Shown: positions 1 to 64,000 of the stretch, piece by piece
Position numbering within the stretch: the first letter of the stretch is position 1
Layout: every line of letters starts with the position of its first letter
DNA from: an uncultured Pseudomonadales bacterium
GTDB taxonomy: Bacteria; Patescibacteriota; Microgenomatia; UBA1400; MFAQ01
Assembly (NCBI GenBank): GCA_964348455.1
Contig: CAYGCQ010000002.1
Coordinates: 16,121 to 80,120, forward strand
Direction of reading: 5' to 3'
Length of the DNA stretch: 64,000 nt
Translations under genes and position numbers: made by a program
The notes under the pieces: model-generated
Databases searched by the model: none
What the model was told of the DNA's origin: nothing
What the model saw: only the letters and a program-made list of their open reading frames with translations

Positions 1-16
1 GCATAGAGAGCGTCTA

Positions 17-652
17 TTGCGGGCCAAATTATGGCATGAAACCGGAAATAAAATTAATCACATAAAGATAGAAGAAAATAGTGTTGAAGAACACTTTGAA
101 GCCAATTGGGGAAAATATAATGAAATCTACCGCGCTGAAGTTGACATGTGGTGGATGGCCTTTAAGGAACGCCAAGAACTGACTGTAGTAGAGTCTAATG
201 ATGGAAATAAAACATTTGTTCTGGATATCGACAATTTGGCAATCGGCAAACCTGAAGATACTTTTTATTTCTACCAACTAAAACCATGTTGGGCAGTAAT
301 GGTAGACTTGGAAACTGAGGATAACAAAAAACTACGAGTGGGATATCACCAGGGTGGACTACTAAATGTTTTTAGAGATATTAGAGATGTTGATATACAA
401 GCACTTGTCGATATTCTCGAAGAAGAAGGAAAAATTCAAAAAATCACAATATTTTATAACGGTTCGATTCAACAAGATACGGATATAGAGGCGACTAAAA
501 AAGCCACACCCAAGGAGATTCCACTGACGATACATGATATGCGTAAGGTGAAAGGTGGAGGAACCCAAGATTTATTTGTGACCGGGGACACCGCCGAAAT
601 GTATCACAACGAAGGCAGTAAACGGGTGTACTCCGGGAAATTAAATCTATAA
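17..652 (+). CDS. hypothetical protein; the reading frame is open back to window position 2, so the 5' end may lie upstream of the window (track start is a TTG)
   Basis: Long ORF (211 aa) with no recognisable motifs; no in-frame ATG until residue ~44; no stop between position 2 and 17 in this frame. Confidence 0.4.
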
Positions 653-909
653 AAGCTTCTTCAAGTACTCTTTCAACTTCTGAAACGCAATCTTCCTCAT
701 ACTTATCTCATTCTTCTCTTCTGGCATCATCTCGGCAAAAGTTTTATTCCATCCCGCAGGCTGAAATATCGGATTAAACCGAGATGATATCCTATATAGT
801 TGAAATTCCTTCACACTTGTAGCAATGTGTGGCATATTCGCGCCGAACATTCAAGAGGAGAATGATTGATCTCCATAACCAAGATCTCAGAGATTAGTTT
901 GTAAATATT

Positions 910-938
910 CACCCTGCTATTTAGTAGGGTGTTTTTTT
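910..938 (+). terminator. Rho-independent terminator-like hairpin (caccctgctatttagtagggtg) followed by a T7 run
   Basis: Perfect 8-bp stem and T-run read directly from the sequence. Confidence 0.45.
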
Positions 939-946
939 ATTCGAAA

Positions 947-1417
947 CTAATTTAGAACCACTATCGCCAGATTAAGTAGAGTTGCAAAGCTCACCCACAA
1001 TATATAAGGCACTAGAAGCCAAAAAGCGGTTTTTGAAATCGGATAAAACTTTTTCATCGTCATCAGTATCAAGACCCACATTACTACTATAGTAATAAGT
1101 CCGAGCACTGGTGCCCTCAAGCCAAAGAAAATTGGCGACCAAATAAAGTTAACGGCCAGCTGCGCCAAGAAAAATTGAATGGCTATTCTTACCCTTTTCT
1201 TTTTTTGGTCCTGAATCCATATAAGGTAAACAGCTACCCCCATCAGAAAATATAGCGTCGTCCAAGCCGGTCCAAAGAGCCAATTGGGTGGGGCAAAAAA
1301 GGGTTTTGTTAGATACGCATACCAGTCACTTATCGCGGAAATAGTGAATGGTGTGGAAAGAATTCCCACCAACTCACAACCAATCACCGAAATCAAAAGT
1401 TTTTGCCAATTCTTCAT
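947..1417 (-). CDS. tspO: TspO/MBR family tryptophan-rich sensory protein
   Basis: 156 aa, 5 TM helices, Trp/Pro-rich motifs (LFGPAWTTLY, WSPIFFG) typical of TspO. Confidence 0.8.
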   Translation of the reverse strand: MKNWQKLLISVIGCELVGILSTPFTISAISDWYAYLTKPFFAPPNWLFGPAWTTLYFLMGVAVYLIWIQDQKKKRVRIAIQFFLAQLAVNFIWSPIFFGLRAPVLGLITIVVMWVLILMTMKKFYPISKTAFWLLVPYILWVSFATLLNLAIVVLN

Positions 1418-1451
1418 ATACAGTTAGTATAGAAAAAAATTCTACTAATGT

Positions 1452-1691
1452 CTAAAAATTCTTATCTTCGGGGGGAAAAGGATCATTTCCTGGAGGAACA
1501 GTATCACTGTCTCTAAACTTTCCATCTTCACCTTGAATTCTCACTTCTCCACCCCCAGAGTTAGCGCAAAAAATCTTTGCAGCTTTCTCAGCTTCTTCTT
1601 GTGTTTCACAGTGCTGACTACTTCTCCCTGCATTGTCTTGCTTTACTTCCCATCCACCGTGCGGGTTGCTGACCACATTGTAGTTTGCCAT
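1452..1691 (-). CDS. DUF2188 family small protein
   Basis: 79 aa; GGWEVK...HCETQEEAEKAAK...EVRIQGEDGKFRDSDT matches the DUF2188 pattern. Confidence 0.6.
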   Translation of the reverse strand: MANYNVVSNPHGGWEVKQDNAGRSSQHCETQEEAEKAAKIFCANSGGGEVRIQGEDGKFRDSDTVPPGNDPFPPEDKNF

Positions 1692-1755
1692 ACAGTAGCA
1701 TGTAATAAATAATACTAATCTTATACTATCCGGAAAAACATCGCAACGCTAAAGA

Positions 1756-4755
1756 CTACTCCTCTTCAGTGTTTATCCTCGCCGGCACACCATTCGGCCA
1801 GCAATGATCTTTGAACTCACAATTGGCACAGGTAGAGTACTTCGTCGTTCTCTCAAATTTTAATTCCCTTATCTCGCCCACTTTTTCTTTAATTACATTC
1901 TTTAATTCTTCTACCTCTTCATCTGTAATATTAAAGTGTTCTCTTTTAAAGACCCCACTCTTATCCGGCTCAATAAAATCAATTACGGACTGAACTACTT
2001 TGTATTTAAAAGATTTATCTAGCTCAGCCAGTAGGGTATAGAAGACGAGTTGTCGCTTGTAATCCCCATCAGAGCTCTTTGTGTTTCCCTCAATTTCATT
2101 TCGGCTCTTAGGGTTACCCGTCTTGTAGTCTGTAAACCTGACATGCTTTTCCCCCTTATTTGTTTCGTCTACTCTGTCTGCTTTTCCGGATAGGGGAATA
2201 TCTCCAAGTAAGGCCGCTGAGGACAGGGAGTTGCCGAAATTCTTTTCAGTAAAAAGACTTGGTTCAAACTCTTTTTCATAACGGTCATAATATGCGGACA
2301 AAACTTCTCTCCCATGTTCCAGCCGGGATTTAAACTCTGCATCTGTTAGGACCTCTTTCTTTAATGCCGCTTCGAAGTCACGGATAAATTCATTTTTAGT
2401 TTCCAATTTTCTACCGTTATTAATTCCCAGATAAAGTCCTTCCAGGGCAAAGTGGACCGCTGTTCCAAAACACATGGGTGGCGCTTTTGCTCTCGGAATT
2501 TTATAAAGATTGTCCAGCTTAAATTTATAAGCGCATTTCAGAAAAGTATTTAATGCCGTCGGACTTAATTTAAAGTTTTTTATCAAATCCACCAGATACT
2601 CCCTTTCTCCATCGTGGATAATCGGAGTCGCAGGAGCTTTCATCAGAGAGGCCAGTATTTTTTCTGCCCTTTTTTCCAGTCCGGAGGTTTTTATTTTCTT
2701 AATCGTTTCTTTTATTAAGTCAGATAAGAAGAGTGACGGATAAGCCATCTTTACCGAAGAGCTGTACTTGGTCGACCCTACTATGTATAGCTGTTGCTTG
2801 GCTCTGGTCATAGCTACATAAAAAAGCCTTCTCTCCTCCGCATTTTTATCCTCTTTACTTATATCCTGCTCATTTATTATCCCCGGCGGTAGTTTAATCA
2901 TCTGCCGTCTGCCCGAGTTACCCCAGTGCGTGTCAGCAAAGCGATAGATGTATACCAATCTCCATTCCAAACCTTTTGCTTTATGAGCAGTTGTCAGTGT
3001 CACTGCTTTTATGTCCGACACCAAAGTCTGCTCAGGCAGTTTAAGTCCGTGTTCCTCCATTACTCCGAGATTAAAAACATAGCCAAACAAATCCAGTCCA
3101 GATATCGATGCCGCTTGCGCCTTCGTATCTTCATATAGAGTTCCAAAGCGATTTAGTTCAATGATTGGCTGAGGCAGGGCCAGGATGTGATTTAGTAGGC
3201 CGGACTCTTGAAATATTATTTGGAACATTTCCGGCAAAGTATGTGAGGCAGACCTACTATTCCAGGAAACAAGCTGACTAAACTTCTCAATTAAATATCC
3301 ATCCAGTTCCGGATGAGCGTCCTGTAAACTATCCACCAGAGTTTCTCGCCTCTCGTATGCATATCTGGCCGCGCGAAGTATTGAGAGAGGTTTAATTCCT
3401 AAATATGGGTAATTTAATACAGTAAAGAGATCAATGTCATTTACCGGTCCGGACAACTCGGTCACTACTTTGAGAATTTTCAAAAACTGAGAAACTAAGG
3501 GGGTTTTTAGTACATCCGTCCCACCCTCCAACCTGTATGGAATATTTTTTTGTTTGAAGAGATTTATCAAATTATCAATATCTCTATTCTCTTTCACAAT
3601 TACCGCAATCTCTTCCGCCGGTACTCCCGCATTCAGCTTTTGCTTGATAGATCTACAAACAAATTCATCTTCCAGAATAGAAGAACTAAACTTCGCCGTC
3701 TTCACAGGCACATCTCTGAACTTTACATGTGGACTTAGTTCGTCCTCTCCCAACAGTCCAGCCGAAGATTTTAGAAGCGTCGGTGTTGAGCGGTAATTGT
3801 CCATCAGTTTTACCCGATTATGTTTTGGAAATCTTTTTACAAACTCCAGCAAGTTTTCTTTACTGGCTCCTTGAAAACGGTAGATACTTTGATTCGGATC
3901 TCCCACACAAAAGATGTTGGCATTCTCACCCCAGAAAGAGGCTAGAGCAAATACCAATCGATTCTGTGCCGAGTTTGTATCCTGATACTCATCCACCAGA
4001 ATGTACTGGAAATTTTCCTGATACTTGAGAAGAAAATCGGGGTCATTTTCAAAGGCTTCTACTACCCAGTTGATCATATCTTCAAAATCAAATCGTCCAA
4101 TTTCTTTTAATTTATCTTGGTACTTTTCATAGATAAAAAGCAGATCCACGTTCTTGAGTACTAGAGTCTCTTTTTCTCCTCGAGCCGTCTTTGACATCTC
4201 ATCTTTTTCGATTTCAAACTCATCTCGTAGAATTGACACTAGCTCAGCATATTTCTTTAGTGTTATTCCTTCTCGCTTGAGCGTTGAGATATTTCCGATA
4301 ATATCTCGGACATACATCATAGGTGCATTTACCGGCTTTAGCTTTTGGAAAGAATTTTTATCTAAAATTTCCGAAATAATACCAACTCTTTCTAGCTCCG
4401 TTACATTTTGCATTCCCGATGGTCTGGAGAATCTCTCCGGATTATCGCTAATTATTTCATTACACAATGCATGGAAGGTGCCAATTTTTACGAAGTAGCC
4501 TTCTTGACCAATCAAGTTAATCAGCCTTTCTTTCATCTCTCTTGCCGCCGCCTCTGTAAAAGTAAGGGCCAAGATAGAAGAAGCATCTGTGTCTGTCTGT
4601 TTCAGAATATTGGCGATTCTCACTGTCAGAACCTGAGTCTTTCCAGTCCCCGGCCCGGCCAGCACCATCACCGGCCCCTCGATACTATCAACCGCTTGTT
4701 TCTGTGTCGGATTTAATCTTTGATACGCGCTTTCATACGCTGCTGTAACTGCCAT
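1756..4755 (-). CDS. UvrD/PcrA-family SF1 helicase fused to a C-terminal Cas4/AddB-type PD-(D/E)XK nuclease with a 4-Cys Fe-S cluster
   Basis: N-terminal Walker A LAGPGTGKTQVL and UvrD motifs (VDEYQDTN). C-terminal part has Cys...GxxxH, GKADRVD...DYKTG, QxxxY and a terminal C-x2-C-x5-C (CANCEFKDHC). Confidence 0.8.
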   Translation of the reverse strand: MAVTAAYESAYQRLNPTQKQAVDSIEGPVMVLAGPGTGKTQVLTVRIANILKQTDTDASSILALTFTEAAAREMKERLINLIGQEGYFVKIGTFHALCNEIISDNPERFSRPSGMQNVTELERVGIISEILDKNSFQKLKPVNAPMMYVRDIIGNISTLKREGITLKKYAELVSILRDEFEIEKDEMSKTARGEKETLVLKNVDLLFIYEKYQDKLKEIGRFDFEDMINWVVEAFENDPDFLLKYQENFQYILVDEYQDTNSAQNRLVFALASFWGENANIFCVGDPNQSIYRFQGASKENLLEFVKRFPKHNRVKLMDNYRSTPTLLKSSAGLLGEDELSPHVKFRDVPVKTAKFSSSILEDEFVCRSIKQKLNAGVPAEEIAVIVKENRDIDNLINLFKQKNIPYRLEGGTDVLKTPLVSQFLKILKVVTELSGPVNDIDLFTVLNYPYLGIKPLSILRAARYAYERRETLVDSLQDAHPELDGYLIEKFSQLVSWNSRSASHTLPEMFQIIFQESGLLNHILALPQPIIELNRFGTLYEDTKAQAASISGLDLFGYVFNLGVMEEHGLKLPEQTLVSDIKAVTLTTAHKAKGLEWRLVYIYRFADTHWGNSGRRQMIKLPPGIINEQDISKEDKNAEERRLFYVAMTRAKQQLYIVGSTKYSSSVKMAYPSLFLSDLIKETIKKIKTSGLEKRAEKILASLMKAPATPIIHDGEREYLVDLIKNFKLSPTALNTFLKCAYKFKLDNLYKIPRAKAPPMCFGTAVHFALEGLYLGINNGRKLETKNEFIRDFEAALKKEVLTDAEFKSRLEHGREVLSAYYDRYEKEFEPSLFTEKNFGNSLSSAALLGDIPLSGKADRVDETNKGEKHVRFTDYKTGNPKSRNEIEGNTKSSDGDYKRQLVFYTLLAELDKSFKYKVVQSVIDFIEPDKSGVFKREHFNITDEEVEELKNVIKEKVGEIRELKFERTTKYSTCANCEFKDHCWPNGVPARINTEEE

Positions 4756-4810
4756 GTGTCTAATTGTATCCCGAAAAAAGTCACATCATCCCACTATCTG
4801 AATGATTAAA

Positions 4811-5236
4811 TCATTTTTCCTTCTTGTAGACAGCCATCATACCCACACCTTGGACAAAGTCAAAGACAGTCGCCAGGAGAAGTCCTACCCACCAAGCCGA
4901 AATTCCAAGACCAAACTGCTCGGAAAATCTGGATATCACCCAAATAGCGACAAAGTTTACGGCGAGATAACCTATCATCCAGTGTTGGGTAGTAAGAACT
5001 TTTCCCATCATGGCTTGTTTCCATTCAAACAATGGCACCGCCAAAGTTCCAATCAGAGAAAGCATCAGCATGCTATGGAAAATTGCCCATCCAAAACTAA
5101 AGCTCATGGTTCCCAGAACTACTTGGCTTGGAAACATCACTCCTGCTAAATAAATCACGATACTGTTCAAAATCATCTGAACAAAAAATGTCGCAGCTAG
5201 TTGGCTACCGGTAGATGTGGGAAGATGTTCTTTCAT
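4811..5236 (-). CDS. small polytopic membrane protein (4 predicted TM helices), function unknown
   Basis: Hydrophobic helices throughout the 141-aa ORF; longer than the overlapping antisense ORF 4802..5149. Confidence 0.5.
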   Translation of the reverse strand: MKEHLPTSTGSQLAATFFVQMILNSIVIYLAGVMFPSQVVLGTMSFSFGWAIFHSMLMLSLIGTLAVPLFEWKQAMMGKVLTTQHWMIGYLAVNFVAIWVISRFSEQFGLGISAWWVGLLLATVFDFVQGVGMMAVYKKEK

Positions 5237-5327
5237 TTGTTATAAAAATTACTAACAATTTTAGTCTATCATTTTTATCAAACACTATCAAAAAAACCGG
5301 GTGCTCATGACACCCGGTAATACTAAA

Positions 5328-6008
5328 CTATGGAAATATAACCTCTTTATGAGCCAGTTCCATCGCTATCTTTGCTCGCTCGATACCCGCTAAAAATTTT
5401 TCGGGAACACCACGGGGAAACATAAAGTTCACCGAACTCGGACGAAACCACTTTAGGTGATAGGTGTCCAGCCATCTACCACTTCTATAATCATCTACCG
5501 GCTCCTCACCCCAGACGGTGTATCCGACACGTTCCAAGGCCCTCCGTGAGGCTTCGTTCACCACCCTTACTGTACTTCTTATAGTGAACCGATTCAGAAA
5601 ATCCGCTGCAAACAACGTCCGTCCCAGATGAGCCGCCGATGCCACCCCTTTTCCCCACCACTTAGGCTCCCAGATAATAATCCCTGAAACACAGGTGTTT
5701 TCCCTGTTGTTTATGTGGTGAAGGCCAGTGACTCCAATGGGATCTTCAGAATCATTTGGTTGAATTAGCCATAAACAATGGTCCGGATCCTGTCTACGCT
5801 TCTCATACCACTCGGTTTCATTCTCCAAAGTCTGAGCAAACAAGCCTTTAGTGTATGCATGGACCTTCATCGAAGAAAAGTGTTTTACTAGCTCGGGCAG
5901 ATCTGCTTTCGAGGGAGCTCTCAGCCGAACATTTACCCCATTATGGTCAATATCCATCGTTACTCCAAACATTTTGGCCTCCATAAAATAAAAGTACCGG
6001 CTAGGCAC
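5328..6008 (-). CDS. GNAT-family N-acetyltransferase (RimJ/RimL-like)
   Basis: 226 aa; acetyl-CoA binding-like WGKGVASAA and ...RRALERVGY... typical of Acetyltransf_3 proteins. Confidence 0.6.
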   Translation of the reverse strand: MPSRYFYFMEAKMFGVTMDIDHNGVNVRLRAPSKADLPELVKHFSSMKVHAYTKGLFAQTLENETEWYEKRRQDPDHCLWLIQPNDSEDPIGVTGLHHINNRENTCVSGIIIWEPKWWGKGVASAAHLGRTLFAADFLNRFTIRSTVRVVNEASRRALERVGYTVWGEEPVDDYRSGRWLDTYHLKWFRPSSVNFMFPRGVPEKFLAGIERAKIAMELAHKEVIFP

Positions 6009-6065
6009 AGCTACTCATGAGATAGTTTTGTTTAGCCGGCTAAAACTCCAATTGGAAGGGGAAAA

Positions 6066-6087
6066 ACGAAAAAAACCTCCGATTGGA
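6066..6087 (-). terminator. minus-strand terminator-like hairpin (cctccaatcggagg + T7) with no gene upstream of it on that strand
   Basis: Read from sequence: aaaaaaacctccgattggagg on the plus strand. Confidence 0.35.
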
Positions 6088-6130
6088 GGCTTAATCCGCA
6101 AAACAAGCTTGCTTATGCCTCCAGATAGGT

Positions 6131-6155
6131 GCCAAAATCAGCACCTTTTTCAAGG
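6131..6155 (+). terminator. plus-strand terminator-like hairpin (aggtgc-caaaatca-gcacct + T5)
   Basis: 6-bp stem and T-run; together with 6066..6087 forms a convergent orphan terminator pair. Confidence 0.35.
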
Positions 6156-6225
6156 GTATATTCAGGACACATAACACAAATTCTTCGTATCATACATTTA
6201 TTTTATCATACTATGAGCTAAATTC

Positions 6226-6268
6226 GTGTATAATCATCCACAGAAGAACATTTCCAATTTTTAGGAGG
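6226..6268 (+). promoter_or_regulatory. extended -10 promoter (TGTATAAT) and AGGAGG ribosome-binding site for the GTG-start ORF at 6273
   Basis: tgtataat at 6226-6233; aggagg at 6263-6268, 4 nt before GTG 6273. Confidence 0.4.
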
Positions 6269-6272
6269 CACT

Positions 6273-6896
6273 GTGGTCGATGAAAGGGTATTTTTAAGTG
6301 GAATAGAAGCAATTGCAAGAGGGGAATCATCTCTGGAAATTTGGCAGGTCATGAATCTTGCTGAAAAATTACAGATTGAGAACTTCAGATTTGGCTACTT
6401 ACCCGATTCGGGCATTGTTTCCGGCAAGATTATCGATCGCAAAACAGCCATTTTTCGTTTCTCAGAGGCGCTTTGGGGCATCAAGCCGGAAGGCTGGCTG
6501 GGCATGGAGCAACAGTGGCTCTACTCAGCCAGAATGAAGTCGGGAAGTGAAGAAACATCAGGAAAAGATAGTCTCAATGATATCGTTTCTGCAGAGCTTC
6601 TGCTAAGATTTTTGGCTCTGATTAAATTCATCGATAGTCTTTCAGACCAAGAAGAAAGTGATGAGATTGCTGATGAAGCCATGATTGCCTTCAATACTTA
6701 TCTTCGAGAAGTTCTTGGAAAAGGTAGAACTCGAATAAGTCGTTTTGGTAATCAGTCAATTTACGCAACACTCAAGAATGCTGGCATAATGATCGGCTCC
6801 ATCGGAGGTAAATACTTGCCTAATCCTGAAGTTGCCTTCCCCCAACTTGTGTCTATGTTGACTTGGGAAAAGATCTCTCCGGAAGCATATCTCTAG
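6273..6896 (+). CDS. hypothetical protein (GTG start)
   Basis: 207-aa ORF with a strong SD; no recognisable domain. Confidence 0.5.
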   Translation: MVDERVFLSGIEAIARGESSLEIWQVMNLAEKLQIENFRFGYLPDSGIVSGKIIDRKTAIFRFSEALWGIKPEGWLGMEQQWLYSARMKSGSEETSGKDSLNDIVSAELLLRFLALIKFIDSLSDQEESDEIADEAMIAFNTYLREVLGKGRTRISRFGNQSIYATLKNAGIMIGSIGGKYLPNPEVAFPQLVSMLTWEKISPEAYL

Positions 6897-6905
6897 TATC
6901 AAAGC

Positions 6906-6930
6906 CCCGCTCAATCGAGCGGGTTTTTTT
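6906..6930 (+). terminator. Rho-independent terminator (ccgctc-aatc-gagcgg + T7)
   Basis: Perfect 6-bp stem with a tetraloop immediately after the stop of 6273..6896. Confidence 0.6.
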
Positions 6931-7999
6931 ATCTCTTATTCCCAAAGGCAGGCGAGACAGCGAAGGGAATTTCTTCCCAATCTCTCACTTTTCTGATCTT
7001 TGTATTTTTTGCCCACACGCAGTCAAGAATTTTAGTGTCAACTCCTTTGCTCTTTGCCATCCCTCTTAGAGCCAGAAGATCTTTCGGAAAACATTTTCCT
7101 CCAAATCCCTTCAGTGTTGTGACATCCATGTGTCCATCCAAAATTCTTTTATCTGCCACCACCATCTTTTTTACTTCTTCGTATTTAATATCTAATTTAT
7201 CGCAAATCTCAGACATTTCATTGGCAAAAGTTACCTTAGTTGCCAAGAAACAGTTCGCCATATACTTCACCATCTCGGCCGACGTCGGATCGGTTTGAAA
7301 GATTGGTGCTAGAGGTAGCACTGCCTGATACATCGCCGAGACTCTGCGAGACACCTGATCATTAGTCGCTCCAATTACAATCCGGTCTGCGTTTACAAAG
7401 TCCTGAAGAAACGATGCTTCCCGCAAAAACTCCGGATTAAAGCAAAACAAGCTTTGCGGATATTTCTTGGCATATCCAGCGGTTGTTCCCGGAACAACAG
7501 TTGACTTGATAATAATAATTTTATCTGTACCTTTGGTGAGCTTAGCTAGTTCTTTCACACTCTGGTCCATGATGGATAGGTCTATGCCGGACTCATCTTC
7601 TCGAATGGGGGTAGGTAAGCAAACAAAAATATAGTCTGACTTGTCTATCACTTCAGATAAAGATTCAAAATCTTTATATTTATCATAAATATGCACCTCT
7701 TGATTCGAAAACCCGTACTCAACTGCTTGCCCTACAAAACCGTATCCGATAATTCCAACACGAAAAGTTCTCTTTGACTTAAGGTTTGCTGACTGAGTAA
7801 TCGGCATAATACCTCTAGCTCCTGAATTCTGCTGTAATCTTTCTTTGTCAATCAGAGACTTTACATACTGGTGAATCGTCGGCACACTTTTCTTAAACTT
7901 CTTAGCTATCTCATCGAGGGTGGGGGAGAATTGATTGTCTCGGTAATAATCTTCGATGTACTCGAGAACTAGTTTTTGTTTTGGGGTTATACCTAACAT
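6929..7999 (-). CDS. LexA-like N-terminal winged-helix DNA-binding domain fused to a truncated UDP-glucose/GDP-mannose 6-dehydrogenase-like domain (NAD-binding Rossmann fold plus catalytic-Cys region; no UDP-sugar-binding C-terminal domain)
   Basis: N-terminus MLGITPKQKLVLEYIEDYY...PTLDEIAKKF...VKSL..KERL...RGI follows the LexA DBD pattern. Then GIIGYGFVGQAV (GxGxxG) and GFGGKCFPKD (the UDPGDH catalytic Cys motif). Total 356 aa, about 100 aa shorter than full UDPGDH. Confidence 0.65.
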   Translation of the reverse strand: MLGITPKQKLVLEYIEDYYRDNQFSPTLDEIAKKFKKSVPTIHQYVKSLIDKERLQQNSGARGIMPITQSANLKSKRTFRVGIIGYGFVGQAVEYGFSNQEVHIYDKYKDFESLSEVIDKSDYIFVCLPTPIREDESGIDLSIMDQSVKELAKLTKGTDKIIIIKSTVVPGTTAGYAKKYPQSLFCFNPEFLREASFLQDFVNADRIVIGATNDQVSRRVSAMYQAVLPLAPIFQTDPTSAEMVKYMANCFLATKVTFANEMSEICDKLDIKYEEVKKMVVADKRILDGHMDVTTLKGFGGKCFPKDLLALRGMAKSKGVDTKILDCVWAKNTKIRKVRDWEEIPFAVSPAFGNKR

Positions 8000-8000
8000 A

Positions 8001-8040
8001 TTACTAATTTATTACTAATAAAATAATAATATTACTAAAA
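8001..8040 (-). promoter_or_regulatory. three copies of a 9-bp near-palindrome ATTAGTAAT (ATTA-N-TAAT) immediately upstream of the LexA-like gene start; candidate auto-operator
   Basis: ttactaatttattactaataaaataataatattactaaaa begins 2 nt upstream of the start codon (minus strand). Confidence 0.35.
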
Positions 8041-8193
8041 CATAATGAAGTCAACACCTCTGCTTTCTACGCAACAGTTCGAACCGGGGGCTTTTGTGAA
8101 GCCAAAAAATTCCAGACAAATACTGCCACTGAAATCCAATAAATATATTTACGAGGGGTAAGTCTTCTTCTCACTTAAACTGGATTATAAACT

Positions 8194-8994
8194 TTATCTA
8201 AATGGTCCTCTGAGCTCTTCCGGTAAATTCCTAGACACCTGATACATAGACTCTACTGCTGCTAGATTCGTAGTTTCCGCCGTAATAAAAAAAGGTTTTC
8301 CTACTACTACCCCAATCTCTCTCTCGTCTCCCCAAACAGCCACTGGTACTGTCGGAATACCCATCCTTGAAGCCAGCATCGCCATTTTTCCCGACCCGTC
8401 ATGATATGTGTGTACAGGAGAAACAGTCCCATTTATTTCCACATGACCTTCCGGAGAAATTGCCACGATATTATTATCTTTAAAAGATCTCATCATTTTT
8501 CTAACTGCCACCGTTCGACCGGTCAAGAAATCTTTTCTGTTTTCCGCTGTCGGTACCGAAATAATATTATTGGAATACATGCCATGAAACCTTTCCAATA
8601 GCCAGACAGATCCCGGCATTGCCGTTTTTTCGTTAAAGTTTTTTGTTGTCAAAGGAATTTCGGATCCCATCGCAAGCCGTACCTGTTTTTGGTTCGATTC
8701 AAAAATACTTACAAAAAGCTCCAGCATGGCAGGTAGCAAAACCTCCATGTTTGGATGATTAAAAACAATTAAGCAACCACTGTCTGTCGGAATATTTTCA
8801 ACTCCCCGCAAATTTACTTTGGAATGCTTTTCTAGTTCTACTAAAAGCTTCTCGGCATCTTCGACCATATCTCTTCCGTTTTCTCCCGTCACAATTCCCC
8901 ACATTAGTTCTCTGAGCAGTCCTGCTCGATAAAAAGAGGCGGCGATTCTGGGAAGTCGGGATAACTCCGGAGATAGTGGCATCTGATTTATCAT
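8194..8994 (-). CDS. lysophospholipid acyltransferase (PlsC/LPLAT)-like protein
   Basis: ISPEGHVE (FPEGTR-like) and IPTVPVAVWG blocks; the HX4D motif is imperfect (FNHPNME). Confidence 0.35.
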   Translation of the reverse strand: MINQMPLSPELSRLPRIAASFYRAGLLRELMWGIVTGENGRDMVEDAEKLLVELEKHSKVNLRGVENIPTDSGCLIVFNHPNMEVLLPAMLELFVSIFESNQKQVRLAMGSEIPLTTKNFNEKTAMPGSVWLLERFHGMYSNNIISVPTAENRKDFLTGRTVAVRKMMRSFKDNNIVAISPEGHVEINGTVSPVHTYHDGSGKMAMLASRMGIPTVPVAVWGDEREIGVVVGKPFFITAETTNLAAVESMYQVSRNLPEELRGPFR

Positions 8995-9022
8995 AGCAAT
9001 TTCTTATTGCTATAGTTAATTT

Positions 9023-9940
9023 ATGTCTGAATTCGATAAAAGAAAACTAATTGAACAAGTTCTATCCAAAGAACCTCTTCCATATATTAATCCTGAGGTC
9101 TACGAGACGAAACAGGGACTAACATATCTCAAAGAACCGGGTGTTGCTATTATCTCCATTCCCCATGTCGATCTTCGTGGCGCTCAAGGATTTCTTGATG
9201 GTTTTCCTAAAGAGCTTGAATTTTTTAAATATCTGGATGATCCGACTCCTCTTCCTCCGGCTGAAACCCTAGTAAAGTTCGCCGGTCAACTTTGTTATCT
9301 CAGTCACGGTCCAAACAGGACTTTAAACAAAGAGGCTCAAACCTATCTCAAAAACATAAAAGAATCCGGCCACGGTTCGGTCTTGGAGCATAGCAATATT
9401 TCCATTCTTCTCTGGGGTGTTTCCCGAAGTCTCACTCATGAACTAGTACGCCACCGCGCCGGCTTTGGTTTCTCTCAGGTCTCCCAGCGATATGTCGGTG
9501 GCCGTACTTTGCGTTTTGTAGAACGCCCCGAATATTCCGAAGACGAGTTCCTTCATAGGCTATTCGAAGATAGAATTGAAAATACTCAGCATGAGTATGA
9601 ATGGATTACAAATTATCTTTATGAAAAGCAGAAAGAATATTCAGGTGGAATCCTAAGTGCTGAGCATAAAACTGATTTACGAAAAAAGGTTCGTCAATCA
9701 GCTAGGTCGCTCCTCCCCAACGAAACCGAAGCCCCTGTCGTCGTTACTGGCAATGTCCGTGCTTGGAGGCATTTTCTAAGCATGAGGGGTAGTGAGCATG
9801 CCGAAACAGAAATTCGTAGAGCTGCTTTCGAAGTTTATCGCTGTCTGGATCAAGTCGCCCCTATATTATTCGAAGACTTTGAAGTTAAAGTTTTCCCGGA
9901 TAGCACAAATGGTTTATTCACACCCTTTCCGAAGGTTTAA
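9023..9940 (+). CDS. thyX: flavin-dependent thymidylate synthase ThyX
   Basis: ThyX signature ...HELVRHRAGFGFSQVSQRY (RHR...S.RY). Confidence 0.8.
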   Translation: MSEFDKRKLIEQVLSKEPLPYINPEVYETKQGLTYLKEPGVAIISIPHVDLRGAQGFLDGFPKELEFFKYLDDPTPLPPAETLVKFAGQLCYLSHGPNRTLNKEAQTYLKNIKESGHGSVLEHSNISILLWGVSRSLTHELVRHRAGFGFSQVSQRYVGGRTLRFVERPEYSEDEFLHRLFEDRIENTQHEYEWITNYLYEKQKEYSGGILSAEHKTDLRKKVRQSARSLLPNETEAPVVVTGNVRAWRHFLSMRGSEHAETEIRRAAFEVYRCLDQVAPILFEDFEVKVFPDSTNGLFTPFPKV

Positions 9941-9949
9941 AATGCTTTC

Positions 9950-10612
9950 ATGGAAGTCCGATTAAAAACATCATGGAAAAACCTCCTCAAAGATGAGTTT
10001 GAGAAACCTTACTTTAAGGACTTAACTGAATTTGTCAAAAGTGAATATAAAACCGGCACGGTCTATCCACCCGCCAAATTTATTTTTAACGCCCTCGATA
10101 GTGTCCCTTTTGAAAAAGTTAAGGTAGTTATTCTTGGCCAAGATCCCTATCACGGCCCAGGTCAGGCCCACGGTCTTTCATTCTCGGTTCCTGAAGGAGT
10201 TAAGCTGCCCCCATCACTTCAGAATATTTACAAAGAAATTGAAACAGATATTGGTCTTACTCGACCTTCATCCGGAAACCTAGAGCGTTGGACTAAGCAA
10301 GGTGTTCTTCTTCTCAATGCCACGCTTACTGTTCGCGGTGGACTCGCAGGTTCTCATCAGAACAAAGGTTGGGAGATTTTCACCGATGCGGTTATTCATA
10401 CTTTAGCAAATCAAAAAGATAATTTAGTCTTTATTCTCTGGGGAAATTACGCCAAACAGAAAGGATCTTTTTTGGATCCAAAAAAACATTTGATATTATC
10501 TTCACCCCATCCTTCTCCTTTTTCTGCTCATTCCGGTTTTTTTGGCAGCCGACCCTTCAGCCAAGCCAATGATTATCTCGCTTCCCACAAGCAGGCAATC
10601 ATTGACTGGTAG
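9950..10612 (+). CDS. ung: uracil-DNA glycosylase, family 1
   Basis: LGQDPYHGPGQAHGLSFSV and HPSPFSA motifs; N-terminal YF..L like E. coli Ung. Confidence 0.9.
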   Translation: MEVRLKTSWKNLLKDEFEKPYFKDLTEFVKSEYKTGTVYPPAKFIFNALDSVPFEKVKVVILGQDPYHGPGQAHGLSFSVPEGVKLPPSLQNIYKEIETDIGLTRPSSGNLERWTKQGVLLLNATLTVRGGLAGSHQNKGWEIFTDAVIHTLANQKDNLVFILWGNYAKQKGSFLDPKKHLILSSPHPSPFSAHSGFFGSRPFSQANDYLASHKQAIIDW

Positions 10613-10626
10613 GGGCCTCGTTTCAA

Positions 10627-11097
10627 TTAGTCGACTGCTTGTGTCCCCGACTCTGTCGTGGTTTCGGTAGCTGTATTTGTTTCAGTTATATCCTTCTGAT
10701 TAATTTTGTTTTCTTTTAGCCAGACAACTAGAGATTCTTGAAGTTTTTTTACTTCCAACCTCTTAGCCTTTATCGCAGCTAGTCTGGTCATGAGAACCTT
10801 TCTTTGGGCTTCAGTAATTCTCTTTCTTGCGGCAAGCTGCTTGATCTTTGTCTCACTTACTGCTTCATCCACTTCTTTTGATTCTTCTTTTGGTGTTGGT
10901 GTTACAGAAGGTGTGGTGCGCACAAATAAACTTCTAACTGAAAATGAACTTTTCTTAGAATCTGTCTGTTCACCCATCACTTCACCTTTTTGGAACCACT
11001 TGTCAAACGGCCAGAATGCAGAGCTTGTTTTTGGAAGGACTAAGGCCATTGCCAACATCCCCACCACGATTCCTCCTATAATTTTTTTATTCTTCAT
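10627..11097 (-). CDS. secreted or membrane-anchored coiled-coil protein, function unknown
   Basis: N-terminal signal/TM (IIGGIVVGMLAMALVL), Lys/Glu-rich coiled-coil middle region. Confidence 0.45.
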   Translation of the reverse strand: MKNKKIIGGIVVGMLAMALVLPKTSSAFWPFDKWFQKGEVMGEQTDSKKSSFSVRSLFVRTTPSVTPTPKEESKEVDEAVSETKIKQLAARKRITEAQRKVLMTRLAAIKAKRLEVKKLQESLVVWLKENKINQKDITETNTATETTTESGTQAVD

Positions 11098-11162
11098 ACA
11101 GGTTGTAAATATTAACTAGTATTTTCATTGTAAACAACTACTGTGGATAATCAATCTGGTTG

Positions 11163-11192
11163 ATAACAAAAAGAGCTCCCTTTGGAGGAGCT
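11163..11192 (-). terminator. minus-strand Rho-independent terminator (agagctcc-tccaaagg-ggagctct + T-run) after the radical SAM gene
   Basis: 8-bp perfect stem; T-run on the minus strand. Confidence 0.55.
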
Positions 11193-11199
11193 CTAATAC

Positions 11200-12315
11200 C
11201 TATTTCCACTTTCTGACTATGGCATGGCAGGTGTTGCACATGTCATCAAATGGACAGGCTGTGCAGTCTTCTTCGGTTCCATCGGGCTTACAATTTGCCG
11301 AAGCTTTCCGTCGATTTGCGAGATAAACAAGTTTGTGTATCTGAGCAATAGACTTTTTTACAGTTTCAAAGACTGCTTCGCCGGTATGAATGTCGGCATT
11401 ACACAATCCACTTTTGACAGGAATGCATTGAGGGGTCGGGATACATACCTCTCCTTCAGATCTGACCATTAGTCCGTTAACACTTATAGTCCCATGCTCA
11501 ACCTTGATCTTTAAAGCTTCGCACATTCCACCTTGGGGGACTTGAACATTATTTACTCCGGCTACCTGGGTAATAATAGTCTCCCCTTTGATGAATATCT
11601 TGTGACGGAAGCCGGTGCTTTCATCTAGAGGATATATTGTCGTGTTCAGATCGTGCGAATTTCCAAAGTCGGCAAAGTGTGCTTCTAGGTGAGTGTATAT
11701 ATCTTCAAACTCCTTGTCACCCAAAGCATATTCTTTATATCCACTACTTGCTGTGACGAAGTTTATAAGATCCAGAAGTTTTTGTTTGTTTCCTAGAAAC
11801 GATCTATTTATCACGACTGTGGTAAACAGGTCATGATCAAGAATGTGGTACAGTCCCTGATCATCCCGAACCTCTCTCTGCTTAGGATACAGAGCGATTA
11901 TCCTTTTAAGAATAGACAGATATTCCTTGTCATTTATGCCCGGCTGAAGACTCAAATTAAAGTTTGTCAGCAGCCCTTTTTCATAAAGGTCCAGAGCATA
12001 GTCTAGATTCTTTTTTTCAATTTTGAGACTTGATATTAATCCAGCCGTGACGATTGAAACTTTTTTTCCAAGACTCAAAATATGGTCACAAATCTCAATG
12101 AAATTTGGATGAAGAAGGGGTTCTCCTCCAATTGGGAGTATTTGATCACACTGAACATACTCATTGATCCAATCTATCCGGACAATAATTAAATCAAGAG
12201 GTACATGCTTCCCTCTTGAGTGAACTACGTCTTTTTTGTAGCACCACGGACAAGATCCGTAGCACCTGTCTGTAATCTCCACAAAAGCGGAGTTCTTACT
12301 CGTAATGGTGGCCAT
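11200..12315 (-). CDS. radical SAM enzyme with a C-terminal SPASM-like auxiliary Cys cluster
   Basis: CYGSCPWC (Cx3Cx2C) and GGEPLLHP near the N-terminus; C-terminal CKPDGTEEDCTACPFDDMCNTC (Cx2Cx5Cx2C-like). Confidence 0.7.
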   Translation of the reverse strand: MATITSKNSAFVEITDRCYGSCPWCYKKDVVHSRGKHVPLDLIIVRIDWINEYVQCDQILPIGGEPLLHPNFIEICDHILSLGKKVSIVTAGLISSLKIEKKNLDYALDLYEKGLLTNFNLSLQPGINDKEYLSILKRIIALYPKQREVRDDQGLYHILDHDLFTTVVINRSFLGNKQKLLDLINFVTASSGYKEYALGDKEFEDIYTHLEAHFADFGNSHDLNTTIYPLDESTGFRHKIFIKGETIITQVAGVNNVQVPQGGMCEALKIKVEHGTISVNGLMVRSEGEVCIPTPQCIPVKSGLCNADIHTGEAVFETVKKSIAQIHKLVYLANRRKASANCKPDGTEEDCTACPFDDMCNTCHAIVRKWK

Positions 12316-12404
12316 GATGCCTCCTCTATTTTAGGGTACGTGCAATTAAGAGATATCATACCCCATAGTCTAGAGAAAGTCAAACTTCTGAGCCTGTTTA
12401 CCCC

Positions 12405-12839
12405 CTACTTGTAGTAGCTCTTCACCTGAAATAGTAGATATAGGGAGATTCCACTTCCGACCACCATTCCAAGCAACTGCATGGTAAGAAGTGAGTAGAT
12501 GGCATTGACCAGAACAGAATAGTAGGCATAGTTCCAGCCCATTTTTGATCTTTTAAACAGTCCAGGGATAGAAAGCAACATCAAGACAAAAGCTACGATC
12601 AGAAAAATTGCCGGCAAAGTGAAGTTAAAACCCGATCTTGCCGCCATGTAACCCCCATAGGGGGTACCATACATCATGGCGTTAAATCCCCAGAGGGCAG
12701 TAATTCCCGGTATAGTCGCAATAACCCCAATTATTTCAATCCAGGGTGCAAAATCTACGATCAGACCCTTCATATTCTTTGGTAAAGCTGGGGCCTTCTT
12801 TACCAGATACACCTCTAGTGTCTTAGATAGATTATCCAT
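12405..12839 (-). CDS. polytopic membrane protein (3-4 TM helices), co-transcribed upstream of the radical SAM gene
   Basis: 144 aa, hydrophobic helices; 90-bp gap with an AGGAGG SD before the radical SAM start. Confidence 0.5.
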   Translation of the reverse strand: MDNLSKTLEVYLVKKAPALPKNMKGLIVDFAPWIEIIGVIATIPGITALWGFNAMMYGTPYGGYMAARSGFNFTLPAIFLIVAFVLMLLSIPGLFKRSKMGWNYAYYSVLVNAIYSLLTMQLLGMVVGSGISLYLLFQVKSYYK

Positions 12840-12990
12840 AGTTTTTTGTAACTACTAATATAATAATTCTAACAGTTTTTCAAAAAAAGGCAGAACTTGC
12901 ACAGCAGAAAGATCAGCTTCGATAAGTTGACCAATAAGGCTTATAGTGATATACTCTCCAAAGTAAAAATTCGCACCTTAAGGAGTTAAA

Positions 12991-13701
12991 ATGACTTTTC
13001 TTTCGCTTGCAATGGCCTTTCTATCTCTCGTGGCTCTGGAAACGGTTCTGGGAATAGATAACATTGTCTTTGTCGGGATACTTTCCGACAGACTGGAATC
13101 AGGCCAGAGGCCTCGAGCACGAATGCTTGGTTTGGTGGGAGCCATTTTTACACGATGTATTCTTCTCTTGGCAATCTCCTGGCTTGTCGGGCTTACAAGC
13201 CCTCTATTTGTCGTCTTTGGGCACGCTGTTAGTTTAAAGGACTTGATCTTGCTAGCTGGAGGCCTATTCCTCATCTACAAGGCCACTATGGAAATTCATC
13301 ATCTGATGGAAAATGGCCAAGAGGTGGCATCAAATCCATCTGGTAAGGTGGCTTCTTTTTGGGGAACCATCGGCACAATCATGATCATGGATGTGGTTTT
13401 CTCACTTGATAGTGTGATTACCGCGGTGGCTATGGTAAACCAGGTTTCGCTAATGATAGCGGCCATCATCGTCGCGATGTTAATCATGATAATGTCGGTA
13501 AATAAAATTTCCGATTTTATCTCTCTCCATCCGACGGTAAAAACTCTGGCGCTATCCTTCTTACTCATGATTGGATTCACACTCATAGTTGGAGCTATTG
13601 GTTTCGAAATACCCAAAGCTTTTATCTATGTGGCGATGGGGTTCTCAATCTTCGTTGAAACACTGAACATAAAAATGCATGCCAGGCATAAAAATAAATA
13701 A
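12991..13701 (+). CDS. TerC family integral membrane protein
   Basis: LGIDNIVFVGIL (the TerC LSxDNA motif), 7 TM helices, 236 aa. Confidence 0.8.
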   Translation: MTFLSLAMAFLSLVALETVLGIDNIVFVGILSDRLESGQRPRARMLGLVGAIFTRCILLLAISWLVGLTSPLFVVFGHAVSLKDLILLAGGLFLIYKATMEIHHLMENGQEVASNPSGKVASFWGTIGTIMIMDVVFSLDSVITAVAMVNQVSLMIAAIIVAMLIMIMSVNKISDFISLHPTVKTLALSFLLMIGFTLIVGAIGFEIPKAFIYVAMGFSIFVETLNIKMHARHKNK

Positions 13702-13707
13702 TCTCTG

Positions 13708-13733
13708 AAGGTGCCAATTGGCACCTTTTTTTG
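13708..13733 (+). terminator. Rho-independent terminator (aaggtgcc-aatt-ggcacctt + T7)
   Basis: Perfect 8-bp stem directly after the TerC stop. Confidence 0.65.
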
Positions 13734-13777
13734 TTATTGAGAGCGTTTGGAAGGCAATATGCCTCATCATAGTACCA

Positions 13778-14068
13778 ATGGAAAAATTAATGGGTCTCGG
13801 GAAAGAGGGTCTGCAGTTTTCGGGCAAGGGTGAGGTTTACTCGTTCACTGTTATGTATGACTCTCCTGAAAAATTTCAGTTTCTGTTACCGTATGTAGTT
13901 GCTCTTGTACAGTTGGAAGAAGGTCCAAAAATTACTTCCATGCTTACAGATGTGGATCCTGATAGTGTTTATATCGGCATGCCGGTTGAAATGGTCACAA
14001 GAAAGCTTTCCGAAGACGGAGACAGGGGTGTAATTTCTTATGGATACAAATTCAGGCCACCATTGTAG
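13778..14068 (+). CDS. DUF35-family OB-fold protein (Zn-ribbon/OB-fold, acyl-CoA-metabolism-associated family), stand-alone
   Basis: FQFLLPYVVALVQLEEGPKITSMLTDVDPDSVYIGMPVEMV resembles the DUF35 OB-fold block. Start moved to ATG 13778 because the upstream part of the track ORF overlaps the terminator. Confidence 0.45.
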   Translation: MEKLMGLGKEGLQFSGKGEVYSFTVMYDSPEKFQFLLPYVVALVQLEEGPKITSMLTDVDPDSVYIGMPVEMVTRKLSEDGDRGVISYGYKFRPPL

Positions 14069-14100
14069 TAATTGATGCTATAGAGTGGTAACATCTATCC

Positions 14101-14352
14101 ATGGCAAAAATCAAAAGTCTCTGTGGTAAATGTAACAACGGCTGTTCAGAAGGGTTCACTCTTTTTACCCGAGACGACTCTGAGAAGATAATGAAAAAGT
14201 TTTCATTTCTAAGGGTAATTAAGTCCGGAATAGGTATCGTAGGGAAAACCAAGAAAAACTATCACATAGTCAAGTGCGACAAGCTTATGGCCAATGGCGC
14301 TTGCGAAAGCTATCCTGAAAATGCTCCAGCCTGGTGCAAGATAAAATCTTAG
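14101..14352 (+). CDS. small Cys-rich protein (CGKCNNGC ... C..C), function unknown
   Basis: 83-aa ORF with 7 Cys in two clusters. Confidence 0.35.
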   Translation: MAKIKSLCGKCNNGCSEGFTLFTRDDSEKIMKKFSFLRVIKSGIGIVGKTKKNYHIVKCDKLMANGACESYPENAPAWCKIKS

Positions 14353-14364
14353 TTTCAAGCCTGA

Positions 14365-15186
14365 CTATAGCCAGCGGAAATAACTTCCCGGGAAACTAAC
14401 CTCTACCCCTCCAAACCGCCTTTTAAATTCAGTAAAACCTAACCATCTTTTTTGTGGGGTACGTTCGTCATAAATTCCCTCCAGGTCAAAAAAATTTAAG
14501 CCATTGTTTTTGGCTCTGAGTATTTCTTCCCAAACCAGTTTATAGTGAGCTCCTGAAACTCTCCCCACTTCACTTGTCCAGGTTTGATAGTAGTTTGCAC
14601 AGTCTTTGCTGTAAATTATCAAAAGTCCGGAATGATACGACTCTCCCGACCTGCTAACAATAAGCCTAGCATTCCCTTCAAATCTTTTTAAAATACTCGC
14701 CAGCTCCTTTTCTTTCATGGTCCAAACCTTACTATTTTTTTTCCATAATTTGAAAAACTTCCCAGGATCACACTCTTCCACGACTAAGTTTTTATTTTTT
14801 GATATCTGTCTTCTTGCATTTTCTGACAAATCTTTCCAAAGTTCTTTCTCGCTTTTTGTCAGATCAAGGATAAAAGTTTTTGTTGCTAAGTAGGGGAATT
14901 TACTTATTTTATATCCCGCCATTTTATAACCCAGTTCGTCCTGAACTCTCATCGGCTCAATCACCGAAGACACCACTTTATATTTTTTCTTAAGTTTTTT
15001 TAGGGCTTTCCAGTTAGGGTCATATCGAGATCTCTGTAACTTCATCATCTTCATCCCCATTAAACCAAGTGGAATAATAAAGACATTCATGTTGTGTTTT
15101 TTATCTTCAGATACTATAGATATGACCTTCCATCCTTTGTCTTGCAGATATCCTGCCCATCCGGCTGTCTGCCTAATATCTTCCAT
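14365..15186 (-). CDS. FemAB-family peptidoglycan interpeptide-bridge aminoacyltransferase-like protein (second paralog)
   Basis: Pairs with the adjacent FemX-like gene; similar C-terminal region (KRRFGG.. / FKQGYGGEL). Confidence 0.5.
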   Translation of the reverse strand: MEDIRQTAGWAGYLQDKGWKVISIVSEDKKHNMNVFIIPLGLMGMKMMKLQRSRYDPNWKALKKLKKKYKVVSSVIEPMRVQDELGYKMAGYKISKFPYLATKTFILDLTKSEKELWKDLSENARRQISKNKNLVVEECDPGKFFKLWKKNSKVWTMKEKELASILKRFEGNARLIVSRSGESYHSGLLIIYSKDCANYYQTWTSEVGRVSGAHYKLVWEEILRAKNNGLNFFDLEGIYDERTPQKRWLGFTEFKRRFGGVEVSFPGSYFRWL

Positions 15187-16206
15187 CTACTTTCTAATCC
15201 TTGCCACTAACTTCAAAATAGACCATCGGAATTTATCTGCAATCACATAAACACCATAAAGCGTTTTATTAACTACCAAGTCATAAGTTCCTACAAACTC
15301 CGTCAACTCTCCACCATAGCCCTGTTTAAACCTATGAAAGCCATACCAAGGATCACTCTTGTCTGGCTCAGGCCCCATACTTCCCCACATATCAAACATT
15401 TTGCAGCCATGTTTTTTTCCTAGCTTAATCGCTTCCCACATCATCAGATTATTAGCCATCACCTCTCTATTTTCATTGCTTGAAGCCCCATATGGATAAT
15501 ACAAAACGCCATTTAATTCAAAGAGAACCCATGTTGTTAAAACTTTACCTTCATATAGCGCTTTCATCAAATGTCCTCCCCCGGAAACTATCATGGTCTG
15601 CCACATTTTATGATGATATTTTTTACTGTGAGCAAAAAACTTCTGTCTCTTCGTGGTGTCCTCTGTTAACTTCCAGTACTCGTTAAAAGCCTCTTTAGAA
15701 TTATCTTCTACGATTTGGACACCTCTTTTTTCTGCCAAACGAATATTATATCTCGTCTTCTGATGCATATTTTTCAGTATCTCTTCCTCAGACTTGGAGA
15801 TGTCCAGCTGAAAAGTATATTTAGTAAACAGTGGTTTACCTGACTTCAAGTCAAAGCCACGATTCAATTTTTTCAACTTGTCTTCATTTGTTTTTCCGGC
15901 TTTTTCATTCGGTTCAAGCTTGACCAAAATTGCTCCCTTTTTCTCTGCTTCTTGTTTTATTCCCTCCATTGCCTCACTGTTAGGGATGGCTGACTTTGGA
16001 CAATAGCCTATAAAAAATTTGGTCTTCGGGACCTTATGCCAAGTAATTTGATAAACCTCATCAATAACTTCGTCATTTTCTTCCACCAGGCGCAACACCT
16101 CCACCCCGGTCAGTTTTCGGAACTCTCCCCATTGCCATGACTGTAAGGGGTGTCGGGCGACACGGTCAAATGCTTTTTTGTCTTTTTCTGTAGCTTCTCT
16201 AATCAC
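15187..16206 (-). CDS. FemAB-family (FemX-like) aminoacyl-tRNA-dependent peptidoglycan bridge transferase
   Basis: N-terminal HPLQSWQWGEF (FemX FLQSWEWGE-like), 339 aa. Confidence 0.65.
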   Translation of the reverse strand: MIREATEKDKKAFDRVARHPLQSWQWGEFRKLTGVEVLRLVEENDEVIDEVYQITWHKVPKTKFFIGYCPKSAIPNSEAMEGIKQEAEKKGAILVKLEPNEKAGKTNEDKLKKLNRGFDLKSGKPLFTKYTFQLDISKSEEEILKNMHQKTRYNIRLAEKRGVQIVEDNSKEAFNEYWKLTEDTTKRQKFFAHSKKYHHKMWQTMIVSGGGHLMKALYEGKVLTTWVLFELNGVLYYPYGASSNENREVMANNLMMWEAIKLGKKHGCKMFDMWGSMGPEPDKSDPWYGFHRFKQGYGGELTEFVGTYDLVVNKTLYGVYVIADKFRWSILKLVARIRK

Positions 16207-16298
16207 ACTTCTATTCTACCTTCTTGAGAGCGCCTCAGACAAGCTTGCCGTATTTAAATATCTCATAATGATATAATCGCGAGTGTAAGCACATTTCT

Positions 16299-16523
16299 AT
16301 GGAGGTTCAGATGGATCCGATTCTCGATCTCGAACGTGTATATAAGGCCAAAAAAAGGTTTGCCAGGAATCAGTTTTGGCGCGCTTTAACTGACAAAAAA
16401 CCGACAGAAATAGAAGTCAACGGTCTGAAAAAGGCTATCAAATGGTCCAAAAAAGGAGACCTCGGGTTTTTTCTCAAGCATCTCGCCACTTTTGTCTGTT
16501 GGGTAAAAGAAATAAAAGAATAA
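16299..16523 (+). CDS. small hypothetical protein
   Basis: 74-aa ORF, basic, no recognisable motif. Confidence 0.3.
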   Translation: MEVQMDPILDLERVYKAKKRFARNQFWRALTDKKPTEIEVNGLKKAIKWSKKGDLGFFLKHLATFVCWVKEIKE

Positions 16524-16528
16524 ACAAA

Positions 16529-16548
16529 ATCCCCGCTTAGGCGGGGAT
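16529..16548. terminator. bidirectional terminator hairpin (atccccgc-ttag-gcggggat) flanked by A/T runs, between convergent genes
   Basis: aaaatccccgcttaggcggggatttttt; perfect 8-bp stem. Confidence 0.65.
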
Positions 16549-16550
16549 TT

Positions 16551-18473
16551 TTACCAGTTGTCGATATCATCAAAGTCATCTTTAGATGCCTCAGCCACTT
16601 CCCAGTCTTGAACGATAATTCTTTTCTTGTCTCCAAACTCATCGAATAAGTCATCTTTTTTCGAGTCTTCTCTTTCTTGAGTTCTTGAGCTCTTGGCTCC
16701 TTGAATTCTTTGGGTGTACTCTTCCGGTATTTCCGCTAGAAATCTTGAGGGAATAGAGGCATGTCTACCTCCGTAAGTTAGTCTACTTCGGGCAAAAGAT
16801 AGGGTTAAGTTCTCTTTGGCTCTGGTCATCGCCACATACATCAACCTTCTTTCTTCTTCAATTTCTTCTTTACCACCTTCCAGCATTGATCTGGAGTGGG
16901 GGAACAATCCCTCCTCTAATCCCACAACAAAAACATTGTCAAACTCCAAACCTTTGGCAGCATGCACCGTCATCAAGGTGATTTTTGCGTTTGACCGGTG
17001 CTGTTTTATATCGGCTTCTGACAATGCAGCACTTTCCAAGAATAGAGATACATTTGTGTACTCACTTGCAACGGCCAGCAGCTCGTTAATATTTTCTATT
17101 CTAGCCACGTCATCTTCATCTCTTTCGTCGAACTTATCTAGATAATTTGTGACATTAATAATTTGCTCCAGGAGTTTACCTGGCTGTTCTTCTTCTCTTT
17201 CTTCAATAGGTAGTTTTTCAAGCCAATTATCAAAAGCTGCTGCCCTTCTCTTTCCGATTTTTACAATTCTGATTCGACTAATCTCTTCTTTTGGATTGTG
17301 AAGAAGTCTCAGATACGCAATTAAGTCTTTGACTTCTGCCCGATTATAAAACCGGAGACCTCCAATCAACTTATAAGGAATATCTCTTTTGAGAAGTTCG
17401 TCTTCCAGTGACCGAGACTGGGCATTTGTCCTGTAAAGTACTGCCAACTCTTCTTCGCGGTCAATAATTTTTTTGGCACTGTCTACAACATATTTCGCTT
17501 CATCTTTCTCATCAGCGGCTTCAAACAAATTAACCTTGCTTCCAATCTCTCTGGTTGCCGAAAGTTTTAATGTCGGATGGTTTTTATTATTACTCACCAC
17601 ACTGTAGGCAGCATCTAGAATATACTGCGTGCTTCGATAGTTTTTAGGAAGACCCACTGTAGTTAAGTTCGGATAAGTTTCTTCCAGTAGTTTTAAATTT
17701 CGATAATCTGCGCCACGGAAAGAATATATGGCTTGAGCCGCATCTCCCACCGCCGTGATATTTCCATCTTCTCCAGCTAATTGCTTCGTAAGTTCGAACT
17801 GAGCCTTGTTTGTATCTTGGTACTCATCGACAAGGATCCATTCAAGTTTCTGATTTATTTCATTTTTAATTCTTTCAATCTTCAGTAAATCAACAGCTTT
17901 CACCAGCAAATCATCAAAGTCTACGGCATTGTTCCTTGTCAAGCTGTCTTGATAGAGTCTCCACACTTTTGCCAATTGGCGATAGAAATAGTCTTTGGCT
18001 GTATCCTCTGCCATTTTTACGGTTACCAAATCATTTTTCATTTTACTGATTAGAGCCAAAAACATTCCCGGCTTGCTTTGCTTTGGATCTATCGAGAGGG
18101 ATTTGAGAACCCCTTTCATGGTCGATAGCGAGTCATCGCTATCAAAGATTACGAAGCCTGGACTTACCCCTACATTCGTACCATACGTTCTCAGTAGTTT
18201 TGCACAAAAAGTATGGAATGTTCCGGAGAATCCCAACTCTATCTTCTTATCACCTATTTTTTTTATTCTTTCTTTCATCTCACCTGCTGCTTTATTCGTA
18301 AAAGTCAGCAATACTATTTTTGACGGATCAACCTTTTTCTCCCTTATTAACCATTCGGTCCTGTAGGTAAGTACACGAGTTTTGCCTGATCCGGCTCCGG
18401 CAAGTACCAACAAAGGCCCTTCCTGATGAGTCACTGCTGCTAGTTGCTCTTCGTTTAAATAGTTTTCTTCCAC
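16551..18473 (-). CDS. pcrA: ATP-dependent DNA helicase PcrA/UvrD/Rep family
   Basis: LLVLAGAGSGKTRVLT Walker A, VDEYQDTN motif, acidic C-terminal tail; 640 aa. Confidence 0.85.
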   Translation of the reverse strand: MEENYLNEEQLAAVTHQEGPLLVLAGAGSGKTRVLTYRTEWLIREKKVDPSKIVLLTFTNKAAGEMKERIKKIGDKKIELGFSGTFHTFCAKLLRTYGTNVGVSPGFVIFDSDDSLSTMKGVLKSLSIDPKQSKPGMFLALISKMKNDLVTVKMAEDTAKDYFYRQLAKVWRLYQDSLTRNNAVDFDDLLVKAVDLLKIERIKNEINQKLEWILVDEYQDTNKAQFELTKQLAGEDGNITAVGDAAQAIYSFRGADYRNLKLLEETYPNLTTVGLPKNYRSTQYILDAAYSVVSNNKNHPTLKLSATREIGSKVNLFEAADEKDEAKYVVDSAKKIIDREEELAVLYRTNAQSRSLEDELLKRDIPYKLIGGLRFYNRAEVKDLIAYLRLLHNPKEEISRIRIVKIGKRRAAAFDNWLEKLPIEEREEEQPGKLLEQIINVTNYLDKFDERDEDDVARIENINELLAVASEYTNVSLFLESAALSEADIKQHRSNAKITLMTVHAAKGLEFDNVFVVGLEEGLFPHSRSMLEGGKEEIEEERRLMYVAMTRAKENLTLSFARSRLTYGGRHASIPSRFLAEIPEEYTQRIQGAKSSRTQEREDSKKDDLFDEFGDKKRIIVQDWEVAEASKDDFDDIDNW

Positions 18474-18508
18474 TCAAATATTGTATTGCATTTATCGCTA
18501 CGAAACAC

Positions 18509-18535
18509 TGTCATCCCTGGCTTGACCAGGGATCC
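18509..18535 (+). repeat. REP-like hairpin repeat, type B (tgtcatccctgg-cttga-ccagggatcc)
   Basis: Conserved TGTCAT/ATCC flanks around a perfect 8-bp stem. Confidence 0.6.
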
Positions 18536-18569
18536 ATCCAATAAGTACCGAATTAGGAATTAATCTAAT

Positions 18570-18595
18570 GGATTCCTGCCTTTGCAGGAATGACA
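18570..18595 (-). repeat. REP-like hairpin repeat, type B, inverted orientation (BIME-like pair with 18509..18535)
   Basis: ggattcctgc-cttt-gcaggaatgaca is the reverse complement of the family consensus. Confidence 0.6.
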
Positions 18596-18665
18596 ATAAA
18601 ATATTTTCTGGATTGCCATGTCACCTTGTTCCTCGCAATGACGATAAACATATATAATATAGATA

Positions 18666-19358
18666 GTGAAATACGTCATTGGAAACTGGAAAAGCAATCA
18701 GAACATTACGGAGTCACTCGTTTGGCTAGATGGTCTGTCAGCTCTAAGCCCAAAGTTTACCTCCGACATCAGTGTAATTCTTTGCTTGCCTTTTACCGAC
18801 ATCGCAGCTTTCAATCATAAGCTTGCAGATTTAAATCTTCCCATTATCACCGGTTCGCAGAATGTATCTCACTTGCCACCCGGCAAGCATACCGGTGAAA
18901 TTACCGCAAACATGCTGAGTGAACTTGTTAGCTACTGTATAGTAGGTCACTCGGAGCGTCGCCACGAATTTGAAGAAACTTCGGACATGGTTGCTCAAAA
19001 AACCAGACTTCTGCTTGAAAATTCCATAACTCCCATTGTTTGTTTAGACCTGCCTTATATGGATGAGCAAATCAAAGCTTTGTTCCATCTGGACATTGAC
19101 GTTTCTCGATGTTTCTTTGTCTACGAGCCAATTTCAGCCATTGGTACCGGGAAAGCCGTGGATCCCGTAGATGCGAACCACACCGCTGGCCAGATTGCGT
19201 TTCTGACCGACAATAAAGCCCCCATTCTTTACGGTGGTTCCATTTCTCAGGACAATATTGCTTCCTTTGTAGACCAAAGCAAAATCGACGGAGTTCTGGT
19301 GGGTACCGACAGTTTAGAGCCAACTCTCTTTGCTGGTATTATATCTAGTCTTTCTTAA
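18666..19358 (+). CDS. tpiA: triose-phosphate isomerase
   Basis: GNWKSN, IVGHSERR, YEPISAIGTGKA active-site motifs. Confidence 0.9.
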   Translation: MKYVIGNWKSNQNITESLVWLDGLSALSPKFTSDISVILCLPFTDIAAFNHKLADLNLPIITGSQNVSHLPPGKHTGEITANMLSELVSYCIVGHSERRHEFEETSDMVAQKTRLLLENSITPIVCLDLPYMDEQIKALFHLDIDVSRCFFVYEPISAIGTGKAVDPVDANHTAGQIAFLTDNKAPILYGGSISQDNIASFVDQSKIDGVLVGTDSLEPTLFAGIISSLS

Positions 19359-19363
19359 CTCTG

Positions 19364-20428
19364 ATGAAACTTCGTCATGTTCGACCTTTTCGTGTTGCCA
19401 TCAAATTTTTCTCCACAATCCGTCAACACCTCTTACTAATTTTATTTGCATTCCTACTTGCCACAATCACTTCGCTTGGGGTTTATGGATTTCGCCTTTT
19501 AAATCAGCACAATGTAACACCTCAAGATCTTTTGAGCTTCTTTGGAAAGCCTTCACAAAATCTAGAGAGCACAAATAATATTACCAACTTTCTCTTGCTC
19601 GGAATAAGAGGTGAGGGCGCCGACTCACCCCTACTTACCGACACCATGATTATTTTTTCCTACAATCACGAATCAAAAATACCAACCACAATCAGTATCC
19701 CCAGGGATTTGTGGGTTCCATCCGGCAAGACAAGAATAAATGCGATGTATCAATATGGTGAAGAGGCTAGTCCTGGGGGTGGTATCGCCAGCATTCAAGG
19801 GGCGGTGTTAGAAGATTTAGGTCTGCCAATTCATTACACTGCCGTAGTAGACTTTGAGGTTTTTAGAGAGGCAATAGACCTAGTTGGGGGCATCGATGTA
19901 GATGTGAGTACTGGTTTTACCGACAATGAATTTCCAATACCAGGCAAAGAGAATGCTCTTCCTATTCCCTCACGTTACGAATCGATTACTTTTAACTCCG
20001 GCATTAACCACCTAGATGGAGAAACCGCTCTAAAATTTGTTCGGTCAAGACATTCTTTCGGCGATGAAGGGACAGACTTTGCCAGATCCAGACGTCAACA
20101 GCAAGTAATTTCTGCCTTAAGGCAGAAGATGGTCACCCCCTCATTCTTACTGGATGAAAAAAAAGTCAATTCATTACTGGATATCATTGGTTCAAACCTA
20201 AAAACAAACTTCCCGGCATACCTCTACCCTACTTTGGCCAAGCTAGCTCTCGACACCAAAGATCAAACCATTCAATCCCTGCCTCTTACGAATCTTCCTG
20301 ACGCCGACGGTGTCTCAATTCTTTACAATCCTCCGGTAAGAAACTACTCGGGTCAATGGGTGCTAATTGCCAAAGACAACAACTGGAACGCCCTAAAACA
20401 ATACTTGAAAAACCACCTCTCCCAATAA
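19364..20428 (+). CDS. LytR-CpsA-Psr (LCP) family cell-envelope polymer transferase
   Basis: N-terminal TM, LLLGIRGEGADSPLLTDTMII...ISIPRDLWV LCP core. Confidence 0.8.
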   Translation: MKLRHVRPFRVAIKFFSTIRQHLLLILFAFLLATITSLGVYGFRLLNQHNVTPQDLLSFFGKPSQNLESTNNITNFLLLGIRGEGADSPLLTDTMIIFSYNHESKIPTTISIPRDLWVPSGKTRINAMYQYGEEASPGGGIASIQGAVLEDLGLPIHYTAVVDFEVFREAIDLVGGIDVDVSTGFTDNEFPIPGKENALPIPSRYESITFNSGINHLDGETALKFVRSRHSFGDEGTDFARSRRQQQVISALRQKMVTPSFLLDEKKVNSLLDIIGSNLKTNFPAYLYPTLAKLALDTKDQTIQSLPLTNLPDADGVSILYNPPVRNYSGQWVLIAKDNNWNALKQYLKNHLSQ

Positions 20429-20430
20429 TT

Positions 20431-20478
20431 TGTCATTCCGACCGAACGAAGTGAGTGGAAAAATCTCCCTCCGCCTCC
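20431..20478 (+). repeat. composite repeat, type A (tgtcattccgaccga...gagtgga.aatctccctcc), 3 nt after the LCP stop
   Basis: Same 45-48 nt element also at 50495, 60381 and 46986, with a variant at 51874. Confidence 0.6.
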
Positions 20479-20482
20479 CGCT

Positions 20483-20508
20483 TGTCATCCTCGCGAAAGC
20501 GGGGATCC
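20483..20508 (+). repeat. REP-like hairpin repeat, type B (tgtcatcctcgc-gaaa-gcggggatcc)
   Basis: Flanks conserved; stem carries a G-U compensatory change. Confidence 0.6.
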
Positions 20509-20532
20509 ATGAGCTCTTTTTTCCTTGAGTTC

Positions 20533-22509
20533 CTACCTCACCTTTATCAAGTACGTCCCACCATCTTCAAAAACTTTTACTCCTAGAGATAATATAATAT
20601 CTTCATTTACCTGATACGTAGTTCTCTCATCCTCTCCCACGATAATCCACCCGACGTTATATTCTTTAAGAAGTTCTATTATTTCTACGCTGTTAAAACC
20701 TTCATATATTCCTTTTACATCAGTCTCTCTAGCTGCCACTGGTTCGTACCCACCTCTCCAAAGCCACTCATGAACTCTCCACCCCTGAATAGTAGGCACC
20801 CCGGAAAAAACAGAAACAGCATTAAAGTTTGAGTAACTATCTCCCACCGCTTCCACCATATTTTTACCGTCATAATTTCCCCTTAGATACTTGATTGCAG
20901 CGTATCTTTCCGGCATGCTTGACTCCAACCACCTTTCTCCACTCAAGCCTGAATAGGTATTAAAATTCGCATAGAAATTTGGGAATGCCACTACCGGAAA
21001 CACCATGGTTCCAATGAATATAAATGCTACCGCAAATACGGCAAATGCTCTGTACCACAGAAAAAGTTTTCTTTCTCCATCAAACAACTTACCAAACAGT
21101 GCTCCCGCCAAAAGACCAATCATGATTGAAGCTTGATATGTAAGTTTGAACATTGTGTTTGCTCTTGGGTGATCGGGATAAATATCTTTGGCGTAGACGA
21201 CTTCAGGAATAATGATTAGTAGTAATATACAAATCGCTAATGTCCAGATTGGCAAAGATTTATCTCCTTTTTTCTCAGTCAATACCGCCAGCACACTTAC
21301 TGTTATTCCACCGGTCCACAATACCGCCAGCTCCCAAAGGGGAGTTCTTTCCGTAACCATCTTTATTCCACTCGAAATAGACTGAAAAGTTACAAACCAA
21401 GGTAAGGCCGTCAGTGCCATAAAGAGAAGCATCACTCCGGCAGATTTTAAAAGTTTGACAAACTCTCTATGATCTCTGAGTATCATAATTATTCCCGAAA
21501 CAGTTAGAAGTAGTCCATAAACAGCCACATCCCATGTATTGGTCATCATCATTACTCCAAATAAAATTCCCAGTATCATTTCATCCCATATTTTTCTCGA
21601 ATGAATCCAGTGCAAGAAAATTAAAACAAAAGCCAACACGACCGGCAAATCAATCAGGTGACCATGTAGGTCCGCAACGACGAAAGAGTACCCTGGGAAC
21701 TCGTGAATGGTGTTATGGATAAATCTGGTGGCGTCTGCGTACCAGTAACCCATCAATCCTTTATGATTTAAAAAATACCAAATTACATGGGTATTTCCTG
21801 CCAACACCGTGGCGAATGCTCCGGTTAGTCCTCCAATCATGCCGGACATGTATTTCTTTGTTCCGCTCAAGAAGTATGAAATTGAAAAAGAAATAGAAAG
21901 TGATAGACCGGCTATAAAGGCTAGCATCATGTTATACCCTACGGCCGGGTCGACGCCAAAGTATCGGATAACAATGCTCGCCCAGTAATGCCCAAAAGAA
22001 TAATAGTTTATCGACTTGCCTGCTTGCCACATATCTGCCGCCGGGAGTGTTGGAGACATCAGATATCGGTTTACAAACCCAAAGTCCATAAATTTTTCCA
22101 ATGAGTCAATGTTTGGTAAAAATCCCCTGATATAAGCGATACCAAAAAGACCAACAAAAAATAAATACTCTTCGATGACGATAATTTTAAGAGTAGTTCT
22201 GGAAACGCTAATACTTTTCAATCCGCTTTTAAAGATAATTCCTAAATTTAAAATAATTACACCAGTCGTAGCCAAAATCAAACCCTGGTTTGTGTTGGCA
22301 GCTACACCCAAATTTGCCAGTTCCCAGATGACTAGTCCCGACATCATTGTAGTCAATAGTCTGGAAAGTGGGTAACCATTATCCGGAAGGTTGTGAAACA
22401 ATTTTTTTGTCAAAGGAAAGCTAATAATCTGTAAAAGAAAACTAATCAGATAGACTCTCATTACCAGCGCAATATCAGAGTTAAACATGGTTTTTAAAGC
22501 TTTTAGCAA
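20533..22509 (-). CDS. large polytopic membrane protein, GT-C / DUF2298 (Chlor_Arch_YYY)-like putative glycosyltransferase with a C-terminal extracytoplasmic domain
   Basis: 658 aa, more than 12 TM helices, then a ~170-aa soluble C-terminal domain. FPGYSFVVADLHGHLIDLP resembles the DUF2298 conserved block. Assignment from memory, not searched. Confidence 0.35.
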   Translation of the reverse strand: MLKALKTMFNSDIALVMRVYLISFLLQIISFPLTKKLFHNLPDNGYPLSRLLTTMMSGLVIWELANLGVAANTNQGLILATTGVIILNLGIIFKSGLKSISVSRTTLKIIVIEEYLFFVGLFGIAYIRGFLPNIDSLEKFMDFGFVNRYLMSPTLPAADMWQAGKSINYYSFGHYWASIVIRYFGVDPAVGYNMMLAFIAGLSLSISFSISYFLSGTKKYMSGMIGGLTGAFATVLAGNTHVIWYFLNHKGLMGYWYADATRFIHNTIHEFPGYSFVVADLHGHLIDLPVVLAFVLIFLHWIHSRKIWDEMILGILFGVMMMTNTWDVAVYGLLLTVSGIIMILRDHREFVKLLKSAGVMLLFMALTALPWFVTFQSISSGIKMVTERTPLWELAVLWTGGITVSVLAVLTEKKGDKSLPIWTLAICILLLIIIPEVVYAKDIYPDHPRANTMFKLTYQASIMIGLLAGALFGKLFDGERKLFLWYRAFAVFAVAFIFIGTMVFPVVAFPNFYANFNTYSGLSGERWLESSMPERYAAIKYLRGNYDGKNMVEAVGDSYSNFNAVSVFSGVPTIQGWRVHEWLWRGGYEPVAARETDVKGIYEGFNSVEIIELLKEYNVGWIIVGEDERTTYQVNEDIILSLGVKVFEDGGTYLIKVR

Positions 22510-23779
22510 TTATTTCTGCTACCTCTCGACCCATTTTCACCGCATAGTTTGTCCCTCTATCAAAGGGGTACACCATGCTCATATTCGCCAAGTAGACGTT
22601 ATCAGTAATTTTTTGACTCGGTATATGCTTAGAATAGTTTACAGGGAATACAGGTTGAGCGAAAGGCTTTCGGAATAAGTATGAGTTCTTAATTAATTTT
22701 TTGTCAAAGTTATTGTTAATTTTTTTTATAAAAGGTAAGTACAACTTGAGTAGCTCTACTTTGGTCATATTCAATTGAGCATTATCATCAGGTAAATAGT
22801 TTCCAAGGTAGAGCAATCTATTATTCCCATACATTTTTTTATCAATCATGTTCGTATGTTCTACTGCTACCAAAAATGGAAAATTATTCTCCAAAATATT
22901 TAGCCAATACCCCGATAGTACTTTTCTGGATATCTCCAAAATAAGTGTTTGGCCCCATAGATAATTTAGTTTGGGGAACTTCAGTCCCTTAATAAGCTTT
23001 TCGGCAATTGGCGCAGGCGTCGTAACCACTACGGCATCAAACTCCTCGCCGTTAACAACAATTTTTTTGTTGGAACTCTTATTATCAAGCAATTTGTCAT
23101 CCTCGCGAATGCTGGGATCCACAGTCTTAATTTTCTTGACTACAGTGTTCAACCTTATCTCTCCACCATTCTTTTCAATAAATGTTTCCAGTTTCTCTAC
23201 AAACTCATCAAACCCACCCTCAAAGTAGCCGAGATTCTTTGTTCTTTTTGCTACTCTACTCCAAAACCAAGCTAAATTTACCACATCTACATAAGGTCCG
23301 AACTTGGCTGAGAGTAGTTTTTCCCAAATTAACTCATATCCTTCTCGACCTATTAATCGTGGAAGTGCCTCTACTGCTTTGTATCTTTCCAAGAACAGAC
23401 CATTTGGAATAATCTTTAGCACAAATAGCCCAACACCCATTCTTAGCCTTGACCATAGCGAGAGCTGGGAAAATCTTAAAAGTGAAAGGGGGGAGTCAAG
23501 TCGTACCTCTTTACTATTAAGAAAGCTGGAAGTTATCGGGTTTTTTATTAAAATCTTCGCATTCACTTTTTTCGCAAGGGAAAAAATATCCTTATCATTA
23601 GTAAAAATGTGATGATAGAAAACTTCTAAGTTCCACTTCCATTTTCCAGAATTAAATCCCCGTGCAAGACCTCCTGCTTTTTTGTCTGATTCGAATACAA
23701 CTGAGGAGATATTGTTGTCGGCTAAGTAAGCCGAGCAACAAAGTCCGGTGATGCCTCCACCAATTATCGCAACTCTCAT
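22481..23779 (-). CDS. FAD-dependent flavoenzyme, UDP-galactopyranose mutase (Glf)-like
   Basis: N-terminal Rossmann VAIIGGGITG...E.....GGLAR; YHHIFTNDKDIF matches the UGM GAHIFHTNDKYIW block. Overlaps the downstream membrane protein by 29 nt. Confidence 0.45.
   Translation of the reverse strand: MRVAIIGGGITGLCCSAYLADNNISSVVFESDKKAGGLARGFNSGKWKWNLEVFYHHIFTNDKDIFSLAKKVNAKILIKNPITSSFLNSKEVRLDSPLSLLRFSQLSLWSRLRMGVGLFVLKIIPNGLFLERYKAVEALPRLIGREGYELIWEKLLSAKFGPYVDVVNLAWFWSRVAKRTKNLGYFEGGFDEFVEKLETFIEKNGGEIRLNTVVKKIKTVDPSIREDDKLLDNKSSNKKIVVNGEEFDAVVVTTPAPIAEKLIKGLKFPKLNYLWGQTLILEISRKVLSGYWLNILENNFPFLVAVEHTNMIDKKMYGNNRLLYLGNYLPDDNAQLNMTKVELLKLYLPFIKKINNNFDKKLIKNSYLFRKPFAQPVFPVNYSKHIPSQKITDNVYLANMSMVYPFDRGTNYAVKMGREVAEIIAKSFKNHV
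23095..23120 (+). repeat. REP-like type B element embedded in frame inside the Glf-like CDS (encodes ...VDPSIREDDK... on the minus strand)
   Basis: tgtcatcctcgcgaatgctgggatcc with both family flanks. Confidence 0.5.
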
Positions 23780-23785
23780 CTTTCT

Positions 23786-25198
23786 TTATAGAGCTAAGAG
23801 TATTCCTATGATAGCTAGCATGAGTCCTCCGCCAAATGCGGCTATACCGGGGAAGTCTAAGATTCCAGTCTCAGGAAGTACTTCTCGTTGAGCTACAGCA
23901 TCTGTGGGAGCTACTGTTCCTCCGTCAACGATCTCATCTGTGGGAGCTACTGTTCCTCCGTCAACGATCTCGTCCGTTGGCGCAGCCGTAATCTCGTCCG
24001 TTGGTGCAGCCGTAATCTCATCAGTTGGAGCTGTTGTTGGGCAAACACAGGAACCTGCATCCAAACAGGCTGCTTTTCTACAGGTTTCTGTTCCGGTGTC
24101 ACAAGTTAGACCTGTGGTGCATTCGGAGTCGTCAGTGCATGACTCATTACAAGCAACTACGGACTTGACTGCAAGATCTTTGTCAGCTGTCTTTACGGTA
24201 TCGCCATATGAAAGTTCACTTGTATTTGTAATCACAGTCCCATTCACTGCCGCGTTTGAAACTTTGACCCTAAAAGTAAGCGTCTTTGACGCTCCTACAG
24301 CTAAAGTGATTCCAGAACAGGTAACTTTGTAGTTTGAGTTTGAAAAAGTACAGTCAGTGGTAGTATCTACAAATGTTAACAGATCTTGGTTCTCACCATC
24401 CAATGTATCTGAAACGGTTACATTTGTGGCTGGAGCAGTGCCATCATTTTTAATTACTAAAGCGTATATAAAAGTTTGGTTACGAGAAACTGTTGTGATG
24501 TCGGTTGTGGAACCTTCTTTAAAAGCTTTTTTAGTAATAGACACATCTACCACTTGGCATACAGCAGTTGCAGCACACTGTTTAGTAGTTGCTACTCCGC
24601 ACGAATCCGTACAAGTAGTGATCACCGATGCTGCCTGACCACAAGTAGTAGGACAATCGGGGGAACAAGTTACTTCAGCAGTAGCTACACAAATTGCAGT
24701 TGCAGACACTGAACAGGCCGCGGAAGTTTCGAAACAGATAGTACTGCCATCGGCTTTTTTGCATCTACCGTCGGTTTCGTCGCAGGTAAGTCCAGTAGCA
24801 CACCCGGAGGTTGAAGTACAAACTCCACATTCTGAGGGTTTTGTCGGAGGAGTGGGAGTTGTGGTTGGTGCGGTTGGACATTTAGTCATATCCTTCGTCC
24901 ACGCACCTCCTACGCTAGGGCAACACCAATTTTCATTTCCACAAACCTCTACTCGTCCGGTAGTGGTACAGACGGAATCGCTGGAAGTGCCATCAGACTC
25001 AGGAGGTGTACAGCTTTGTAAGAGGTTCGGTGTCGTTGGGTTCGGACAATGCTCCTCGCAGGTAGCAGCTCTGGAACCTGTTGGGACTATTCCCTGACCT
25101 GTACTAATTCTGTATGAAACAAAGATTGCTGCAGCTGCAATAAGAGCAATAAGAGCTATTGTTATGATTGCGACTATGTTTTTTCTTTTGTTATTCAT
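23786..25198 (-). CDS. Cys-rich, Thr-rich cell-surface protein with a DUF11-like repeat domain and a C-terminal LPETG sorting signal
   Basis: N-terminal TM; many Cys; C-terminal TAAPTDEI repeats; ends VLPETGILDFPGIAAFGGGLMLAIIGILLAL. Confidence 0.7.
   Translation of the reverse strand: MNNKRKNIVAIITIALIALIAAAAIFVSYRISTGQGIVPTGSRAATCEEHCPNPTTPNLLQSCTPPESDGTSSDSVCTTTGRVEVCGNENWCCPSVGGAWTKDMTKCPTAPTTTPTPPTKPSECGVCTSTSGCATGLTCDETDGRCKKADGSTICFETSAACSVSATAICVATAEVTCSPDCPTTCGQAASVITTCTDSCGVATTKQCAATAVCQVVDVSITKKAFKEGSTTDITTVSRNQTFIYALVIKNDGTAPATNVTVSDTLDGENQDLLTFVDTTTDCTFSNSNYKVTCSGITLAVGASKTLTFRVKVSNAAVNGTVITNTSELSYGDTVKTADKDLAVKSVVACNESCTDDSECTTGLTCDTGTETCRKAACLDAGSCVCPTTAPTDEITAAPTDEITAAPTDEIVDGGTVAPTDEIVDGGTVAPTDAVAQREVLPETGILDFPGIAAFGGGLMLAIIGILLAL
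23899..24018. repeat. intragenic tandem repeats: 36-bp unit x2 (perfect) then 24-bp unit x2 (1 mismatch), encoding the TDEITAAP / TDEIVDGGTVAP stalk repeats
   Basis: Direct repeats read from sequence, directly upstream (in gene sense) of the LPETG signal. Confidence 0.8.
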
Positions 25199-25210
25199 TT
25201 TTAATTTCGT

Positions 25211-27190
25211 TTAGTTAGCTGTGGCAACACAAACCCCTAAAGCATCAGGAGTTTTTGAGGATACTTTGCATTCAAACCCAGTCGGGCACTTAATTCCAGC
25301 GACTCCTGCACAAGTTGTTTGAATTGAAGCGGTAGAGGGCGCAGTGCTTACATAAGCCTCGAATTTATATGTTCCAGTTTTTGAAATAGTGTAGTCGTAG
25401 TATGAAGTTAGTTTGGTGGTTGTGTTTAATAGTCCGGAAGCAACAACTTCTACAGTGGAACTTGTTCCCTGAGTAATTCTAAACTTAGCTCTTAAATTCG
25501 CATTGTTTGATCGAACCGCTAATCTAATCTTGTCGTTAATTTTTATTTTGTTTCTTTGGTCCAGGGTCATCGGTGTGGTGTTAAATGTTCCATCAGTTTT
25601 TTGTGAGAACAAGCTAATCTCCATACAAGCACCTGGATTAGCTACGACACACACTTTGGTGCCAGGAACTGTTCTTTTTGTTCCGCAGTTGCTAGTTTGA
25701 TTTACTGTGGCAGTGGTACAAACTGTATTTGCATTAGGTGTCCAACTGGAAACTGTACAGCCTCCCCCTCCACCTTTTGTAGGAGTAGCAGTTACCCCAC
25801 CACCTCCTGTAGAACCGCCGCCACAACCCGAAGTTGACACTACGCATTTGCCACCTGAAATAGCTTCACCTTGGTGACAGCAAAATCTATCTTGGGTTGT
25901 AGCTGTTGCGGTGCTTTTACATGTAAATGCACCAGAGGTATAAGTTGTAGAACAGCAAAGTCCTGGGCTACATACGTCCGTGTACCCTCCGGCGGGTTTG
26001 CATGCTTTAGAGGTAGCACTGTATTCAGGATTTGCTGTAGAACAGCAAAGAGTTGGTGTGCCTACTGAGTTATTGCACGTAGATGCCCCAGCGGTTCCAG
26101 CCGGCAAATTACAATCAACACCCGCTGGACAAGTAGATTTAGACGGATTAGCCACACAAACAGCCCTCGCATTACATCCATCATATGTACCATTTAAACA
26201 ACATGTTAGTTTCATCGTTCCAGGCAAGCTAGAGTTATTAGGAGTACTGCTAAGAGGTGTTGTGCAACTTACTGTTTTTGTATCTTTTCCATATTCACAT
26301 GTTCCGGAAGGAGTTTGAACACATGTTCCTCCGATACACCTATCAGGACTAGTGCACCCAGAATCATTACCACAAATCGTATTGCGACACACTCCACCAA
26401 TAAATTTTTGATCCGCTTCACAACTTTCTGCGGGTGGTGGTGCTGCTGTGGCTGTCCCAGTGAAACACTTTCCACTTAACAAAGGTACTCCAGGGCTACA
26501 ACAGTACTGAGGGGTTGTTGAAGTTGATGAGGAGTAGCACTGTGTGCCTCCGGACTCTGCTCCAAAAGAACATTGTAAATTATTGCCAATAGAGTTACAT
26601 AACTTTTTAGCTGTTGACGGTGTCGGTGTTTTTGCGGGAGTGCCTGTAGCTTGTACACCTCCACAGCCAGATACTTCTGGGTGTCCAATACAACTTGTTT
26701 TTGTAGCATTACAGCTGAAACAGGGGCCGGGGCAGTTTGAAGAAGTACATGTGTATCCTGTTCCGTATCCAGTCGGTGTGGGGGCAATTGGTTTACAAAC
26801 ACCATTAACGCATTTCTCTTTTCCTGCTTTGCACTGAGAGGGGTTGTTTGTACAACCGCCTGCTGCAAACGGCTGAAGTGGTCCGGTCAAGGCTATTCCA
26901 CCTCTGGAAGCCAGCTGATTAGAAACATAATAAGCAGCTCCAGCTACACCCACTACTAGTAGTAAGGCAATCATTCCTAATGCAATTTGTTTAAATTTAT
27001 TTTTCGGTTTCTTCTCTGGCCATTGGATCTCAGGGGTAGTAGGTGATGTTGGTGTTATCGTGGTCGTGGTGGTGGAATCTGGAGTAGTTGTAGTGGTCGT
27101 GGTTAGAGGAGCTCCCAGCGGTTCTTGATTCGGCATCGGAGGATTAAATGGCTGACCGGAAGTTTGATTCGAAAGATTTTGTTCGTCCAT
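25211..27190 (-). CDS. very Cys-rich surface protein (about 60 Cys), N-terminal TM anchor, Thr-rich; paralog of 28244..30208; no C-terminal sorting signal
   Basis: Shares the N-terminal module AGAAYYVSNQL.SR.GIA.TGPLQPFAAGGCTNNP.QCKAGKE.CVNGVCKPIAPTPTGYGTGYTC with the paralog. Confidence 0.65.
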   Translation of the reverse strand: MDEQNLSNQTSGQPFNPPMPNQEPLGAPLTTTTTTTPDSTTTTTITPTSPTTPEIQWPEKKPKNKFKQIALGMIALLLVVGVAGAAYYVSNQLASRGGIALTGPLQPFAAGGCTNNPSQCKAGKEKCVNGVCKPIAPTPTGYGTGYTCTSSNCPGPCFSCNATKTSCIGHPEVSGCGGVQATGTPAKTPTPSTAKKLCNSIGNNLQCSFGAESGGTQCYSSSTSTTPQYCCSPGVPLLSGKCFTGTATAAPPPAESCEADQKFIGGVCRNTICGNDSGCTSPDRCIGGTCVQTPSGTCEYGKDTKTVSCTTPLSSTPNNSSLPGTMKLTCCLNGTYDGCNARAVCVANPSKSTCPAGVDCNLPAGTAGASTCNNSVGTPTLCCSTANPEYSATSKACKPAGGYTDVCSPGLCCSTTYTSGAFTCKSTATATTQDRFCCHQGEAISGGKCVVSTSGCGGGSTGGGGVTATPTKGGGGGCTVSSWTPNANTVCTTATVNQTSNCGTKRTVPGTKVCVVANPGACMEISLFSQKTDGTFNTTPMTLDQRNKIKINDKIRLAVRSNNANLRAKFRITQGTSSTVEVVASGLLNTTTKLTSYYDYTISKTGTYKFEAYVSTAPSTASIQTTCAGVAGIKCPTGFECKVSSKTPDALGVCVATAN

Positions 27191-27468
27191 TTCAGATATA
27201 TTAAGTCCAATAAAATAGGGCCTGAAATAAATATATCTGTTTTATTTCCCAGCGTCAATGATTATTATCATTTACTTTTATCAAATAGTTTTTCTTTTAG
27301 TGTGAGACAAACACTCAATCTTTTTTCCTTCAAAATAACAAGTTAAATGCACTTTTTCTTCACAAAAAAAGTTTCAAATAAAATTTTTATAAATAGAGTA
27401 AAACAAAATCATGAGAAAAAAACTCGCATTATTATTTTTTGCTTAAGACGTGCTGAGTGAACTCCTTC

Positions 27469-28221
27469 TTAGGGTAGAGGTTCTTCTGTTGTTGGCGTCT
27501 GTGAAGTCGAGTCATCAGTCCAAGTGACGTTTCCGAAGTCATCGATGATTATCGCTCTGCATTGATTTCCATAGCGAGCTGTGTTCGGAATGCCGCTACA
27601 GTCCACAGGCTCGTCAGGGTTAACCGTTGCATCTGGAACTACTTCTAGGGCGGGATCAGCCGTGGGGGCTTCGAATGCTGCAGGTTCACTCTCTGGAGCG
27701 GTTGGAGCTACCGCTTGTTGTCCACTGATGGCTTTTGAGACAGCGAAGACCCCACCGCCGGCGAGGCCAAGTACTAATATTGCTATCAATCCAACTATAA
27801 CGGGCGAAGTCCTTGTCTTTTTAGGTAACATTTCTTGGTTGCTAGTCGTCGCTGATGGGGTCGGAAGATCCATAGCTGTACTCGTAGTAGTAGTTGTGTT
27901 TGTCATCGAGTTGGTAGTTCCTGTCTCTCCCATTGGTGTCATTATCGGGGCAGATACGGAAGGTGGTGCTGAAAAAACGGGATTATCCAAGCCTGTAGTT
28001 TCGGGTTGAAAAGATCTTTCTGCCGATGTCGGCTCTGCTGGGGTAATGTCCTCAGTGCTCGTCGTTGTGGTCGTAGTTGTTAAATTAGGTGAGTCGACAG
28101 GTGGGTAGGATTCAGTCGGAGCTATGTCTAAGTTTGGCTGAGCTTGCGGCGGCTGGCTGGAAACAGGGGGTGTTCCTCCGGCTGAAGCGGTATTGAGGTT
28201 CCTTGTGTCGGTATTATCCAT
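27469..28221 (-). CDS. Pro/Thr/Ser-rich bitopic membrane protein, function unknown
   Basis: Low-complexity N-terminal half, central TM VIVGLIAILVLGLAGGGVFAV, 80-aa C-terminal domain with 2 Cys. Confidence 0.45.
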   Translation of the reverse strand: MDNTDTRNLNTASAGGTPPVSSQPPQAQPNLDIAPTESYPPVDSPNLTTTTTTTSTEDITPAEPTSAERSFQPETTGLDNPVFSAPPSVSAPIMTPMGETGTTNSMTNTTTTTSTAMDLPTPSATTSNQEMLPKKTRTSPVIVGLIAILVLGLAGGGVFAVSKAISGQQAVAPTAPESEPAAFEAPTADPALEVVPDATVNPDEPVDCSGIPNTARYGNQCRAIIIDDFGNVTWTDDSTSQTPTTEEPLP

Positions 28222-28243
28222 AATTTATTTTTCTAACTAATAA

Positions 28244-30208
28244 CTAAAGCGCAAGTAATATCCCCACAATTGTAAGTATAAGTCCTCCTCCAAAGGCGGC
28301 CACTCCGGCGAAGTCAAAAATTCCTGCTTCGGGTAATGCTGTTGGCCTAGGAGCTCTCGTTGCTGGGACTCTGGTTGGAACAGAAGCTGTTCGTTCTGTT
28401 GGTTTCGGGCACACACAGGAGGTTATATTTGAACATTCATTGTTTCTGCACTTATTCGTTTCCGTGTCGCATAACAGCCCATCTCCACATTCAGTATCAG
28501 AAGTGCAGGTGTGGTTACAACTCACTATGGTGCTGACTAATAAATCCTTTTCTGCTTTAAGAATTTTTCCCAAATAAGTTACAGTTGCAATATTTTTAAT
28601 TACTGTACCATTGACTACCGCGTCCGAAACGGTTGATCTAAAAGAAAACTCCTTTGTTTCACCCGGATCAAGTGAGGTGTTGCAGACAACCATTTTCTCC
28701 GGCGACGAGTACTCACAGACCGCCTCTTTATCAAGGAAGGTCAGTTTATCTTGGTTTAATCCTGTTAGGGGGTCGGTGATTTTTACCCCATCTGCCTTAT
28801 CAGCCGCATTGTTTGATACTTGAATCGTATATACGAATGTTTGATTTTTTGAGACAGTATCAATTTCCTGAGTCAAAGAGTAGTTTCCTGATGAGTTATC
28901 CGCTTCATCTTGATATGCCTTTTTGTCTATCGAAACATTTGATTCACAGGACTGTGTATTACATGCCTTTTCGGAATTTCCTCCGTCAACCTCATCACAG
29001 TTGAGAGCTCCACCACAACTTCCTTCAGTACAAGTTCTGGTTTGAGTTCCACCTCCACAAGACTTAGTACAATCACTCCAGTCAGACCAAATAGGTGGAG
29101 TTAATACACAAGTTGTCGCGGCCGTAAAATTTCCTTTACATCTATTGTCTTGTCCAAAAACAAGATTTGCCGCCGGTAGCATCAAGTATCTAGCTACGAT
29201 GGTGTAACTTCCTGCCGCCGGTATATTGTAAATATATTCAAATTTTCCGGTTGTCGAATTTAAAATTGTCGGTCCCCAATTTGCATCGTTAATTTTTATG
29301 TCTACTTGGGTAGTATTTTTCGCTGTCACTGCAAATTTTATACGTGAACCTGGCTTTGCTTCAGCTGATAGTTCAGCAGAAGTAAGATTTTTCCAAGACC
29401 CATCTGTTTGTTGAATGGAATAGTCAATGGCGGTACATGAGACAACTGGCGTTGGTGTTGGTGTGGGAGTTTTTGTCGGCGAAGGGGTAGTTGTAGTCTT
29501 CGTTGGTGTCGGTGTAGATGTCTTAGTTGGCTTAGGTGTTGTAGTACTGCCTCCGGAAGAGACACACCCATTACCGCTTGGATTACATACGTATCCCACT
29601 GCACAGCAAGTCATTGCTTTTCCTGTCATATTGATACACCAAGATCTGCCTTGATTCCCACAAGAAATTCGAGTATCGCTTCTACACTCATAACCGGTAC
29701 AAGCATCACCACCTAGACAGTGACAGTCTGCAGCTGGGCATGTTGACCCACAATGGTTAATTACATTTCCATTTGCATCTCTCGGGGCTCCTTCATCGAT
29801 TGGTAGTGCGATGTTTTGTCCTGCTATCCCAGTGCTTGAAACACCCGCACAGCCGAGGGAAATACAACTTGTTTTAGCGGCATTACACTTGAAACACGGT
29901 GATGGACAGTTCGTGGTTGTGCATGTATACCCTGTTCCATAACCTGTGGGTGTAGGGGCAATAGGTTTGCAAACACCATTCACACATGTTTCTTTTCCTG
30001 CTTTACACTGAGCTGGATTGTTTGTACAACCACCAGCAGCAAAAGGCTGAAGAGGTCCAGTTGGGGCTATTCCTGCTCTGGAAGACAACTGATTAGAAAC
30101 ATAATAAGCCGCACCGGCAATTACCACCATCAAAACAGTCGCAATTATGCCTAATAGCAATCGTCGCCTTCGGACTTTATTTTGTTTCAATGACTCTTCT
30201 CCGCTCAT
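28244..30208 (-). CDS. Cys-rich surface protein with N-terminal TM, PT-rich linker, TSP1-like motif, DUF11-like domain and a C-terminal LPEAG sorting signal
   Basis: WSDWSDCTKSCGGGTQTRTC motif; C-terminus ALPEAGIFDFAGVAAFGGGLILTIVGILLAL. Confidence 0.7.
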   Translation of the reverse strand: MSGEESLKQNKVRRRRLLLGIIATVLMVVIAGAAYYVSNQLSSRAGIAPTGPLQPFAAGGCTNNPAQCKAGKETCVNGVCKPIAPTPTGYGTGYTCTTTNCPSPCFKCNAAKTSCISLGCAGVSSTGIAGQNIALPIDEGAPRDANGNVINHCGSTCPAADCHCLGGDACTGYECRSDTRISCGNQGRSWCINMTGKAMTCCAVGYVCNPSGNGCVSSGGSTTTPKPTKTSTPTPTKTTTTPSPTKTPTPTPTPVVSCTAIDYSIQQTDGSWKNLTSAELSAEAKPGSRIKFAVTAKNTTQVDIKINDANWGPTILNSTTGKFEYIYNIPAAGSYTIVARYLMLPAANLVFGQDNRCKGNFTAATTCVLTPPIWSDWSDCTKSCGGGTQTRTCTEGSCGGALNCDEVDGGNSEKACNTQSCESNVSIDKKAYQDEADNSSGNYSLTQEIDTVSKNQTFVYTIQVSNNAADKADGVKITDPLTGLNQDKLTFLDKEAVCEYSSPEKMVVCNTSLDPGETKEFSFRSTVSDAVVNGTVIKNIATVTYLGKILKAEKDLLVSTIVSCNHTCTSDTECGDGLLCDTETNKCRNNECSNITSCVCPKPTERTASVPTRVPATRAPRPTALPEAGIFDFAGVAAFGGGLILTIVGILLAL

Positions 30209-30285
30209 AACAGTGTCCTTAATAAATGTATATCTGATTTACTTTTAATATAGTTTGTATTCAATTAACAAGCAACTTAGGATCT

Positions 30286-31647
30286 TTATTCCTTGATCCA
30301 TTTTCTACTTAGACTGCCAAATAGTAATAATAAAATTCCAAATAGACTAAGCCCCAGAGTCGTTGCCAATCCTCCGGCATCGGTAAGGTCGCCAGATTCA
30401 GTTGCCGGCATCGAAGTCACAACTGTTGGTTCTGGAGTGACAGCCTCGATTGGAGGAAGTGATTCTGTAGGTATCAATATTGGAGTTGCAGACGGAGTCG
30501 CTGTAAAAGCGGGCTGATCACTTAGAAGTACCGAGAACGTTCTAATAATTTTAATTACTTGATTATTTTCGATAGTGTACTCAATCGTTAACGAGTGATC
30601 ACCTGGTTCTAATTTTTCCGGTGGAGTCCACACCCAGTTTCCGTCATCATCTGCTTGAACTACTTGAACTTGCTCTACGGACTTCAAAGTCAATTTGATA
30701 ACCGTTCCTGTTGGAGCTTTCCCTCTTATCTCCGGCTGATCTGTGGCAATTACCTCTCCGTTTGTAGCCGGATTTAGCACTTTAACCGAACTTGTTGCTT
30801 CCAGTTGCTCAGATATGGCTATTTGAGTTAGTTCTAATTGAAATCCTTCACCTGACGGTGCGACTGTTTCCGGTTCTATTGCTGAGATTTGCTGACCACC
30901 TTCAATAAAGCTTTGATTTTTTCCTAATACGATATCCGGCACCGGCTTGTCTTTGCTGGTATCTGTAAGTGCTGTTGCTGTTCCAACACCTCCTGCTTGA
31001 ACAAAAATTGAAAGTAGAGTTTTAGTTTTATCGTAAGTCAATATTCCGCCGGCCTTGTCTCTTGAGCTAGCTAAATTAAGCCTCCAAGTACCATCCGACT
31101 TTGTAATCGTTGAAAGTGTCTGCCCACCCTCTGCTTCCACAAACACAATACCGCCATTTACAGCATCACCAGTTTCTCGAACTACTTTTCCAAAAATAAT
31201 ATCTTCCGGCGGAGCAATGGCTTGTGCGGTTGTTCTAATCTGAAACGGTTTTCCGTTGTCATCATAGGTGCCAGACCCTGAAATGATTAAGAAGTAATAC
31301 GTTTTGTTTGCCGAAAGACCAGAAACATTTACTGTGTGGCTGTTATAACTTTGAGAAGTTCCTGATATTTGGTCTCTAACATCTCCCGCTGGAATTATTA
31401 TTTTTGCCGGATCTTCAGAGTATTTTATTAATCCTGTTAACGGAGTATCCGTAGTCCAACTGACACTGTAAGTTGTCGATCCCAGATTGGAAATCTTAAT
31501 ATTTTTTGGACTCTCGGAAGGTCCGGCTTTGGACTCAAGCCCGGTTCTCATATTTACTACAATGACACCGGCAATCAATCCACCAATAAGAATTATTACC
31601 CCTAATAGGGTCGGAATTCTTTTTGACATTAATCCTTTTGTTGCCAT
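30286..31647 (-). CDS. multidomain surface protein: N-terminal TM, FN3/purple-acid-phosphatase-N-like, carboxypeptidase-regulatory-like and bacterial Ig-like domains, C-terminal LTDAGG + TM + basic tail
   Basis: Domain-like blocks read from sequence; C-terminus ...GDLTDAGGLATTLGLSLFGILLLLFGSLSRKWIKE. Confidence 0.5.
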   Translation of the reverse strand: MATKGLMSKRIPTLLGVIILIGGLIAGVIVVNMRTGLESKAGPSESPKNIKISNLGSTTYSVSWTTDTPLTGLIKYSEDPAKIIIPAGDVRDQISGTSQSYNSHTVNVSGLSANKTYYFLIISGSGTYDDNGKPFQIRTTAQAIAPPEDIIFGKVVRETGDAVNGGIVFVEAEGGQTLSTITKSDGTWRLNLASSRDKAGGILTYDKTKTLLSIFVQAGGVGTATALTDTSKDKPVPDIVLGKNQSFIEGGQQISAIEPETVAPSGEGFQLELTQIAISEQLEATSSVKVLNPATNGEVIATDQPEIRGKAPTGTVIKLTLKSVEQVQVVQADDDGNWVWTPPEKLEPGDHSLTIEYTIENNQVIKIIRTFSVLLSDQPAFTATPSATPILIPTESLPPIEAVTPEPTVVTSMPATESGDLTDAGGLATTLGLSLFGILLLLFGSLSRKWIKE

Positions 31648-31650
31648 ATT

Positions 31651-31971
31651 TTATTGTAGCGGTGGTATAACCTCTGCTGATGGACTTGCTTCCACTAGAG
31701 AAGGTGTCGGGGTGATGGTAGGGGTTTCTTCCGGCACAATCTTTACAGCGTTGATATCATCATCCGTTATTTTTGTTCTTTTTTCTAGGTTATCAATCGA
31801 TGTTTGGCTAATGACACCATCAATAGGCTTCACTATAATTATTTGATTCTCGGTCAGCTGACTTTTTGTAGCAGCAGAAAAAATTTGAAATGCCAGAATT
31901 CCTCCAACAATCGACAAACTCATAACTCCTATGAGTAAAATATACATGGAAAAGGTGTTTTTTGGCTTCAT
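31651..31971 (-). CDS. small N-terminally anchored membrane protein (possible PilP-like accessory), overlaps the pilO-like stop (ATGA)
   Basis: 106 aa, single TM; translationally coupled to the upstream gene. Confidence 0.35.
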   Translation of the reverse strand: MKPKNTFSMYILLIGVMSLSIVGGILAFQIFSAATKSQLTENQIIIVKPIDGVISQTSIDNLEKRTKITDDDINAVKIVPEETPTITPTPSLVEASPSAEVIPPLQ

Positions 31972-32624
31972 GTCTGTTGGTAGAAATAAAAGTATATTTG
32001 ACCAGAAGCTTTCAGTGTTGAAGTTCCCTGTACCATTCCCGGTTCGGAAGTCAACACTACGCTGCTTAGGTATGACAATCTATCCATATTTTCAATCTCC
32101 ATTAAAAATGACTTTACGTTTGCGGGGTCACCTGAAACTGCAAAAGATACATTTAGTTGGACAATGTTATTTGTGTCTTTAATTGACAATTTTCGTGACC
32201 ATTCACCCGATGCTTTTCCTGTTCCAAATAGCTTTGTCCCCGGCATAGAAACTGTTTGTACTGTCAGACCTTTATTCTGGGCAAGATACTCAATCCTGCC
32301 TGCCATATCATAATATGAGAATTGGCTTGGAACAGCTGCGTCAAAAAGGCTCAGTTTATCCTTAAACTTGTTCAGTTCTGTTTGGGCGTTAAAAACTTGA
32401 GCAATTTTATTGTCGGCTTTTATATTAAAAGAATTTAAATCTTCAATCTTTTTTTGCAAAGAGGCGATATTTGTCAGTGTTGGTCTGATGGCTGCAAAAA
32501 TCAACACTGTCACTGTAAATACAGAAAGAATCACTTCTAAAGAAGCCTTAACTTCAGGCTTCTGATAAATCAAGTTTATTCTTCTGTAAATAAGAGAATA
32601 TTTTTCGTTACTTACAAGAGGCAT
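31968..32624 (-). CDS. pilO: type IV pilus assembly protein PilO-like
   Basis: N-terminal TM + coiled coil + about 100-aa C-terminal domain; start overlaps the pilN-like stop (TAATG). Confidence 0.45.
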   Translation of the reverse strand: MPLVSNEKYSLIYRRINLIYQKPEVKASLEVILSVFTVTVLIFAAIRPTLTNIASLQKKIEDLNSFNIKADNKIAQVFNAQTELNKFKDKLSLFDAAVPSQFSYYDMAGRIEYLAQNKGLTVQTVSMPGTKLFGTGKASGEWSRKLSIKDTNNIVQLNVSFAVSGDPANVKSFLMEIENMDRLSYLSSVVLTSEPGMVQGTSTLKASGQIYFYFYQQT

Positions 32625-33169
32625 TATTTTAAAGTAGTTTGAATATTAAACTTTACGGTACCGGATGTCTGGTCGAAGTTTGTTTCTTTCATGGATAAGC
32701 GAGAGATTCCATCTATCTTCTTCAAGTTTCTCAACAGTTGAGCAAAACCTAGCTCGGTCTCCGACTCTCCAGTGAGAACCATACCGGCACTATCAATAGC
32801 CAATTTATCCAATTTAACTCCTGGTGGCATTAAACCTCCCAGCTCATCATATCTTTGGCCAAAAGATAAATTTTTCGTTAAATAGTTATTGACTGGAGCT
32901 TGTTTGGCCAAATAATATCTGATGGTTGCTTCTGTTTCTGCAAACGCTTGAATCTGAATTTGTTTTTGATCTATTTCATCATTTAGGTCATTAACCTTTT
33001 TGTCAAAATAGAACCTAGAACCGAAAGCTAGCAGAACAACGAACTCAGTCAGAACCACCAGCACTCTGCCTGTAGTAGTTGCCCATGACAAAAATTTACC
33101 CAATGAAGAATAACTAAAGCTATCTTTAGGTAATAAATTTATATGGAAAACTCCTTGCTGGGCAGCCAC
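32624..33169 (-). CDS. pilN: type IV pilus assembly protein PilN-like
   Basis: N-terminal hallmark HINLLPK (the PilN INLLP motif) followed by a TM helix and coiled coil. Confidence 0.6.
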   Translation of the reverse strand: MAAQQGVFHINLLPKDSFSYSSLGKFLSWATTTGRVLVVLTEFVVLLAFGSRFYFDKKVNDLNDEIDQKQIQIQAFAETEATIRYYLAKQAPVNNYLTKNLSFGQRYDELGGLMPPGVKLDKLAIDSAGMVLTGESETELGFAQLLRNLKKIDGISRLSMKETNFDQTSGTVKFNIQTTLK

Positions 33170-33211
33170 ACTTTCAGTATATCAAAGCGGTGTAAGAAAA
33201 CGTAGGACGAC

Positions 33212-33448
33212 TTACTTGGAAATCTTTTTAGAGAGGCGAGACTTGATACGGTCGGCTTTTCCTTTTTTGATGACTCCCTTTTTAGCTGCACGGTCAATGG
33301 CCGAGAAGGCTTTGCTTAGAGACTCTCCGGACAGGAGTTTTTTGAATTCGTCCATAGCAGTCTTTGCTTTGGTTTTAGTAGAGCGGTTAAAAGAAGCTTT
33401 CTTTAAGTCGGCTCTTTGTTTCTTGATTGCGGATTTGGTTATAGGCAT
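33212..33448 (-). CDS. rpsT: 30S ribosomal protein S20
   Basis: 78 aa, highly basic, MPITKSAIKKQRA...AIDRAAKKGVI.K.KA.R.KSRL matches the S20 pattern. Confidence 0.85.
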   Translation of the reverse strand: MPITKSAIKKQRADLKKASFNRSTKTKAKTAMDEFKKLLSGESLSKAFSAIDRAAKKGVIKKGKADRIKSRLSKKISK

Positions 33449-33512
33449 GTGCTTATTTTAACATGACAATCTACTTATGGCACAAGTTACTTTCCTGAAT
33501 TAAAATGGTGAA

Positions 33513-35162
33513 GTGGTAAACAAGATAATTAGCAAATCTCAAGAGTTTTTTAATCGCAAAAGCAACAGCATTTTGTCAGCTGCTGTTATTATCGGTATCT
33601 CTTATCTAGGCTCAGCACTTCTGGGGCTAATTCGAAACCACCTCTTAGCAGCTAGATTTTTCGGGGGGCTAGAAGCTGACTTGGATGTCTATTTTGCCGC
33701 TTTTGTCATTCCGGACACTGTTTTCCAGCTCCTGGTTGTTGGCGCAGTCTCAGCCTCTTTTATACCTGTATATCAAGAATATTTTGAAAAGTCTGAGGAA
33801 AAAGCACACGAGCTTGCCAATGCAGCACTCACTACCATCGGGTTTTTCCTCTTAATCTTTTCTGTCATCATAATCATTTTTGCCAGGCCTCTAGCTGGAC
33901 TTTTGGCTCACTTCCCTCCGGAAAAACTGGAACTAATGGCCAATCTCATCCGGATGATGTCTGCCGCTCAGATACTTTTTGCTCTTTCGGCTTTTCTCAC
34001 AGGGGTCTTGCAGTCTGAGCGTCGTTTTTTAATTCCAGCTATCGCCCCTCTGCTTTATAACCTTGGCACAATCTCCGGAATTTACTTTCTTTCATCTCGT
34101 TTTGGCATCTATTCTGCCGCCATAGGCGTCGTTTTTGGAGCTTTTCTGCACATGGCCATTCAGCTTCCAACGGCGAGGTCTCTGGGATACTGGCCAAAGA
34201 TAGTCTGGCGAATGAAACATCCTGGAGTCATGACAATGTTAAAGCTTATGCCCCCTAGAACCATGTCTTTAGGGCTTGATCAGATCGAGCGTTGGGTGGC
34301 TGTTAACCTGACCTCTTTACTAGCCGTTGGGTCACTTTCAATTTTTAATTTTGCACGACAACTGTATGTATTGCCCATCTCTTTGTTTGGTGTTTCTCTT
34401 AGTCAGGCTTCTTTCCCCATCCTGGCCAAGGAAGCTCTTTACGAGGACAAGTCTCAATTCAAGGCTACTCTCAGTAAATCAATTCTTCAAATTTTCTTTT
34501 TTGCTCTACCTGCCAGTGTTCTAGTTTTGGTTCTGCGCATTCCTCTTGTTCGACTAGCTTTTGGAGCCAAGAATTTTCCGTGGGAAGCCACCCTACTAAC
34601 AGGGAAAGCTCTTGCTTTTTTCAGCATAGCTATCGCCCCCCAAGCGGTTACCAACACACTCACCAGAGCCCTTCACGCCCTAAAAGACACTAAGACTTCT
34701 CTGGTAATTGGCTTTATTACCATGATTGTTTTTGTTGGGCTGGCTTATGCCCTTGGTTTAATAGTTGAGAGGGATGTGGCCATCATTACTCTGGCTATGT
34801 CTATTGGAAACATCGTTGATTTTCTTTTGTCATATTTAGCAGTTCGTCGGAAGGTAGGCCCGTTAGGGATATCAGTAAGAATGATAAAAATGGTTTTCGT
34901 TAGCCTTTTTACTGGCATCTCGCTTTGGCTTCCCATGAGGTTACTGGACCAGTTAGTCTTTGATACTACCCGGACCCTCCCCCTCATCACTTTAACTCTT
35001 GTTGTTAGTACCGTTGGTTTCTCCGTCTACCTGTACTTTTGCTGGTTGTTTGACATCGAAGAACTTCAAGATGTTTTTGATATCATGAAAAAGATTGGTA
35101 ATTGGCGTAAAATACTCGCCAGTAGCGACGAGGTACTCGAGACTACTCCCAACAACATATAA
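33513..35162 (+). CDS. murJ: lipid II flippase MurJ/MviN
   Basis: 549 aa, 14 TM; N-terminal GLIRNHLLAARFFGG..ADLDVYFAAFVIPD MurJ block. Confidence 0.85.
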   Translation: MVNKIISKSQEFFNRKSNSILSAAVIIGISYLGSALLGLIRNHLLAARFFGGLEADLDVYFAAFVIPDTVFQLLVVGAVSASFIPVYQEYFEKSEEKAHELANAALTTIGFFLLIFSVIIIIFARPLAGLLAHFPPEKLELMANLIRMMSAAQILFALSAFLTGVLQSERRFLIPAIAPLLYNLGTISGIYFLSSRFGIYSAAIGVVFGAFLHMAIQLPTARSLGYWPKIVWRMKHPGVMTMLKLMPPRTMSLGLDQIERWVAVNLTSLLAVGSLSIFNFARQLYVLPISLFGVSLSQASFPILAKEALYEDKSQFKATLSKSILQIFFFALPASVLVLVLRIPLVRLAFGAKNFPWEATLLTGKALAFFSIAIAPQAVTNTLTRALHALKDTKTSLVIGFITMIVFVGLAYALGLIVERDVAIITLAMSIGNIVDFLLSYLAVRRKVGPLGISVRMIKMVFVSLFTGISLWLPMRLLDQLVFDTTRTLPLITLTLVVSTVGFSVYLYFCWLFDIEELQDVFDIMKKIGNWRKILASSDEVLETTPNNI

Positions 35163-35165
35163 AAC

Positions 35166-36974
35166 ATGTCTAGTTTAATCAGAAATTTTTCTATCATTGC
35201 CCATATTGATGCCGGTAAGTCTACCTTGGCAGACCGTATGTTGGAAATTACAGGCACTGTTCAATCAGACAAAATCACCCCTCAACTCCTAGACAGTAAT
35301 CCAATCGAGCGTGAGAGGGGCATTACGATCAAGCTGGCTCCGGTTGCCATGAACTATGAAGGCTATTCTTTAAACCTCATTGATACTCCGGGACACGTTG
35401 ACTTTAACTATGAAGTCGAACGGGCGCTCCAAGCGTGTGAAGGTGCCATACTGTTGGTAGATGCCACCAAAGGTGTTCAGGCTCAGACTGTTGCGAATCT
35501 TCGATTGGCAAAAAACCTAGGCCTAACCATTATTCCGGTAGTTAATAAAATAGACGCCCCTCTAGCCGATGTTCCGGCTGCTACCCGCCAGCTGAAACAA
35601 CTACTCAAGATAGAAACAGAGCCGTTATTAGTTTCAGCTAAGACGGGGGAGGGTGTTGTGGCTCTTCTGAAAAAAATTATCTCCGATCTTCCAGGCCCTC
35701 TTAACTCAGACCCAAATTCCTCAAATATGGACTCTGACTTGAAGCCCGGGGTTTATTTTCAAGCACTTGTCTTCAACTCCACCTTTGATACACACCTCGG
35801 CGTTATTGCTTTTGTCAAAATAATCTCAGGCAATCTAAAAACAGGTGACAAATTATCATTTTTGAACTCCGGCCAATCACTATCTGCTTCAGAGATTGGA
35901 ATTTTTTCTCCGGTTAGAACCGAAAAAAAGGTTCTCACGGTCGGAAATGTTGGCTACATAATCACAGGACTAAAAGATATTCGTAATGTCCTGGTAGGGG
36001 ACACTCTATGTCTATCTTCTCAGATTAAACAAGTTTCTCCAATTCCCGGCTTCAGGAAAATCCACCCCAACGTTTTTTTAGATTTTTATCCGGCAGACGG
36101 CACTCAGTATCGCGATTTAATCGATGCACTGGAAAAACTGAAGCTAAATGATTCATCACTCACAACTCAAGGCATCAACTCTCCCATCTTAGGTCAGGGA
36201 GTCAAAGTTGGTTTTCTCGGGATGCTTCACTCGGAAGTAGTCGGAGAGAGGCTTGAAAGAGAGTTCAGCTTACCTGTAATTTCTGTTTCCCCATCCGTTG
36301 AGTACAAAGTTAAATTGCGATCCGGTGAGGAAAAAATATTTAGTTCGCCATCTGATTTTCCTGATCCAGCCATAATTGCTCAAGGGTATGAACCTATGGC
36401 TGCTGTAAACATAGTCGTCACCTCTCCTTATGTCGGAGCTGTTATGGAACTTTGCCAGGAACTTAGAGGTAATTTAGTCAACGTTTCATATTTAGACGAA
36501 CTTGTTGAGATCGATTATTTTCTTCCTCTTATCGAAGTAATTACAGCGCTTCATGATAGTTTAAAAAGTGTTTCTCAAGGGTTTGCCTCTATGGACTACG
36601 AACTTGCCGGCTGGCAAGAGTCCGAACTGGTCAAGTTAGATGTCTTGCTGAATCATGAGATCTTCGCTCCCATGAGCGTAATTACGGTAAAAGAGAAGGC
36701 CTACGCTAAAGGAAAAAAGATTTCTGCAAAACTCAAAGAATCAATTCCTCGTCAACAGTTTGAGATTCCTATTCAGGTTGCCATTGGAGGAAATATCATC
36801 GCTCGAGAAACAATTAAGGCTTATCGCAAAGACGTTGACTCCAAACTCCATGGCGGAGATTTCACTCGCAATCTAAAACTTCTCAACAAACAGAAGAAAG
36901 GAAAAGCTCGTATGAAACAGTTTGGTAGGGTCTCTGTTCCCCAAGAAGCCTTCCTAGCCATCGCCAAATCCTAA
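35166..36974 (+). CDS. lepA: elongation factor 4 (LepA)
   Basis: IRNFSIIAHIDAGKSTLADR G-domain; about 600 aa; LepA-specific C-terminus. Confidence 0.9.
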   Translation: MSSLIRNFSIIAHIDAGKSTLADRMLEITGTVQSDKITPQLLDSNPIERERGITIKLAPVAMNYEGYSLNLIDTPGHVDFNYEVERALQACEGAILLVDATKGVQAQTVANLRLAKNLGLTIIPVVNKIDAPLADVPAATRQLKQLLKIETEPLLVSAKTGEGVVALLKKIISDLPGPLNSDPNSSNMDSDLKPGVYFQALVFNSTFDTHLGVIAFVKIISGNLKTGDKLSFLNSGQSLSASEIGIFSPVRTEKKVLTVGNVGYIITGLKDIRNVLVGDTLCLSSQIKQVSPIPGFRKIHPNVFLDFYPADGTQYRDLIDALEKLKLNDSSLTTQGINSPILGQGVKVGFLGMLHSEVVGERLEREFSLPVISVSPSVEYKVKLRSGEEKIFSSPSDFPDPAIIAQGYEPMAAVNIVVTSPYVGAVMELCQELRGNLVNVSYLDELVEIDYFLPLIEVITALHDSLKSVSQGFASMDYELAGWQESELVKLDVLLNHEIFAPMSVITVKEKAYAKGKKISAKLKESIPRQQFEIPIQVAIGGNIIARETIKAYRKDVDSKLHGGDFTRNLKLLNKQKKGKARMKQFGRVSVPQEAFLAIAKS

Positions 36975-37045
36975 TAGTGGTAGAGGATAAAACTTTTAGT
37001 GGTAAAATACCAACGACGTAAACATTGAAAATCTGAGGAGGTCGC

Positions 37046-37498
37046 ATGAGCTCAAAGGTTGATAGAAGTAAGTATTATAGAAGTGAGTATTACCAAGTCG
37101 CAATATTGGTGGCAATGGCTACTGTTGCCCAACGCATGGGGATTAATAAGGGTGTCGCTTTTGTAATGGTTAAATCAAAGCGGGATGCCCTTGGTAATCC
37201 AAGATACATCGTGGTAAACGAGGTTCTAGTAAGAGAACCTGTTGGTCGTGAAGTAGAAATGGTTGACCCAGGAACAAACTACTTTGGTGCGGCAATGGGC
37301 AAGCTGGCATACATGTTAGCTAAGGGTGTAGACAGTGGAACAAAAGATCAGACACACAAAGGTGAGATGCCTTACCGGGGTGGGTTGGTAAAAGAAGTTG
37401 ATGATGATCAGATATATATTGGTTTTTCCGGTGGAACTGAAAATCAAGATGTCGAGATTGCAGAATTTGGCATGAAAATGCTGCTCTCTGCTGAATAA
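37046..37498 (+). CDS. GlcG/HbpS (DUF336)-like putative heme-binding protein
   Basis: PYRGGLVKEV...IYIGFSGGTENQDVEIAEFG resembles the DUF336 GG...GaiGVSGG..qD motif. Confidence 0.4.
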   Translation: MSSKVDRSKYYRSEYYQVAILVAMATVAQRMGINKGVAFVMVKSKRDALGNPRYIVVNEVLVREPVGREVEMVDPGTNYFGAAMGKLAYMLAKGVDSGTKDQTHKGEMPYRGGLVKEVDDDQIYIGFSGGTENQDVEIAEFGMKMLLSAE

Positions 37499-37510
37499 TC
37501 AACAACACTA

Positions 37511-37542
37511 AATCCCTCGCTAATAGCGGGGGATTTTTTTGT
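37511..37542 (+). terminator. Rho-independent terminator (atccctcgc-taata-gcgggggat + T7)
   Basis: Stem-loop plus T-run directly after the 37498 stop. Confidence 0.6.
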
Positions 37543-37546
37543 ACCC

Positions 37547-37590
37547 AGGAAACCCCGTACAAGGGTTTGTACTCAAACCTTGTGCGGGGA
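37547..37590. repeat. hairpin repeat family 2, copy 1 (caggaaaccccgtaca-[variable]-tgtgcgggga)
   Basis: Conserved arms ccccgtaca / tgtgcgggg pair with one G-U; palindromic internal loop. Confidence 0.5.
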
Positions 37591-37655
37591 TGAATGGGAA
37601 GAGCATGTCGTCGCCGAAGGCGATGATATGCTGGTAGCATGAAATGAAATACAGT

Positions 37656-37701
37656 CAGGAAACCCCGTACAATGCGGAGCGAAGCGGAGTCTGTGCGGGG
37701 A
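37656..37701. repeat. hairpin repeat family 2, copy 2
   Basis: Same 17-nt left arm and 10-nt right arm as copy 1, different internal sequence. Confidence 0.5.
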
Positions 37702-37716
37702 GGACGTCATTTTCAG

Positions 37717-39108
37717 TTAAAACTCCACCGTAAACATCGCCGCCGAATTTGGGCCAAAGAACTCAGAAGTTTTCCAGGAAGCCGAGGTGGTGGCCACGTT
37801 TAGTGCTCTTGAGCTGCCCATAAAATCTGTTCTAGTAATTTTAAAGTTGCCCTTTGGTAGGTTCTCAAATGTCATCGGAACCGCTTCACCATGCGCACCT
37901 TTTGGATCATAATTCACCACCATTATCTTCATGTTACCTTTTTCATCTACAGAAGAAATGCTCTTCACCCAACTTCCTTCTCCAGCGACGCTGGTCCTAA
38001 ATGGTCCAAGATTATTTAAAAACTGTAACGCGTAATATCTTGGTTTCTTTTCCGGTGTTCCGAAATTTTCATGAGTCAAGATTCCCCATCTACCCCAATA
38101 CTTTTGAGCCCCCGGACCATCTTTAATTTCAAAAAGGAAAGCCCTATCTATCGCACCCATCATGGCTCGAGCTCCTGCTAAAGTATGTATTGCTCCAAAT
38201 TTTGTATCGTAACCGGCTTGAATTTCAGGATCATGGCCCCACTCTGTTACGTAGAACTTTAGATTTACTAGAGCCGGGATATTTTCCGCCCACTTCCTTA
38301 CTTGTTTAGCGTCTTTTTCGTACTGCTCCAGGTCGTACGTATATCTATGCCAGCTCATAAAGTCGAGTCTTAGATTGTTTGCGTCTGCAAATTTGATAAG
38401 CCTCTCCTCCCAATTCTGATAAAGTGCTGTTGTAGCCGGCCCTCCAAGTTCAAAAGAGTTAGTCCCTCTTGCTCTGGCCGCCGCCCTGGCCGATGCTGCA
38501 TACATATCCAAATAGTTCTTGTCACCATAAGTTTTAAAACTTCCAAAAAGGTCTGGTTCATTCCAGACTTCGTAGATTACTTTATCGATATTCTTTTGAC
38601 TTCTACCACTGTAATGCTCAATTGTGGCTTGTACTACTTGCCCCCACAAACCCCAGTCTCTTGCGGCAGAGATCATGTCTCCTGTAGAAATTGCTTGTGG
38701 CATGTACGATAGTGACAGGAAAGGTTTTGCTCCTGTTGATATGATAATGTCCACTGCTTTATCCAGCCCTGACCAGTCGTAGACAAGTTGACCCCCTGAT
38801 TCACTGACTACTTTAAAGGCGTCATAAATATGATCAAGCCTGATGTATTCGGGATTTAAAGCTTTTATTTGCGGCACCACAGAAGCAAGCATTTCTTTTG
38901 GCTCCTCGCCTCCTTGGCCTAAATTTCTCCAAGGCTCAGGCATAACCCCAAGCACTCCTTCATAGTTAAAAACTAAATTAGCAGTTGTTCCTGACGCTTT
39001 TCCTACATATTGTAAAGCAGAGGGGATTACGAGCACCACCAAAATAATTACAAAAAGACTTACTACTAGTGGTACAAGACCTCTGACAATCTCTTTTTTT
39101 GTGGCCAT
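37717..39108 (-). CDS. membrane-anchored glycoside hydrolase (GH5/GH39-like, (beta/alpha)8 barrel)
   Basis: N-terminal TM; IYEVWNEPDL catalytic-acid motif; ...MSWHRYTY...; 463 aa. Confidence 0.5.
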   Translation of the reverse strand: MATKKEIVRGLVPLVVSLFVIILVVLVIPSALQYVGKASGTTANLVFNYEGVLGVMPEPWRNLGQGGEEPKEMLASVVPQIKALNPEYIRLDHIYDAFKVVSESGGQLVYDWSGLDKAVDIIISTGAKPFLSLSYMPQAISTGDMISAARDWGLWGQVVQATIEHYSGRSQKNIDKVIYEVWNEPDLFGSFKTYGDKNYLDMYAASARAAARARGTNSFELGGPATTALYQNWEERLIKFADANNLRLDFMSWHRYTYDLEQYEKDAKQVRKWAENIPALVNLKFYVTEWGHDPEIQAGYDTKFGAIHTLAGARAMMGAIDRAFLFEIKDGPGAQKYWGRWGILTHENFGTPEKKPRYYALQFLNNLGPFRTSVAGEGSWVKSISSVDEKGNMKIMVVNYDPKGAHGEAVPMTFENLPKGNFKITRTDFMGSSRALNVATTSASWKTSEFFGPNSAAMFTVEF

Positions 39109-39159
39109 AATTAACTTTACCTTATTTTAGTAAAGTTTTTAATACGGCTTGACTCGTGA

Positions 39160-39186
39160 TTATCACTCGTGTTATTATTCTGCTAA
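39160..39186 (+). promoter_or_regulatory. degenerate CIRCE-like element (TTATCACTC-N9-TTCTGCTAA) abutting the hrcA start, with a TTGACT -35-like hexamer at 39149
   Basis: 8/9 match to the CIRCE left arm TTAGCACTC, 9-nt spacer, 6/9 match to the right arm GAGTGCTAA. Confidence 0.3.
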
Positions 39187-39915
39187 ATGGATCTTACGGA
39201 AAGACAAATATTAATCATAAAAACCATTGTCGAAGAGTTCACTCAGACAGCCGAGCCCGTTGGTTCTGTTACGCTGGAGAACAAGTATCGACTTGGTGTA
39301 TCCCCAGCCACTCTGAGGAATGAGATGGCAGCTCTTGAAAATCAGGGTTTGCTTTCCCAGCCCCATGCTTCTTCCGGTAGAGTTCCTACCCCCATGGCCA
39401 TCAAGTTTTATGTCCACGAGTTAATGAAAGAGAAGCAGTTATCGGTTGCCGAAGAGGTAAATGTTAAGTCTCGAGTCTGGGATCATCGTCACAACAGAGA
39501 TGATCTGATGAGAGAAGCCACCAAAGTGCTGGCAGAGAGAACAAAAACTCTTTGTGTCGCGGCTACAGATGAGGGTTTAACTTATCACTCCGGCTATGCC
39601 AATATTTTTAACTCTATCGAGTTTGAAAGCCATCTTGATACCACTCGTGAAATCTTCTATTTGTTGGATCAGCAACAGCGTCTCATGGATATGTTTAGTC
39701 GAGCTTCAGGAAACTCTCCCATCCATATTTTAGTTGGCGATGAAATCGGCATAAGTCTTTTTAAGCCGGTCAGTTGTGTCTTTGCCGACATTCACATTGG
39801 CGATCGACGTGGCAGCCTTGGAATCATTTCTTCTAGTCGTCAGGAGTATGATAAAAATATTCCCTTTGTCAGATATATTGCTAATTTAGTCAATCAAATT
39901 GCACAAGAATGGTAA
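39187..39915 (+). CDS. hrcA: heat-inducible transcription repressor HrcA (short form)
   Basis: N-terminal LTERQILIIKTIVEEFTQTAEPVGS wHTH; position upstream of grpE-dnaK-dnaJ. Confidence 0.8.
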   Translation: MDLTERQILIIKTIVEEFTQTAEPVGSVTLENKYRLGVSPATLRNEMAALENQGLLSQPHASSGRVPTPMAIKFYVHELMKEKQLSVAEEVNVKSRVWDHRHNRDDLMREATKVLAERTKTLCVAATDEGLTYHSGYANIFNSIEFESHLDTTREIFYLLDQQQRLMDMFSRASGNSPIHILVGDEIGISLFKPVSCVFADIHIGDRRGSLGIISSSRQEYDKNIPFVRYIANLVNQIAQEW

Positions 39916-40445
39916 AAAAAACAAAAACCCACATCAACAATCCTGATCATCTTGAAACAGCTCAGGAATCACACATTGAAACTCTTGTGAAATTGAAAAA
40001 TCTTCAAGAAAAGTTTGTAGAGCTTGAGGAAAGAGTGGATAGTACCGAAGAAAAATACAAAAGGGTACTGGCCGACTATCAAAATCAATCTCGACGTCAC
40101 AAAGATCAGGAGTCTTCGATTGTTAGAATGGCCTCAGCCATAATAATAGAAAAACTTTTACTAAGTTTAGACTCACTTCAGTTAGCTCAATCTCATCTCA
40201 AGGATAAAGGTCTTCAAATGGTCATTGACCAGTTTCTTTCCGTTTTTTCTGATGAAGGCTTGAGTCAAATCGAGTCCGATGACCAAGATTTTAATCCTTT
40301 AACGATGGACTGTACCGAAGTGGTGCCGGGGAAGAAAGATGTGGTTGTCGAAACTATTTCAACAGGCTATTATCTTCATGACAAAGTTCTTAGACCAGCC
40401 AAAGTCAAGGTCGGTTCCGGCGAAGTTAATACTACAAAACAATAA
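39909..40445 (+). CDS. grpE: nucleotide exchange factor GrpE
   Basis: Coiled-coil N-terminus, C-terminal ...VLRPAKVKVG; overlaps the hrcA stop (ATGGTAA). Confidence 0.8.
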   Translation: MVKKTKTHINNPDHLETAQESHIETLVKLKNLQEKFVELEERVDSTEEKYKRVLADYQNQSRRHKDQESSIVRMASAIIIEKLLLSLDSLQLAQSHLKDKGLQMVIDQFLSVFSDEGLSQIESDDQDFNPLTMDCTEVVPGKKDVVVETISTGYYLHDKVLRPAKVKVGSGEVNTTKQ

Positions 40446-40449
40446 CCAC

Positions 40450-40475
40450 TGTCATTCCTGCGAAGGCAGGAATCC
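40450..40475 (+). repeat. REP-like hairpin repeat, type B (tgtcattcctgc-gaag-gcaggaatcc), 5 nt after the grpE stop
   Basis: Perfect 8-bp stem, conserved flanks. Confidence 0.6.
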
Positions 40476-40530
40476 ATCAAATAAATACATTATTCTGCGT
40501 TAAAAATTAATTAAAAATCAATAAAATAAT

Positions 40531-42435
40531 ATGTCAAAAATAATCGGCATCGATCTCGGAACCACCAACTCAGCAGTTGCTGTTATGGAGGGTGGAGTAG
40601 CCAAAATAATCCCCTCATCCGAAGGCAGAAACACTTTCCCATCCATAGTCGAACCTATTAAAGGTTTGGTTGGCGATGTTGCAAAACGTCAAATGGTTTT
40701 AAACTCTTCCAATACTATATTTAGTGTCAAGAGACTAATGGGTCAAAAATTCAGTGGCAAACAATCACAGAAAACCAAAGAAATCGCACCTTTTGACATT
40801 GTCGAAGGTAAGGATGGGATGGCCGTTATTAACTTGGGAGGCAAAAATTTTACTCCACAAGAAATCTCTGCCAAAATTCTTCAAAAAGCTAAAGCTGACG
40901 CAGAAGCTTATCTCGGCACTACGGTTACTGATGCTGTAATCACAGTTCCTGCATATTTTGATGATTCCCAGCGCCAGGCAACCAAGCAGGCCGGCGAAAT
41001 TGCCGGACTCAATGTCCAAAGAATAGTAAACGAACCGACTGCAGCTGCTTTAGCTTATGGTTTGGATAAGGGGAAAAATGAAACTGTTGTTGTCTACGAT
41101 CTCGGCGGCGGCACCTTTGATGTCTCGATACTTGAGTTAGGTGATGGTGTCTTTGAGGTTAAATCAACCAATGGCGACACTTTCCTGGGAGGCGATGATT
41201 TTGATCGCAGAGTTATTGACTTTATCGTTTCAGAATTCAAAAAAGAATCCGGTGTTGATCTTTCCTTGGATAAACAAGCTCTTCAGAGAATTAAAGACTC
41301 GGCAGAAAAGGCCAAGATTGAACTGTCCAGCGCTACAGAGACAGAGATAAATCAACCCTTCATTACACAAAAAGATGGCCAGCCTCTTCACTTAACCATG
41401 AAGATTACGAGGGCTAAATTAGAAGAGCTTGTTGACGATCTTATCCAAAAAACCATCGAGCCTTGTAAAAAAGCCTTGACTGACGCCAAGCTAAAAAAGA
41501 CCGATATTGCTGAAATTATCCTAGTCGGTGGCATGACACGCATGCCCAAGGTTCAGAAGATTGTGAAGGAATTCTTTGAAAAAGAGCCAAACAAATCTGT
41601 AAATCCGGACGAAGCAGTAGCCCTTGGAGCAGCTATTCAGGGCGGAGTTATCTCAGGAGATGTTAAGGATGTTCTTCTTCTGGATGTCACTCCTCTGACT
41701 CTTGGCATAGAAACTATGGGTAGTGTCATGACTCCTCTAATTGAAAGGAACACAACAGTTCCTTCCAGCAAGTCTCAGGTGTTTTCGACTGCTTCCGACA
41801 ATCAGCCTCAGGTCGAGATTCATATTCTCCAAGGAGAAAGACCTATGGCCTCAGACAACAAGACTCTAGGCAGTTTTGTTCTGGATGGCATTCCGGCAGC
41901 ACCGCGGGGAGTTCCTCAGATTGAAGTTACTTTCGACATAGATGCCAATGGTATTCTAAATGTCTCAGCTAAAGACAAGGCGACAGGAAAAGAACAGAAG
42001 ATCACCATCAAGAACGCTACCAATCTATCTGATGATGAGGTTGAGAAGATGAAGCAAGACGCTCAAAAGTATGCAGAAGAGGATAAAAAGAAAAAAGAAA
42101 TGGTAGACAAGAAAAATGAGGCCGACACTCTGATTCTTCAGACACGTAAGGTCCTTAATGATGCCGGTGACAAATTTGGTGCCGATGCGGCCAAGGAAAT
42201 GACCGATTCACTAGATGAACTGGAAAAAGAAGTTAAAAACGAAAAAGTTACTTTGGAATCTCTTGACGCTAAGTTGAAGGCTTCCACTGAGTTAGTCCAG
42301 AAACACGCCGAGGCTCTTTATAAAGCAGCTGCCGAAAAAGACAAACCAGCCGAAGAAGCCAAAGTCGAAGGTGATGCGACAGGAGCTAAGTCGGAGGATA
42401 CCAAGACAGCTGAAGAGGGAGAGGTTGTAGAATAA
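40531..42435 (+). CDS. dnaK: molecular chaperone DnaK (Hsp70)
   Basis: [32 protein letters not shown] Hsp70 signatures. Confidence 0.95.
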
Positions 42436-42452
42436 TCTATAGTCATTGTTTG

Positions 42453-42472
42453 GCCGCCTTCGGGCGGCCATT
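42453..42472 (+). promoter_or_regulatory. stable RNA hairpin with a UUCG tetraloop (ggccgcc-ttcg-ggcggcc) in the dnaK-dnaJ spacer; no T-run
   Basis: Perfect 7-bp GC stem read from sequence. Confidence 0.45.
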
Positions 42473-42490
42473 GCAATCTGGATAATAAAT

Positions 42491-43351
42491 ATGGCAACCA
42501 CACGCGATCTGTACGATATTTTAGGTTTATCAAAAACTGCTACAGCGGCAGAAATAAAATCTGCCTACAGAAAGCTGGCTCTAAAGTGGCACCCCGACAG
42601 AAACAAAGAAAAGGATGCCACTGAAAAGTTTAAAGAGATTAACGAAGCCTATGAAATCTTAAGCAGTCCGGAAAAGAAATCTAAATACGATCAGTTTGGC
42701 CACGCTGCCTTCGGTGGCGGCACCGGATTTAATCCAAATGGTGGAGCTTCCGGCAATCCTTTTTCTTCCTATTACTCTACTGGAGGCAATATCAACTTCG
42801 AAGATCTTTTTGGTGGTCAGGGAGGTTTTTCTGACCCATTTGACATTTTTAGCTCATTTTTTGGTGGCAATGCCGGCGCTGGTAGGAGACAGGCCAAGCC
42901 TCACTACTCTTTAAAGCTTGAATTCATGGATGCGGTCAACGGAACCGAAAAAACTATTGTTCATCAGGGAAAACAATATACCGTGAAGGTTCCGGCTGGT
43001 GTTGATGAGGGTAATCAAATTCGCTACGACCAGTTCGATGTCAGTTTTAACATTAAAGTGAGCCCCACTTTCAAACGACAAGGCTATGACGTCATCATCA
43101 ATCACGAAATTCCTTTTACTCTAGCAATTATGGGTGGAGAAATTGAAGTTCCAACTCTAGAAGGAAAAACCAAACTTCGCATTCGACCAGGCACACAGCC
43201 AGAGTCAGTTCTTCGTCTAACAGGCAAAGGGATCAAGTATCTTCAGTCTAATAAGCATGGCGATCTTTACATCCGTTTTGTCATCAAGATACCATCCAAG
43301 ATATCAGGAAAGCAAAAAGATTTACTCAAAAAATTCGAAGCCCTATCTTAG
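42491..43351 (+). CDS. dnaJ: DnaJ-class co-chaperone, type II (J domain + G/F region + C-terminal domains, no Zn-finger CxxCxGxG repeats)
   Basis: DLYDILGL...YRKLALKWHPDRN J-domain; start set at ATG 42491 (MATTRDLYD). Confidence 0.8.
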   Translation: MATTRDLYDILGLSKTATAAEIKSAYRKLALKWHPDRNKEKDATEKFKEINEAYEILSSPEKKSKYDQFGHAAFGGGTGFNPNGGASGNPFSSYYSTGGNINFEDLFGGQGGFSDPFDIFSSFFGGNAGAGRRQAKPHYSLKLEFMDAVNGTEKTIVHQGKQYTVKVPAGVDEGNQIRYDQFDVSFNIKVSPTFKRQGYDVIINHEIPFTLAIMGGEIEVPTLEGKTKLRIRPGTQPESVLRLTGKGIKYLQSNKHGDLYIRFVIKIPSKISGKQKDLLKKFEALS

Positions 43352-43561
43352 ATGTAAGAAGAGATTCTTGAATAAAAGCGCGTGTTATAATAATCAGGAT
43401 ATGTAATGTTATTTATGGGCGGCGTAGGTCGTCTTTTTTATAATCAAGCACCATAAGGAAGTTACAATCGATGATTAAGAGCAAGTCAGCAAAAAGGCAA
43501 TGAGCAGCCTCTGACTAAACACTATAAAATTACATATATAAAATAAAAATATAAACAAAAC

Positions 43562-44767
43562 ATGGACACACAAACCCTTACCGCTCGTACCGAATTTGCA
43601 GCTGCCATCAATCAAATCTGTTCAGAGAGAGGCATTTCTCCTGAAATCGTTCTAAATGCTATCAACGATGCTCTAGTTGCTTCTTTTAAGAAAGACTATC
43701 CTGAGCAGGCACTCAAGTTTGAGGAAGAAGAATTAATTATTTCGGCTGACGTTGACTCCGAAAACGGTCAGTTCCGCTTATTTTTAGGCAAAGAAGACGC
43801 CAAAAAGAAAGATCTAAAAGAAATCACCCCCCCTGGCTTCGGACGTATCGCTGCTCAAGCAGCCAAGCAGGTTATTCTTCAAACAATCCGCGAAGCTGAG
43901 CGTGAGGCTGTTCTGGCCGAATATCAGGATCACCTGGGAGAGGTTATGACAGGGATGGTCCAACGCATGGATGGTCGTAATGTAGTCATTGATTTAGGTC
44001 GGGGACAGGCTGTGATGCCTATTGATGAACAGGTTCGCACTGAGTTCTATCGCCTCAACTCACGCATAAGTGTATACCTCAAAGAAATTACCGAAACCAT
44101 CAAAGGCAAGCAAATAGTCTGTTCAAGGGCAGATGATAGACTTTTGGCTGGACTTTTCCAGAGAGAAGTTCCTGAGGTGAGCTCGGGTGCCGTAATCATT
44201 AAGGCCATTGCCCGAGAGCCGGGTTCTCGATCCAAAATTGCAGTTGAATCCACCCAATCTGGAGTAGATCCTGTAGGTTCTTGTGTTGGCCAAAAAGGAG
44301 TTCGAGTTCAAGCCGTCATCAATGATCTAAACAATGAAAAAATTGACATAATCCAATACTCTGAAGAAAAAGATAAATTCATAAAATCAGCCCTAGCCCC
44401 GGCCGATGGTTTAAGTATCTCTTTCGACCCAAGGTCGGGCGAAACAACTGTTACTGTTCCAGCTGATCAACTTTCATTAGCTATTGGCCGAGGGGGGCAA
44501 AATGTTAAGCTCGCAGCTAAACTCACAGGCACAAAACTTCGAATAGTCTCAGAGCAAGCCTCTCCTGAATCTGCTATTGTAGTCACAGGAACCGAAGAGT
44601 TCGAGATTGATCAGCTAGATCTGGAAACAAAAGCCAGAAACATTCTAGTTGAAGCCGGTCTCACACACATTGAAGATCTTTCAGAAGAAAAGTTGGACTC
44701 TGTCAAAGGCATTGGCCCCAAAACTCTTGAGAAAATCAAGATCCAGCTCGCTTCATACAAAAGCTAA
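43562..44767 (+). CDS. nusA: transcription termination/antitermination factor NusA
   Basis: S1 + two KH domains (GVDPVGSCVGQKGVRVQAV; LAIGRGGQNVKLA); upstream of infB. Confidence 0.85.
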   Translation: MDTQTLTARTEFAAAINQICSERGISPEIVLNAINDALVASFKKDYPEQALKFEEEELIISADVDSENGQFRLFLGKEDAKKKDLKEITPPGFGRIAAQAAKQVILQTIREAEREAVLAEYQDHLGEVMTGMVQRMDGRNVVIDLGRGQAVMPIDEQVRTEFYRLNSRISVYLKEITETIKGKQIVCSRADDRLLAGLFQREVPEVSSGAVIIKAIAREPGSRSKIAVESTQSGVDPVGSCVGQKGVRVQAVINDLNNEKIDIIQYSEEKDKFIKSALAPADGLSISFDPRSGETTVTVPADQLSLAIGRGGQNVKLAAKLTGTKLRIVSEQASPESAIVVTGTEEFEIDQLDLETKARNILVEAGLTHIEDLSEEKLDSVKGIGPKTLEKIKIQLASYKS

Positions 44768-44776
44768 TTAAATCCT

Positions 44777-46183
44777 ATGCCAGAAAAACTTACGGCCACG
44801 AGACCTCCCGTGGTAACTATCCTTGGACATGTTGACCATGGAAAGACCTCATTATTAGATCGTATCCGACACGCTAAAGTGGCTGCTGGAGAAGTTGGTG
44901 GTATTACCCAAGCCATCGGAGCTTACCAAATAGAATACAAGGGTCAAAAAATTACTTTTATTGACACTCCCGGTCATGCTGCTTTTTCCGCCATGCGTAG
45001 GCGTGGAGGACAGGCTGCTGATGTCGCCATCCTTCTTGTTGCCGCCGATGACTCGGTCATGCCTCAAACAGTCGAATCCATTGAACACATTAAATCTGCT
45101 GGGATTCCTTTTGTTGTCGCTGTAAACAAGGTCGATCTTCCAGGGGTAAATCCTGAGAAGGTCAAGACTGATCTGGCGAGTAATGGGGTCTATGCCGAAG
45201 GTTATGGCGGTAATGTTCCCTTGGTAAACATTTCTGCTAAAACAGGTACAGGTGTTGATGATTTGCTTGAAGTGATTATCCTTTTAGCTGAGCTGGAAGA
45301 ATTAAAAGATAACTCCACGGAGTCTCCTGCTACCGCTCTTGTTATAGAATCGTCTCTTCATCCTCAGATTGGTCCTCTAGCAACATTATTGGTAAAGTCT
45401 GGCATTTTCAAAAAAAATGACGGATTGTTTTTTGGCAAGAAGAACATCGGCAAAATCCGCTCAATGATTGATTACTTGGGCAAAGCTATTATTGAGGCTG
45501 GCCCCTCAACTCCTTTTCAAGTCATTGGGCTTTCTGATGTTCCTAGTGTTGGGGACATTCTCACTGACGCACCGACCTCATCGGTCAAATTAGTTGACTC
45601 CTTAGATTCGGATGCAACTGTAATAAACTCTGACATTCCCAACATCCTTCTTAAGGCAGATGTCCAAGGATCTCTTGAAGCGATAATCGGAACCATCAAA
45701 GACAAAGCTAACATTGTTTATTCAGCCGTTGGGAACATTACGGATAATGATATTCAGACTGCTAGTGCTGCTGGGGCTGAGATTCTTGGTTTCAATGTTC
45801 GGATTTCAAGCTCAGTCACTAAATTGGCAGAAGTCGAAGGCGTCAAATTTTCCAATTTTAAGATTATTTATCAACTCTTTGATTATTTAAAGGATTTACA
45901 AATAAAGAAAACTATTGCTCAAGGTCCAAAAATAATTGAGACCGGCCAGGCAACAGTATTAAAAGTCTTCAATTACGGAGGCACTTTAGTATATGGATGT
46001 GAAGTTACTTCTGGAAAAATAAAACTTGGAGACAAGATTCAAAATTCAAGAATATCCACTTTAAAAATAAATAAAGCTGATGTCCTTGAAGCTAAAAAGG
46101 GTCAAGAGTTCGGTGCTACACTGACTCCGTCCATTGAATTTAAGCCTGGTGATATAATGACGGCTACTACTATAGAAGCCTAA
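44777..46183 (+). CDS. infB: translation initiation factor IF-2 (compact form, 468 aa)
   Basis: VVTILGHVDHGKTSLLD, IDTPGH, NKVD G-domain; domains II-IV present; long N-terminal region absent. Confidence 0.85.
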   Translation: MPEKLTATRPPVVTILGHVDHGKTSLLDRIRHAKVAAGEVGGITQAIGAYQIEYKGQKITFIDTPGHAAFSAMRRRGGQAADVAILLVAADDSVMPQTVESIEHIKSAGIPFVVAVNKVDLPGVNPEKVKTDLASNGVYAEGYGGNVPLVNISAKTGTGVDDLLEVIILLAELEELKDNSTESPATALVIESSLHPQIGPLATLLVKSGIFKKNDGLFFGKKNIGKIRSMIDYLGKAIIEAGPSTPFQVIGLSDVPSVGDILTDAPTSSVKLVDSLDSDATVINSDIPNILLKADVQGSLEAIIGTIKDKANIVYSAVGNITDNDIQTASAAGAEILGFNVRISSSVTKLAEVEGVKFSNFKIIYQLFDYLKDLQIKKTIAQGPKIIETGQATVLKVFNYGGTLVYGCEVTSGKIKLGDKIQNSRISTLKINKADVLEAKKGQEFGATLTPSIEFKPGDIMTATTIEA

Positions 46184-46185
46184 CT

Positions 46186-47160
46186 ATGGAAGACAAAACC
46201 CAGTTTATATCAGCCAAAAAAATCTTCGATTCCGCATCCTCATTTATTGTTGCTCTACCCCCTGACCCCTCTTTAGACATTGTTTCTTCCGGCCTTAGTC
46301 TCCATCTAGCCCTAATTGCTTCCGGGAAAAAATCTCAAATTGGATGTGGCACTCCAGTTCACATTGATCCCAAAATTATCGGTGCTCAGGAAATAGCGGA
46401 CAGTATTGGTGCAAAGAATCTAATTATCTCCTTTGATTATCACGAAGATGATCTCGAAAAAGTAGACTATGATGTTCGTCCTGATGGAAAATTTTATCTA
46501 ATGGTCAAGCCAAAATCTGGCGCTCCAGTTCCAGATGTCAGTAATGTAAAGTATTCCTACTCCGGGGCTCAAGCAGATTTGGTCATAACTTTAGGCATTA
46601 ATTCTCTGGAGGAACTAGGAAAGATATACGCCGACGAAAAAAACTTTTTAGATGAAGGTAAGATTTTAAGTTTAAACATTACCCCCTGGCCTGTCCAGTT
46701 CACCAAAAACATTCTCCACCAAACATCCACCTGCTTTTCAGAGCTTGTAGCGGAACTAATTGAGAAAGTGGATTTAAAAATGTCAGGTGATGCCGCCAGA
46801 AACTTATTACAGTTCATATACGAAGAAACAAAAAATCTTACGAGCCCAAAGATGACAGCCGGAACCTTTTCCTCAATCGCTTATCTAATGAGAAATGGAG
46901 CTAAATTACCAAGCCAGCAGACTTATACTCCCAGGTTTGCTCAGCCAACCTTTTTTGAAGCCCCTCACGCACCGCTCAGCACCTCTGTCATTCCGACCGA
47001 AGTGGAGGAATCTCAAACCACCAATATAGGGGACGAAGAAAATATTCCCATGCCACAGGAAGAGAATAAGCCTTACGTCATACCTCCTTCCAAGCTAACC
47101 GAACAGCCGGTGCCAAACGACTGGACCAAGCCCAAGATCTTCCGCGCAGGCGACCTGTAG
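46186..47160 (+). CDS. degenerate DHH/NrnA-like protein (DHH motif not conserved), with a low-complexity C-terminal tail that reads through a repeat element
   Basis: N-terminal SFIVALPPDPSLDIVSSGLSLHLAL...GK resembles the NrnA architecture but has no H..PD.D. Confidence 0.35.
   Translation: MEDKTQFISAKKIFDSASSFIVALPPDPSLDIVSSGLSLHLALIASGKKSQIGCGTPVHIDPKIIGAQEIADSIGAKNLIISFDYHEDDLEKVDYDVRPDGKFYLMVKPKSGAPVPDVSNVKYSYSGAQADLVITLGINSLEELGKIYADEKNFLDEGKILSLNITPWPVQFTKNILHQTSTCFSELVAELIEKVDLKMSGDAARNLLQFIYEETKNLTSPKMTAGTFSSIAYLMRNGAKLPSQQTYTPRFAQPTFFEAPHAPLSTSVIPTEVEESQTTNIGDEENIPMPQEENKPYVIPPSKLTEQPVPNDWTKPKIFRAGDL
46986..47022 (+). repeat. type A repeat (short variant) embedded in frame in the 3' region of 46186..47160
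   Basis: tgtcattccgaccgaagtggaggaatctcaaaccacc translates as SVIPTEVEESQTT. Confidence 0.55.
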
Positions 47161-47498
47161 TAGGATAATACCCGTAAACCTTGCCCACTGAAAAGGAGTC
47201 TCATAAAATGAGAATTTTGACAAGTTATGAGAACTGGCCTATGAGGTAGAAGAGTTTCCCGAGCCAAATCGCGTTACGAATATTTACTGGATGGGCTTAA
47301 ACACTCCGGATGATAATCTACGACCCACATACGGGCCCTTTTTGTTACAAGAGCTTATATTACACCCGTAGTACAATAATCCATAAATTTGCACGGAGGC
47401 AAAATGAAGATCTTAGTTGTGCGTGAACATTTCAATAACGGAAAGTAGTTGAAGCAGACACTGCAAATAATGTATTCCTAATCCTTGACACTGAGGAT

Positions 47499-47768
47499 TT
47501 GGCATTTGGTTTCGCCAAAATTGCCAATGTCGATGGTTCTCCAAGATTTTTGATGTGCCAAGAATTTCATGAACGAATCCGCATAACTGACAATCTCTCG
47601 GTGCACCCAGTAATTCTGAACGGGGTTCCGATCCAAGAAGAATCTGAGAAATCTTTTAGTTATGGAGATGTTCTGCAGGTTCATTACACATACACCGACA
47701 ATCAGCTACTCTCTCGAGACACTGTGGTCCTGGTCCCAGAAGGAACGCCGGCTCAGTTCCGAGCTTAA
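47499..47768 (+). CDS. small hypothetical protein
   Basis: 89-aa ORF followed by a terminator; no motif recognised. Confidence 0.3.
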   Translation: MAFGFAKIANVDGSPRFLMCQEFHERIRITDNLSVHPVILNGVPIQEESEKSFSYGDVLQVHYTYTDNQLLSRDTVVLVPEGTPAQFRA

Positions 47769-47776
47769 AGTCCAAA

Positions 47777-47804
47777 GGCCCCTAGTTATTAGGGGTCTTT
47801 TTTC
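47777..47804 (+). terminator. Rho-independent terminator (gcccctag-ttatt-aggggtc + T6)
   Basis: Stem-loop plus T-run. Confidence 0.5.
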
Positions 47805-47850
47805 ATGCCTGTTGGCAAATCCCCCCTTATCTGCTACAATACCGATTGAT

Positions 47851-48138
47851 ATGGCTCTTAAATCAGACACAAAAATAGACATCATTAAGAAATTTTCCGC
47901 TAGTCCTAAGGACACCGGCTCTCCTCGCGTGCAGGTAGCCCTGCTTACCTCACAGATCATGGAGCTCACTAGCCACCTTAAGGTCCACAAGAAAGATAAC
48001 CACTCCCGTCGAGGTCTCCTCAAGATTATCTCCAAGCGTCGACGCCTTCTTAACTACCTTAGTAAATCCAATCCCGCCGACTACTTAGACATCACCAAGT
48101 CACTTAAAATATCAAGCCAACTGCGCTCAGCCGACTAA
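47851..48138 (+). CDS. rpsO: 30S ribosomal protein S15
   Basis: ...DTGSPRVQVALLTSQI..LT.HLK.HKKD.HSRRGLL...S.RR.LL.YL S15 signature; start set at ATG 47851. Confidence 0.85.
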   Translation: MALKSDTKIDIIKKFSASPKDTGSPRVQVALLTSQIMELTSHLKVHKKDNHSRRGLLKIISKRRRLLNYLSKSNPADYLDITKSLKISSQLRSAD

Positions 48139-48267
48139 TTGTCTCCCGCCAAAGCGGGACTATCAAGTCATTTGAGGAGTAAATAGAGCACATCCCGGAT
48201 GGGGTATCTTCTTTTTTCTTCTCAAGACCTGTGGTGGAGCCAGATACAAATAAGAAAGGAACAGGAT

Positions 48268-50487
48268 ATGACATATCCATCCACCACCATTGTCCTCAAT
48301 GGTAAAACCATTATTATCGAGACAGGCCATTTCGGAGCTCAAGCTTCCGGCTCAGTAACAGTTCGTTGTGGAGATACTGTTGTTATCGGAACCGTTTCCG
48401 CTTCCAAGAAAATAAAAGAAGGTATAGATTACTTTCCTTTATCTCTAGAATATAAAGAAATGTTATATGCAGGTGGAGTTATTAGCTCCAGTCGCTTCAT
48501 TAAGAGGGAAGGTAGGCCTACCGAGAACGATATCCTTACCAGTCGCGTCATTGACCGTTCTCTAAGACCTCTTTTTGATCAAGGCTCTCGAAACGAAGTT
48601 CAGATCATGGCTTCTCCTCTTTCCTATGATGGAGTAGAAGAGCCGGAAATTTTAGCTGTTATCGCCGCCTCAGCCGCTGTTTCCATCTCTGATTATCCCT
48701 GGGCCGGACCTATTGGTGCGGTTCGTGTCGGCATGGATGACAAGGGGGAGTATATTGTAAATCCTACCGTCGAACAGAAAACTGCCTCACCTCTAGACTT
48801 GGTAATTTCCGGTCCCAAAGGTAGTATTTCCATGGTCGAGTCCGGGGCTAACGAAGTAACCGAAGAAAAAATGATCGGTGCCTTAAAGTTCGCTCAAGCT
48901 CACGTAAATACCATCGCAGATGCTATTTCAGCTTTCGCTAAGGAGCATGGCAAAAAGAAACGTGAATTGACCATTACCGGTATCGATGAATCTGTTGAAA
49001 AAATTGTCAAAGATGAATTCAAAAATATCGAAGAAATCTTGGTTAACGAAGCCAAGAAAACCGGCACTCAGGTATCTGAAATTACATCAGCAATTGCTGC
49101 CAAGTATCCAGATGTTAATCCAAACCAAATAAACGAAGTTGCCGATAATCTGCTTAGGGATTTGGCTAGATCTCAGATTTTAGATAAAAATATTCGAGCT
49201 GACGGTCGAGATGTCGAAGAAATTAGAAAAGTAAACATCGAGGTAGGATTGCTTCCACGTACTCACGGCTCTGCCTTTTTTCAAAGAGGTCTTACCCATG
49301 TACTTTCAGTAGTAACCCTTGCTTCTCCGGCCAGAGCTCAGACCATAGATGGTATGAAGGGTGAAGAAACCAGACGCTATATGCATCACTACAACATGCC
49401 GGGATATGCTTCAGGAGAAGTCAGAAGACCAGGAACTGGTCGCCGAGAAATTGGTCACGGTGCTTTGGCTGAAAGAGCTATCTTCCCTATGCTTCCAGAC
49501 GCAGCTATTTTCCCTTACACCATCCGAGTTGTTTCGGAAGTAATGTCCAGTAATGGGTCTACCTCCCAAGCCTCTGTTTGTGGATCCACCCTATCTCTCA
49601 TGGACGCCGGAGTTCCTCTCAAAAAGCCTGTAGCTGGAGTCGCCATGGGTCTTATCACTGAAGGAGACAAGTATGTAACACTTACCGACATTAGTGGTTT
49701 TGAAGATCACTTCGGAGACATGGACTTTAAAGTCGCCGGAACAGTAGACGGTATTACCGCACTCCAGATGGACTGTAAAGTTACTGGAGTTAACGCTGAT
49801 ATCCTCGTAGAAGCTTTAGAACAAGCCAAGAGGGGTCGCTTAAAACTTCTCGACAGTATGAACGAAACACTTTCTGCTCCAAGATCTAAGCTTTCACAGT
49901 ATGCCCCAAGAATTACCTCCACCAAGATTCCCCAACTGAAGATTGGTGAAATAATTGGACCGGGAGGCAAGATGATTCGCCAAATTCAAGAAGACTTCGA
50001 GTGTGAAATTGACATCCAAGAAGACGGCACAGTTACTGTTACCGGAAATGACCAAGCTAAGGTAGATGGTGCCATCTCTTACATTGACTCCATGGTTGCA
50101 GAGGCTGAGGTTGGCAAAACATACGACGGCACAGTTGTTCGCGTCGAAGCCTTCGGTGCATTTGTAAATATCATCCCGGGCAAAGATGGCCTGGTCCATG
50201 TCAGTCAAGTTCATCCAGACACTTTCCGATCTATGAAAATTGGTGATAAGGTCAAGGTTAAGTGCTATGAAATAGATTCAATGGGTAGAGTTAACCTCAC
50301 GATGCTGGAAGAAGGAGAATCTCCTATAAGAGCACAGCGACCTGCTGGCGGCTCAAACTCTGGTGGAGGACAACCTTCCGGTGGACGCAGCTTTGGCGGT
50401 GGTGGAGATCGGGGAAGTAGAGGGGGCGATAGTCGACCTCAACGCCCTGGCCGTCCTACCTTCAGTAAATTCCGCGATACCCGCTAA
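48268..50487 (+). CDS. pnp: polyribonucleotide nucleotidyltransferase (PNPase) with a Gly/Arg-rich C-terminal tail
   Basis: Two RNase PH domains, KH (IGPGGKMIRQI) and S1 domains; classic rpsO-pnp arrangement; start set at ATG 48268 after AAGGAACAGG. Confidence 0.9.
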   Translation: MTYPSTTIVLNGKTIIIETGHFGAQASGSVTVRCGDTVVIGTVSASKKIKEGIDYFPLSLEYKEMLYAGGVISSSRFIKREGRPTENDILTSRVIDRSLRPLFDQGSRNEVQIMASPLSYDGVEEPEILAVIAASAAVSISDYPWAGPIGAVRVGMDDKGEYIVNPTVEQKTASPLDLVISGPKGSISMVESGANEVTEEKMIGALKFAQAHVNTIADAISAFAKEHGKKKRELTITGIDESVEKIVKDEFKNIEEILVNEAKKTGTQVSEITSAIAAKYPDVNPNQINEVADNLLRDLARSQILDKNIRADGRDVEEIRKVNIEVGLLPRTHGSAFFQRGLTHVLSVVTLASPARAQTIDGMKGEETRRYMHHYNMPGYASGEVRRPGTGRREIGHGALAERAIFPMLPDAAIFPYTIRVVSEVMSSNGSTSQASVCGSTLSLMDAGVPLKKPVAGVAMGLITEGDKYVTLTDISGFEDHFGDMDFKVAGTVDGITALQMDCKVTGVNADILVEALEQAKRGRLKLLDSMNETLSAPRSKLSQYAPRITSTKIPQLKIGEIIGPGGKMIRQIQEDFECEIDIQEDGTVTVTGNDQAKVDGAISYIDSMVAEAEVGKTYDGTVVRVEAFGAFVNIIPGKDGLVHVSQVHPDTFRSMKIGDKVKVKCYEIDSMGRVNLTMLEEGESPIRAQRPAGGSNSGGGQPSGGRSFGGGGDRGSRGGDSRPQRPGRPTFSKFRDTR

Positions 50488-50494
50488 TTTATTT

Positions 50495-50540
50495 CGTCAT
50501 TCCGACCGAGCAATACGAGTGGAGGAATCTCCCTCCACCC
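50495..50540 (+). repeat. type A repeat directly 3' of pnp
   Basis: cgtcattccgaccgagcaatacgagtggaggaatctccctccaccc. Confidence 0.6.
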
Positions 50541-50543
50541 AAT

Positions 50544-50569
50544 AAAAAATCCCCAAATGGGGATTTTTT
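50544..50569. terminator. bidirectional Rho-independent terminator (aaaaaatcccc-aaat-ggggatttttt)
   Basis: Perfect stem flanked by A6 and T6. Confidence 0.7.
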
Positions 50570-50642
50570 ATTATCAAACCTATATCTGCTAAAATCCTAC
50601 TAGATAAACATCATTATCGTGTCTTTATAAGAAAAAAATAAT

Positions 50643-50667
50643 TCCCTACAAAAGTGGGGATTTTTTT
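50643..50667 (+). terminator. second terminator-like hairpin (tccctac-aaaa-gtgggga + T7) in the pnp-lon spacer
   Basis: Stem with one G-U and a T-run. Confidence 0.4.
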
Positions 50668-50794
50668 AAAGCTCTGGGATAACCCCTTATCAATCTCAAT
50701 TGTGTTTATTGGTAGAGCCGTCTTGGAATGGTATTGCAGGGGAGGAAGTAACCTGACGTGGCAATCTCTCACCATCTATATATAATGGTAACTG

Positions 50795-51868
50795 ATGGAT
50801 AACTCTGCCCTCGCCCCAAATGCGAATTCCGCCGCAAAACGCGATCTAGATCTGCTTACTCAAAAACTCGAAGGTGTCGAGATGCCGCCGGAGCTAAAGC
50901 TCAAGGCTCAAGACATGGTTGCTCGTTTAGAGCGTATGTTCTCTCAGGGCTTTTATTCCGAAGAGTTCGAAAAAGTTTCACACTACATAGATTGGATAAT
51001 CAAAGTTCCCTGGGTCAAGAGAGTTGAACGTCCCATTGACTTGACAACCATCAAAGACTCTATGGACAAAAGCCATTACGGTATGGAGTCGGTCAAAGAA
51101 AGAATTCTTGAATATATGTCAATCCTTAAGCTTCGTCAGTCCAGGAACTTGGGAGTTGCCCGTGCTCCAATTATTTGTCTAGTTGGTTTAGTTGGTACCG
51201 GAAAAACTACTTTTGCTTACGCTCTTTCGGAAGCTCTTGGTAGACCCATTGCCCGTATTCCCTTTGGAGGACTTGGCAGTGCACGTGACCTTCGAGGTGA
51301 ATCCCGTCTGCACATTGAGGCTGAACCTGGATATGTAGCCCGTGCTCTTTGTGATTCAGGGGTAAAAAATCCTATTATCCTTCTGGACGAAATCGATCGC
51401 GTCACAGAAGAAGCTCGTATGGACATCATGGGTGTTTTGGTTGAGTTACTCGACCCAAGCCAAAACAATCGTTTCTTGGACCATTTCATCGACTATCCGG
51501 TAGATCTTTCGGAGGTTATGTTTATTGCTACAGCTAACAACACTGGGAATCTAGCTACTGCTGTTATGGATCGTCTAGAGCCCATCCAAATGCCATCCTA
51601 CACAGATGAAGAGAAGACTAAGATCGCTCAAGATTATCTAATGCCCAAGGCCTTAGAATCAGCCGGAATGGACCCCGCCACCATTACCATCGACCCTTCT
51701 CTCTGGCCAAACATTATTCGCCCCCTTGGCTACGATGCAGGTATTCGTACTCTTAACCGCACTATTGAAGGAATTGTTCGCAAGGTGGCTATGATGGTTG
51801 TCACTGGTCAAGCTAAGACAGTTCAACTAACTCCAGACAACATAAAAGGCTTCCTACCTAAGTGGTAA
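50795..51868 (+). CDS. Lon-like AAA+ ATPase module with no protease domain
   Basis: GLVGTGKT Walker A, ILLDEIDR Walker B, sensor-2 and helical subdomain align block-by-block with the E. coli Lon AAA+ module; ORF stops at the AAA+/protease junction. Confidence 0.65.
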   Translation: MDNSALAPNANSAAKRDLDLLTQKLEGVEMPPELKLKAQDMVARLERMFSQGFYSEEFEKVSHYIDWIIKVPWVKRVERPIDLTTIKDSMDKSHYGMESVKERILEYMSILKLRQSRNLGVARAPIICLVGLVGTGKTTFAYALSEALGRPIARIPFGGLGSARDLRGESRLHIEAEPGYVARALCDSGVKNPIILLDEIDRVTEEARMDIMGVLVELLDPSQNNRFLDHFIDYPVDLSEVMFIATANNTGNLATAVMDRLEPIQMPSYTDEEKTKIAQDYLMPKALESAGMDPATITIDPSLWPNIIRPLGYDAGIRTLNRTIEGIVRKVAMMVVTGQAKTVQLTPDNIKGFLPKW

Positions 51869-51873
51869 ACCAT

Positions 51874-52282
51874 CGTCATTGCGAATCTCGGTACTCCGAG
51901 CTGTGGCAATCTCCCTCCACCTCATTCACACCAACGTTCCATGCAAATCATCCCATTTTGGATTCATCCTTTCAACAAATCATTCCTCCTCTTCCTCGAC
52001 CAAGATTTTATTTGCTTTTCCCTCTGAATTGCTTCAATCATTACGTCGAAAATTCGTAGTAAACAAGTTTGTTGAGTGAATATTCTTTTGTAAATCCTTC
52101 CGAAACCTTAATCTTATGTTCCCAAGATCTTCTTAGTAAATCCTTTGTTACTCCTACATAAATAGTAGTGTTGTATTCGTTAGTCATAATATAAATACTT
52201 GGAGTTTTAACCATCGATTTATTTAATTTATCTTTCGTGGATTGAGATTGCCACGTCGTAAATACACTCCTCGCAATGACGG
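51874..52282. mobile_element. about 410-bp unit bounded by imperfect inverted repeats (cgtcattgcga...gtggcaatctc; 51874-51921 and 52239-52282, related to the type A repeat) enclosing a frameshifted GIY-YIG gene
   Basis: Inverted repeats read directly from sequence; inferred MITE-like or small element. Confidence 0.3.
51964..52214 (-). pseudogene. GIY-YIG nuclease superfamily (COG2827-like, about 83 aa) gene disrupted by a 1-nt frameshift near 52041
   Basis: Frame 1: MVKTPSIYIMTNEYNTTIYVGVTKDLLRRSWEHK...KLVYYEFST*. Shifted frame continues ...MIEAIQREKQIKSWSRKRRNDLLKG* (GIY, YIG, R, E and REKQIK motifs present). Confidence 0.6.
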
Positions 52283-52286
52283 TATT

Positions 52287-53681
52287 TTATTTTTCTAATA
52301 ACCCAAGCATCCTTTTTTCAACAGCTTCCGCTCTCTTTTTGTTTTTCCCAAAAATTATGTATGACAGATATCCATCATGAAGTAAGTTTGATGAACAAAT
52401 TACCAGTCCCTCTTTTGATTTTTTTGAGAACAAAATCGGCGCCATCAGTTTATAGAGCTTTTTAAATGTCGTTTTTTTCTTCCCGGGAAGAGTGTGCATG
52501 TTTTCGCAAAGTACATATGATTTTTTCATGAAGTCTCTTCCTGCAAGCTCTATTGCTGTGTTATACATGTGAGTTCCTCCAGTCACTCTCACGTTTGATT
52601 CATTTACAAAGATCTGTCCTTTTTTGCCAGCGATAAAATCAATATCAAAGTAACCACGGTACCCATCTTCAGAATAATGTTCACCAATTAAATACCCAAT
52701 GTCAGTGATTCTCGAAGCCACTCTTTTTGGTAATGTTTCCTCCCCGATTTCGATTCCAGCGAACACCCCTTGCTTGTCTACCCGCATGCCGCAGTAATAC
52801 AGAAATTTTACTTCGCCATTTTTTTTAATTAAAAATTCGGAGTTAGGGAAACCTCCTCCAATCCGAGGGTTTGGCTTGACTAGTGACTCCACCACAATCG
52901 GAAATTTTTCCCAATATGCGTCCTTTCTCAGTATTTCAATTATTTTTTTCTCACATTCCGCAAATTTTTTAGGCAAGTCTCCTTTATGAAAAATCAAAAC
53001 TCCAGCCCCGGAGTGACCCTTATTCGTTTTTATAACAACTCCACCCTCCTTGATGAATTTATTTGCCGCAATCCCCGCGGTATCGATAATCCCGGAGCTT
53101 ATCACTCCACTTGGCATTTTCAAATCGGCTCTTATTGCACCATTTATTTGGGTCAGTTGACGAATACCAGACTTGCTTCCGTAAAAGTTAACAGTCCAGG
53201 CATCGGACTCTTCCGGCGCAAGCGGAGTTCTAACCTCTACCCCTCGATCTCTCAAGGTCTTTACTAGATATAGAAACTCCGGGGAAGTTGAATAGGAGGT
53301 AATTGAAAGCCTCTTATACTTCTTCTTCATTTTTACAAGTCTGTCCATGATATCCTTGTCCTCCAAAATATCATCGCAGAGTTTGCCTGTGTGTTTTTTG
53401 GTAACCAAAATTTCCAGATCTCTCACTTCACATAGTTTCTTAAAATAATCTACAAACAGGGGATCAATCGGCTTTGGAACAATAAAGGTAAATTCAAATT
53501 CCTCAGCCATCGAAAACAGATCTTTATCTGTCAAATTGGCATTTTCATCAATCTCCCATTTTTGAAGTTTCTTATCCCCATAGGCTTCGATAAAAGGCCA
53601 AACATCCTCAGAGCAATTAAATATTCTTATTACCCTTTCTCTTTTCTTTCCTCCAGGCTTATCTGCTTTTGTCTTTTTCAT
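52287..53681 (-). CDS. ATP-grasp fold ligase-like protein (N-terminal pre-ATP-grasp region + ATP-grasp core)
   Basis: ...TNKGHSGAGVLIF..., PIVVESLV, GYFDIDFIAGKKGQIFVNESNVR resemble ATP-grasp B- and C-loop blocks. Confidence 0.45.
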   Translation of the reverse strand: MKKTKADKPGGKKRERVIRIFNCSEDVWPFIEAYGDKKLQKWEIDENANLTDKDLFSMAEEFEFTFIVPKPIDPLFVDYFKKLCEVRDLEILVTKKHTGKLCDDILEDKDIMDRLVKMKKKYKRLSITSYSTSPEFLYLVKTLRDRGVEVRTPLAPEESDAWTVNFYGSKSGIRQLTQINGAIRADLKMPSGVISSGIIDTAGIAANKFIKEGGVVIKTNKGHSGAGVLIFHKGDLPKKFAECEKKIIEILRKDAYWEKFPIVVESLVKPNPRIGGGFPNSEFLIKKNGEVKFLYYCGMRVDKQGVFAGIEIGEETLPKRVASRITDIGYLIGEHYSEDGYRGYFDIDFIAGKKGQIFVNESNVRVTGGTHMYNTAIELAGRDFMKKSYVLCENMHTLPGKKKTTFKKLYKLMAPILFSKKSKEGLVICSSNLLHDGYLSYIIFGKNKKRAEAVEKRMLGLLEK

Positions 53682-53789
53682 TAAGTTATGTAAAAATATT
53701 CAATTCCCTATAAGTGTACTCGTCTAAATCCATTTGTAAAGTCACAATTTATCCAAAAAAAAGCCCTACCACGAGGTAGGGCATATAAA

Positions 53790-54068
53790 CTAGACGAACA
53801 CCGACCAAACCACCAGGGCAAAGAGTAGGTGAAACCCAAGTGACATCAATGCTCCTATTCTGACTTTATCATCCCCAAGCACAAGGCAAAATAGTAATCC
53901 GGCTAAGTACACCCAATCTCCAATCACCGGAATAAAGGTGATGAAAAAAAGGAAAAAATATGTAATAGTTCCCCATTCTTCACCGTGTATATAGGCAAAC
54001 ACACCCCCTACGATCAACAGAAACAAATAGATCGTAGTTAAGGACTGCATCATCCCAATAATATCCAT
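53790..54068 (-). CDS. small 3-TM membrane protein
   Basis: 92 aa, strongly hydrophobic; upstream, in the same operon, of the ATP-grasp gene. Confidence 0.4.
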   Translation of the reverse strand: MDIIGMMQSLTTIYLFLLIVGGVFAYIHGEEWGTITYFFLFFITFIPVIGDWVYLAGLLFCLVLGDDKVRIGALMSLGFHLLFALVVWSVFV

Positions 54069-54095
54069 ATTATTCTCCTTATGCCATCTCGCTTT

Positions 54096-54722
54096 TCAGC
54101 GATATGTGTAGGTTGAAACGGTGGTGAACACTTCGTTCACCACTTCATTCGGGTCTGGGTTGCTCAGCAGGTGAGATTCCAGTACGTAGAGCGTTAGACC
54201 ATAGTCCGCCGCCCTAAGCTTTGCTTCTTCTGCAAACTGCTGAAAAACCTGCTCGGAAGCAAACGTACTGGTACAGTGATCTGGGTCGATCATCGTAATC
54301 CCGAGGTTCTGGAGTGAGTCGCACCGAAATGCAACAATCTCTCCGTTTACAGGGAGAAGCAGAACGCTCTTGACTACTCCCTCCACCGTCACGTTCATTC
54401 TCGCCACAGTGGTAATGGTGATTTTGTCCTCGCTTCTATCCACAATCTCGCCTATCCGCACAGAGAATCCATCCTCCTCATACTCAAATGTATTTCCAAA
54501 TCCATATGAGTACTTGAAGGGGTCTCCCCCAACATTATGAATTCCTATAGCGTCGGTGCTATAGTGCTCTGTGTTCAGTTTCCAAATTACTTCCTCTTCC
54601 AGAAAAACGAATTCCCTCGGCTGCTCCAGTCGCGATGAAACCAGCATGTTGAGAGCAGCGAACATAATGATCACGACCCACAGGCATACCAAGTCGAACA
54701 CAAGCTTCTGTTTTTTGTTCAT
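54096..54722 (-). CDS. N-terminally anchored hypothetical protein
   Basis: 208 aa, one TM then a soluble domain. Confidence 0.4.
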   Translation of the reverse strand: MNKKQKLVFDLVCLWVVIIMFAALNMLVSSRLEQPREFVFLEEEVIWKLNTEHYSTDAIGIHNVGGDPFKYSYGFGNTFEYEEDGFSVRIGEIVDRSEDKITITTVARMNVTVEGVVKSVLLLPVNGEIVAFRCDSLQNLGITMIDPDHCTSTFASEQVFQQFAEEAKLRAADYGLTLYVLESHLLSNPDPNEVVNEVFTTVSTYTYR

Positions 54723-55113
54723 TTTATCTCCTCTTGAATTATAGGTTTAACGTGCACGAAACTGAGCTATATTATCCTATAGCTAATTCAAGATTGCTGG
54801 ACAAACAGCGGACTTGATATCTCAGATCTCAATGCACTATTTAAGCATTTTGAGGAAGAAAAAGTAATAGCCTTAGATCTTGCCAAAAAGCTTAGAGAAA
54901 ATATCATCGAGAAGTTGCAAAAACCATAGTCAGTCTTCTTTTGTGCCTAAAACAGATTCATGCTATAATAACCGTCAGTCCACGGAAACGTTGTCGAAGT
55001 GATTTGTGAGAATTGTAGAATCTGTTAGATTTTCGATCCCAACCCTTAGAAACTTATCCCGTAAATTAGGATTTTGGCGTGTTTCCTCGCCTAAAGCTAA
55101 ATGTATTGGTCAT

Positions 55114-55140
55114 TGTCATTCCCGACTTGATCAGGAATCT
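55114..55140 (+). repeat. REP-like hairpin repeat, type B (tgtcattcccgac-ttga-tcaggaatct)
   Basis: One stem mismatch relative to the copy at 60428. Confidence 0.55.
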
Positions 55141-55198
55141 ATATAGATGACCCAGCATTCAGTTACAATATTATTAGGAAAATTAATTACAAAAGATT

Positions 55199-56851
55199 AT
55201 GTCTCAACTCAAGTTGATTCCTCTCGGTGGCGTTGGTAGTGCAACTAAAAACATGTATGTTTACGAATTTGGTGATGACCAGCTGGTAGTCGACTGTGGT
55301 ATGGGGTTCCCCCAAAGCAGCGATCTGGGTGTTGACTCTGTCATCCCTGACATCAGTTATCTAGAAAAGTCTGGAAAGCACTTGCATGGTATTGTCCTTA
55401 CTCATCCACATATGGATCATATTGGCGGACTACCTTACATTCTTCCTCGGCTTGGAAACGTCGAAGTTTTTGGAGGAAAGCTAGCTATTGCTATGGCTGA
55501 ACTCCGAGTACGTGAATTTGGCATTCCAAATCGCATGACTCCCGTCGAAGGGACATTAGATCTTGGACCTTTCCACATTCAATTTATTCACTCCACCCAC
55601 TCAGTTCCTAACTGCTTTCATCTTGTAATCAAGACTCCGGCTGGCACTGTTTATCATGGTGCTGATTACAAGTTTGACCTGACCCCCATTGACAATCTTC
55701 CTCCAGATATTGCCGGGATGGCTCTTGCTGGAGCCGAAGGAGTAGACTTGATGTTCACCGATTGTCTTGGTATTGAAAAGCCAGGCTACTGCCCGTCTGA
55801 GAGAACCCTAATAAAAGCTATCGACGACGAAATCAGAAGTACGCCTGGAAAAGTTGTCTTTACTGGTATGTCGTCTTCGATTTCTCGTTTCCAAATCGCT
55901 ATCGAAGCATCAGTCAAATACCATCGACGCGTCGCTATCATCGGCCGTTCAGTTGAACAGAACATTGAGGCTGCAGTTAAAACTGGATTTATCAAGATAC
56001 CAAATGGCACCTTAATTAAGCCACAACAAATAGCTGGTTTACCGGCCAATCAAGTAACACTCATTGTTTCCGGATCTCAAGGTCAGTCCGGCTCTGCCAT
56101 GCATCGATTGGCCAACAACGAACATCGTATGGCTCGTCTGAAAAAAGGCGACAAAGTCATCATTAGCTCCAACGCCATTCCGGGTACCGGCAACGATGCA
56201 GACATCTTTGATCTCATGGACACCCTCTACAAAAACAACATTAGCGTCATCTACTCCGGAACTTCAGAAAATCTCCACGTTTCCGGTCATGGATACCGCG
56301 GTGACATGGCACTTCTGGCTCGACTGGTTAAGCCCAAAAATATCATCCCAATTGGCGGAGATCTTCGTCACATGATGCTTTATAAAAATCTTGCAAAAGA
56401 CTTAAATCACGACCCGGACAAAGTTTTTGTCCTCTCAGAAGGTCAATCCGTCATCCTTGAGGATCACGTCGTCAAAGAAGGTCCCAAGTTCGAAACCAAG
56501 AACATCTATGTTGACGGTCTGGGTATTGGAGACGTCGGTACTGTGGTGCTCCGTGATCGACAAGTCATGTCCGAAGATGGAATTTTAATAGCCATTGTTC
56601 CTGTCAAACGCGAAAACTCTCAGGTCACAGGAGATGTCGAGGTAATTTCTCGAGGATTCGTCTATCAGAAAGAATCTAAAGATCTTATCCGGGATGCTCA
56701 AAAGCAAGTCCAGCTTTGTTTCAAAGACAATAAAGGTCCAGTTACCGACTGGGGCTTCCTTCGAAAGAAGATAGAGGGTCAGCTGGAGAAGTTTGCTTTT
56801 GAGCACACGCAACGTCGGCCACTAGTCATTGCTATCCTAATCGAGGTCTAA
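55199..56851 (+). CDS. rnj: ribonuclease J
   Basis: Metallo-beta-lactamase HxHxDH (THPHMDHIGG) + beta-CASP + C-terminal domain; 550 aa. Confidence 0.85.
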   Translation: MSQLKLIPLGGVGSATKNMYVYEFGDDQLVVDCGMGFPQSSDLGVDSVIPDISYLEKSGKHLHGIVLTHPHMDHIGGLPYILPRLGNVEVFGGKLAIAMAELRVREFGIPNRMTPVEGTLDLGPFHIQFIHSTHSVPNCFHLVIKTPAGTVYHGADYKFDLTPIDNLPPDIAGMALAGAEGVDLMFTDCLGIEKPGYCPSERTLIKAIDDEIRSTPGKVVFTGMSSSISRFQIAIEASVKYHRRVAIIGRSVEQNIEAAVKTGFIKIPNGTLIKPQQIAGLPANQVTLIVSGSQGQSGSAMHRLANNEHRMARLKKGDKVIISSNAIPGTGNDADIFDLMDTLYKNNISVIYSGTSENLHVSGHGYRGDMALLARLVKPKNIIPIGGDLRHMMLYKNLAKDLNHDPDKVFVLSEGQSVILEDHVVKEGPKFETKNIYVDGLGIGDVGTVVLRDRQVMSEDGILIAIVPVKRENSQVTGDVEVISRGFVYQKESKDLIRDAQKQVQLCFKDNKGPVTDWGFLRKKIEGQLEKFAFEHTQRRPLVIAILIEV

Positions 56852-56852
56852 C

Positions 56853-57581
56853 ATGCCGGAATTGCCTCCTTTTGACGGCACCGAGTATCCCGAACAACAT
56901 GCTCTTCAAGCATCCCTTGAGCGTCAAGTCGGAATAGACCCTTTCTTTGGAACTGATGAAATGGTTACTCAAAAACTTAAAAGCTTTAAAGCTTTGGTTG
57001 AGAAATGCAACGACATAGACGTTCAAACCAGTGATCTTAGGCATGTAAAACTTCAGGATATTTTGAATGAATTTGATAATCTTAAACAAAGTATTGAGAA
57101 ATATCTCGGTATAGGCCTTAGTCTTGATCAAGATGATTATGTCTTTGCTGGAGATCATTCCGGACAGGCAGGCGAAATGTTTTCTAGGCTTGCCGCCTTT
57201 GGGGTTATTAAAGATTTACCATCCATTGAAAATTCTGAGGATAAAACCTTGAAAGACAGTATAGATCTCTCAAGCCCAAATGAAATTACGTGTAAATATG
57301 TTTTTCCACTTTTTGATTCCACCTCAGGCCAAACACTCCACAAGATTTGTGAATTAAAAATTAATCGATTCAAAACCCAAGAAGAAATCAACCAAAAATA
57401 TTCAGAGTTTCAATCCGAGGCAGAAAAACTTCTACAGAAACACAGTGAAGAGTTGGCTGATTTTTATAAAAAATACGGAAAAATAAGTAGAAAAACGGTT
57501 TCAGGAAAGCCGAGTGAGAGAAATCGCAAAAGAAAGTTCTACCGGATTGATCAAGGAACTAACAAGTCTGAATCTGTATAG
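56853..57581 (+). CDS. hypothetical protein (acidic, coiled-coil rich, basic C-terminal tail)
   Basis: 242-aa ORF, 1-nt gap after rnj. Confidence 0.4.
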   Translation: MPELPPFDGTEYPEQHALQASLERQVGIDPFFGTDEMVTQKLKSFKALVEKCNDIDVQTSDLRHVKLQDILNEFDNLKQSIEKYLGIGLSLDQDDYVFAGDHSGQAGEMFSRLAAFGVIKDLPSIENSEDKTLKDSIDLSSPNEITCKYVFPLFDSTSGQTLHKICELKINRFKTQEEINQKYSEFQSEAEKLLQKHSEELADFYKKYGKISRKTVSGKPSERNRKRKFYRIDQGTNKSESV

Positions 57582-57609
57582 GTTAGATTGAGTTATACTA
57601 AATATATCT

Positions 57610-59754
57610 ATGGCTCGCAAAAAAGGTCGCCGCTCTAAACCATATAAAGTCAGTCTAAAAAAAGACACGATGAACTCTATTCTGGCAGTCGTCTTGATGG
57701 GTATCGGTGGTCTCATTGCCATTTCTTTTTCGCAACAAGGCGATGCTCTCATGAAGATTAATGAGATCGGCCAGCAGTTTCTAGGCTGGCCTCTGCTCTT
57801 CCTGCCATTTATCTTTATAGTTGGTGGTCTAATCATTACCCACGTAAAACTCCCCATTGCCTCCACCAATGTACTTCTGGGCAGTGTCATTACAATGGTC
57901 TCTCTCGAGGGTTTATTCGGGGCCGGCGCTGTAGGAATTGGACTCAAAGACTCTCTCACCTCCCTCATCTCTTTACCAGGAGCCATTCTCTTTTATTTTG
58001 TCGGGGTTGTCATTGGACTCTTCATTCTCTTTGAAACTTCCATCGAAGATTTATTAGTATTAGTCCAAACTCTCTTTGGTGGAGTATCTGGTGCTCTGGG
58101 AAAAATAAAAAGCTTGCCCGTCAAAGGAGGTGCTTCCTCTTTTTTGAGCAAATCCGGCACTGTCAAGATTACGGGGGGGGAACAGTTGTTGAACCCTGCT
58201 CCTATTAATACAGATGAATCTGCTCCGGTAAAAATAGTCCACAAGGAACTCCATGCAAGTCGTTCTGCTCAAACTGCTATCGAAACCAAAAAACTCCCGG
58301 ACGGTGCCACTTCAGGTATTTGGCATTTCCCTCCTGTTAGTTTACTTTCAGATCAGAAGATCGGAAAGGCTGATCGGGGAGATATCAAAAAAAATATCGA
58401 GGTTATCCAAAACACGCTGGGGTCATTTGGGATTCAATGTAAGGTTACTGAGGTTCACCAGGGTCCGGCTGTCACTCAGTATGCCCTTGCCATTACTGCC
58501 GGAACCAAATTGTCTAAGATAAGCGCTCTTCAGTCCGACCTAGCCTTGGCGCTTGCTGCTCCTCAAGGTCAAATTCGCATTGAAGCTCCCATCCCCGGCC
58601 GAGATCTTGTGGGCGTAGAAATCCCCAATCGTTCTTTGGAATTTGTATCTCTTCGAGACATGCTTACCGACAAGGCTATGCAAGAAAGTCGTTCTAAAAC
58701 TGCGATATCGCTGGGGCTTGATGTTTCCGGTCAACCGGTAATCGCCGATATCAACAAGATGCCTCACTTACTGATAGCTGGTACTACTGGTTCTGGAAAA
58801 TCAGTTTTGATAAATGCCATAATTTCCTCAATACTTTTCAGAGCTTCACCCGAAGAGGTTAAGTTCATCATGGTCGATCCTAAGCGTGTTGAACTTACTC
58901 CATATAACGACATTCCACATCTTCTTACCCCTGTCATTACTGATGTTTCCAAAGTAGTAAATGCTCTCAAGTGGGCCGCCGCCGAAATGGATCGTCGATA
59001 TCGACTTTTTGAAGAAATGTCAGTTAAAAATATTGCCGGATATAACGAGCTCAGTGGATTTCAAGCCATGCCATATATCATTATCATCGTCGATGAAATG
59101 GCAGACATTATGATGTCCAAAAACGCCGGAGAAGTCGAGGAGAACATTGTCCGTTTGGCTCAAATGGCTCGAGCTGTTGGTATTCATCTTGTTTTGGCAA
59201 CTCAGAGGCCTTCCGTAAATGTTTTAACTGGAATTATTAAAGCCAACATTCCTGCACGTATCTCTTTCCAAGTAACTTCCATGATAGATTCTCGTGTAAT
59301 TATTGATACTCCGGGTGCCGAGAAACTTCTTGGAAAAGGGGATATGCTTTACATTCCTCCTGACACTGCTAAGCCAAAACGTATTCAGGGGGCTTTCGTT
59401 TCGGACAAAGAGATCAAAAATCTTATTGATTATATTAAAGGTTCAGGTGTCACAGCTCAGCTCGATCCTACCATTACTAAAGATAAGGGGAAAAGTACCA
59501 TCGGCACCACAGGTCAAAACATGGGAGATGTCGATGAGAAATTTGAAGAGGCCGCGCAACTTTGTATTGCCGAAGGAAAAGGTTCTGCTTCACTACTTCA
59601 ACGCCGTCTCGAAGTCGGTTATGCTCGTGCGGCAAGGATTCTTGATCAGCTTGAGGAGGCAGGAGTATTAGCTCGTGCAGAAGGCAACAAGCCTCGTGAA
59701 GTCATTGTCAGTAGTTTGAATGAAGTCTTTCCTTCCAGCGAAGAAAATTCTTAA
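57610..59754 (+). CDS. ftsK: DNA translocase FtsK/SpoIIIE
   Basis: N-terminal 4 TM, motor domain LLIAGTTGSGKSVLINAII, C-terminal gamma wHTH (LLQRRLEVGYARAARILDQLEEAGVL). Confidence 0.9.
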   Translation: MARKKGRRSKPYKVSLKKDTMNSILAVVLMGIGGLIAISFSQQGDALMKINEIGQQFLGWPLLFLPFIFIVGGLIITHVKLPIASTNVLLGSVITMVSLEGLFGAGAVGIGLKDSLTSLISLPGAILFYFVGVVIGLFILFETSIEDLLVLVQTLFGGVSGALGKIKSLPVKGGASSFLSKSGTVKITGGEQLLNPAPINTDESAPVKIVHKELHASRSAQTAIETKKLPDGATSGIWHFPPVSLLSDQKIGKADRGDIKKNIEVIQNTLGSFGIQCKVTEVHQGPAVTQYALAITAGTKLSKISALQSDLALALAAPQGQIRIEAPIPGRDLVGVEIPNRSLEFVSLRDMLTDKAMQESRSKTAISLGLDVSGQPVIADINKMPHLLIAGTTGSGKSVLINAIISSILFRASPEEVKFIMVDPKRVELTPYNDIPHLLTPVITDVSKVVNALKWAAAEMDRRYRLFEEMSVKNIAGYNELSGFQAMPYIIIIVDEMADIMMSKNAGEVEENIVRLAQMARAVGIHLVLATQRPSVNVLTGIIKANIPARISFQVTSMIDSRVIIDTPGAEKLLGKGDMLYIPPDTAKPKRIQGAFVSDKEIKNLIDYIKGSGVTAQLDPTITKDKGKSTIGTTGQNMGDVDEKFEEAAQLCIAEGKGSASLLQRRLEVGYARAARILDQLEEAGVLARAEGNKPREVIVSSLNEVFPSSEENS

Positions 59755-59757
59755 ACC

Positions 59758-60375
59758 ATGAAGACCGTTGGTCAAATAATCAAATCGGCTAGGCAAAAAC
59801 GCAGTCTTAGCGTAGATCAGCTTTCTTCGCTTACAAAAATAGATTCCAAGTATATTGCCGCGCTCGAACTTGATCATTACTCAGATCTCCCTTCAGAAAC
59901 ATTTGCCAAGGGTTTTATTAGAAATCTCAGTCTAAGGCTCGATCTAAACCCGAATGAACTCATCGCTATTTTTAGAAGGGATTTTCGACAACCGGACAGA
60001 GTCGGTCCAAAAACAATACATAGAAAAACTTTTTCCGGATTTCCACCCCAGTCTCTCCCCTTTATTTTTGGCGGTTTGGTCTTCGTAGTTTATTTAGTTT
60101 TTCAGTTTAGAGCCATTCTTACTCCTCCAAAACTCGAAATAACTCGGCCATTAAATGGCGCGGTTCTTGTATCCCCAATCGAAATTGAAGGGGATACGGC
60201 TATAGATGCCAATATATATATAGGTGATGATACCCAGGTTAAGCCTGACACTGAGGGTCATTTCTTGGCCAGGATAAATATACCTGTGGGGGAGACGGTG
60301 CTGGAGATAAAATCCACCAATCGATTTGGTAGAACGACGGATAAAAATATCTCGGTCACCATAATATCCAAATAA
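59758..60375 (+). CDS. rodZ: RodZ-like cytoskeleton protein (N-terminal XRE-type HTH, TM, C-terminal domain)
   Basis: GQIIKSARQKRSLSVDQLSSLTKIDSKYIAALE HTH, then a TM helix. Confidence 0.55.
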   Translation: MKTVGQIIKSARQKRSLSVDQLSSLTKIDSKYIAALELDHYSDLPSETFAKGFIRNLSLRLDLNPNELIAIFRRDFRQPDRVGPKTIHRKTFSGFPPQSLPFIFGGLVFVVYLVFQFRAILTPPKLEITRPLNGAVLVSPIEIEGDTAIDANIYIGDDTQVKPDTEGHFLARINIPVGETVLEIKSTNRFGRTTDKNISVTIISK

Positions 60376-60380
60376 CCGTT

Positions 60381-60426
60381 TGTCATTCCGACCGAATGTA
60401 GTGAGTGGAGGAATCTCACACCACCC
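60381..60426 (+). repeat. type A repeat 6 nt after the rodZ-like stop
   Basis: tgtcattccgaccgaatgtagtgagtggaggaatctcacaccaccc. Confidence 0.6.
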
Positions 60427-60427
60427 T

Positions 60428-60454
60428 TGTCATTCCCGACTTGATCGGGAATCT
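60428..60454 (+). repeat. REP-like type B hairpin (tgtcattcccga-cttga-tcgggaatct) immediately after the type A copy; same A+B arrangement as at 20431-20508
   Basis: Perfect 8-bp stem. Confidence 0.6.
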
Positions 60455-60496
60455 ATACAAATAACTCATTATCAACTTTTTTGGTATGATGAATTA

Positions 60497-60799
60497 ATGA
60501 CTCTTCCACAAATAATCTCTTTAATTTCTACAGTACTACTCACCTCTGTCGCGTTAATCATTGGAGTTCAACTCATCTACATTCTAAAGGAGGTTCGCTA
60601 CTCCCTTACTCGAGTAAATCAAACCATAGACACCGTCTCTGACACAGTCGAGAAAATATCACAGCCCGCTATTGGTTTTTTTGCCATATTGGAAGGTTTC
60701 AAAGAAAGCGGCAAGATAATTGATGCTATTTCTGGATTACTAGGTCGGGACAAACCCAAGTCACCAGTCGACGTCGACGCATATGACAACTCCATCTGA
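60497..60799 (+). CDS. small membrane protein, DUF948-like (N-terminal TM + coiled coil)
   Basis: Start trimmed to ATG 60497 because the 5' part of the track ORF is a translation of the repeat elements. Confidence 0.4.
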   Translation: MTLPQIISLISTVLLTSVALIIGVQLIYILKEVRYSLTRVNQTIDTVSDTVEKISQPAIGFFAILEGFKESGKIIDAISGLLGRDKPKSPVDVDAYDNSI

Positions 60800-61136
60800 C
60801 ACATCCAAAAAAGACGGTTCTTTTTCTTCATTCTCTATCGGAGTTGCTTTAGGTGTTATGGGGGCCTTACTTCTTGGTACTGAAGAGGGTCGAAATATAA
60901 TAAAAAAAGTTGTTAAAGCTGTCCCTAATAAGTACAAGACTCCTCCGGTAAACATTCCTCATCCTGTAACTACTATGCCCATAATCCCAACCGAGGAAAC
61001 ACCTCACCACACGACTTTTGAGCACTCCACTCCATTTGGAGACACTATTTCTGAAGAAGCCCCACCTCCTCCGGCACCCCTCGTTCGACCTACCCGCCCT
61101 GAACCTTTCACCCCCAATTCATATCCTATAGATTGA
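60783..61136 (+). CDS. YtxH-like membrane protein with a Pro-rich C-terminus
   Basis: IGVALGVMGALLLGTEEGRNIIKK resembles the YtxH motif. Confidence 0.35.
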   Translation: MTTPSDTSKKDGSFSSFSIGVALGVMGALLLGTEEGRNIIKKVVKAVPNKYKTPPVNIPHPVTTMPIIPTEETPHHTTFEHSTPFGDTISEEAPPPPAPLVRPTRPEPFTPNSYPID

Positions 61137-61213
61137 TTTACCTTCAGCAATTGGTATAATCTCGTAAGCATTGAGGGTTTAATTCTAAATTCGCATTTTA
61201 AAAAGGAGCTAGT

Positions 61214-61444
61214 ATGATTTTTGGACTTCCAACAGTAAGCGTCATTCTTCTCGTTGCAGCATTCATTATTACAGTTATAGTCCTTTTTTCGGCTGTGGTA
61301 GATAGTTCATTTCCCATATTTCCATCTTCGGTTGAATATCTACGACTTCAAATGGCCAGGAAAAATCACACCAGGGCAGTCCAAACTTTCTGGTTGATAG
61401 TCGCAGTGCTTTTCTGTTTAGCGGCTGTAATCGCAGCAATATAA
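61214..61444 (+). CDS. small 2-TM membrane protein
   Basis: 76-aa ORF with an AAGGAG SD. Confidence 0.4.
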   Translation: MIFGLPTVSVILLVAAFIITVIVLFSAVVDSSFPIFPSSVEYLRLQMARKNHTRAVQTFWLIVAVLFCLAAVIAAI

Positions 61445-61481
61445 GAAAAATTGATAACCTTAACTACCTTTTCCTACAAAA

Positions 61482-61514
61482 AGTCCCGCCTCACGGCGGG
61501 ACTATTTTTATTTC
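61482..61514. terminator. bidirectional terminator (agtcccgcc-tcac-ggcgggact) flanked by A/T runs between convergent genes
   Basis: Perfect 9-bp stem. Confidence 0.65.
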
Positions 61515-61969
61515 AGTTCCCAGATTTGTCCCTGAGGGAAGGTCACCTTGTAACCGTGTCTCTCACTGGTTATCCGGAATGTTCCTGCCTCAAGGCTAAC
61601 CGTTTCACCAGCCCCCTTAGCTCTGGTAATTACTTCGGAGCCATTTAGGTGTCGATCGCTGATCCAGAGAAGTTTATCGTGGGTTATGTGAAGATCAACA
61701 ATTCTTCCGTTACTCCATAGCTTAAGTGGCGCGCTATCCAAGTGAATTTTTATTCCCTTGCTGGGGTTGTATTCACTCCACTGTCTTCGCAGATCCAATT
61801 TTCCGTCTACAAAGGTGGCCACTGCCGCACCTATGATTACAAAGAATACGACTGTGCTTGAAGCCAGCCAGGTTGCTGCCATATCTGGAGCGATCAAAGA
61901 CATGTAGAACGGGGCACCACCAATGGTAATCATAATCAAAGCCATAATCCAAGCCTTATACTTACGCAT
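61508..61969 (-). CDS. membrane-anchored hypothetical protein
   Basis: 153 aa, two N-terminal TM helices then a soluble domain. Confidence 0.4.
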   Translation of the reverse strand: MRKYKAWIMALIMITIGGAPFYMSLIAPDMAATWLASSTVVFFVIIGAAVATFVDGKLDLRRQWSEYNPSKGIKIHLDSAPLKLWSNGRIVDLHITHDKLLWISDRHLNGSEVITRAKGAGETVSLEAGTFRITSERHGYKVTFPQGQIWELK

Positions 61970-62131
61970 ACGAACCTCCTGTTTTAATTTGAATTTACCC
62001 TATAATTATACCACCATATGTCTAGGTTTTCCCTGCCTACAACCACACCCTTCCTCACCCCAAACGTCACCCCCAATTCCTAGCCTCAAAAACTACCCCA
62101 TAGCTTGCTATTCTACTTTTTAAAAATAACT

Positions 62132-62158
62132 TGTCATTCTGAACTTGATTCAGAATCC
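62132..62158 (+). repeat. REP-like type B hairpin (tgtcattctgaa-cttga-ttcagaatcc)
   Basis: Perfect 8-bp stem with compensatory base changes relative to other copies. Confidence 0.6.
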
Positions 62159-62276
62159 AGAAATGCCTGGATGTCGGATCGGGTCCGGCATGTCACAACA
62201 CTTTGATATGAAATTACAGATATATCTTCGCTCGTAATTACATAAGTCATTATGAGCTTGGTATAATTTGACTGAA

Positions 62277-64000
62277 CATGACTATCAATGAAATCAGACA
62301 AAAATACTTCGACTTCATGGAGGCCAGGGGCCATCAAATTATTCCTTCCAGCTCACTAGTTCCAGAAGGGGACGCTACCACCCTATTTACTTCCGCTGGC
62401 ATGCAGCCCATGATGCCGTACTTGCTCGGAGAATCTCACCCTTTGGGCACTCGTCTAGCCGACAGCCAAAAATGTTTTCGTTCTCAGGATATCGAAGAAG
62501 TTGGGGATAACCGACACACCACTTTCTTTGAAATGCTCGGGAATTGGTCTCTCGGTGATTATTTTAAAAAAGAACAGCTTGAATATTTCTTCAAATTTCT
62601 AACTGATAAGAACGATGGTCTTGGTCTAGATCCACACAGACTATTTGTTTCTGTTTTTGCTGGCGGGGCCGGAGTGGACAAAGACGAAGAATCAATCAGC
62701 ATTTGGAAAAATCTATTTGCTAAAACCGGCATCAACGCCAAAGAGGGTCACCAAATTTTTCCTTATCCTGCCGAGAAAAATTGGTGGTCCCGGTCCGGCA
62801 CACCAGATCAAATGCCGACAGGTGAACCTGGGGGGCCAGACAGCGAGGTCTTTTTTGACTTTGGTGAAGATAGAAAGTTACATGAAAACTCTTCTTTTAA
62901 AAATGAGCCTTGTCACATCAACTGTGATTGTGGTAGGTTTTTAGAAATAGGCAACTCTGTTTTTATGCAGTATGTCAAACAATCCGATGGTACGTTAAAA
63001 GAACTTCCTCAGAAGAACATTGATTTTGGCGGTGGTTTAGTCCGCTTAGCAGCCGCCATAAATGATGACCCGGATATTTTTAAAACCGATATATACGCTC
63101 CAATTATTCAAGAGATAGAAAAGATTTCCGGACACTCCTACGAAATTAAAGAGCATCGCTCTTCGATGAGAATAATTGCAGACCATCTGACAGCCGCTAC
63201 CTTTCTCATCAAAGACAGCGTCTTTCCTAGCAATAAAGCTCAAGGATATGTGCTTCGTAGATTGCTAAGGCGTGCCGCCATTAAGCTTCACTTTTTAATG
63301 GGTAATCGTGAAGGTATTACTCAGCTTGCAGGCATTACATCTTCCATTGTTGGGATATACAAATCAGTATATTTCATCGGTGACGACGCTCAGTATGTGC
63401 AAAGCACGATATCTCAAGAGATCAGTAAGTTTGAAAAGTCTCTAGACAGAGGCATTAAGGAACTAGAAAAGAAATCTGAGATCTCAGGGAAAGACGCTTT
63501 TGATCTTTATCAGAACTATGGTTTTCCTCTAGAAATTACGACCGAAATCTTGGCTCAAATGGGAAAGAGGGTTAATCTGATAGAGTTTCAGAAAGAATTT
63601 GAAAAACATCGCGAGCTAAGTCGAACCTCATCTACTGGTATGTTCAAGGGTGGCTTAGCCGACAACTCTAAAACAGTTACGTCATACCATACTGCAACCC
63701 ACCTACTTCATGCCGCTCTTAGGAAAATACTGGGAAATCATGTTTCACAAAAAGGAAGTAATATTACCGCTGTTAGACTTCGCTTTGATTTTTCTCACCC
63801 CGAAAAGATAGCAGAAAATAAACTCAAAGAAATTGAAGATCTAATCAATCAAAAAATTACCGAAAAATTACCGGTTACCAAAGAAGAGATGTCTAAAGAA
63901 AAAGCCATAGAGTCTGGAGCACTTGCTTTTTTTGGTCAAAAATACCCTGACGTCGTCACCGTCTATACTGTTGGGGATAAGAAAAAATACTTTTCCAGAG
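62277..64000 (+). CDS. alaS: alanine--tRNA ligase (3'-partial; continues beyond the window)
   Basis: FTSAGMQPMMPYLLG, WWSRSG.P...PTGEPGGPDSEVFFDFG, HTATHLLHAAL (editing HxxxH); frame open to the window end. Confidence 0.9.

Follow-up and report, generated by a model that had tools for sequence, protein, structure and literature searches.

We conclude, with about even confidence, that the co-directional gene run described here is the Collierbacteria form of a conserved cell-envelope block, in which three modules are juxtaposed rather than joined in one operon and in which a flavoenzyme/DUF2298 pair would carry out lipid-dependent glycosylation. The prevailing view is that CPR bacteria live attached to other cells and, to our knowledge, almost nothing is known of how the CPR surface is built or decorated. 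Module 1 would comprise rpsT-pilN-pilO together with the genes for two membrane proteins, one of 106 aa and one of 453 aa with Ig domains; module 2 would be a hypervariable island in which two to four genes encode surface proteins rich in Cys and Thr/Pro, with CLIPPER stalk domains; and module 3 would be a tightly spaced or overlapping gene pair for a soluble flavoenzyme of PDS/PPOX fold and a GT-C transferase of the DUF2298 family. The best homologues come from Collierbacteria and Microgenomates MAGs, which supports a CPR host and agrees with the episymbiotic, small-genome bacterium proposed in a first-pass annotation of this DNA. In the window, by which we mean the whole 64-kb stretch that was analysed, the features of interest are:

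33212..33448, minus strand: rpsT (ribosomal protein S20), 78 aa; heads the co-directional run and ends 42 nt before pilN
32624..33169, minus strand: PilN-like bitopic membrane protein, 181 aa; PF05137, INLLP near the N terminus
31968..32624, minus strand: PilO-like protein, 218 aa; PF04350, C-terminal part only
31651..31971, minus strand: 106-aa protein; N-terminal TM segment, Pro/Thr-rich tail, no family match
30286..31647, minus strand: 453-aa Ig-domain protein (FN3-like, CarboxypepD_reg-like and Big_13, from Pfam) with an N-terminal TM segment
28244..30208, minus strand: 654-aa surface protein, Cys-rich; Thr/Pro linker, TSP1-like motif, CLIPPER/DUF11 and LPEAG tail
27469..28221, minus strand: 250-aa Thr/Pro-rich orphan ORF with one TM segment; no Pfam match
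25211..27190, minus strand: 659-aa protein, Cys-rich (7.7%); signal-anchor at the N terminus, no known domain or sorting tail
23786..25198, minus strand: 470-aa Cys-rich protein with CLIPPER/DUF11, a repeat-bearing linker and LPETG tail
22481..23779, minus strand: 432-aa soluble protein; FAD-dependent oxidoreductase, NCBIfam PRK07233 family, PDS/PPOX-type fold
20533..22509, minus strand: DUF2298/Chlor_Arch_YYY polytopic membrane protein, 658 aa; GT-C fold, AglB-like globular domain at the C terminus
19364..20428, plus strand: LytR-CpsA-Psr (LCP) family gene, convergent with the DUF2298 gene and syntenic throughout Collierbacteria

The ten ORFs from pilN to the DUF2298 gene are all present at the coordinates of the first-pass annotation. 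Recomputed in gene order, the gaps are -1 (TAATG), -4 (ATGA), 3, 77, 22, 278, 12, 6 and -29 nt; the 78 and 279 nt given earlier were each one too many. The run had also been taken to start at pilN, and its true first gene is the co-directional rpsT, the ORF and translation of which are very similar to the S20 gene annotated by Pfam at this position in the related locus L004. At the other end, the public gene call starts the DUF2298 protein at ATG 22488, giving 651 aa and shrinking the overlap with the flavoenzyme gene from -29 to -8 nt; this ATG is likely the start.

The entire block is syntenic across Collierbacteria. The housekeeping flanks are equally so and, thus, gene order in this lineage is no proof of function or of a single operon-level role. 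In distant genomes, the adjacency of the flavoenzyme and DUF2298 genes is all that is kept of the block, and the two adjoin in 41/43 informative genome loci. In L048, the pair is found at 30% identity in divergent orientation, and in L049 (Dojkabacteria) at 27% in convergent orientation, all other neighbours having changed in both. Outside the syntenic Collierbacteria block, the pil genes are unlinked to the pair. Outside Collierbacteria the pair is not beside adhesin genes and, therefore, any assignment of the acceptor leans on adjacency within a lineage in which the housekeeping flanks are just as syntenic.

In module 1, the PilN and PilO assignments of the first-pass annotation held. PilN matches PF05137 at residues 107-179 (36.8 bits vs a Pfam cut-off of 22.8); its N terminus reads HINLLPKDSF followed by VLVVLTEFVVLLAF, i.e. 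an INLLP-type motif and one TM segment, and the PilM-binding INLLP/INLIP motif is kept across 24 PilN homologues. PilO exceeds the PF04350 cut-off by a thin margin (25.4 vs 22 bits), residues 152-216 alone matching, and pilO always follows pilN in related loci. The 106-aa protein, without a match in family searches, has a same-position homologue in nearly all related loci with pilN-pilO. In the 453-aa protein, Big_13 and Pur_ac_phosph_N (FN3-like) exceed the Pfam cut-off. This protein has a C-terminal signal of its own, MPxT.S..L.[DE].G followed by a TM segment and a basic tail, as read from the complete homologues among 27 matches. Pfam searches of ORFs of at least 120 aa in the 64-kb window detected no pilM, pilB/T/C, pilin or sortase gene, and a motif scan detected no prepilin or TLxTC signature in any real ORF of the window; the two scans agree with the earlier report that pilM, pilin and sortase are absent. 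A split pilus system, one of two possibilities raised there, fits a related complete Microgenomates genome, in which PilA, B, C, D, T and M are encoded at another locus and a sortase is present (PMC7143001). PilN and PilO would be the alignment proteins in the membrane part of a type IV pilus, with the genes for PilM, the ATPases and the pilins lying elsewhere.

The proteins of module 2 had been described as paralogous, Cys-rich and LPXTG-like, a description borne out by comparisons among them and by a shared tail. Their Cys contents are 6.4% (654 aa), 7.7% (659 aa) and 7.0% (470 aa). CLIPPER/DUF11 (PF01345) is matched in the 654-aa and 470-aa proteins at 36.0 and 41.4 bits, respectively, vs a cut-off of 24.6, with candidate isopeptide residues recognised by eye as K (SITKK/SIDKK), D (VSDTL/ITDPL) and N (ITNTS/IKNIA). 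A candidate Thrombospondin type 1 repeat (PF00090) in the 654-aa protein reaches 21.2 bits vs a cut-off of 21.6 as an isolated 65-aa segment with WSDWSDCTKSCGGGTQTRTC. The 654-aa protein is a mosaic of both neighbours, and its gene has a 267-nt DNA repeat in common with that of the 659-aa protein, which has no LPXTG tail and the counterpart of which in relatives is 555-633 aa long and without a Pfam domain. The 250-aa ORF is missing from public gene calls, had no homologue detected in 49 related loci in a SEG-filtered search and weakly matches the TM region of the 659-aa protein; it may be a degenerate gene copy. In related loci, the island holds 2-4 genes inside conserved flanks, with only local similarity (29-61%), and in this genome it appears to have been enlarged by mosaic duplication. 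The Thr-rich tracts at the N termini of the 659-aa and 250-aa ORFs come before the membrane anchor; these tracts may be cytoplasmic and beyond the reach of a GT-C enzyme.

The 654-aa and 470-aa proteins end in LPEAG and LPETG, respectively, each followed by some 24 residues, most of them hydrophobic. The tail is 29 residues long and nearly invariant throughout, LPE[TA]GI[LF]DxPG[VI]AAFGGGLLLAxxGILLAL, and was found in about 38 ORFs of related loci. Among 60 representative clusters, the tail is at the extreme C terminus in 59 and ends in LAL, FAL, LAF or MAL without a basic residue, also in 59. The positively charged C-terminal end of an LPXTG signal is likewise absent here, both proteins ending ...GILLAL. 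No NCBIfam model reaches its cut-off on the tail; TIGR01167 gave 10.8 bits vs 15.9 for one of the two tails and no match for the other. Judged by sequence, the tail is probably a lineage-specific sorting signal.

In module 3, the 432-aa enzyme had been called Glf-like, and both HMM searches and structure comparison place it outside the UGM family. It matches PRK07233 over positions 1-433 of 435 (352.9 bits vs a cut-off of 252 in NCBIfam) and Amino_oxidase PF01593 over residues 10-424 (77 bits), and no GLF (PF03275) is among its Pfam matches at E 0.1 or below. HpnE, PPOX and PDS models outscore every listed mutase model. In Foldseek, PPOX and PDS take the top ranks, the nearest structures being phytoene desaturase and protoporphyrinogen oxidase, and no UGM is in the top 50. 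For this family, more than 2,700 close homologues were scored and a single metagenome scan yielded over 580 relatives; many Arg, Lys, Tyr and Trp residues are invariant. Based on the family matches and the Foldseek ranking, membership of the UDP-galactopyranose mutase family was rejected for the enzyme. The two do have in common an FAD-binding fold superfamily and a remote similarity of the N-terminal half, and hhalign against E. coli Glf covered the FAD-binding half alone (64% probability), the substrate-binding half failing to align. Because UGM belongs to the same fold superfamily, the flavoenzyme may have mutase-type chemistry.

The 658-aa protein matches PF10060 (270.6 bits) and TIGR03662 (Chlor_Arch_YYY; 404.3 bits vs a cut-off of 300.25) and has a GT-C fold in a confident model, with ArnT as the second-best structural match and a C-terminal domain resembling protein oligosaccharyltransferase (AglB-like). 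Thus, of the two enzyme assignments made at first pass, the mutase fell and the DUF2298/GT-C protein stood. In its YY(Y/S)xG motif, N161-Y162-Y163-S-F165-G166, every position except S is invariant, and D36, E107, E131, D135 and D152 are invariant in 48 DUF2298 sequences; the catalytic carboxylate expected of GT-C enzymes in the first extracytoplasmic loop may be among these five. GT-C enzymes take lipid-phosphate donors, not UDP-Galf. This argues, together with the family matches and the unlinked pil genes, against the proposal that the flavoenzyme is a UDP-galactopyranose mutase and that the DUF2298 protein puts Galf on Thr-rich adhesins of a pilus-linked host-attachment operon, which we regard as very unlikely.

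The neighbours of the pair in relatives suggest that the DUF2298 protein uses a lipid-phosphate-linked sugar. In a set of 80 metagenomic loci, the flavoenzyme gene is directly preceded by LPG_synthase_TM in 18/52, by GtrA in 7 and by GT2 in 6. At least one of GT2, GtrA, an LPG_synthase_TM flippase-like gene and PMT_2/DUF2298 lies within three genes of the flavoenzyme gene in 40/71 metagenomic loci; the other 31/71 have no recognisable glycosylation neighbour, partly owing to the seed sequences used. DUF2298 is present in nine metagenomic flavoenzyme loci, and PMT_2 is beside the flavoenzyme gene in L054, L077, L080, L086, L099 and L110. In L040, the starts of GT2, flavoenzyme and polytopic-protein genes overlap and PMT_2 adjoins DUF2298; in L048, PMT_2 follows the flavoenzyme gene; and in L049 the order is PAP2, SLH protein, GT2, GtrA and flavoenzyme, adjoining DUF2298. 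This window has no GT2, GtrA or flippase-like gene and, therefore, the donor pathway rests on distant relatives.

From the observed domains, folds, paralogy and conserved neighbourhoods, we infer a donor, a flavoenzyme chemistry and an acceptor as follows. A GT2 encoded elsewhere would put a sugar on polyprenyl phosphate; the flavoenzyme would modify this lipid-linked intermediate at the cytoplasmic face, as ArnD and DprE1 do with theirs; a flippase would carry the lipid-linked sugar outward; and the DUF2298 protein would hand it to an acceptor outside the cytoplasm. The likeliest acceptors would be the Thr/Pro-rich linkers of those surface proteins whose genes lie just upstream of the pair.

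The same pair could instead serve a cell-wall glycopolymer (secondary cell-wall polymer, teichoic-like chain or arabinogalactan-like chain), which the adjacent LCP enzyme would then attach to peptidoglycan. This is possible, on the unlikely side. The LCP gene, being syntenic across Collierbacteria, marks such an alternative acceptor pathway; however, it lies on the opposite strand, and in L048 and L049 it is missing, as are the other flanks. Moreover, the C-terminal domain of the DUF2298 protein is like a protein oligosaccharyltransferase, PMT_2, which often accompanies the pair, is a member of the protein O-mannosyltransferase/ArnT group, and in every syntenic locus inspected only a few nt (6 nt here) separate the end of a CLIPPER gene from the start of the flavoenzyme gene. 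Alternatively, the flavoenzyme could saturate or isomerise a polyprenyl double bond, yielding a dolichol-like carrier for DUF2298- or PMT_2-type GT-C enzymes. We consider this improbable: undecaprenyl phosphate is the presumed carrier in CPR bacteria, and the invariant Arg, Lys, Tyr and Trp residues suit a phosphate/sugar site as well as a lipid tunnel.

Within the lipid-dependent glycosylation that we favour, we tentatively propose, as a rather unlikely generalisation, that the PRK07233-type flavoenzyme is an unrecognised step of extracytoplasmic glycosylation, converting a polyprenyl-phosphate sugar or its carrier into a special donor for DUF2298/PMT_2 that ends on the tail-sorted surface proteins of Collierbacteria. 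Possible chemistries are oxidation/epimerisation, furanose ring contraction on a lipid-linked substrate and carrier saturation. If so, the module would operate in CPR bacteria and the many other lineages carrying it, and Collierbacteria would decorate surface proteins sorted by a new and almost invariant LPETG...GILLAL tail without basic stop-transfer residues. Current understanding is not overturned; rather, an annotation gap becomes testable. An orphan flavoenzyme family recurs beside genes for GT2, flippase-like and GT-C proteins, which suggests a donor-modifying step not described so far; the large DUF2298 family, hitherto without a function, gains a functional handle from the confident GT-C model and the oligosaccharyltransferase-like domain; and a lineage-restricted, unusually invariant sorting tail on fast-evolving Cys-rich proteins would be a marker of the Collierbacteria cell-surface proteome.

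The three modules each resemble known systems. Module 1 is like the type IV pilus PilM-PilN-PilO subcomplex in its PilN/PilO Pfam matches, the 1-nt gene overlap and the PilM-binding motif; by contrast, there is no pilM, ATPase, platform protein or pilin gene nearby, rpsT precedes and two lineage-specific membrane proteins follow. CLIPPER has been described as a stalk domain with an isopeptide bond, found in fibrillar adhesins (bioRxiv 10.1101/2025.04.25.650565). The proteins of module 2 are like sortase-anchored CLIPPER (DUF11) fibrillar adhesins in this domain, the Pro/Thr linkers and the C-terminal LPXTG with a hydrophobic segment, whereas they have one CLIPPER domain instead of a tandem stalk, a very high Cys content and a tail that is nearly invariant throughout, ending without basic residues.

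For module 3, Glf differs from the flavoenzyme in its GLF domain, its substrate-binding half and its family. Mycobacterial DprE1 adopts a vanillyl-alcohol-oxidase fold and depends on the reductase DprE2; compared with DprE1/DprE2 and AftA/Emb, the flavoenzyme fold here is of the amine-oxidase/PDS type and no DprE2-like partner was seen. In actinobacterial O-mannosylation (Ppm1 and PMT), a GT-C enzyme glycosylates Thr/Ser/Pro-rich secreted regions from a polyprenyl-phosphate sugar, and PMT_2-family genes recur here beside the flavoenzyme and DUF2298 genes; however, DUF2298 is a separate family with a putative donor and acceptor, and the PMT pathway is not known to involve a flavoenzyme. Compared with the GtrA/GtrB/Gtr(type) and ArnC-ArnD-ArnE/F-ArnT systems, the extra enzyme is a PDS/PPOX-fold flavoprotein instead of a deformylase, the GT-C protein belongs to the uncharacterised DUF2298 family, and GT2 and flippase genes are not adjacent in the window. 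Relatives of the pair likewise combine GT2, a small flippase (GtrA/LPG_synthase_TM-like) and GT-C and, as with soluble ArnD in the Arn pathway, encode a soluble enzyme among them.

All ten minus-strand ORFs that the first-pass annotation described within 20533-33169 were found as described. The gaps between them, when recomputed, were -1, -4, 3, 77, 22, 278, 12, 6 and -29 nt, i.e. the earlier values of 78 and 279 nt were each off by one and the others were correct. For the gene of the DUF2298 membrane protein, we dropped the TTG at 22509 as the start codon and prefer the ATG at 22488, which the public annotation also uses; from this start, the final gap is -8 nt and not -29 nt. The window itself is part of a metagenome contig (ENA ERZ27247837). 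Moreover, a co-directional gene for ribosomal protein S20 precedes pilN and, therefore, the run comprises eleven genes. The S20 ORF closely resembles a Pfam-annotated S20 gene at the same position in one relative, whose place in the public gene call is taken by an ORF of 81 aa that runs the other way. The latter is thus not the S20 ORF. The features discussed here are:

33212-33448, minus strand: ribosomal protein S20, 78 aa, 42 nt upstream of pilN and on the same strand
30286-31647, minus strand: Ig protein, 453 aa
28244-30208, minus strand: Cys-rich protein, 654 aa
27469-28221, minus strand: Thr/Pro-rich ORF, 250 aa
25211-27190, minus strand: Cys-rich protein, 659 aa
23786-25198, minus strand: Cys-rich protein, 470 aa
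22481-23779, minus strand: flavoenzyme, 432 aa
20533-22509, minus strand: DUF2298 membrane protein, 658 aa from the TTG
19364-20428, plus strand: LCP gene

A scan for promoters and terminators performed no better than on shuffled sequences (33 promoter-like sites vs 26.4; eight terminator-like sites vs 11.9) and says nothing about operon structure, and neither an Rfam nor a tRNA scan gave a match in the window. Elsewhere in the window, the ORF at 6929-7999 (minus strand) has UDP-glucose/GDP-mannose dehydrogenase domains with HTH_36/LexA-type DNA-binding matches ahead of them and a seemingly truncated NAD-binding domain; either this is an unusual fusion or its start is misplaced. In the 158-aa S15 ORF at 47662-48138 (plus strand), the S15 domain covers residues 71-150 only; the true start is probably downstream, the other option being an N-terminal extension. 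Four ORFs had no Pfam match at E <=0.001, i.e. 46186-47160 (plus strand, 324 aa), 52287-53681 (minus strand, 464 aa), 54096-54722 (minus strand, 208 aa) and 56853-57581 (plus strand, 242 aa).

All close homologues with an informative name were from MAGs of Candidatus Collierbacteria, Woesebacteria or the "Microgenomates group", and the assignment to a CPR host is therefore reasonable. The PilN-like (PF05137, 36.8 bits, cut-off 22.8) and PilO-like (PF04350, 25.4 bits, cut-off 22) proteins were both recognised by their Pfam profiles, and the PilM-binding motif INLLP/INLIP was retained in all 24 PilN homologues recovered. As previously noted, the window lacks pilM, pilin and sortase genes; neither these nor pilB, pilC or pilT were detected by Pfam searches of the other ORFs of at least 120 aa or by a motif scan. 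In the complete genome of a related member of the Microgenomates, PilA, minor pilins and PilB, C, D, M and T are encoded at one locus, which is listed without PilN or PilO, and this genome has one sortase (PMC7143001). A pilus system split between loci would fit these observations.

The Ig protein contains FN3-like, CarboxypepD_reg-like and Big_13 domains (Pfam); a PDB sequence search gave no useful match for this protein or for PilN. Its conserved C-terminal signal (30286-30440, minus strand; homologues in genome loci L003-L047) consists of MPxT.S..L.[DE].G, a TM segment and the basic end KKWW[RK]D, and is unlike the 29-residue tail, LPE[TA]GI[LF]DxPG[VI]AAFGGGLLLAxxGILLAL, of two of the Cys-rich proteins:

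28244-28333, minus strand: tail, end of the 654-aa protein
23786-23875, minus strand: tail, end of the 470-aa protein

The tail is nearly invariant in ~38 ORFs of the related loci. An exhaustive search of 1.84 billion proteins recovered it in 60 representative clusters (P0243-P0302), the members of which are 48-1059 aa long and <50% identical outside the tail; in 59 of these clusters it is at the extreme C terminus. The cluster count is that of the exhaustive representative search; a word-index search with a 41-aa tail gave three fragments only. The positions past LPXTG are mostly >90% conserved, the Pro of LPXTG only 85%, and a basic end is missing. With 10.8 bits, the LPXTG model TIGR01167 stayed below its cut-off of 15.9, and the other sorting-signal models of NCBIfam did not match. 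In total, the tail is LPXTG-like but atypical, and its processing by a sortase is plausible.

The Cys-rich proteins (Cys 6.4-7.7%, Thr 12-17%) are paralogous, as had been proposed, with an LPXTG-like tail shared by two of them and with mosaic identities. The 654-aa protein resembles the 659-aa protein in its N-terminal part (residues 8-127 vs 60-183, 73% identity) and the 470-aa protein in its C-terminal part (residues 379-654 vs 181-470, 37% identity). At the DNA level, a 267-nt direct repeat (80% identity) links the N-terminal coding parts of the 659-aa (26687-26953) and 654-aa (29861-30127) genes, a sign of duplication or recombination inside the island. The linker of the 470-aa gene (APTDEI..., 23899-24028) contains perfect 36-nt x2 and near-perfect 24-nt x2.6 tandem repeats, suggesting that repeat expansion is ongoing. 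In relatives, two to four genes lie between those for the Ig protein and the flavoenzyme, and their similarity to the window genes is local only. A single CLIPPER/DUF11 domain is present in the 654-aa protein (36.0 bits) and in the 470-aa protein (41.4 bits). In fibrillar adhesins, this domain forms stalks and usually has an intramolecular isopeptide bond (bioRxiv 10.1101/2025.04.25.650565). The 659-aa protein had no Pfam match, and PDB sequence searches with the 470-aa protein and the isolated CLIPPER domain gave no useful match; for the isopeptide triad, no alignment with 9IFR was obtained. At residues ~373-392 (~29030-29090, minus strand), the 654-aa protein also has a thrombospondin type-1-like motif, WSDWSDCTKSCGGGTQTRTC, which is unusual for a bacterial protein and scored 21.2 bits with PF00090 (cut-off 21.6).

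The 250-aa ORF is not called publicly, and a SEG-filtered search of 49 related loci gave no homologue for it; we rejected it as a conserved gene, and it may be the remnant of a decaying gene. The N-terminal Thr tracts of this ORF and of the 659-aa protein stand ahead of the membrane anchor and may be cytoplasmic; the idea of a glycosylated stalk is therefore confined to internal linkers.

We collected 46 genome loci with the DUF2298 profile; among those from Collierbacteria, a single gene order recurred in every contig of sufficient length. This order is LepA, MurJ, (S20), PilN, PilO, small protein, Ig protein, variable Cys-rich genes, flavoenzyme, DUF2298, LCP, TIM, UvrD and FemAB. Because the flanking LepA, MurJ, LCP, TIM, UvrD and FemAB genes are equally syntenic, gene order does not argue for cooperation between the pil genes, surface proteins and enzyme pair. 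Thus, we rejected synteny as proof of a single adhesin-glycosylation operon, and the block as a single module is not demonstrated.

The flavoenzyme had been annotated as UDP-galactopyranose mutase (UGM)-like, with galactofuranose as a possible sugar; this claim fails at the family level. Residues 10-424 match Pfam Amino_oxidase, and NCBIfam PRK07233 matches end-to-end (352.9 bits, cut-off 252), followed by HpnE, protoporphyrinogen oxidase and phytoene desaturases, i.e. the protein is assigned to a non-UGM family, the outcome that the first-pass annotation had named as refuting for this gene, and no GLF domain was reported in Pfam and NCBIfam profile searches. AlphaFold predicted the structure with confidence (pLDDT 91.6); in Foldseek, protoporphyrinogen oxidases, phytoene desaturase and amine oxidases ranked highest and UGM was absent from the top 50. 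With E. coli Glf, the FAD-binding half alone aligned (hhalign 64% probability, E 6.4e-5; BLASTP E 0.001), and a PDB sequence search gave a weak PPOX match only. Judged from profiles and the structural model, the flavoenzyme is not a member of the UGM family, and from the fold alone mutase-type chemistry may be considered. We did not retain a polyprenol reductase, for which there was nothing beyond fold analogy. We also discounted CrtN/CrtQ-like carotenoid-glycoside biosynthesis, given that GtrA and GT-C genes accompany the flavoenzyme and that no locus examined contained a CrtM-type synthase.

By contrast with the mutase, the proposed GT-C membrane protein was confirmed as DUF2298 (PF10060, 270.6 bits; TIGR03662, 404.3 bits), with a confident predicted structure (pLDDT 90.3, pTM 0.92). 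D36, E107, E131, D135 and D152 are invariant acidic residues among 48 homologues, and the protein is a predicted GT-C enzyme. A PDB sequence search gave no useful match; in the literature, we found DUF2298 in two incidental mentions only, and GT-C enzymes of Patescibacteria in no paper.

Of 43 informative loci, 41 have the flavoenzyme gene next to that for DUF2298; in the exceptions, an upstream flavoenzyme is missing (L035) or lies 8 kb off (L040). Even in L048 (30% identity) and the Dojkabacteria locus L049 (27% identity), where all flanks differ, the two genes abut, divergently and convergently, respectively. The distant gene orders are:

L049, one strand: PAP2, SLH-domain protein, GT2, GtrA, flavoenzyme
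L040: GT2, flavoenzyme, polytopic protein (starts overlap), then 204-aa ORF, GT4, methyltransferase
L040: PMT_2, divergent from DUF2298
L048: flavoenzyme, then PMT_2

A metagenome scan with a profile from distant flavoenzyme relatives gave >583 relatives, and 80 loci were analysed. The same-strand gene immediately upstream of the flavoenzyme (n=52) encoded an LPG_synthase_TM flippase-like protein in 18 cases, GtrA in seven and GT2 in six. With a limited seed set, 40 of 71 metagenome loci had at least one glycosylation-type gene within three genes of the flavoenzyme, and nine of 71 had DUF2298. Large polytopic neighbours were PMT_2 proteins in L054, L077, L080, L086, L099 and L110. Moreover, the order DUF2298, large polytopic gene, flippase-like gene, flavoenzyme recurred in the non-Collierbacteria metagenome contigs L086, L087, L099 and L105; here, the flippase-like gene is LPG_synthase_TM (Pfam count and seed match) and the polytopic gene is PMT_2 where scanned (L086, L099). 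L080 also encodes a 1042-aa fusion (4649-7777) of a PMT_2-type GT-C and a C-terminal NHL-repeat beta-propeller, at the same locus as DUF2298 and, beyond two smaller membrane-protein genes, the flavoenzyme.

In total, the pilus alignment genes, the sorted Cys-rich paralogues and the GT-C enzyme of the first-pass annotation stand, and the UGM and galactofuranose do not at the family level. Most likely, the block comprises three juxtaposed envelope modules, in which the flavoenzyme-DUF2298 pair would be a conserved, uncharacterised glycosylation unit dependent on lipid-linked sugars. The LCP gene follows DUF2298 in the Collierbacteria order, and the acceptor could be a wall polymer handled by this adjacent LCP enzyme; we weakly favour the neighbouring surface proteins, the genes of which precede the pair. 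Whichever the acceptor of the predicted glycosylation pair, the flavoenzyme loci follow the same gene logic as GtrABV, ArnC/ArnD/ArnEF/ArnT, and DprE1 with AftA. By analogy, we infer that the flavoenzyme would occupy the position of the donor-modifying enzyme in a three-component, lipid-linked extracytoplasmic glycosylation system.

Follow-up and report, generated by a model that had tools for sequence, protein, structure and literature searches.

In a bacterium of the candidate phyla radiation (CPR) that resembles Microgenomates/Collierbacteria, the coding sequence of a flavoenzyme of the PRK07233 type includes a hairpin repeat of 30 nt (positions 23093-23122). The gene lies in a 64-kb stretch of DNA that was analyzed as a whole, referred to here as the window, and further members of the same repeat family are scattered along it (Table 1). 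The repeat is very probably a non-autonomous member of the CGTC-tagged REP superfamily, to which the Neisseria NTS/dRS3 repeats, the Ssn-related motifs (SRM), and Rickettsia RPE-6 also belong. It would have been inserted in frame at a permissive loop of the enzyme and is now decaying, with the encoded peptide probably being just tolerated. In-frame insertion of a hairpin repeat is a known kind of event found here in a new bacterial group. Protein-coding palindromes, best known as a curiosity of Rickettsia, are thereby extended to the CPR, and so is the CGTC-REP/NTS-Ssn repeat system.

The sequence-only reading of this DNA had placed a 26-nt REP-like element with both of its conserved flanks inside the flavoenzyme gene, on the strand opposite to it. 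That placement holds, and the full unit proved slightly longer: the 26-mer core, TGTCATCCTCGCGAATGCTGGGATCC (23095-23120, plus strand), sits within a unit of ten codons, V220-K229, that includes the conserved TT...CCA(T) flanks. The unit follows the layout of the family, which consists of TTGTCAT, an 8-bp stem, a 4-nt loop, and a CCA tail. It is antisense to the open reading frame, which, as had also been claimed, passes through it without a frame break or stop and is read as ...KT-VDPSIREDDK-LLDN... (V220-DPSIREDD-K229). Stop codons are absent from five of the six reading frames of the 30-nt unit, and insertion at a structurally permissive site therefore keeps the gene open.

The in-gene 26-mer matches the intergenic copy at 20483-20508 at 24 of 26 positions, with 2 mismatches, and none of 100 dinucleotide-preserving shuffles contained any such match (0 expected). 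A strict hairpin finder overlooked the in-gene copy because of a mismatch and a G-T pair, and a covariance model was used instead. Trained on 14 other copies, with the in-gene copy left out, the model assigned it 28.8 bits (E=1.3e-5). The family hairpin covaries, with 98% of the cells being paired and both sides having changed in 4 of 7 pairs. The SRM motif (PMC11893778), applied as the regular expression HGTCWYN(0-2)YYVSBRHN(0-5)WNVSBRGN(0-2)RNCYNB, was found at two places only in the window, 20483-20510 and 23095-23122, where first-order Markov simulation gave a mean expectation of 0.12 matches. The covariance-model score, the hairpin covariation, and the motif match are independent tests of membership, and they concur.

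Table 1. Coordinates of the flavoenzyme gene, the hairpin repeats, and the GIY-YIG gene in the window
Feature	Position	Strand	Remarks
Family copy, 5-nt loop, CGTC-2-like	18508..18536	+	
Family copy, 4-nt loop	18569..18596	-	
E-type copy	18611..18642	-	GTCATTGCGA...GGCAATC
Type A element, longer imperfect hairpin	20432..20465	+	Directly upstream of type B copy 20483..20510; starts 4 nt past stop codon of ORF 19364-20428
Nearest intact intergenic type B copy	20483..20510	+	TGTCATCCTCGCGAAAGCGGGGATCCAT; flanked by convergent genes
Host gene, 432-aa FAD-dependent oxidoreductase, ORF intact	22481..23779	-	Assigned by Pfam, NCBIfam, and fold matches
Ten further loop codons L230-K239, LLDNKSSNKK, adjoining the element	23063..23092	-	Absent from canonical-loop orthologues
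In-gene hairpin repeat copy, CGTC-1/SRM type ("type B")	23093..23122	+	TTTGTCATCCTCGCGAATGCTGGGATCCAC
Family copy, 4-nt loop	40449..40476	+	6 nt past stop codon of ORF 39909-40445
Type A copy in sense orientation, the second to lie in frame within a gene	46985..47022	+	
Type A copy	50494..50531	+	9 nt past stop codon of ORF 48199-50487
E-type element, left inverted repeat flanking GIY-YIG gene	51875..51911	+	
Small single-domain GIY-YIG nuclease gene, ~83 aa reconstructed	51964..52214	-	Apparently frameshifted
E-type element, right inverted repeat flanking GIY-YIG gene	52246..52280	-	
Family copy, 5-nt loop	55113..55141	+	
Type A copy followed by 5-nt-loop copy, in tandem	60380..60455	+	7 nt past stop codon of ORF 59758-60375
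Family copy, 5-nt loop	62131..62159	+	

The family has the characters of CGTC-tagged REPs, which were surveyed by Di Nocera, De Gregorio & Rocco in 2013 (PMC3733652) and among which the CGTC-1 family includes Neisseria dRS3 and R. conorii RPE-6. CGTC-1 elements are defined there by an unpaired terminal tag, CGTC (TGTC or CCTC being allowed), an 8-bp stem in which the first two positions are complementary A-T residues, a 4-nt loop, and a short unpaired CCA tail at the 3' end. The tag of the in-gene copy is TGTC (23095-23098), and CGTC is present in the E-type copies, at 50496, and in the L001 copies. The stem starts with A-T/T-A, and its consensus, ATCCTCGC/GCGGGGAT, forms eight pairs (seven Watson-Crick and one G-T), seven of which are kept in the in-gene copy, with one mismatch. 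The 4-nt loop is GAAT in the in-gene copy and GAAA, GAAG, or AAAG in others, and the stem of the in-gene copy is followed by CCA, as are those of 10 of the 14 copies aligned. As in CGTC-1, the elements are dispersed (15 GTCAT-hairpin family copies in 64 kb) and lie mostly just 3' of open reading frames, with 6 beginning 4 to 9 nt past a stop codon; a minority are read through inside open reading frames, and subtypes coexist in a single genome. The family differs from CGTC-1 in its host, a Microgenomates-like member of the CPR/Patescibacteria that is outside the five phyla listed in the 2013 survey, and in that one enzyme loop holds different subtypes across many orthologues.

A related system consists of the NTS/SRM repeats and the Ssn GIY-YIG single-stranded DNA (ssDNA) nucleases (PMC11893778, Nat Commun 2025). 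The published account concerns intergenic clustering and how natural transformation is controlled; searched by term, its text mentioned neither in-frame intragenic copies nor Patescibacteria. Both the in-gene copy and its intergenic twin fit the SRM motif, and the NTS sequence CGTCATTCCCGCGMAVGCGGGAATCYRG is nearly the same as theirs. A scan of the whole window against Rfam at gathering thresholds matched no family. GTAG REPs and REPINs are mobilized by RAYT (IS200/IS605-like Y1 transposases). The window repeats resemble them in being short hairpins with an orienting unpaired tag, in lying 3' of open reading frames, and in presumably acting as ssDNA, but the gene associated with them encodes a GIY-YIG nuclease and the tag is (C/T)GTC. 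Membership in the GTAG-REP/RAYT group was rejected on the tag, which is TGTC or CGTC in all copies and never GTAG; nor was a RAYT gene noticed in the window. An identity as a MITE was also rejected, as there are no terminal inverted repeats beyond the hairpin and the unit is just 30 nt long. Literature searches on REP or palindromic elements in CPR/Patescibacteria and on MITEs in CPR returned nothing relevant, and one on cyanobacterial small dispersed repeats returned a REPIN paper only.

Rickettsia palindromic elements (RPE), the subject of work by Ogata and colleagues in 2000 and 2002, are reportedly palindromes that lie in frame in protein-coding genes, are tolerated at the protein surface, are absent from orthologues, and are decaying. 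Classical RPE-1 is ~100 to 150 bp long and encodes 30 to 50 residues. The in-gene repeat resembles RPE in being in frame within a conserved gene, at a predicted surface position, with most orthologues lacking the insert, and in its decay; it differs from RPE-1 in comprising 30 nt and 10 residues and from RPE generally in its host, which is not Rickettsia but a free-living or episymbiotic CPR lineage whose genes match Collierbacteria/Microgenomates metagenome-assembled genomes. The parallel with RPE that had been drawn from the sequence is closer than an analogy, since RPE-6 and RPE-4 of R. conorii have both been assigned to the CGTC-tagged REP superfamily (PMC3733652).

The host protein had been taken for a Glf-like enzyme, and this part of the sequence-only reading did not survive. 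The Pfam matches comprised only Amino_oxidase, NAD_binding_8, and DAO, the score against NCBIfam PRK07233 was 352.9 bits (cutoff of 252), and the top folds in the PDB were those of protoporphyrinogen oxidase, phytoene desaturase, and monoamine oxidase. With no match to GLF, an identity as UDP-galactopyranose mutase (Glf/UGM) was rejected in favor of a PRK07233/amine-oxidase-like one. An AlphaFold2 model of the protein has a pLDDT of 90.5, and its sole low-confidence stretch, at about residues 220 to 240, lies between strands 217-219 and 240-242. The model thus puts the insert on the surface, at a β-hairpin tip in the FAD-binding domain where the fold can accommodate it, in line with the suggested location in a surface loop of a Rossmann-fold flavoenzyme.

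Alignment with orthologues favors reading the segment as an insertion, with the loop being 26 to 27 aa long in 73 of 120 orthologues versus 42 aa in the query, and the median orthologue having 416 aa versus 432 aa. Ten of the 16 additional residues in the loop are explained by the element, and the other 9 to 10 codons are those of LLDNKSSNK, for which a repeat match was sought across the window and the loci and none was found. The proposal that the element partly explains the greater length of the protein stands for those 10 residues. The 30-nt repeat lies antisense at the β-hairpin tip and adds V-DPSIREDD-K; the inserted peptide would have no function of its own and would persist because the loop tolerates it. 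Repeat-derived peptides of this kind mark structurally permissive loops.

The in-gene copy is now decaying. It carries two substitutions relative to the consensus, both of which are non-synonymous and one of which disrupts a stem pair, and its predicted folding energy as ssDNA is -2.3 kcal/mol (z of -0.44) versus -6.4 kcal/mol (z of -2.3) for the consensus.

Four orthologues share the query peptide at the same β-hairpin turn, and the in-gene units of L081, L082, and L083 are identical at 27 to 30 of 30 positions. Orthologues with the residues DPR(I/L)REDD have the same 30-nt element in their DNA and the repeat family in their genomes; the opposite outcome, the residues in orthologues from genomes that lack the family, would have refuted the sequence-only reading and was not observed. 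In pairs that include the query, identity at third codon positions is 9 to 10 of 10 inside the element versus 0.38 to 0.47 in the remainder of the gene, and the orthologues therefore do not share it as a neutral insert of old date; either it was inserted relatively recently or it has been homogenized against the genomic pool. Carriers are spread over three clades, each of which has non-carrier sisters. Some element-derived peptide occupies this loop in 22 of 120 orthologues, with at least 6 subtypes being represented (the peptides of L001, L003, L011, L019, L002, and L005 were checked at the DNA level). The β-hairpin turn of this one conserved enzyme is an unusually clean example, with copies that range from perfect to almost erased. 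That this loop has repeatedly come to contain different members of the family may reflect insertion or replacement that recurs and is filtered by selection in favor of permissive sites.

The element also occurs in other coding genes, a point that the sequence-only reading had proposed to check. The conserved gene 46186-47160 contains the second in-frame copy of the window in a variable linker, where it encodes VIPTEVEESQTT (residues 268 to 279); the repeat-encoded segment is missing from the closest homologue of this gene (57% identity). Exact type B copies in metagenome contigs lay within long open reading frames in 15 of 124 cases, including YchF, RarA, and GT2-like genes, and proteins unrelated to the flavoenzyme contained the same 30-mer, read in other frames and in either orientation. 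When CPR proteins are annotated, aligned, or modeled, repeat-derived peptides such as DPRIREDD, RNTETRND, WIPGQARNDD, FPIRSGMT, and PSTSSGQ should be treated as scars of selfish DNA.

That the nucleotides of the element are so well conserved among orthologues could, instead of recency, point to selection acting on the hairpin or the peptide. The insert would then be ancient, shared by descent in a clade of orthologues, and kept by selection on the charged DPRIREDD loop or on a hairpin in DNA or mRNA (e.g., a pause or processing site). The recurrence of one peptide at one turn in four orthologues is consistent with this, as is nucleotide identity far above that of the surrounding gene, which is what nucleotide-level purifying selection would produce. 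However, the carriers are split among clades that contain non-carrier sisters, and other lineages show quite different subtypes or the plain 26- to 27-aa loop at the site. Both substitutions in the query change the peptide, and one destroys a stem pair; P0010, the sister of P0005 (87% identity), retains a shortened remnant, as does P0003; and the 30-mer appears in unrelated proteins irrespective of frame and orientation. An ancient, selected insert is unlikely in light of these observations.

Alternatively, a repeat once seeded in the loop would itself become the preferred target, and cleavage of its ssDNA hairpin by an Ssn-type nuclease, followed by repair from genomic copies, would refresh the in-gene copy. 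Such a landing pad, or concerted evolution, with the in-gene copy being repeatedly replaced or refreshed, would account for a sequence that stays near the consensus and equally for subtypes that turn over at a single site. Several observations agree with this: within one clade (P0004, P0011, P0020, and P0026), elements of type B, type E plus B, and a type A-like kind are found at the same turn; the loops of L005 and L002 contain a type A-like element and yet are no longer on balance, as replacement would leave them; in L003, a shared stretch of ~51 nt, part of a longer composite element, is present in two loops; the element is near consensus while third codon positions across the gene are saturated; and GIY-YIG genes are flanked by repeats. 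The model nevertheless calls on gene conversion and nuclease activity that are conjectural, and it draws on a small sample chosen in part for carrying the peptide. The data are explained equally by independent insertions and selection that favors permissive loops, and the query copy is decaying rather than being refreshed. In a hot-spot test with the covariance model across 32 orthologous loci, 5 to 6 of 16 matches fell within the orthologous gene; with the loci fetched for carrying the peptide removed, the figure was 2 of 11, and no targeting is therefore claimed. The apparent loop hot spot may be pure survivorship. The landing-pad account is unlikely. Comparison of the filled and empty sites of P0005 and P0010 gave a net difference of just 15 nt and did not recover clean insertion boundaries, and a simple clean insertion is therefore not the whole history.

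Chance or convergent likeness of an ordinary loop sequence to the repeat, for which nothing speaks except the short length of the element, was rejected as practically excluded by the shuffles, by the score from a model that lacked the in-gene copy, by the occurrence of the rarely expected SRM motif at that copy, and by identical 30-mers, which orthologues contain and which recur in over 120 metagenome contigs.

In-frame insertion of a hairpin repeat remains the preferred reading, and the family may spread or be maintained through ssDNA hairpin intermediates and small GIY-YIG (Ssn-type) nucleases. The window contains a small single-domain GIY-YIG gene between inverted hairpin repeats, an arrangement reminiscent of NTS-ssnA-NTS, and this gene is a candidate Ssn-type partner of the repeats. 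It matches PF01541 at 55.4 bits over profile positions 3 to 77 of 78. The gene was detected only through tblastn with the L121 GIY-YIG protein because it appears to be frameshifted, and two regular-expression scans of the window for GIY-YIG motifs returned nothing useful. It differs from the NTS/Ssn arrangement in this frameshift and in its flanking repeats, which are of the E type (the long-loop subtype) rather than type B and do not match the strict SRM expression. The protein has weak matches to a group I intron endonuclease (NCBIfam) and to UPF0213/UvrC (PDB), and these did not extend to placement in the Ssn clade (CDD family cd10448).

It is possible, though tentative, that the CGTC/SRM repeats and Ssn-type GIY-YIG nucleases of CPR/Patescibacteria constitute an active system that repeatedly re-seeds, replaces, and homogenizes copies in the same protein loops by a landing-pad or gene-conversion process, and that a second repeat, CCTTCGACAAGCTCAGGAC, which is unrelated and flanks GIY-YIG genes of its own, acts likewise at another loop of this enzyme. 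If so, REP invasion would be a regular source of length and sequence diversity in CPR protein loops and not a rare accident. The association of small GIY-YIG genes with the repeats in these genomes also offers a testable handle on the movement of CGTC repeats, a question left open by the 2013 survey. Outside the window, GIY-YIG genes adjoin type B or related repeats in L136 and L191, and the L136 gene is flanked by a type B copy.

The flavoenzyme gene carries, antisense to its reading frame, a hairpin repeat whose 26-mer, TGTCATCCTCGCGAATGCTGGGATCC, differs from an intergenic copy in the window at 2 of 26 positions and had no match in 100 dinucleotide-preserving shuffles. By a pattern search followed by a specific one, the related elements in the window came to 15, all built as (T/C)GTC, an AT-initiated stem, a loop, the second stem and C(C/T)A, and divided into type B (4-nt loop), a 5-nt-loop subtype, type A (longer imperfect hairpin) and type E (long-loop hairpin GTCATTGCGA...GGCAATC). 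Of the stem cells in 14 short-hairpin copies, 98% were paired, and both sides had changed in 4 of 7 pairs. A covariance model of 14 short-hairpin copies, from which the in-gene copy was deliberately left out, scored the in-gene segment at 28.8 bits (E=1.3e-5). The intergenic match, the shuffles, the family plan and this score therefore confirm the type B element that the sequence-only reading had placed here on the opposite strand. The full unit is slightly longer than the 26 nt of that reading and fills exactly ten codons (V220-K229), through which, as had been claimed, the frame stays open (...IKT-VDPSIREDDK-LLDNKSSNKK-IVVNGEEF...).

Coordinates of the repeats, genes and inserts discussed (window positions unless a locus is named)
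Feature	Position	Strand
Flavoenzyme ORF (432 aa)	22481-23779	-
In-gene 26-mer	23095-23120	+
Full in-gene repeat unit	23093-23122	
Covariance-model match	23094-23121	
Adjoining LLDNKSSNKK codons	23063-23092	
Intergenic copy of the 26-mer	20483-20508	
SRM motif match outside the gene	20483-20510	
DUF2298 ORF, longest (TTG-start) reading	20533-22509	
Repeat starts 4-9 nt past a stop codon	20432, 40451, 50496, 51875, 52280, 60382	
DUF11/CLIPPER surface protein ORF	23786-25198	
36-nt tandem repeats	23881-24032	
Two identical 36-nt copies	23899-23970	
Cys/Thr-rich secreted-protein genes	25211-27190; 28244-30208	
267-nt direct repeat	26687-26953; 29861-30127	
324-aa protein ORF	46186-47160	
Type A element, sense to that ORF	46985-47022	
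GIY-YIG gene	52214->51964	-
Type E element, inverted flank	51875-51911	+
Type E element, inverted flank	52246-52280	-
IS-like arrangement	51875-52280	
PS(T/A)xSGQ insert, locus L081	2207-2248	
PS(T/A)xSGQ insert, locus L083	8127-8168	
Repeat at flavoenzyme 3' end, locus L083	9314-9341	

Six repeats in the window start just past a stop codon, and in L083, an orthologue locus, the flavoenzyme gene runs at its 3' end into a copy that encodes the last residues of the protein. GTCAT lies on the plus strand in 12 of 15 window copies, regardless of neighboring gene orientation, and plus-strand GC skew is negative across most of the window; the excess may be a replication-strand bias, like that of hairpin elements acting on single-stranded DNA.

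CGTC-tagged REPs have the tag CGTC, often TGTC, an 8- to 9-bp stem starting with A-T pairs, a 4- to 5-nt loop and a CCA tail (Di Nocera et al. 2013, PMC3733652), and type B has every defining feature of the CGTC-1 family. Neisseria dRS3 and R. conorii RPE-6 belong to CGTC-1 and RPE-4 to CGTC-4, so that the likeness drawn earlier to Rickettsia palindromic elements holds; intragenic units are on record, the majority in R. conorii, CPR is absent among the phyla given, and a dedicated transposase is not known (PMC3733652). The Neisseria repeat NTS (CGTCATTCCCGCGMAVGCGGGAATCYRG) and Ssn-related motifs (SRMs) are cleaved as single-stranded DNA by Ssn, small single-domain GIY-YIG nucleases (cd10448) whose genes are typically flanked by these repeats (PMC11893778, 2025). 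The published degenerate SRM motif has exactly two matches in the window (0.12 expected), one of them the in-gene copy. The in-gene element is thus an intragenic CGTC-tagged REP of the RPE-4/-6 and NTS superfamily, now in a CPR bacterium.

Homologs of the flavoenzyme number in the thousands, the closest coming from Collierbacteria, Woesebacteria, Microgenomates and "Patescibacteria group" MAGs (identity up to 69-74%). The loop between invariant G206 and F247 has 26-27 residues in 73 of 120 orthologue clusters versus 42 in the query, which is 432 residues long against an orthologue median of 416. The AlphaFold2 model is confident overall (mean pLDDT 90.5) but drops at residues 221-240, with block means of 51 and 62 and values below 50 at 228-234, and because this segment joins strands 217-219 and 240-242, the model places the element-encoded residues at the tip of a β-hairpin, in keeping with the surface loop proposed earlier; both ORF and fold are intact. 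The ten adjoining A/T-rich codons are missing from orthologues with the canonical loop, and no repeat matching them was found in the window or any fetched locus.

In 22 of 120 orthologues, peptides recognizably derived from elements occupy the same turn: DP(R/S)(I/L)REDD (type B), (R)xTETRND (type E), FPIRSGMT, WIPxxxxND / WIHPFGYQRPDQVRDD, SFDFAQDD / LDYARDD (type A-like), SFRPNEESGE (type A, opposite orientation) and RSDLxxxKVRPL. In L001, the closest relative, the first loop has a decayed type E element and the second a perfect element with an identical copy 6.6 kb away; in L003 one stretch of about 51 nt, part of a longer composite element, is present in both loops. Elements were also seen at the DNA level in L019, L011, L002 and L005. 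The recurrence at one loop would reflect insertion or replacement that happened more than once, with selection filtering the outcome; the data do not separate true targeting of the loop from survivorship. Once loci chosen for carrying the peptide were excluded, only 2 of 11 covariance-model matches lay inside the flavoenzyme gene. A third loop (query residues 41-49) has a 5- to 6-residue insert, PS(T/A)xSGQ, in 16 of 120 orthologues and none in the query; its source is a different dispersed repeat, CCTTCGACAAGCTCAGGAC, with copies in L183, L160, L092 and L100.

The type-B peptide is common to the query and three orthologues, each with a near-consensus 30-mer: TTGTCATCCTCGCGAATGCGGGGATCCAT in L081 (P0004) and L083 (P0011), and the same with loop GAAG in L082 (P0005). 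Third-codon identity between the query and these genes is 9-10 of 10 in the element versus 0.38-0.47 in the remaining gene, and in a neighbor-joining tree with loops masked the carriers fall in three clades, each with noncarrier sisters. Taken together, these observations exclude a shared insertion that is old and has evolved neutrally, and leave as possible explanations independent or recent insertions, homogenization against the genomic repeat pool, or nucleotide-level constraint. The query copy is near consensus yet decaying: of its two substitutions from TTGTCATCCTCGCGAATGCGGGGATCCAT, G>T removes a stem pair (Arg to Ser) and T>C changes Met to Val, and its hairpin has, as single-stranded DNA, a folding energy of -2.3 kcal/mol (z -0.44) versus -6.4 (z -2.3) for the consensus. 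The orthologues P0003 and P0010 look like carriers of shortened remnants; P0010 and P0005 (87% identical) differ by a net 15 nt only.

Other coding genes also contain the family, a check proposed by the sequence-only reading, which was essentially right in its interpretation. In the window, an in-frame type A element encodes VIPTEVEESQTT within a variable, disordered linker. The host, a conserved protein of 324 aa with a DWxKPKIFR motif at its end, has 1,373 homologs (E<=0.001) and matches no Pfam or NCBIfam family; its nearest homolog (57% identity) lacks the segment. The exact type-B pattern occurs in at least 120 metagenome loci. Among the matches listed, 15 of 124 copies are intragenic, in ORFs that stay open for at least 40 codons to either side of the copy and span at least 150 codons. 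Both orientations and four of the five open frames are represented, and the clear hosts are a YchF GTPase, a RarA/MgsA ATPase, a GT2-like glycosyltransferase, two very large proteins and, once more, the flavoenzyme. Read directly, the 30-mer is stop-free in five of six frames and is therefore easily tolerated in genes; the encoded peptide would be a tolerated scar of selfish DNA.

A small single-domain GIY-YIG gene in the window, split by a frameshift (about 83 aa with the two frames joined; PF01541, 55.4 bits, profile positions 3-77 of 78), is flanked by inverted type E elements. This IS-like arrangement resembles NTS-ssnA-NTS (PMC11893778), and the gene is a candidate Ssn-type partner of the repeats. 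In the metagenome loci, GIY-YIG genes adjoin a type-B copy in L136 and a related hairpin in L191, and lie between inverted copies of CCTTCGACAAGCTCAGGAC in L183 and L205. The family may move or be maintained via single-stranded hairpin intermediates with Ssn-type nucleases. Repeat-flanked GIY-YIG genes in these genomes, and one loop occupied recurrently by many subtypes, extend somewhat beyond PMC3733652 and PMC11893778.

The host enzyme had been called Glf-like, and a Glf/UGM identity in the specific sense is rejected by its matches to Pfam Amino_oxidase (E=2.4e-21) and NCBIfam PRK07233 (352.9 bits; cutoff, 252) and by its best solved folds, protoporphyrinogen oxidase, phytoene desaturase and monoamine oxidase. 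Synteny is conserved in the order DUF11/CLIPPER surface protein, flavoenzyme, DUF2298 membrane protein, and this pairing suggests that the flavoenzyme may act in the cell envelope. In its longest (TTG-start) reading, the downstream DUF2298 ORF shares 29 nt with the flavoenzyme ORF; every close relative examined keeps the two genes in synteny, and this suggests that they form a functional unit. The Cys-rich surface protein, which probably has a C-terminal membrane anchor, contains near its C terminus APTDEI(T/V)... units encoded by 36-nt tandem repeats. Two large secreted-protein genes, apparently paralogues, have in common a direct repeat of 267 nt (80% identity).

Follow-up and report, generated by a model that had tools for sequence, protein, structure and literature searches.

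The pentapeptide LPETG is the canonical motif of sortase A. In the sorting signal of Staphylococcus aureus protein A (LPETG-EEN-PFIGTTVFGGLSLALGAALLAG-RRREL) it is followed by acidic residues, a proline and a glycine-rich helix, and a dedicated sortase and its target are usually encoded by adjoining genes. A proteobacterial sortase with an LPQTG-bearing vWFA target was reportedly described by Haft as a dedicated single-target system. To our knowledge, all PEP-CTERM, PGF-CTERM and GlyGly-CTERM systems carry a basic cluster, a feature that is absent from the tail described below as type 1. In two earlier reports (PMC4617865, PMC4155245) the basic tail is regarded as required in a sorting signal. 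The proteins BcpA (3kpt), EbpB (9lr7) and CLIPPER 9ifr combine an Ig-like CnaA-type fold with a C-terminal sortase motif, as do the type-1 proteins of this study; CLIPPER is a CnaA-like isopeptide-type Ig domain (PMC12617251).

The window analysed here is a stretch of 64,000 nt (contig CAYGCQ010000002.1, positions 16,121-80,120, assembly GCA_964348455.1) from an uncultured Microgenomates (CPR) bacterium. A preliminary description had drawn attention to three proteins with sortase-like C-termini, and the quoted ends were found as given on minus-strand ORFs of 470, 654 and 453 aa. The tails of the first two are called type 1 and that of the third type 2. The features of the locus are as follows.

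20533-22509, minus strand: DUF2298 / Chlor_Arch_YYY polytopic membrane protein (PF10060 3.9e-80, TIGR03662 1.2e-120)
22481-23779, minus strand: FAD amine-oxidase-like protein, syntenic in all relatives
23786-25198, minus strand: ORF of the 470-aa surface protein, ending in LPETGILDFPGIAAFGGGLMLAIIGILLAL and a stop
23789-23878, minus strand: type-1 tail of the 470-aa protein, its last 30 codons, with LPETG (23864-23878), ILDFPG and IAAFGGGLMLAIIGILLAL
25211-27190, minus strand: ORF of a 659-aa Cys-rich secreted paralogue without sorting tail
27469-28221, minus strand: ORF of a 250-aa Thr/Pro-rich protein without tail
28244-30208, minus strand: ORF of the 654-aa surface protein, paralogous to the 470-aa protein, ending in LPEAGIFDFAGVAAFGGGLILTIVGILLAL and a stop
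28247-28336, minus strand: type-1 tail of the 654-aa protein, with LPEAG (28322-28336), IFDFAG, VAAFGGGLILTIVGILLAL and a TAG stop
30286-31647, minus strand: ORF of the 453-aa Ig-like surface protein, ending in LTDAGGLATTLGLSLFGILLLLFGSLSRKWIKE and a stop; carries the type-2 tail
30289-30387, minus strand: type-2 tail of the 453-aa protein, with LTDAG (30373-30387), a variable hydrophobic helix and the basic end SRKWIKE
31651-31971, minus strand: ORF of a 106-aa bitopic protein, kept in all relatives
31968-32624, minus strand: PilO-like bitopic protein (PF04350)
32624-33169, minus strand: PilN-like bitopic protein (PF05137), first gene of the cluster

These genes belong to a syntenic operon that runs from rpsT through PilN, PilO, the small protein, the Ig-like protein, the Cys-rich protein and the CLIPPER/pilin-like protein or proteins to the amine oxidase and DUF2298, and the order was identical in all homologue neighbourhoods examined, including progressively more distant ones. 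The PilN-like protein scored 36.8 bits with PF05137 (cutoff 22.8) and the PilO-like protein 25.4 bits with PF04350 (cutoff 22), in the latter case with no individual stretch above the cutoff alone. No PilM gene adjoins the two, in the window or in relatives; upstream lie rpsT and MurJ. The 106-aa gene is translationally coupled both to the PilO gene and to the 453-aa gene, and the DUF2298 gene, whose product is possibly a glycosyltransferase-type partner, overlaps the amine-oxidase-like gene. MurJ, LytR-CpsA-Psr (LCP) and two FemAB genes surround the operon in all relatives, and these flanking genes likely reflect a Gram-positive-type wall suitable for anchoring.

The type-1 tail has the form L-P-[ED]-[TA]-G / I-[LF]-D-[FL]-P-G / [VI]AAFGGGLLLA[IV][IV]GILLAL-stop. 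Its pentapeptide follows a hypervariable Thr/Pro linker and stands five residues ahead of a hydrophobic segment of 20 uncharged residues, which in the 470-aa protein is predicted to form a helix at 457-469. A degenerate DNA pattern for FGGGL-x5-GILLAL-stop occurred in two places in the 64 kb, both of them the tails, and in none of 100 shuffles. The preliminary description had called the LPETG and LPEAG signals nearly identical, which understated the matter, as they are copies of a single module that 90 of 91 homologues share. Its remark that the charged tail is missing holds well beyond the window: the 470-aa tail contains no Lys or Arg and ends at a TAA stop (23786-23788), 90 of 91 homologues are without basic residues at the end, and a TAA, TAG or TGA directly follows each of 95 distinct tails taken from contigs of genomes and metagenomes. 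The next gene, encoding the amine-oxidase-like protein, starts 6 nt downstream of the 470-aa gene. Read-through of the stop codon would add RK to the 470-aa protein; this reading was rejected, as the bases in question form the spacer ahead of the following gene's start codon. A loss of the basic tail through shortened gene calls or assembly errors has next to no probability, as nothing but the unusual ending speaks for it, whereas over 90 independent sequences, obtained from many assemblies and on many platforms, have the same ending with its immediate stop, and the following gene begins so close by. The two copies in the window differ at many synonymous sites, and across 45 tails the identity at third codon positions, which are saturated, was 34% compared with 77% for amino acids; the likeness of the tails is thus maintained at the protein level by selection on the protein.

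Among 90 homologues L and G of the pentapeptide were invariant, P was present in 92%, E in 89% and T or A in 97%; Thr alone accounted for 73% at its position, and P was sometimes replaced by T, V or A. Seven variants (LPETG, LPEAG, LPDAG, LPSTG, LVEAG, LAEAG and LTDAG) stand on the same helix. The helix itself is conserved more strongly than the pentapeptide; its consensus fraction was 0.90, compared with 0.34-0.58 for the linker and domains and about 40-60% for the protein body as a whole. Among 1.84e9 representative proteins 87 matches were obtained, nearly all at the C-terminus, and about 80 of these protein clusters have the module as their very end. Its taxonomic range is confined to Microgenomates (Collierbacteria, Woesebacteria and relatives). 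The suggestion of a lineage-specific signal with a relaxed motif was thus borne out. A general role in anchoring, with many client proteins, was not supported, since a genome-wide search gave only one or two type-1 ends in each complete genome, every one of them in this operon; complete or long contigs (0.5-1.09 Mb) likewise had one or two copies each, all in this locus. Type-1 ends are therefore dedicated, and the operon has no more than one or two proteins that bear them. A literature search for the tail string yielded nothing relevant, and a viral origin was rejected after no match was found in viral contigs.

Of the features that define an LPXTG signal, type 1 displays the pentapeptide and the hydrophobic segment and lacks the Lys/Arg tail and a score above the curated cutoff. 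The model TIGR01167 (LPXTG_anchor) matched one tail only, below its cutoff (10.8 versus 15.9 bits) and over profile positions 1-28 of 34, which is all but the basic-tail part of the profile. Pfam, including PF00746, and the NCBIfam/Pfam sorting-domain models besides LPXTG_anchor gave no match to the isolated tails at E<=10, and models of exosortase, archaeosortase and rhombosortase C-terminal domains gave none to the whole proteins. Likenesses to the Gram-positive signal (TIGR01167/PF00746, protein A) include the C-terminal LPETG/LPxTG after a Thr/Pro-rich wall-spanning linker, one or more acidic residues and a proline past the glycine, a Gly-rich helix of about 20 residues, a length of about 30 residues from the leucine to the end, and an adhesin- or pilin-like body. 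Unlike that signal, type 1 has no Lys or Arg, its helix is nearly invariant instead of merely hydrophobic, its Thr is often Ala, its Pro gives way in some cases to Thr, Val or Ala, and it has one or two clients per genome. Class E signals (LAXTG, Streptomyces SrtE1, PMC5148588) are a precedent for the loss of Pro at position 2, as in LAEAG and LVEAG here, but they retain the basic tail and serve numerous clients. Systems of one dedicated sortase and a single target share with type 1 the small number of clients per genome and a well-conserved whole signal; in them, however, the enzyme adjoins the target and the basic tail is present, and type 1 has no such tail and no sortase within 10 kb in any genome examined. 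No curated sorting-signal model reaches its threshold on the type-1 tail, which is best read as a variant of the wall-anchoring signal of Gram-positive bacteria that is rare and specific to its lineage.

Like type 1, PEP-CTERM/exosortase, PGF-CTERM/archaeosortase and GlyGly-CTERM/rhombosortase pair a short motif with a helix in one lineage-restricted module; their signature motifs differ. That the type-1 tail is addressed to such an enzyme, or to some intramembrane protease that reads the helix, appears highly improbable to us. The conserved helix and the low copy number are features of Haft-type C-terminal domains as generally known (see also bioRxiv 10.1101/2023.06.07.544157), and the segment PG[VI]AAF faintly recalls PGF-CTERM. 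Yet LPXTG_anchor was the only model to give any signal, even at E<=10, such systems too have a basic cluster, and neither the window nor the flanks of the syntenic loci contained an exosortase, archaeosortase or rhomboid gene.

A sortase gene was likewise searched for. None was found in the 64-kb window by profile searches and a six-frame ORF scan, in six-frame ORFs of about 1.17 Mb around 150 related loci, within 10 kb to either side in seven gene neighbourhoods of relatives, or on the contig extended past the window start. The six-frame hunt combined a regular expression of the TLxTC type, in a His/Arg context, with phmmer searches that used SrtA and SrtB of S. aureus as queries. The DUF2298 protein and the amine oxidase belong to unrelated families, and the small proteins (106 aa, PilN, PilO) have neither Cys nor His; all were rejected as hidden processing enzymes. 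Sortases are common in the lineage, with 1903 family members (PF04203, K07284) in 1020 CPR genomes and a description as 'near ubiquitous in Microgenomates' (PMC6744442), and the Collierbacteria sibling Ch65 encodes one (PMC7143001).

On balance, type 1 is probably a dedicated sortase signal whose charged retention tail is replaced by a sequence-specific helix. This reading draws on the LPETG-type motif, the protein-A-like layout, the pilin-like body, which is of a kind typical for sortase clients, and the Gram-positive-type envelope context, and further on the presence of sortases in the lineage, the selection on the helix at the protein level, the dedicated use and the LTDAG link between the two tail types. 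Against it count the missing basic tail, held to be indispensable in sorting signals, and the lack of a sortase gene in the window or the 1.17 Mb, although dedicated pairs are usually adjacent. Helix conservation above pentapeptide conservation is also the reverse of classical signals, and a permanent, uncleaved anchor would fit this as well. In that case the C-terminal helix would be an anchor or docking device that is never cut, the LPETG-ILDFPG stretch would be merely a conserved juxtamembrane segment, and the helix would pack against a partner, for instance PilN/PilO, the N-terminal helix of the same protein or further copies of itself. Small residues at i/i+4, typical for helix-helix packing, the location of the genes in an operon with the bitopic PilN/PilO, and the same lack of a basic tail and of an adjacent sortase all agree with a permanent anchor. 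We nonetheless consider it unlikely, because chance or structural reasons are improbable causes of an exact LPETG or LPEAG that always keeps the same distance to a terminal helix, because a divergent GLFLAL subfamily keeps the motif as LPxSG/LPQTG despite a changed helix, and because the remaining layout is that of a sorting signal. The N-terminal segment, if uncleaved, would anchor the protein in the membrane regardless.

The 470-aa protein consists of an N-terminal TM helix, Cys-rich modules, a CLIPPER (DUF11) Ig-like domain, a Cys-knot, a linker of Thr/Pro/Asp-rich repeats and the type-1 tail; it matched PF01345 (2e-10) and also PF24595. Its AF2 model had a mean pLDDT of 80, with a beta-sandwich at 190-345 (pLDDT >93), a disordered stretch at 389-450 and the terminal helix. 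Foldseek searches with this predicted model matched the body to CLIPPER 9ifr (E 8.4e-07, TM(target) 0.62) and to the sortase-assembled pilins BcpA, EbpB and PilB. The conserved residues K223, D264 and N325 are candidates for the isopeptide triad of the CLIPPER domain. In the 654-aa protein, an N-terminal TM, a Cys-rich region common to the 659-aa neighbour and a Thr/Pro linker precede the CLIPPER domain (PF01345 9.4e-09), the Cys-knot and the type-1 tail, and the L037 orthologue is 63% identical. PF01345 scored 41.4 and 36.0 bits in the two type-1 proteins, with a cutoff of 24.6. The 659-aa protein has its N-terminal module and about 110 aa in common with the 654-aa protein, and a syntenic tail-less counterpart of 550-790 aa was present in each relative examined. 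A single TM helix lies in the interior of the 250-aa protein, which has the same juxtamembrane motif.

A body of this kind raises the alternative of a sortase-polymerised fibre, in which the three motif proteins would be tip, shaft and base of a covalent Gram-positive-type pilus, the type-1 signal leading to polymerisation and the basic-tailed type-2 signal to attachment of the base to the wall. Three L-x-x-x-G proteins do lie in one operon, the closest structural matches of the CLIPPER/CnaA-like body are the major or basal pilins BcpA, PilB and EbpB, and two signal classes resemble the generally known distinction between shaft and base. However, no genome examined has a pilus-type (class C) sortase in the operon or close to it, each protein has one Ig domain, and CPR pili were described by Kantor et al. 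as type IV, not sortase pili (PMC3812714), so that a fibre seems very unlikely. The type-1 proteins further differ from sortase pilins and CLIPPER adhesins in that a single CLIPPER domain is flanked by Cys-rich knots and the N-terminal TM may stay, and their genes, unlike those of sortase pilin operons, are accompanied by PilN/PilO-like proteins, not by a pilus sortase.

The 453-aa protein contains fn3/Pur_ac_phosph_N, CarboxypepD_reg and Big_13 domains and has 151 homologues. The divergent L-x-D/E-x-G motif with basic tail that had been pointed out on it is conserved among its own orthologues and is of a different type: 118 of them show L(97%)-x-x-[TSA]-G(100%), a variable helix and a basic G[RK]xSKKWW[RK]D end, and Pro occupies position 2 in 1 of 116. 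With a consensus of about 0.4, the type-2 helix is an internal control from the same genomes for the type-1 helix. The idea of two classes of anchoring fits this contrast between a frozen helix without basic tail and a variable helix with a basic end. Within the operon, the type-2 end L-x-[DE]-[TSA]-G thus marks a second protein family, in which it is conserved. The two types are linked by LTDAG, which replaces LPETG on an otherwise identical type-1 helix in 5 of 90 tails. The chances are about even that the type-2 protein is a second client, of classical architecture, of the same or a second sortase.

If type 1 is a dedicated sortase signal, the protein would be exported through Sec by means of its N-terminal hydrophobic segment, and the C-terminal helix would remain in the membrane and present L-P-[ED]-[TA]-G on its outer side. 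A sortase whose gene lies in another part of the genome would then cut after Thr or Ala and pass the CLIPPER/pilin-like ectodomain to a peptidoglycan precursor or possibly to another subunit. Retention would be provided, without a Lys/Arg stop-transfer sequence, by the near-invariant helix with its small residues at i/i+4 (AAFGGGLLLAIVGILLAL-COOH), which follows the invariant Asp and Pro-Gly. This helix may dock sequence-specifically on a membrane partner, for which the sortase's own anchor or the PilN/PilO-like proteins are candidates. In a bolder version, which we regard as quite unlikely, the tail would be a two-part address of a sortase pentapeptide and a partner-specific TM 'zip code' that docks the precursor on a PilN/PilO-like platform, giving a hybrid surface apparatus of type IV pilus alignment proteins and a sortase-fixed, isopeptide-stabilised CLIPPER adhesin or fibre across a Gram-positive-like wall.

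Substrate-prediction tools at present miss these proteins, which exposes a gap in the curated sorting-signal models. The type-1 tail would be a natural signal without the charged tail that has long been held necessary for retention, the constraint lying on the helix instead. Should cleavage be confirmed, retention by sequence-specific helix docking would be possible, with a bearing on substrate prediction and possibly on sortase engineering. An attached life on other cells is assumed for CPR bacteria, which makes their surface proteins the likely contact points; we know of no CPR surface protein that has been characterised. The present analysis defines, for Collierbacteria and Woesebacteria, a conserved surface module confined to a single locus, and provides a searchable signature for it.

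A single long gene array, all on the minus strand, occupies 20.5-33.2 kb of the window, and its ORFs confirm the three protein ends quoted in the preliminary description:

23786-25198, minus strand: 470-aa protein, C-terminus LPETG-ILDFPG-IAAFGGGLMLAIIGILLAL-stop
28244-30208, minus strand: 654-aa protein, C-terminus LPEAG-IFDFAG-VAAFGGGLILTIVGILLAL-stop
30286-31647, minus strand: 453-aa protein, C-terminus LTDAG-GLATTLGLSLFGILLLLFG-SLSRKWIKE-stop

The first two, CLIPPER surface proteins, end in what is here called the type-1 tail (pentapeptide, conserved helix, stop), and the third in a type-2 tail with a basic end. A degenerate DNA pattern for FGGGL-x5-GILLAL-stop matched the window twice, at the 470-aa and 654-aa ends, and never in 100 shuffles. 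Because the two copies carry many synonymous differences, their likeness does not reflect a recent DNA duplication.

A database search with the 470-aa protein yielded 91 homologues, assigned, where named, to Collierbacteria, Woesebacteria or Microgenomates. The same 30 C-terminal residues are present in 90 of them. The likeness of the two window signals therefore stands, but they represent one conserved module rather than two look-alikes. The same count excludes an artefact as the source of the tail-less ending. Leu(-30), Gly(-26), Gly(-13), Gly(-6), Leu(-3) and Ala(-2) are invariant, and conservation is at least 97% at Asp(-23), Pro(-21), Gly(-20), Phe(-16), Gly-Gly(-15/-14) and across most of GILLAL. 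As pentapeptide, 64 homologues have LPETG, 13 LPEAG, five LTDAG and two LVEAG, with LPDAG, LPSTG, LPESG, LPASG, LPKSG and LPQTG found once each. In an alignment of 59 sequences, the consensus fraction (share of sequences with the consensus residue) was 0.92 for the pentapeptide and 0.90 for the 25 residues C-terminal to it, 0.58 for the CLIPPER domain, 0.39 for the N-terminal Cys-rich part and 0.34 for the linker directly upstream of the pentapeptide. Mean identity among 45 distinct tail DNAs was 77% for amino acids versus only 34% for third codon positions, and the DNA differed in 67% of same-residue codons, indicating strong purifying selection on the type-1 peptide.

A 40-residue tail profile scored against 1.84 billion representative proteins matched 87 (E<=0.001), of which about 80 are genuine, all with the match at the exact C-terminus. 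Most are CLIPPER plus Cys-knot proteins (230-1060 aa); some lack CLIPPER and are small and Thr/Pro-rich. There is minor variation in the last residues (GILLAL, GILFAL, GLFLAL, GIILAL), and none carries a basic tail. A DNA pattern scan of one genome per species (185,579 species) gave 38 loci, all in Collierbacteria, Woesebacteria, Microgenomates or Patescibacteria MAGs, some with plainly wrong taxon labels. With a relaxed pattern, JGI metagenomes gave 103 matching stretches and viral contigs gave none. Two type-1 tails, both at a single locus, are present in the complete 1.09-Mb Collierbacteria genome, and contigs of 905, 841, 704 and 526 kb hold one each. The genome-wide search proposed in the preliminary description thus gives one or two copies per genome or long contig; the type-1 module is no general sorting tag with many clients and belongs exclusively to one or two paralogues, rarely three.

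The C-terminus of Staphylococcus aureus protein A reads LPETG-EEN-PFIGTTVFGGLSLALGAALLAG-RRREL. The CPR module LPETG-ILD-FPGIAAFGGGLMLAIIGILLAL follows the same plan, with an acidic residue, Pro and a Gly-rich helix in that order, but stops after the helix, where protein A has its basic RRREL end. In the classical signal, as outlined in PMC4617865 and PMC4155245, a pentapeptide is followed by a hydrophobic stretch and by positive charges that bring translocation to a halt. When isolated tails were scanned against NCBIfam and Pfam at E<=10, the only model matched was TIGR01167 LPXTG_anchor (10.8 bits, below the cutoff of 15.9), aligned over profile positions 1-28 of 34, the whole signal minus its basic end. 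PEP-CTERM, PGF-CTERM, GlyGly-CTERM and other sorting models gave no match in these scans, and processing by an enzyme other than sortase is considered very improbable. A search of the accessible literature gave no occurrence of the type-1 strings. On the favoured reading, the type-1 tail would be a sortase-type signal that lacks the charged tail, one of the features by which such signals are defined.

The AlphaFold model of the 470-aa protein (mean pLDDT 80) comprises, in order:

residues 4-32: N-terminal helix
next: small Cys-rich units
residues 190-345: confident beta-sandwich (pLDDT >93)
next: Cys-knot
residues 389-450: disordered linker
residues 457-469: terminal helix

Foldseek aligned the sandwich with CLIPPER (crystal structure 9ifr) and with three pilins assembled by sortase, BcpA, EbpB and PilB of S. 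sanguinis; PMC12617251 describes CLIPPER/DUF11 as an isopeptide domain of CnaA-like type that occurs in fibrillar adhesins and pilins. That the proteins are polymerised by sortase into a fibre nevertheless seems quite unlikely. The Cys-knot, C-N-x2-C-T-x-D-x-E-C-x2-G-L-x-C-D-x5-C-R-x3-C (24045-24150, minus strand; homologues P0094, P0112, P0097), lies between CLIPPER domain and linker, is present as two or three copies in some homologues and matched only TIGR04201 Myxo_Cys_RPT, weakly. Two perfect or near-perfect tandem DNA repeats, of periods 36 and 24 (23899-24028) encode the PTDEI(VDGGTVA/TAA) linker adjoining LPETG upstream, whose length probably differs between strains. All tail-bearing proteins and their tail-less operon paralogues share an N-terminal module (25085-25198, 30090-30208, 26900-27000, 27650-27790; homologues P0092-P0159) with a K/R-rich start, a long TM helix and a conserved [VI]APT[AG]P.S.P.AA. 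The latter stretch, about 20 residues past the helix, lies farther from it than an ordinary signal-peptidase site would and may act as a second recognition element, at the N-terminus.

Gene order is identical in all relatives examined: rpsT, PilN-like, PilO-like, a bitopic protein of about 110 aa, an Ig-like protein of about 455 aa, a tail-less Cys-rich protein (550-1190 aa), one to three type-1-tailed CLIPPER proteins, an FAD amine-oxidase-like protein and a DUF2298/Chlor_Arch_YYY membrane protein. MurJ/LepA flank one side, and LytR-CpsA-Psr, TIM, UvrD and two FemAB genes the other. In the window, PilN/PilO overlap at 32624 and PilO/106-aa at 31968-31971, and most other operon genes are 3-78 nt apart; this tight packing fits one transcription unit. 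Pfam scores were 36.8 bits for PilN, 25.4 for PilO, and 41.4 and 36.0 for CLIPPER; Big_13, Pur_ac_phosph_N and fn3 matched the 453-aa protein. The operon is also carried by several MAG records (L007-L010, L017, L019, L024, L026, L027 and others) titled 'uncultured Pseudomonadales', 'Spirochaetia bacterium' or 'Microbacter sp.', labels that are evidently wrong, the operon being Microgenomates-specific.

The PilN-/PilO-like genes (31968-33169, minus strand) head the surface-protein operon, with rpsT and MurJ upstream and no PilM, PilB or PilC nearby. The amine-oxidase-like and polytopic DUF2298 genes (20533-23779, minus strand) follow the last tail gene after 6 nt and then overlap, in every relative; given the Thr/Pro-rich linkers of the surface proteins, their products could be a glycosylation/modification pair. 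The two FemAB-family genes, LytR-CpsA-Psr ligase and MurJ (14365-16206, minus; 19364-20428, plus; 33513-35162, plus), conserved neighbours in all relatives, fit a wall of the Gram-positive type that has an interpeptide bridge. Elsewhere, a UDP-glucose/GDP-mannose dehydrogenase (6929-7999, minus) bears an N-terminal HTH/LexA-like DNA-binding domain, an unusual fusion, and the ribosomal protein S15 ORF (47662-48138, plus) has about 70 extra residues ahead of its Pfam domain, either a mis-set start or a CPR-type extension. Neither a tRNA gene nor any Rfam family at gathering threshold is present in the whole 64-kb window. Its GC skew is negative on average and in 24 of 32 2-kb bins, independent of gene orientation (cumulatively to -2.14), in agreement with the one-strand C enrichment of Collierbacteria and relatives (PMC7143001).

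The family of the 453-aa protein (151 homologues) has a tail of constant order: a conserved MPAT, about five residues, L-x-x-[TSA]-G, a variable helix and G[RK]xSKKWW[RK]D. Across 116 sequences, Leu is conserved in 97% and Gly in 100%; T, E, S, A or V stands at position 2, with Pro there just once (VPQTG), position 3 mostly D, position 4 T, S or A, and the helix consensus fraction is only about 0.2-0.7. The earlier suggestion of two classes of anchoring fits this pattern. Within the same genomes, the helix of the ordinary, basic-tailed anchor evolves freely whereas the tail-less one is frozen, making the type-2 tail an internal control for type 1. Five type-1 tails with LTDAG in place of LPETG and an otherwise identical helix link the two at the sequence level. 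Since Pro is lost from the type-2 motif, sortase processing of the 453-aa protein is an even bet.

Pfam/NCBIfam scans, a motif scan and inspection of unassigned ORFs revealed no sortase, exosortase, archaeosortase or rhomboid in the window, and none turned up in the 1.17 Mb surveyed around 150 related loci. The literature supports a sortase at the lineage level: the family PF04203 (K07284) is 'near ubiquitous in Microgenomates', with 1903 proteins in 1020 CPR genomes versus 12 non-CPR genomes of the dataset used (Meheust et al., PMC6744442); Ch65, a sibling of Collierbacteria with a complete genome, 'also encodes a sortase' (PMC7143001); and sortases with predicted sorted proteins occur in WWE3 and TM7 (Kantor et al., PMC3812714). 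This abundance, the exact LPETG/LPEAG fixed in position, the wall-spanning type of linker, the pilin/adhesin-like body and the Gram-positive-type envelope genes make a sortase signal the most likely, and a fairly probable, reading of the type-1 tail. Its main rival, a permanent docking anchor that is never cut, agrees with a helix conserved more than the pentapeptide and is judged unlikely.

The frozen type-1 helix is enriched in small residues at i/i+4 spacing. Together with the missing basic tail and the one or two client proteins, this suggests that retention and presentation would depend on sequence-specific helix docking instead of charge, candidate partners being the membrane anchor of the sortase itself and the PilN/PilO-like proteins of the same operon. 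A hybrid apparatus, in which an alignment platform of type-IV-pilus kind would carry an adhesin fixed by sortase, is an unlikely further reading with circumstantial support from operon membership. The type-1 tail escapes every curated model and occurs in a single CPR clade, in one conserved operon headed by PilN/PilO; it is a neat peculiarity open to testing, with no new principle behind it.
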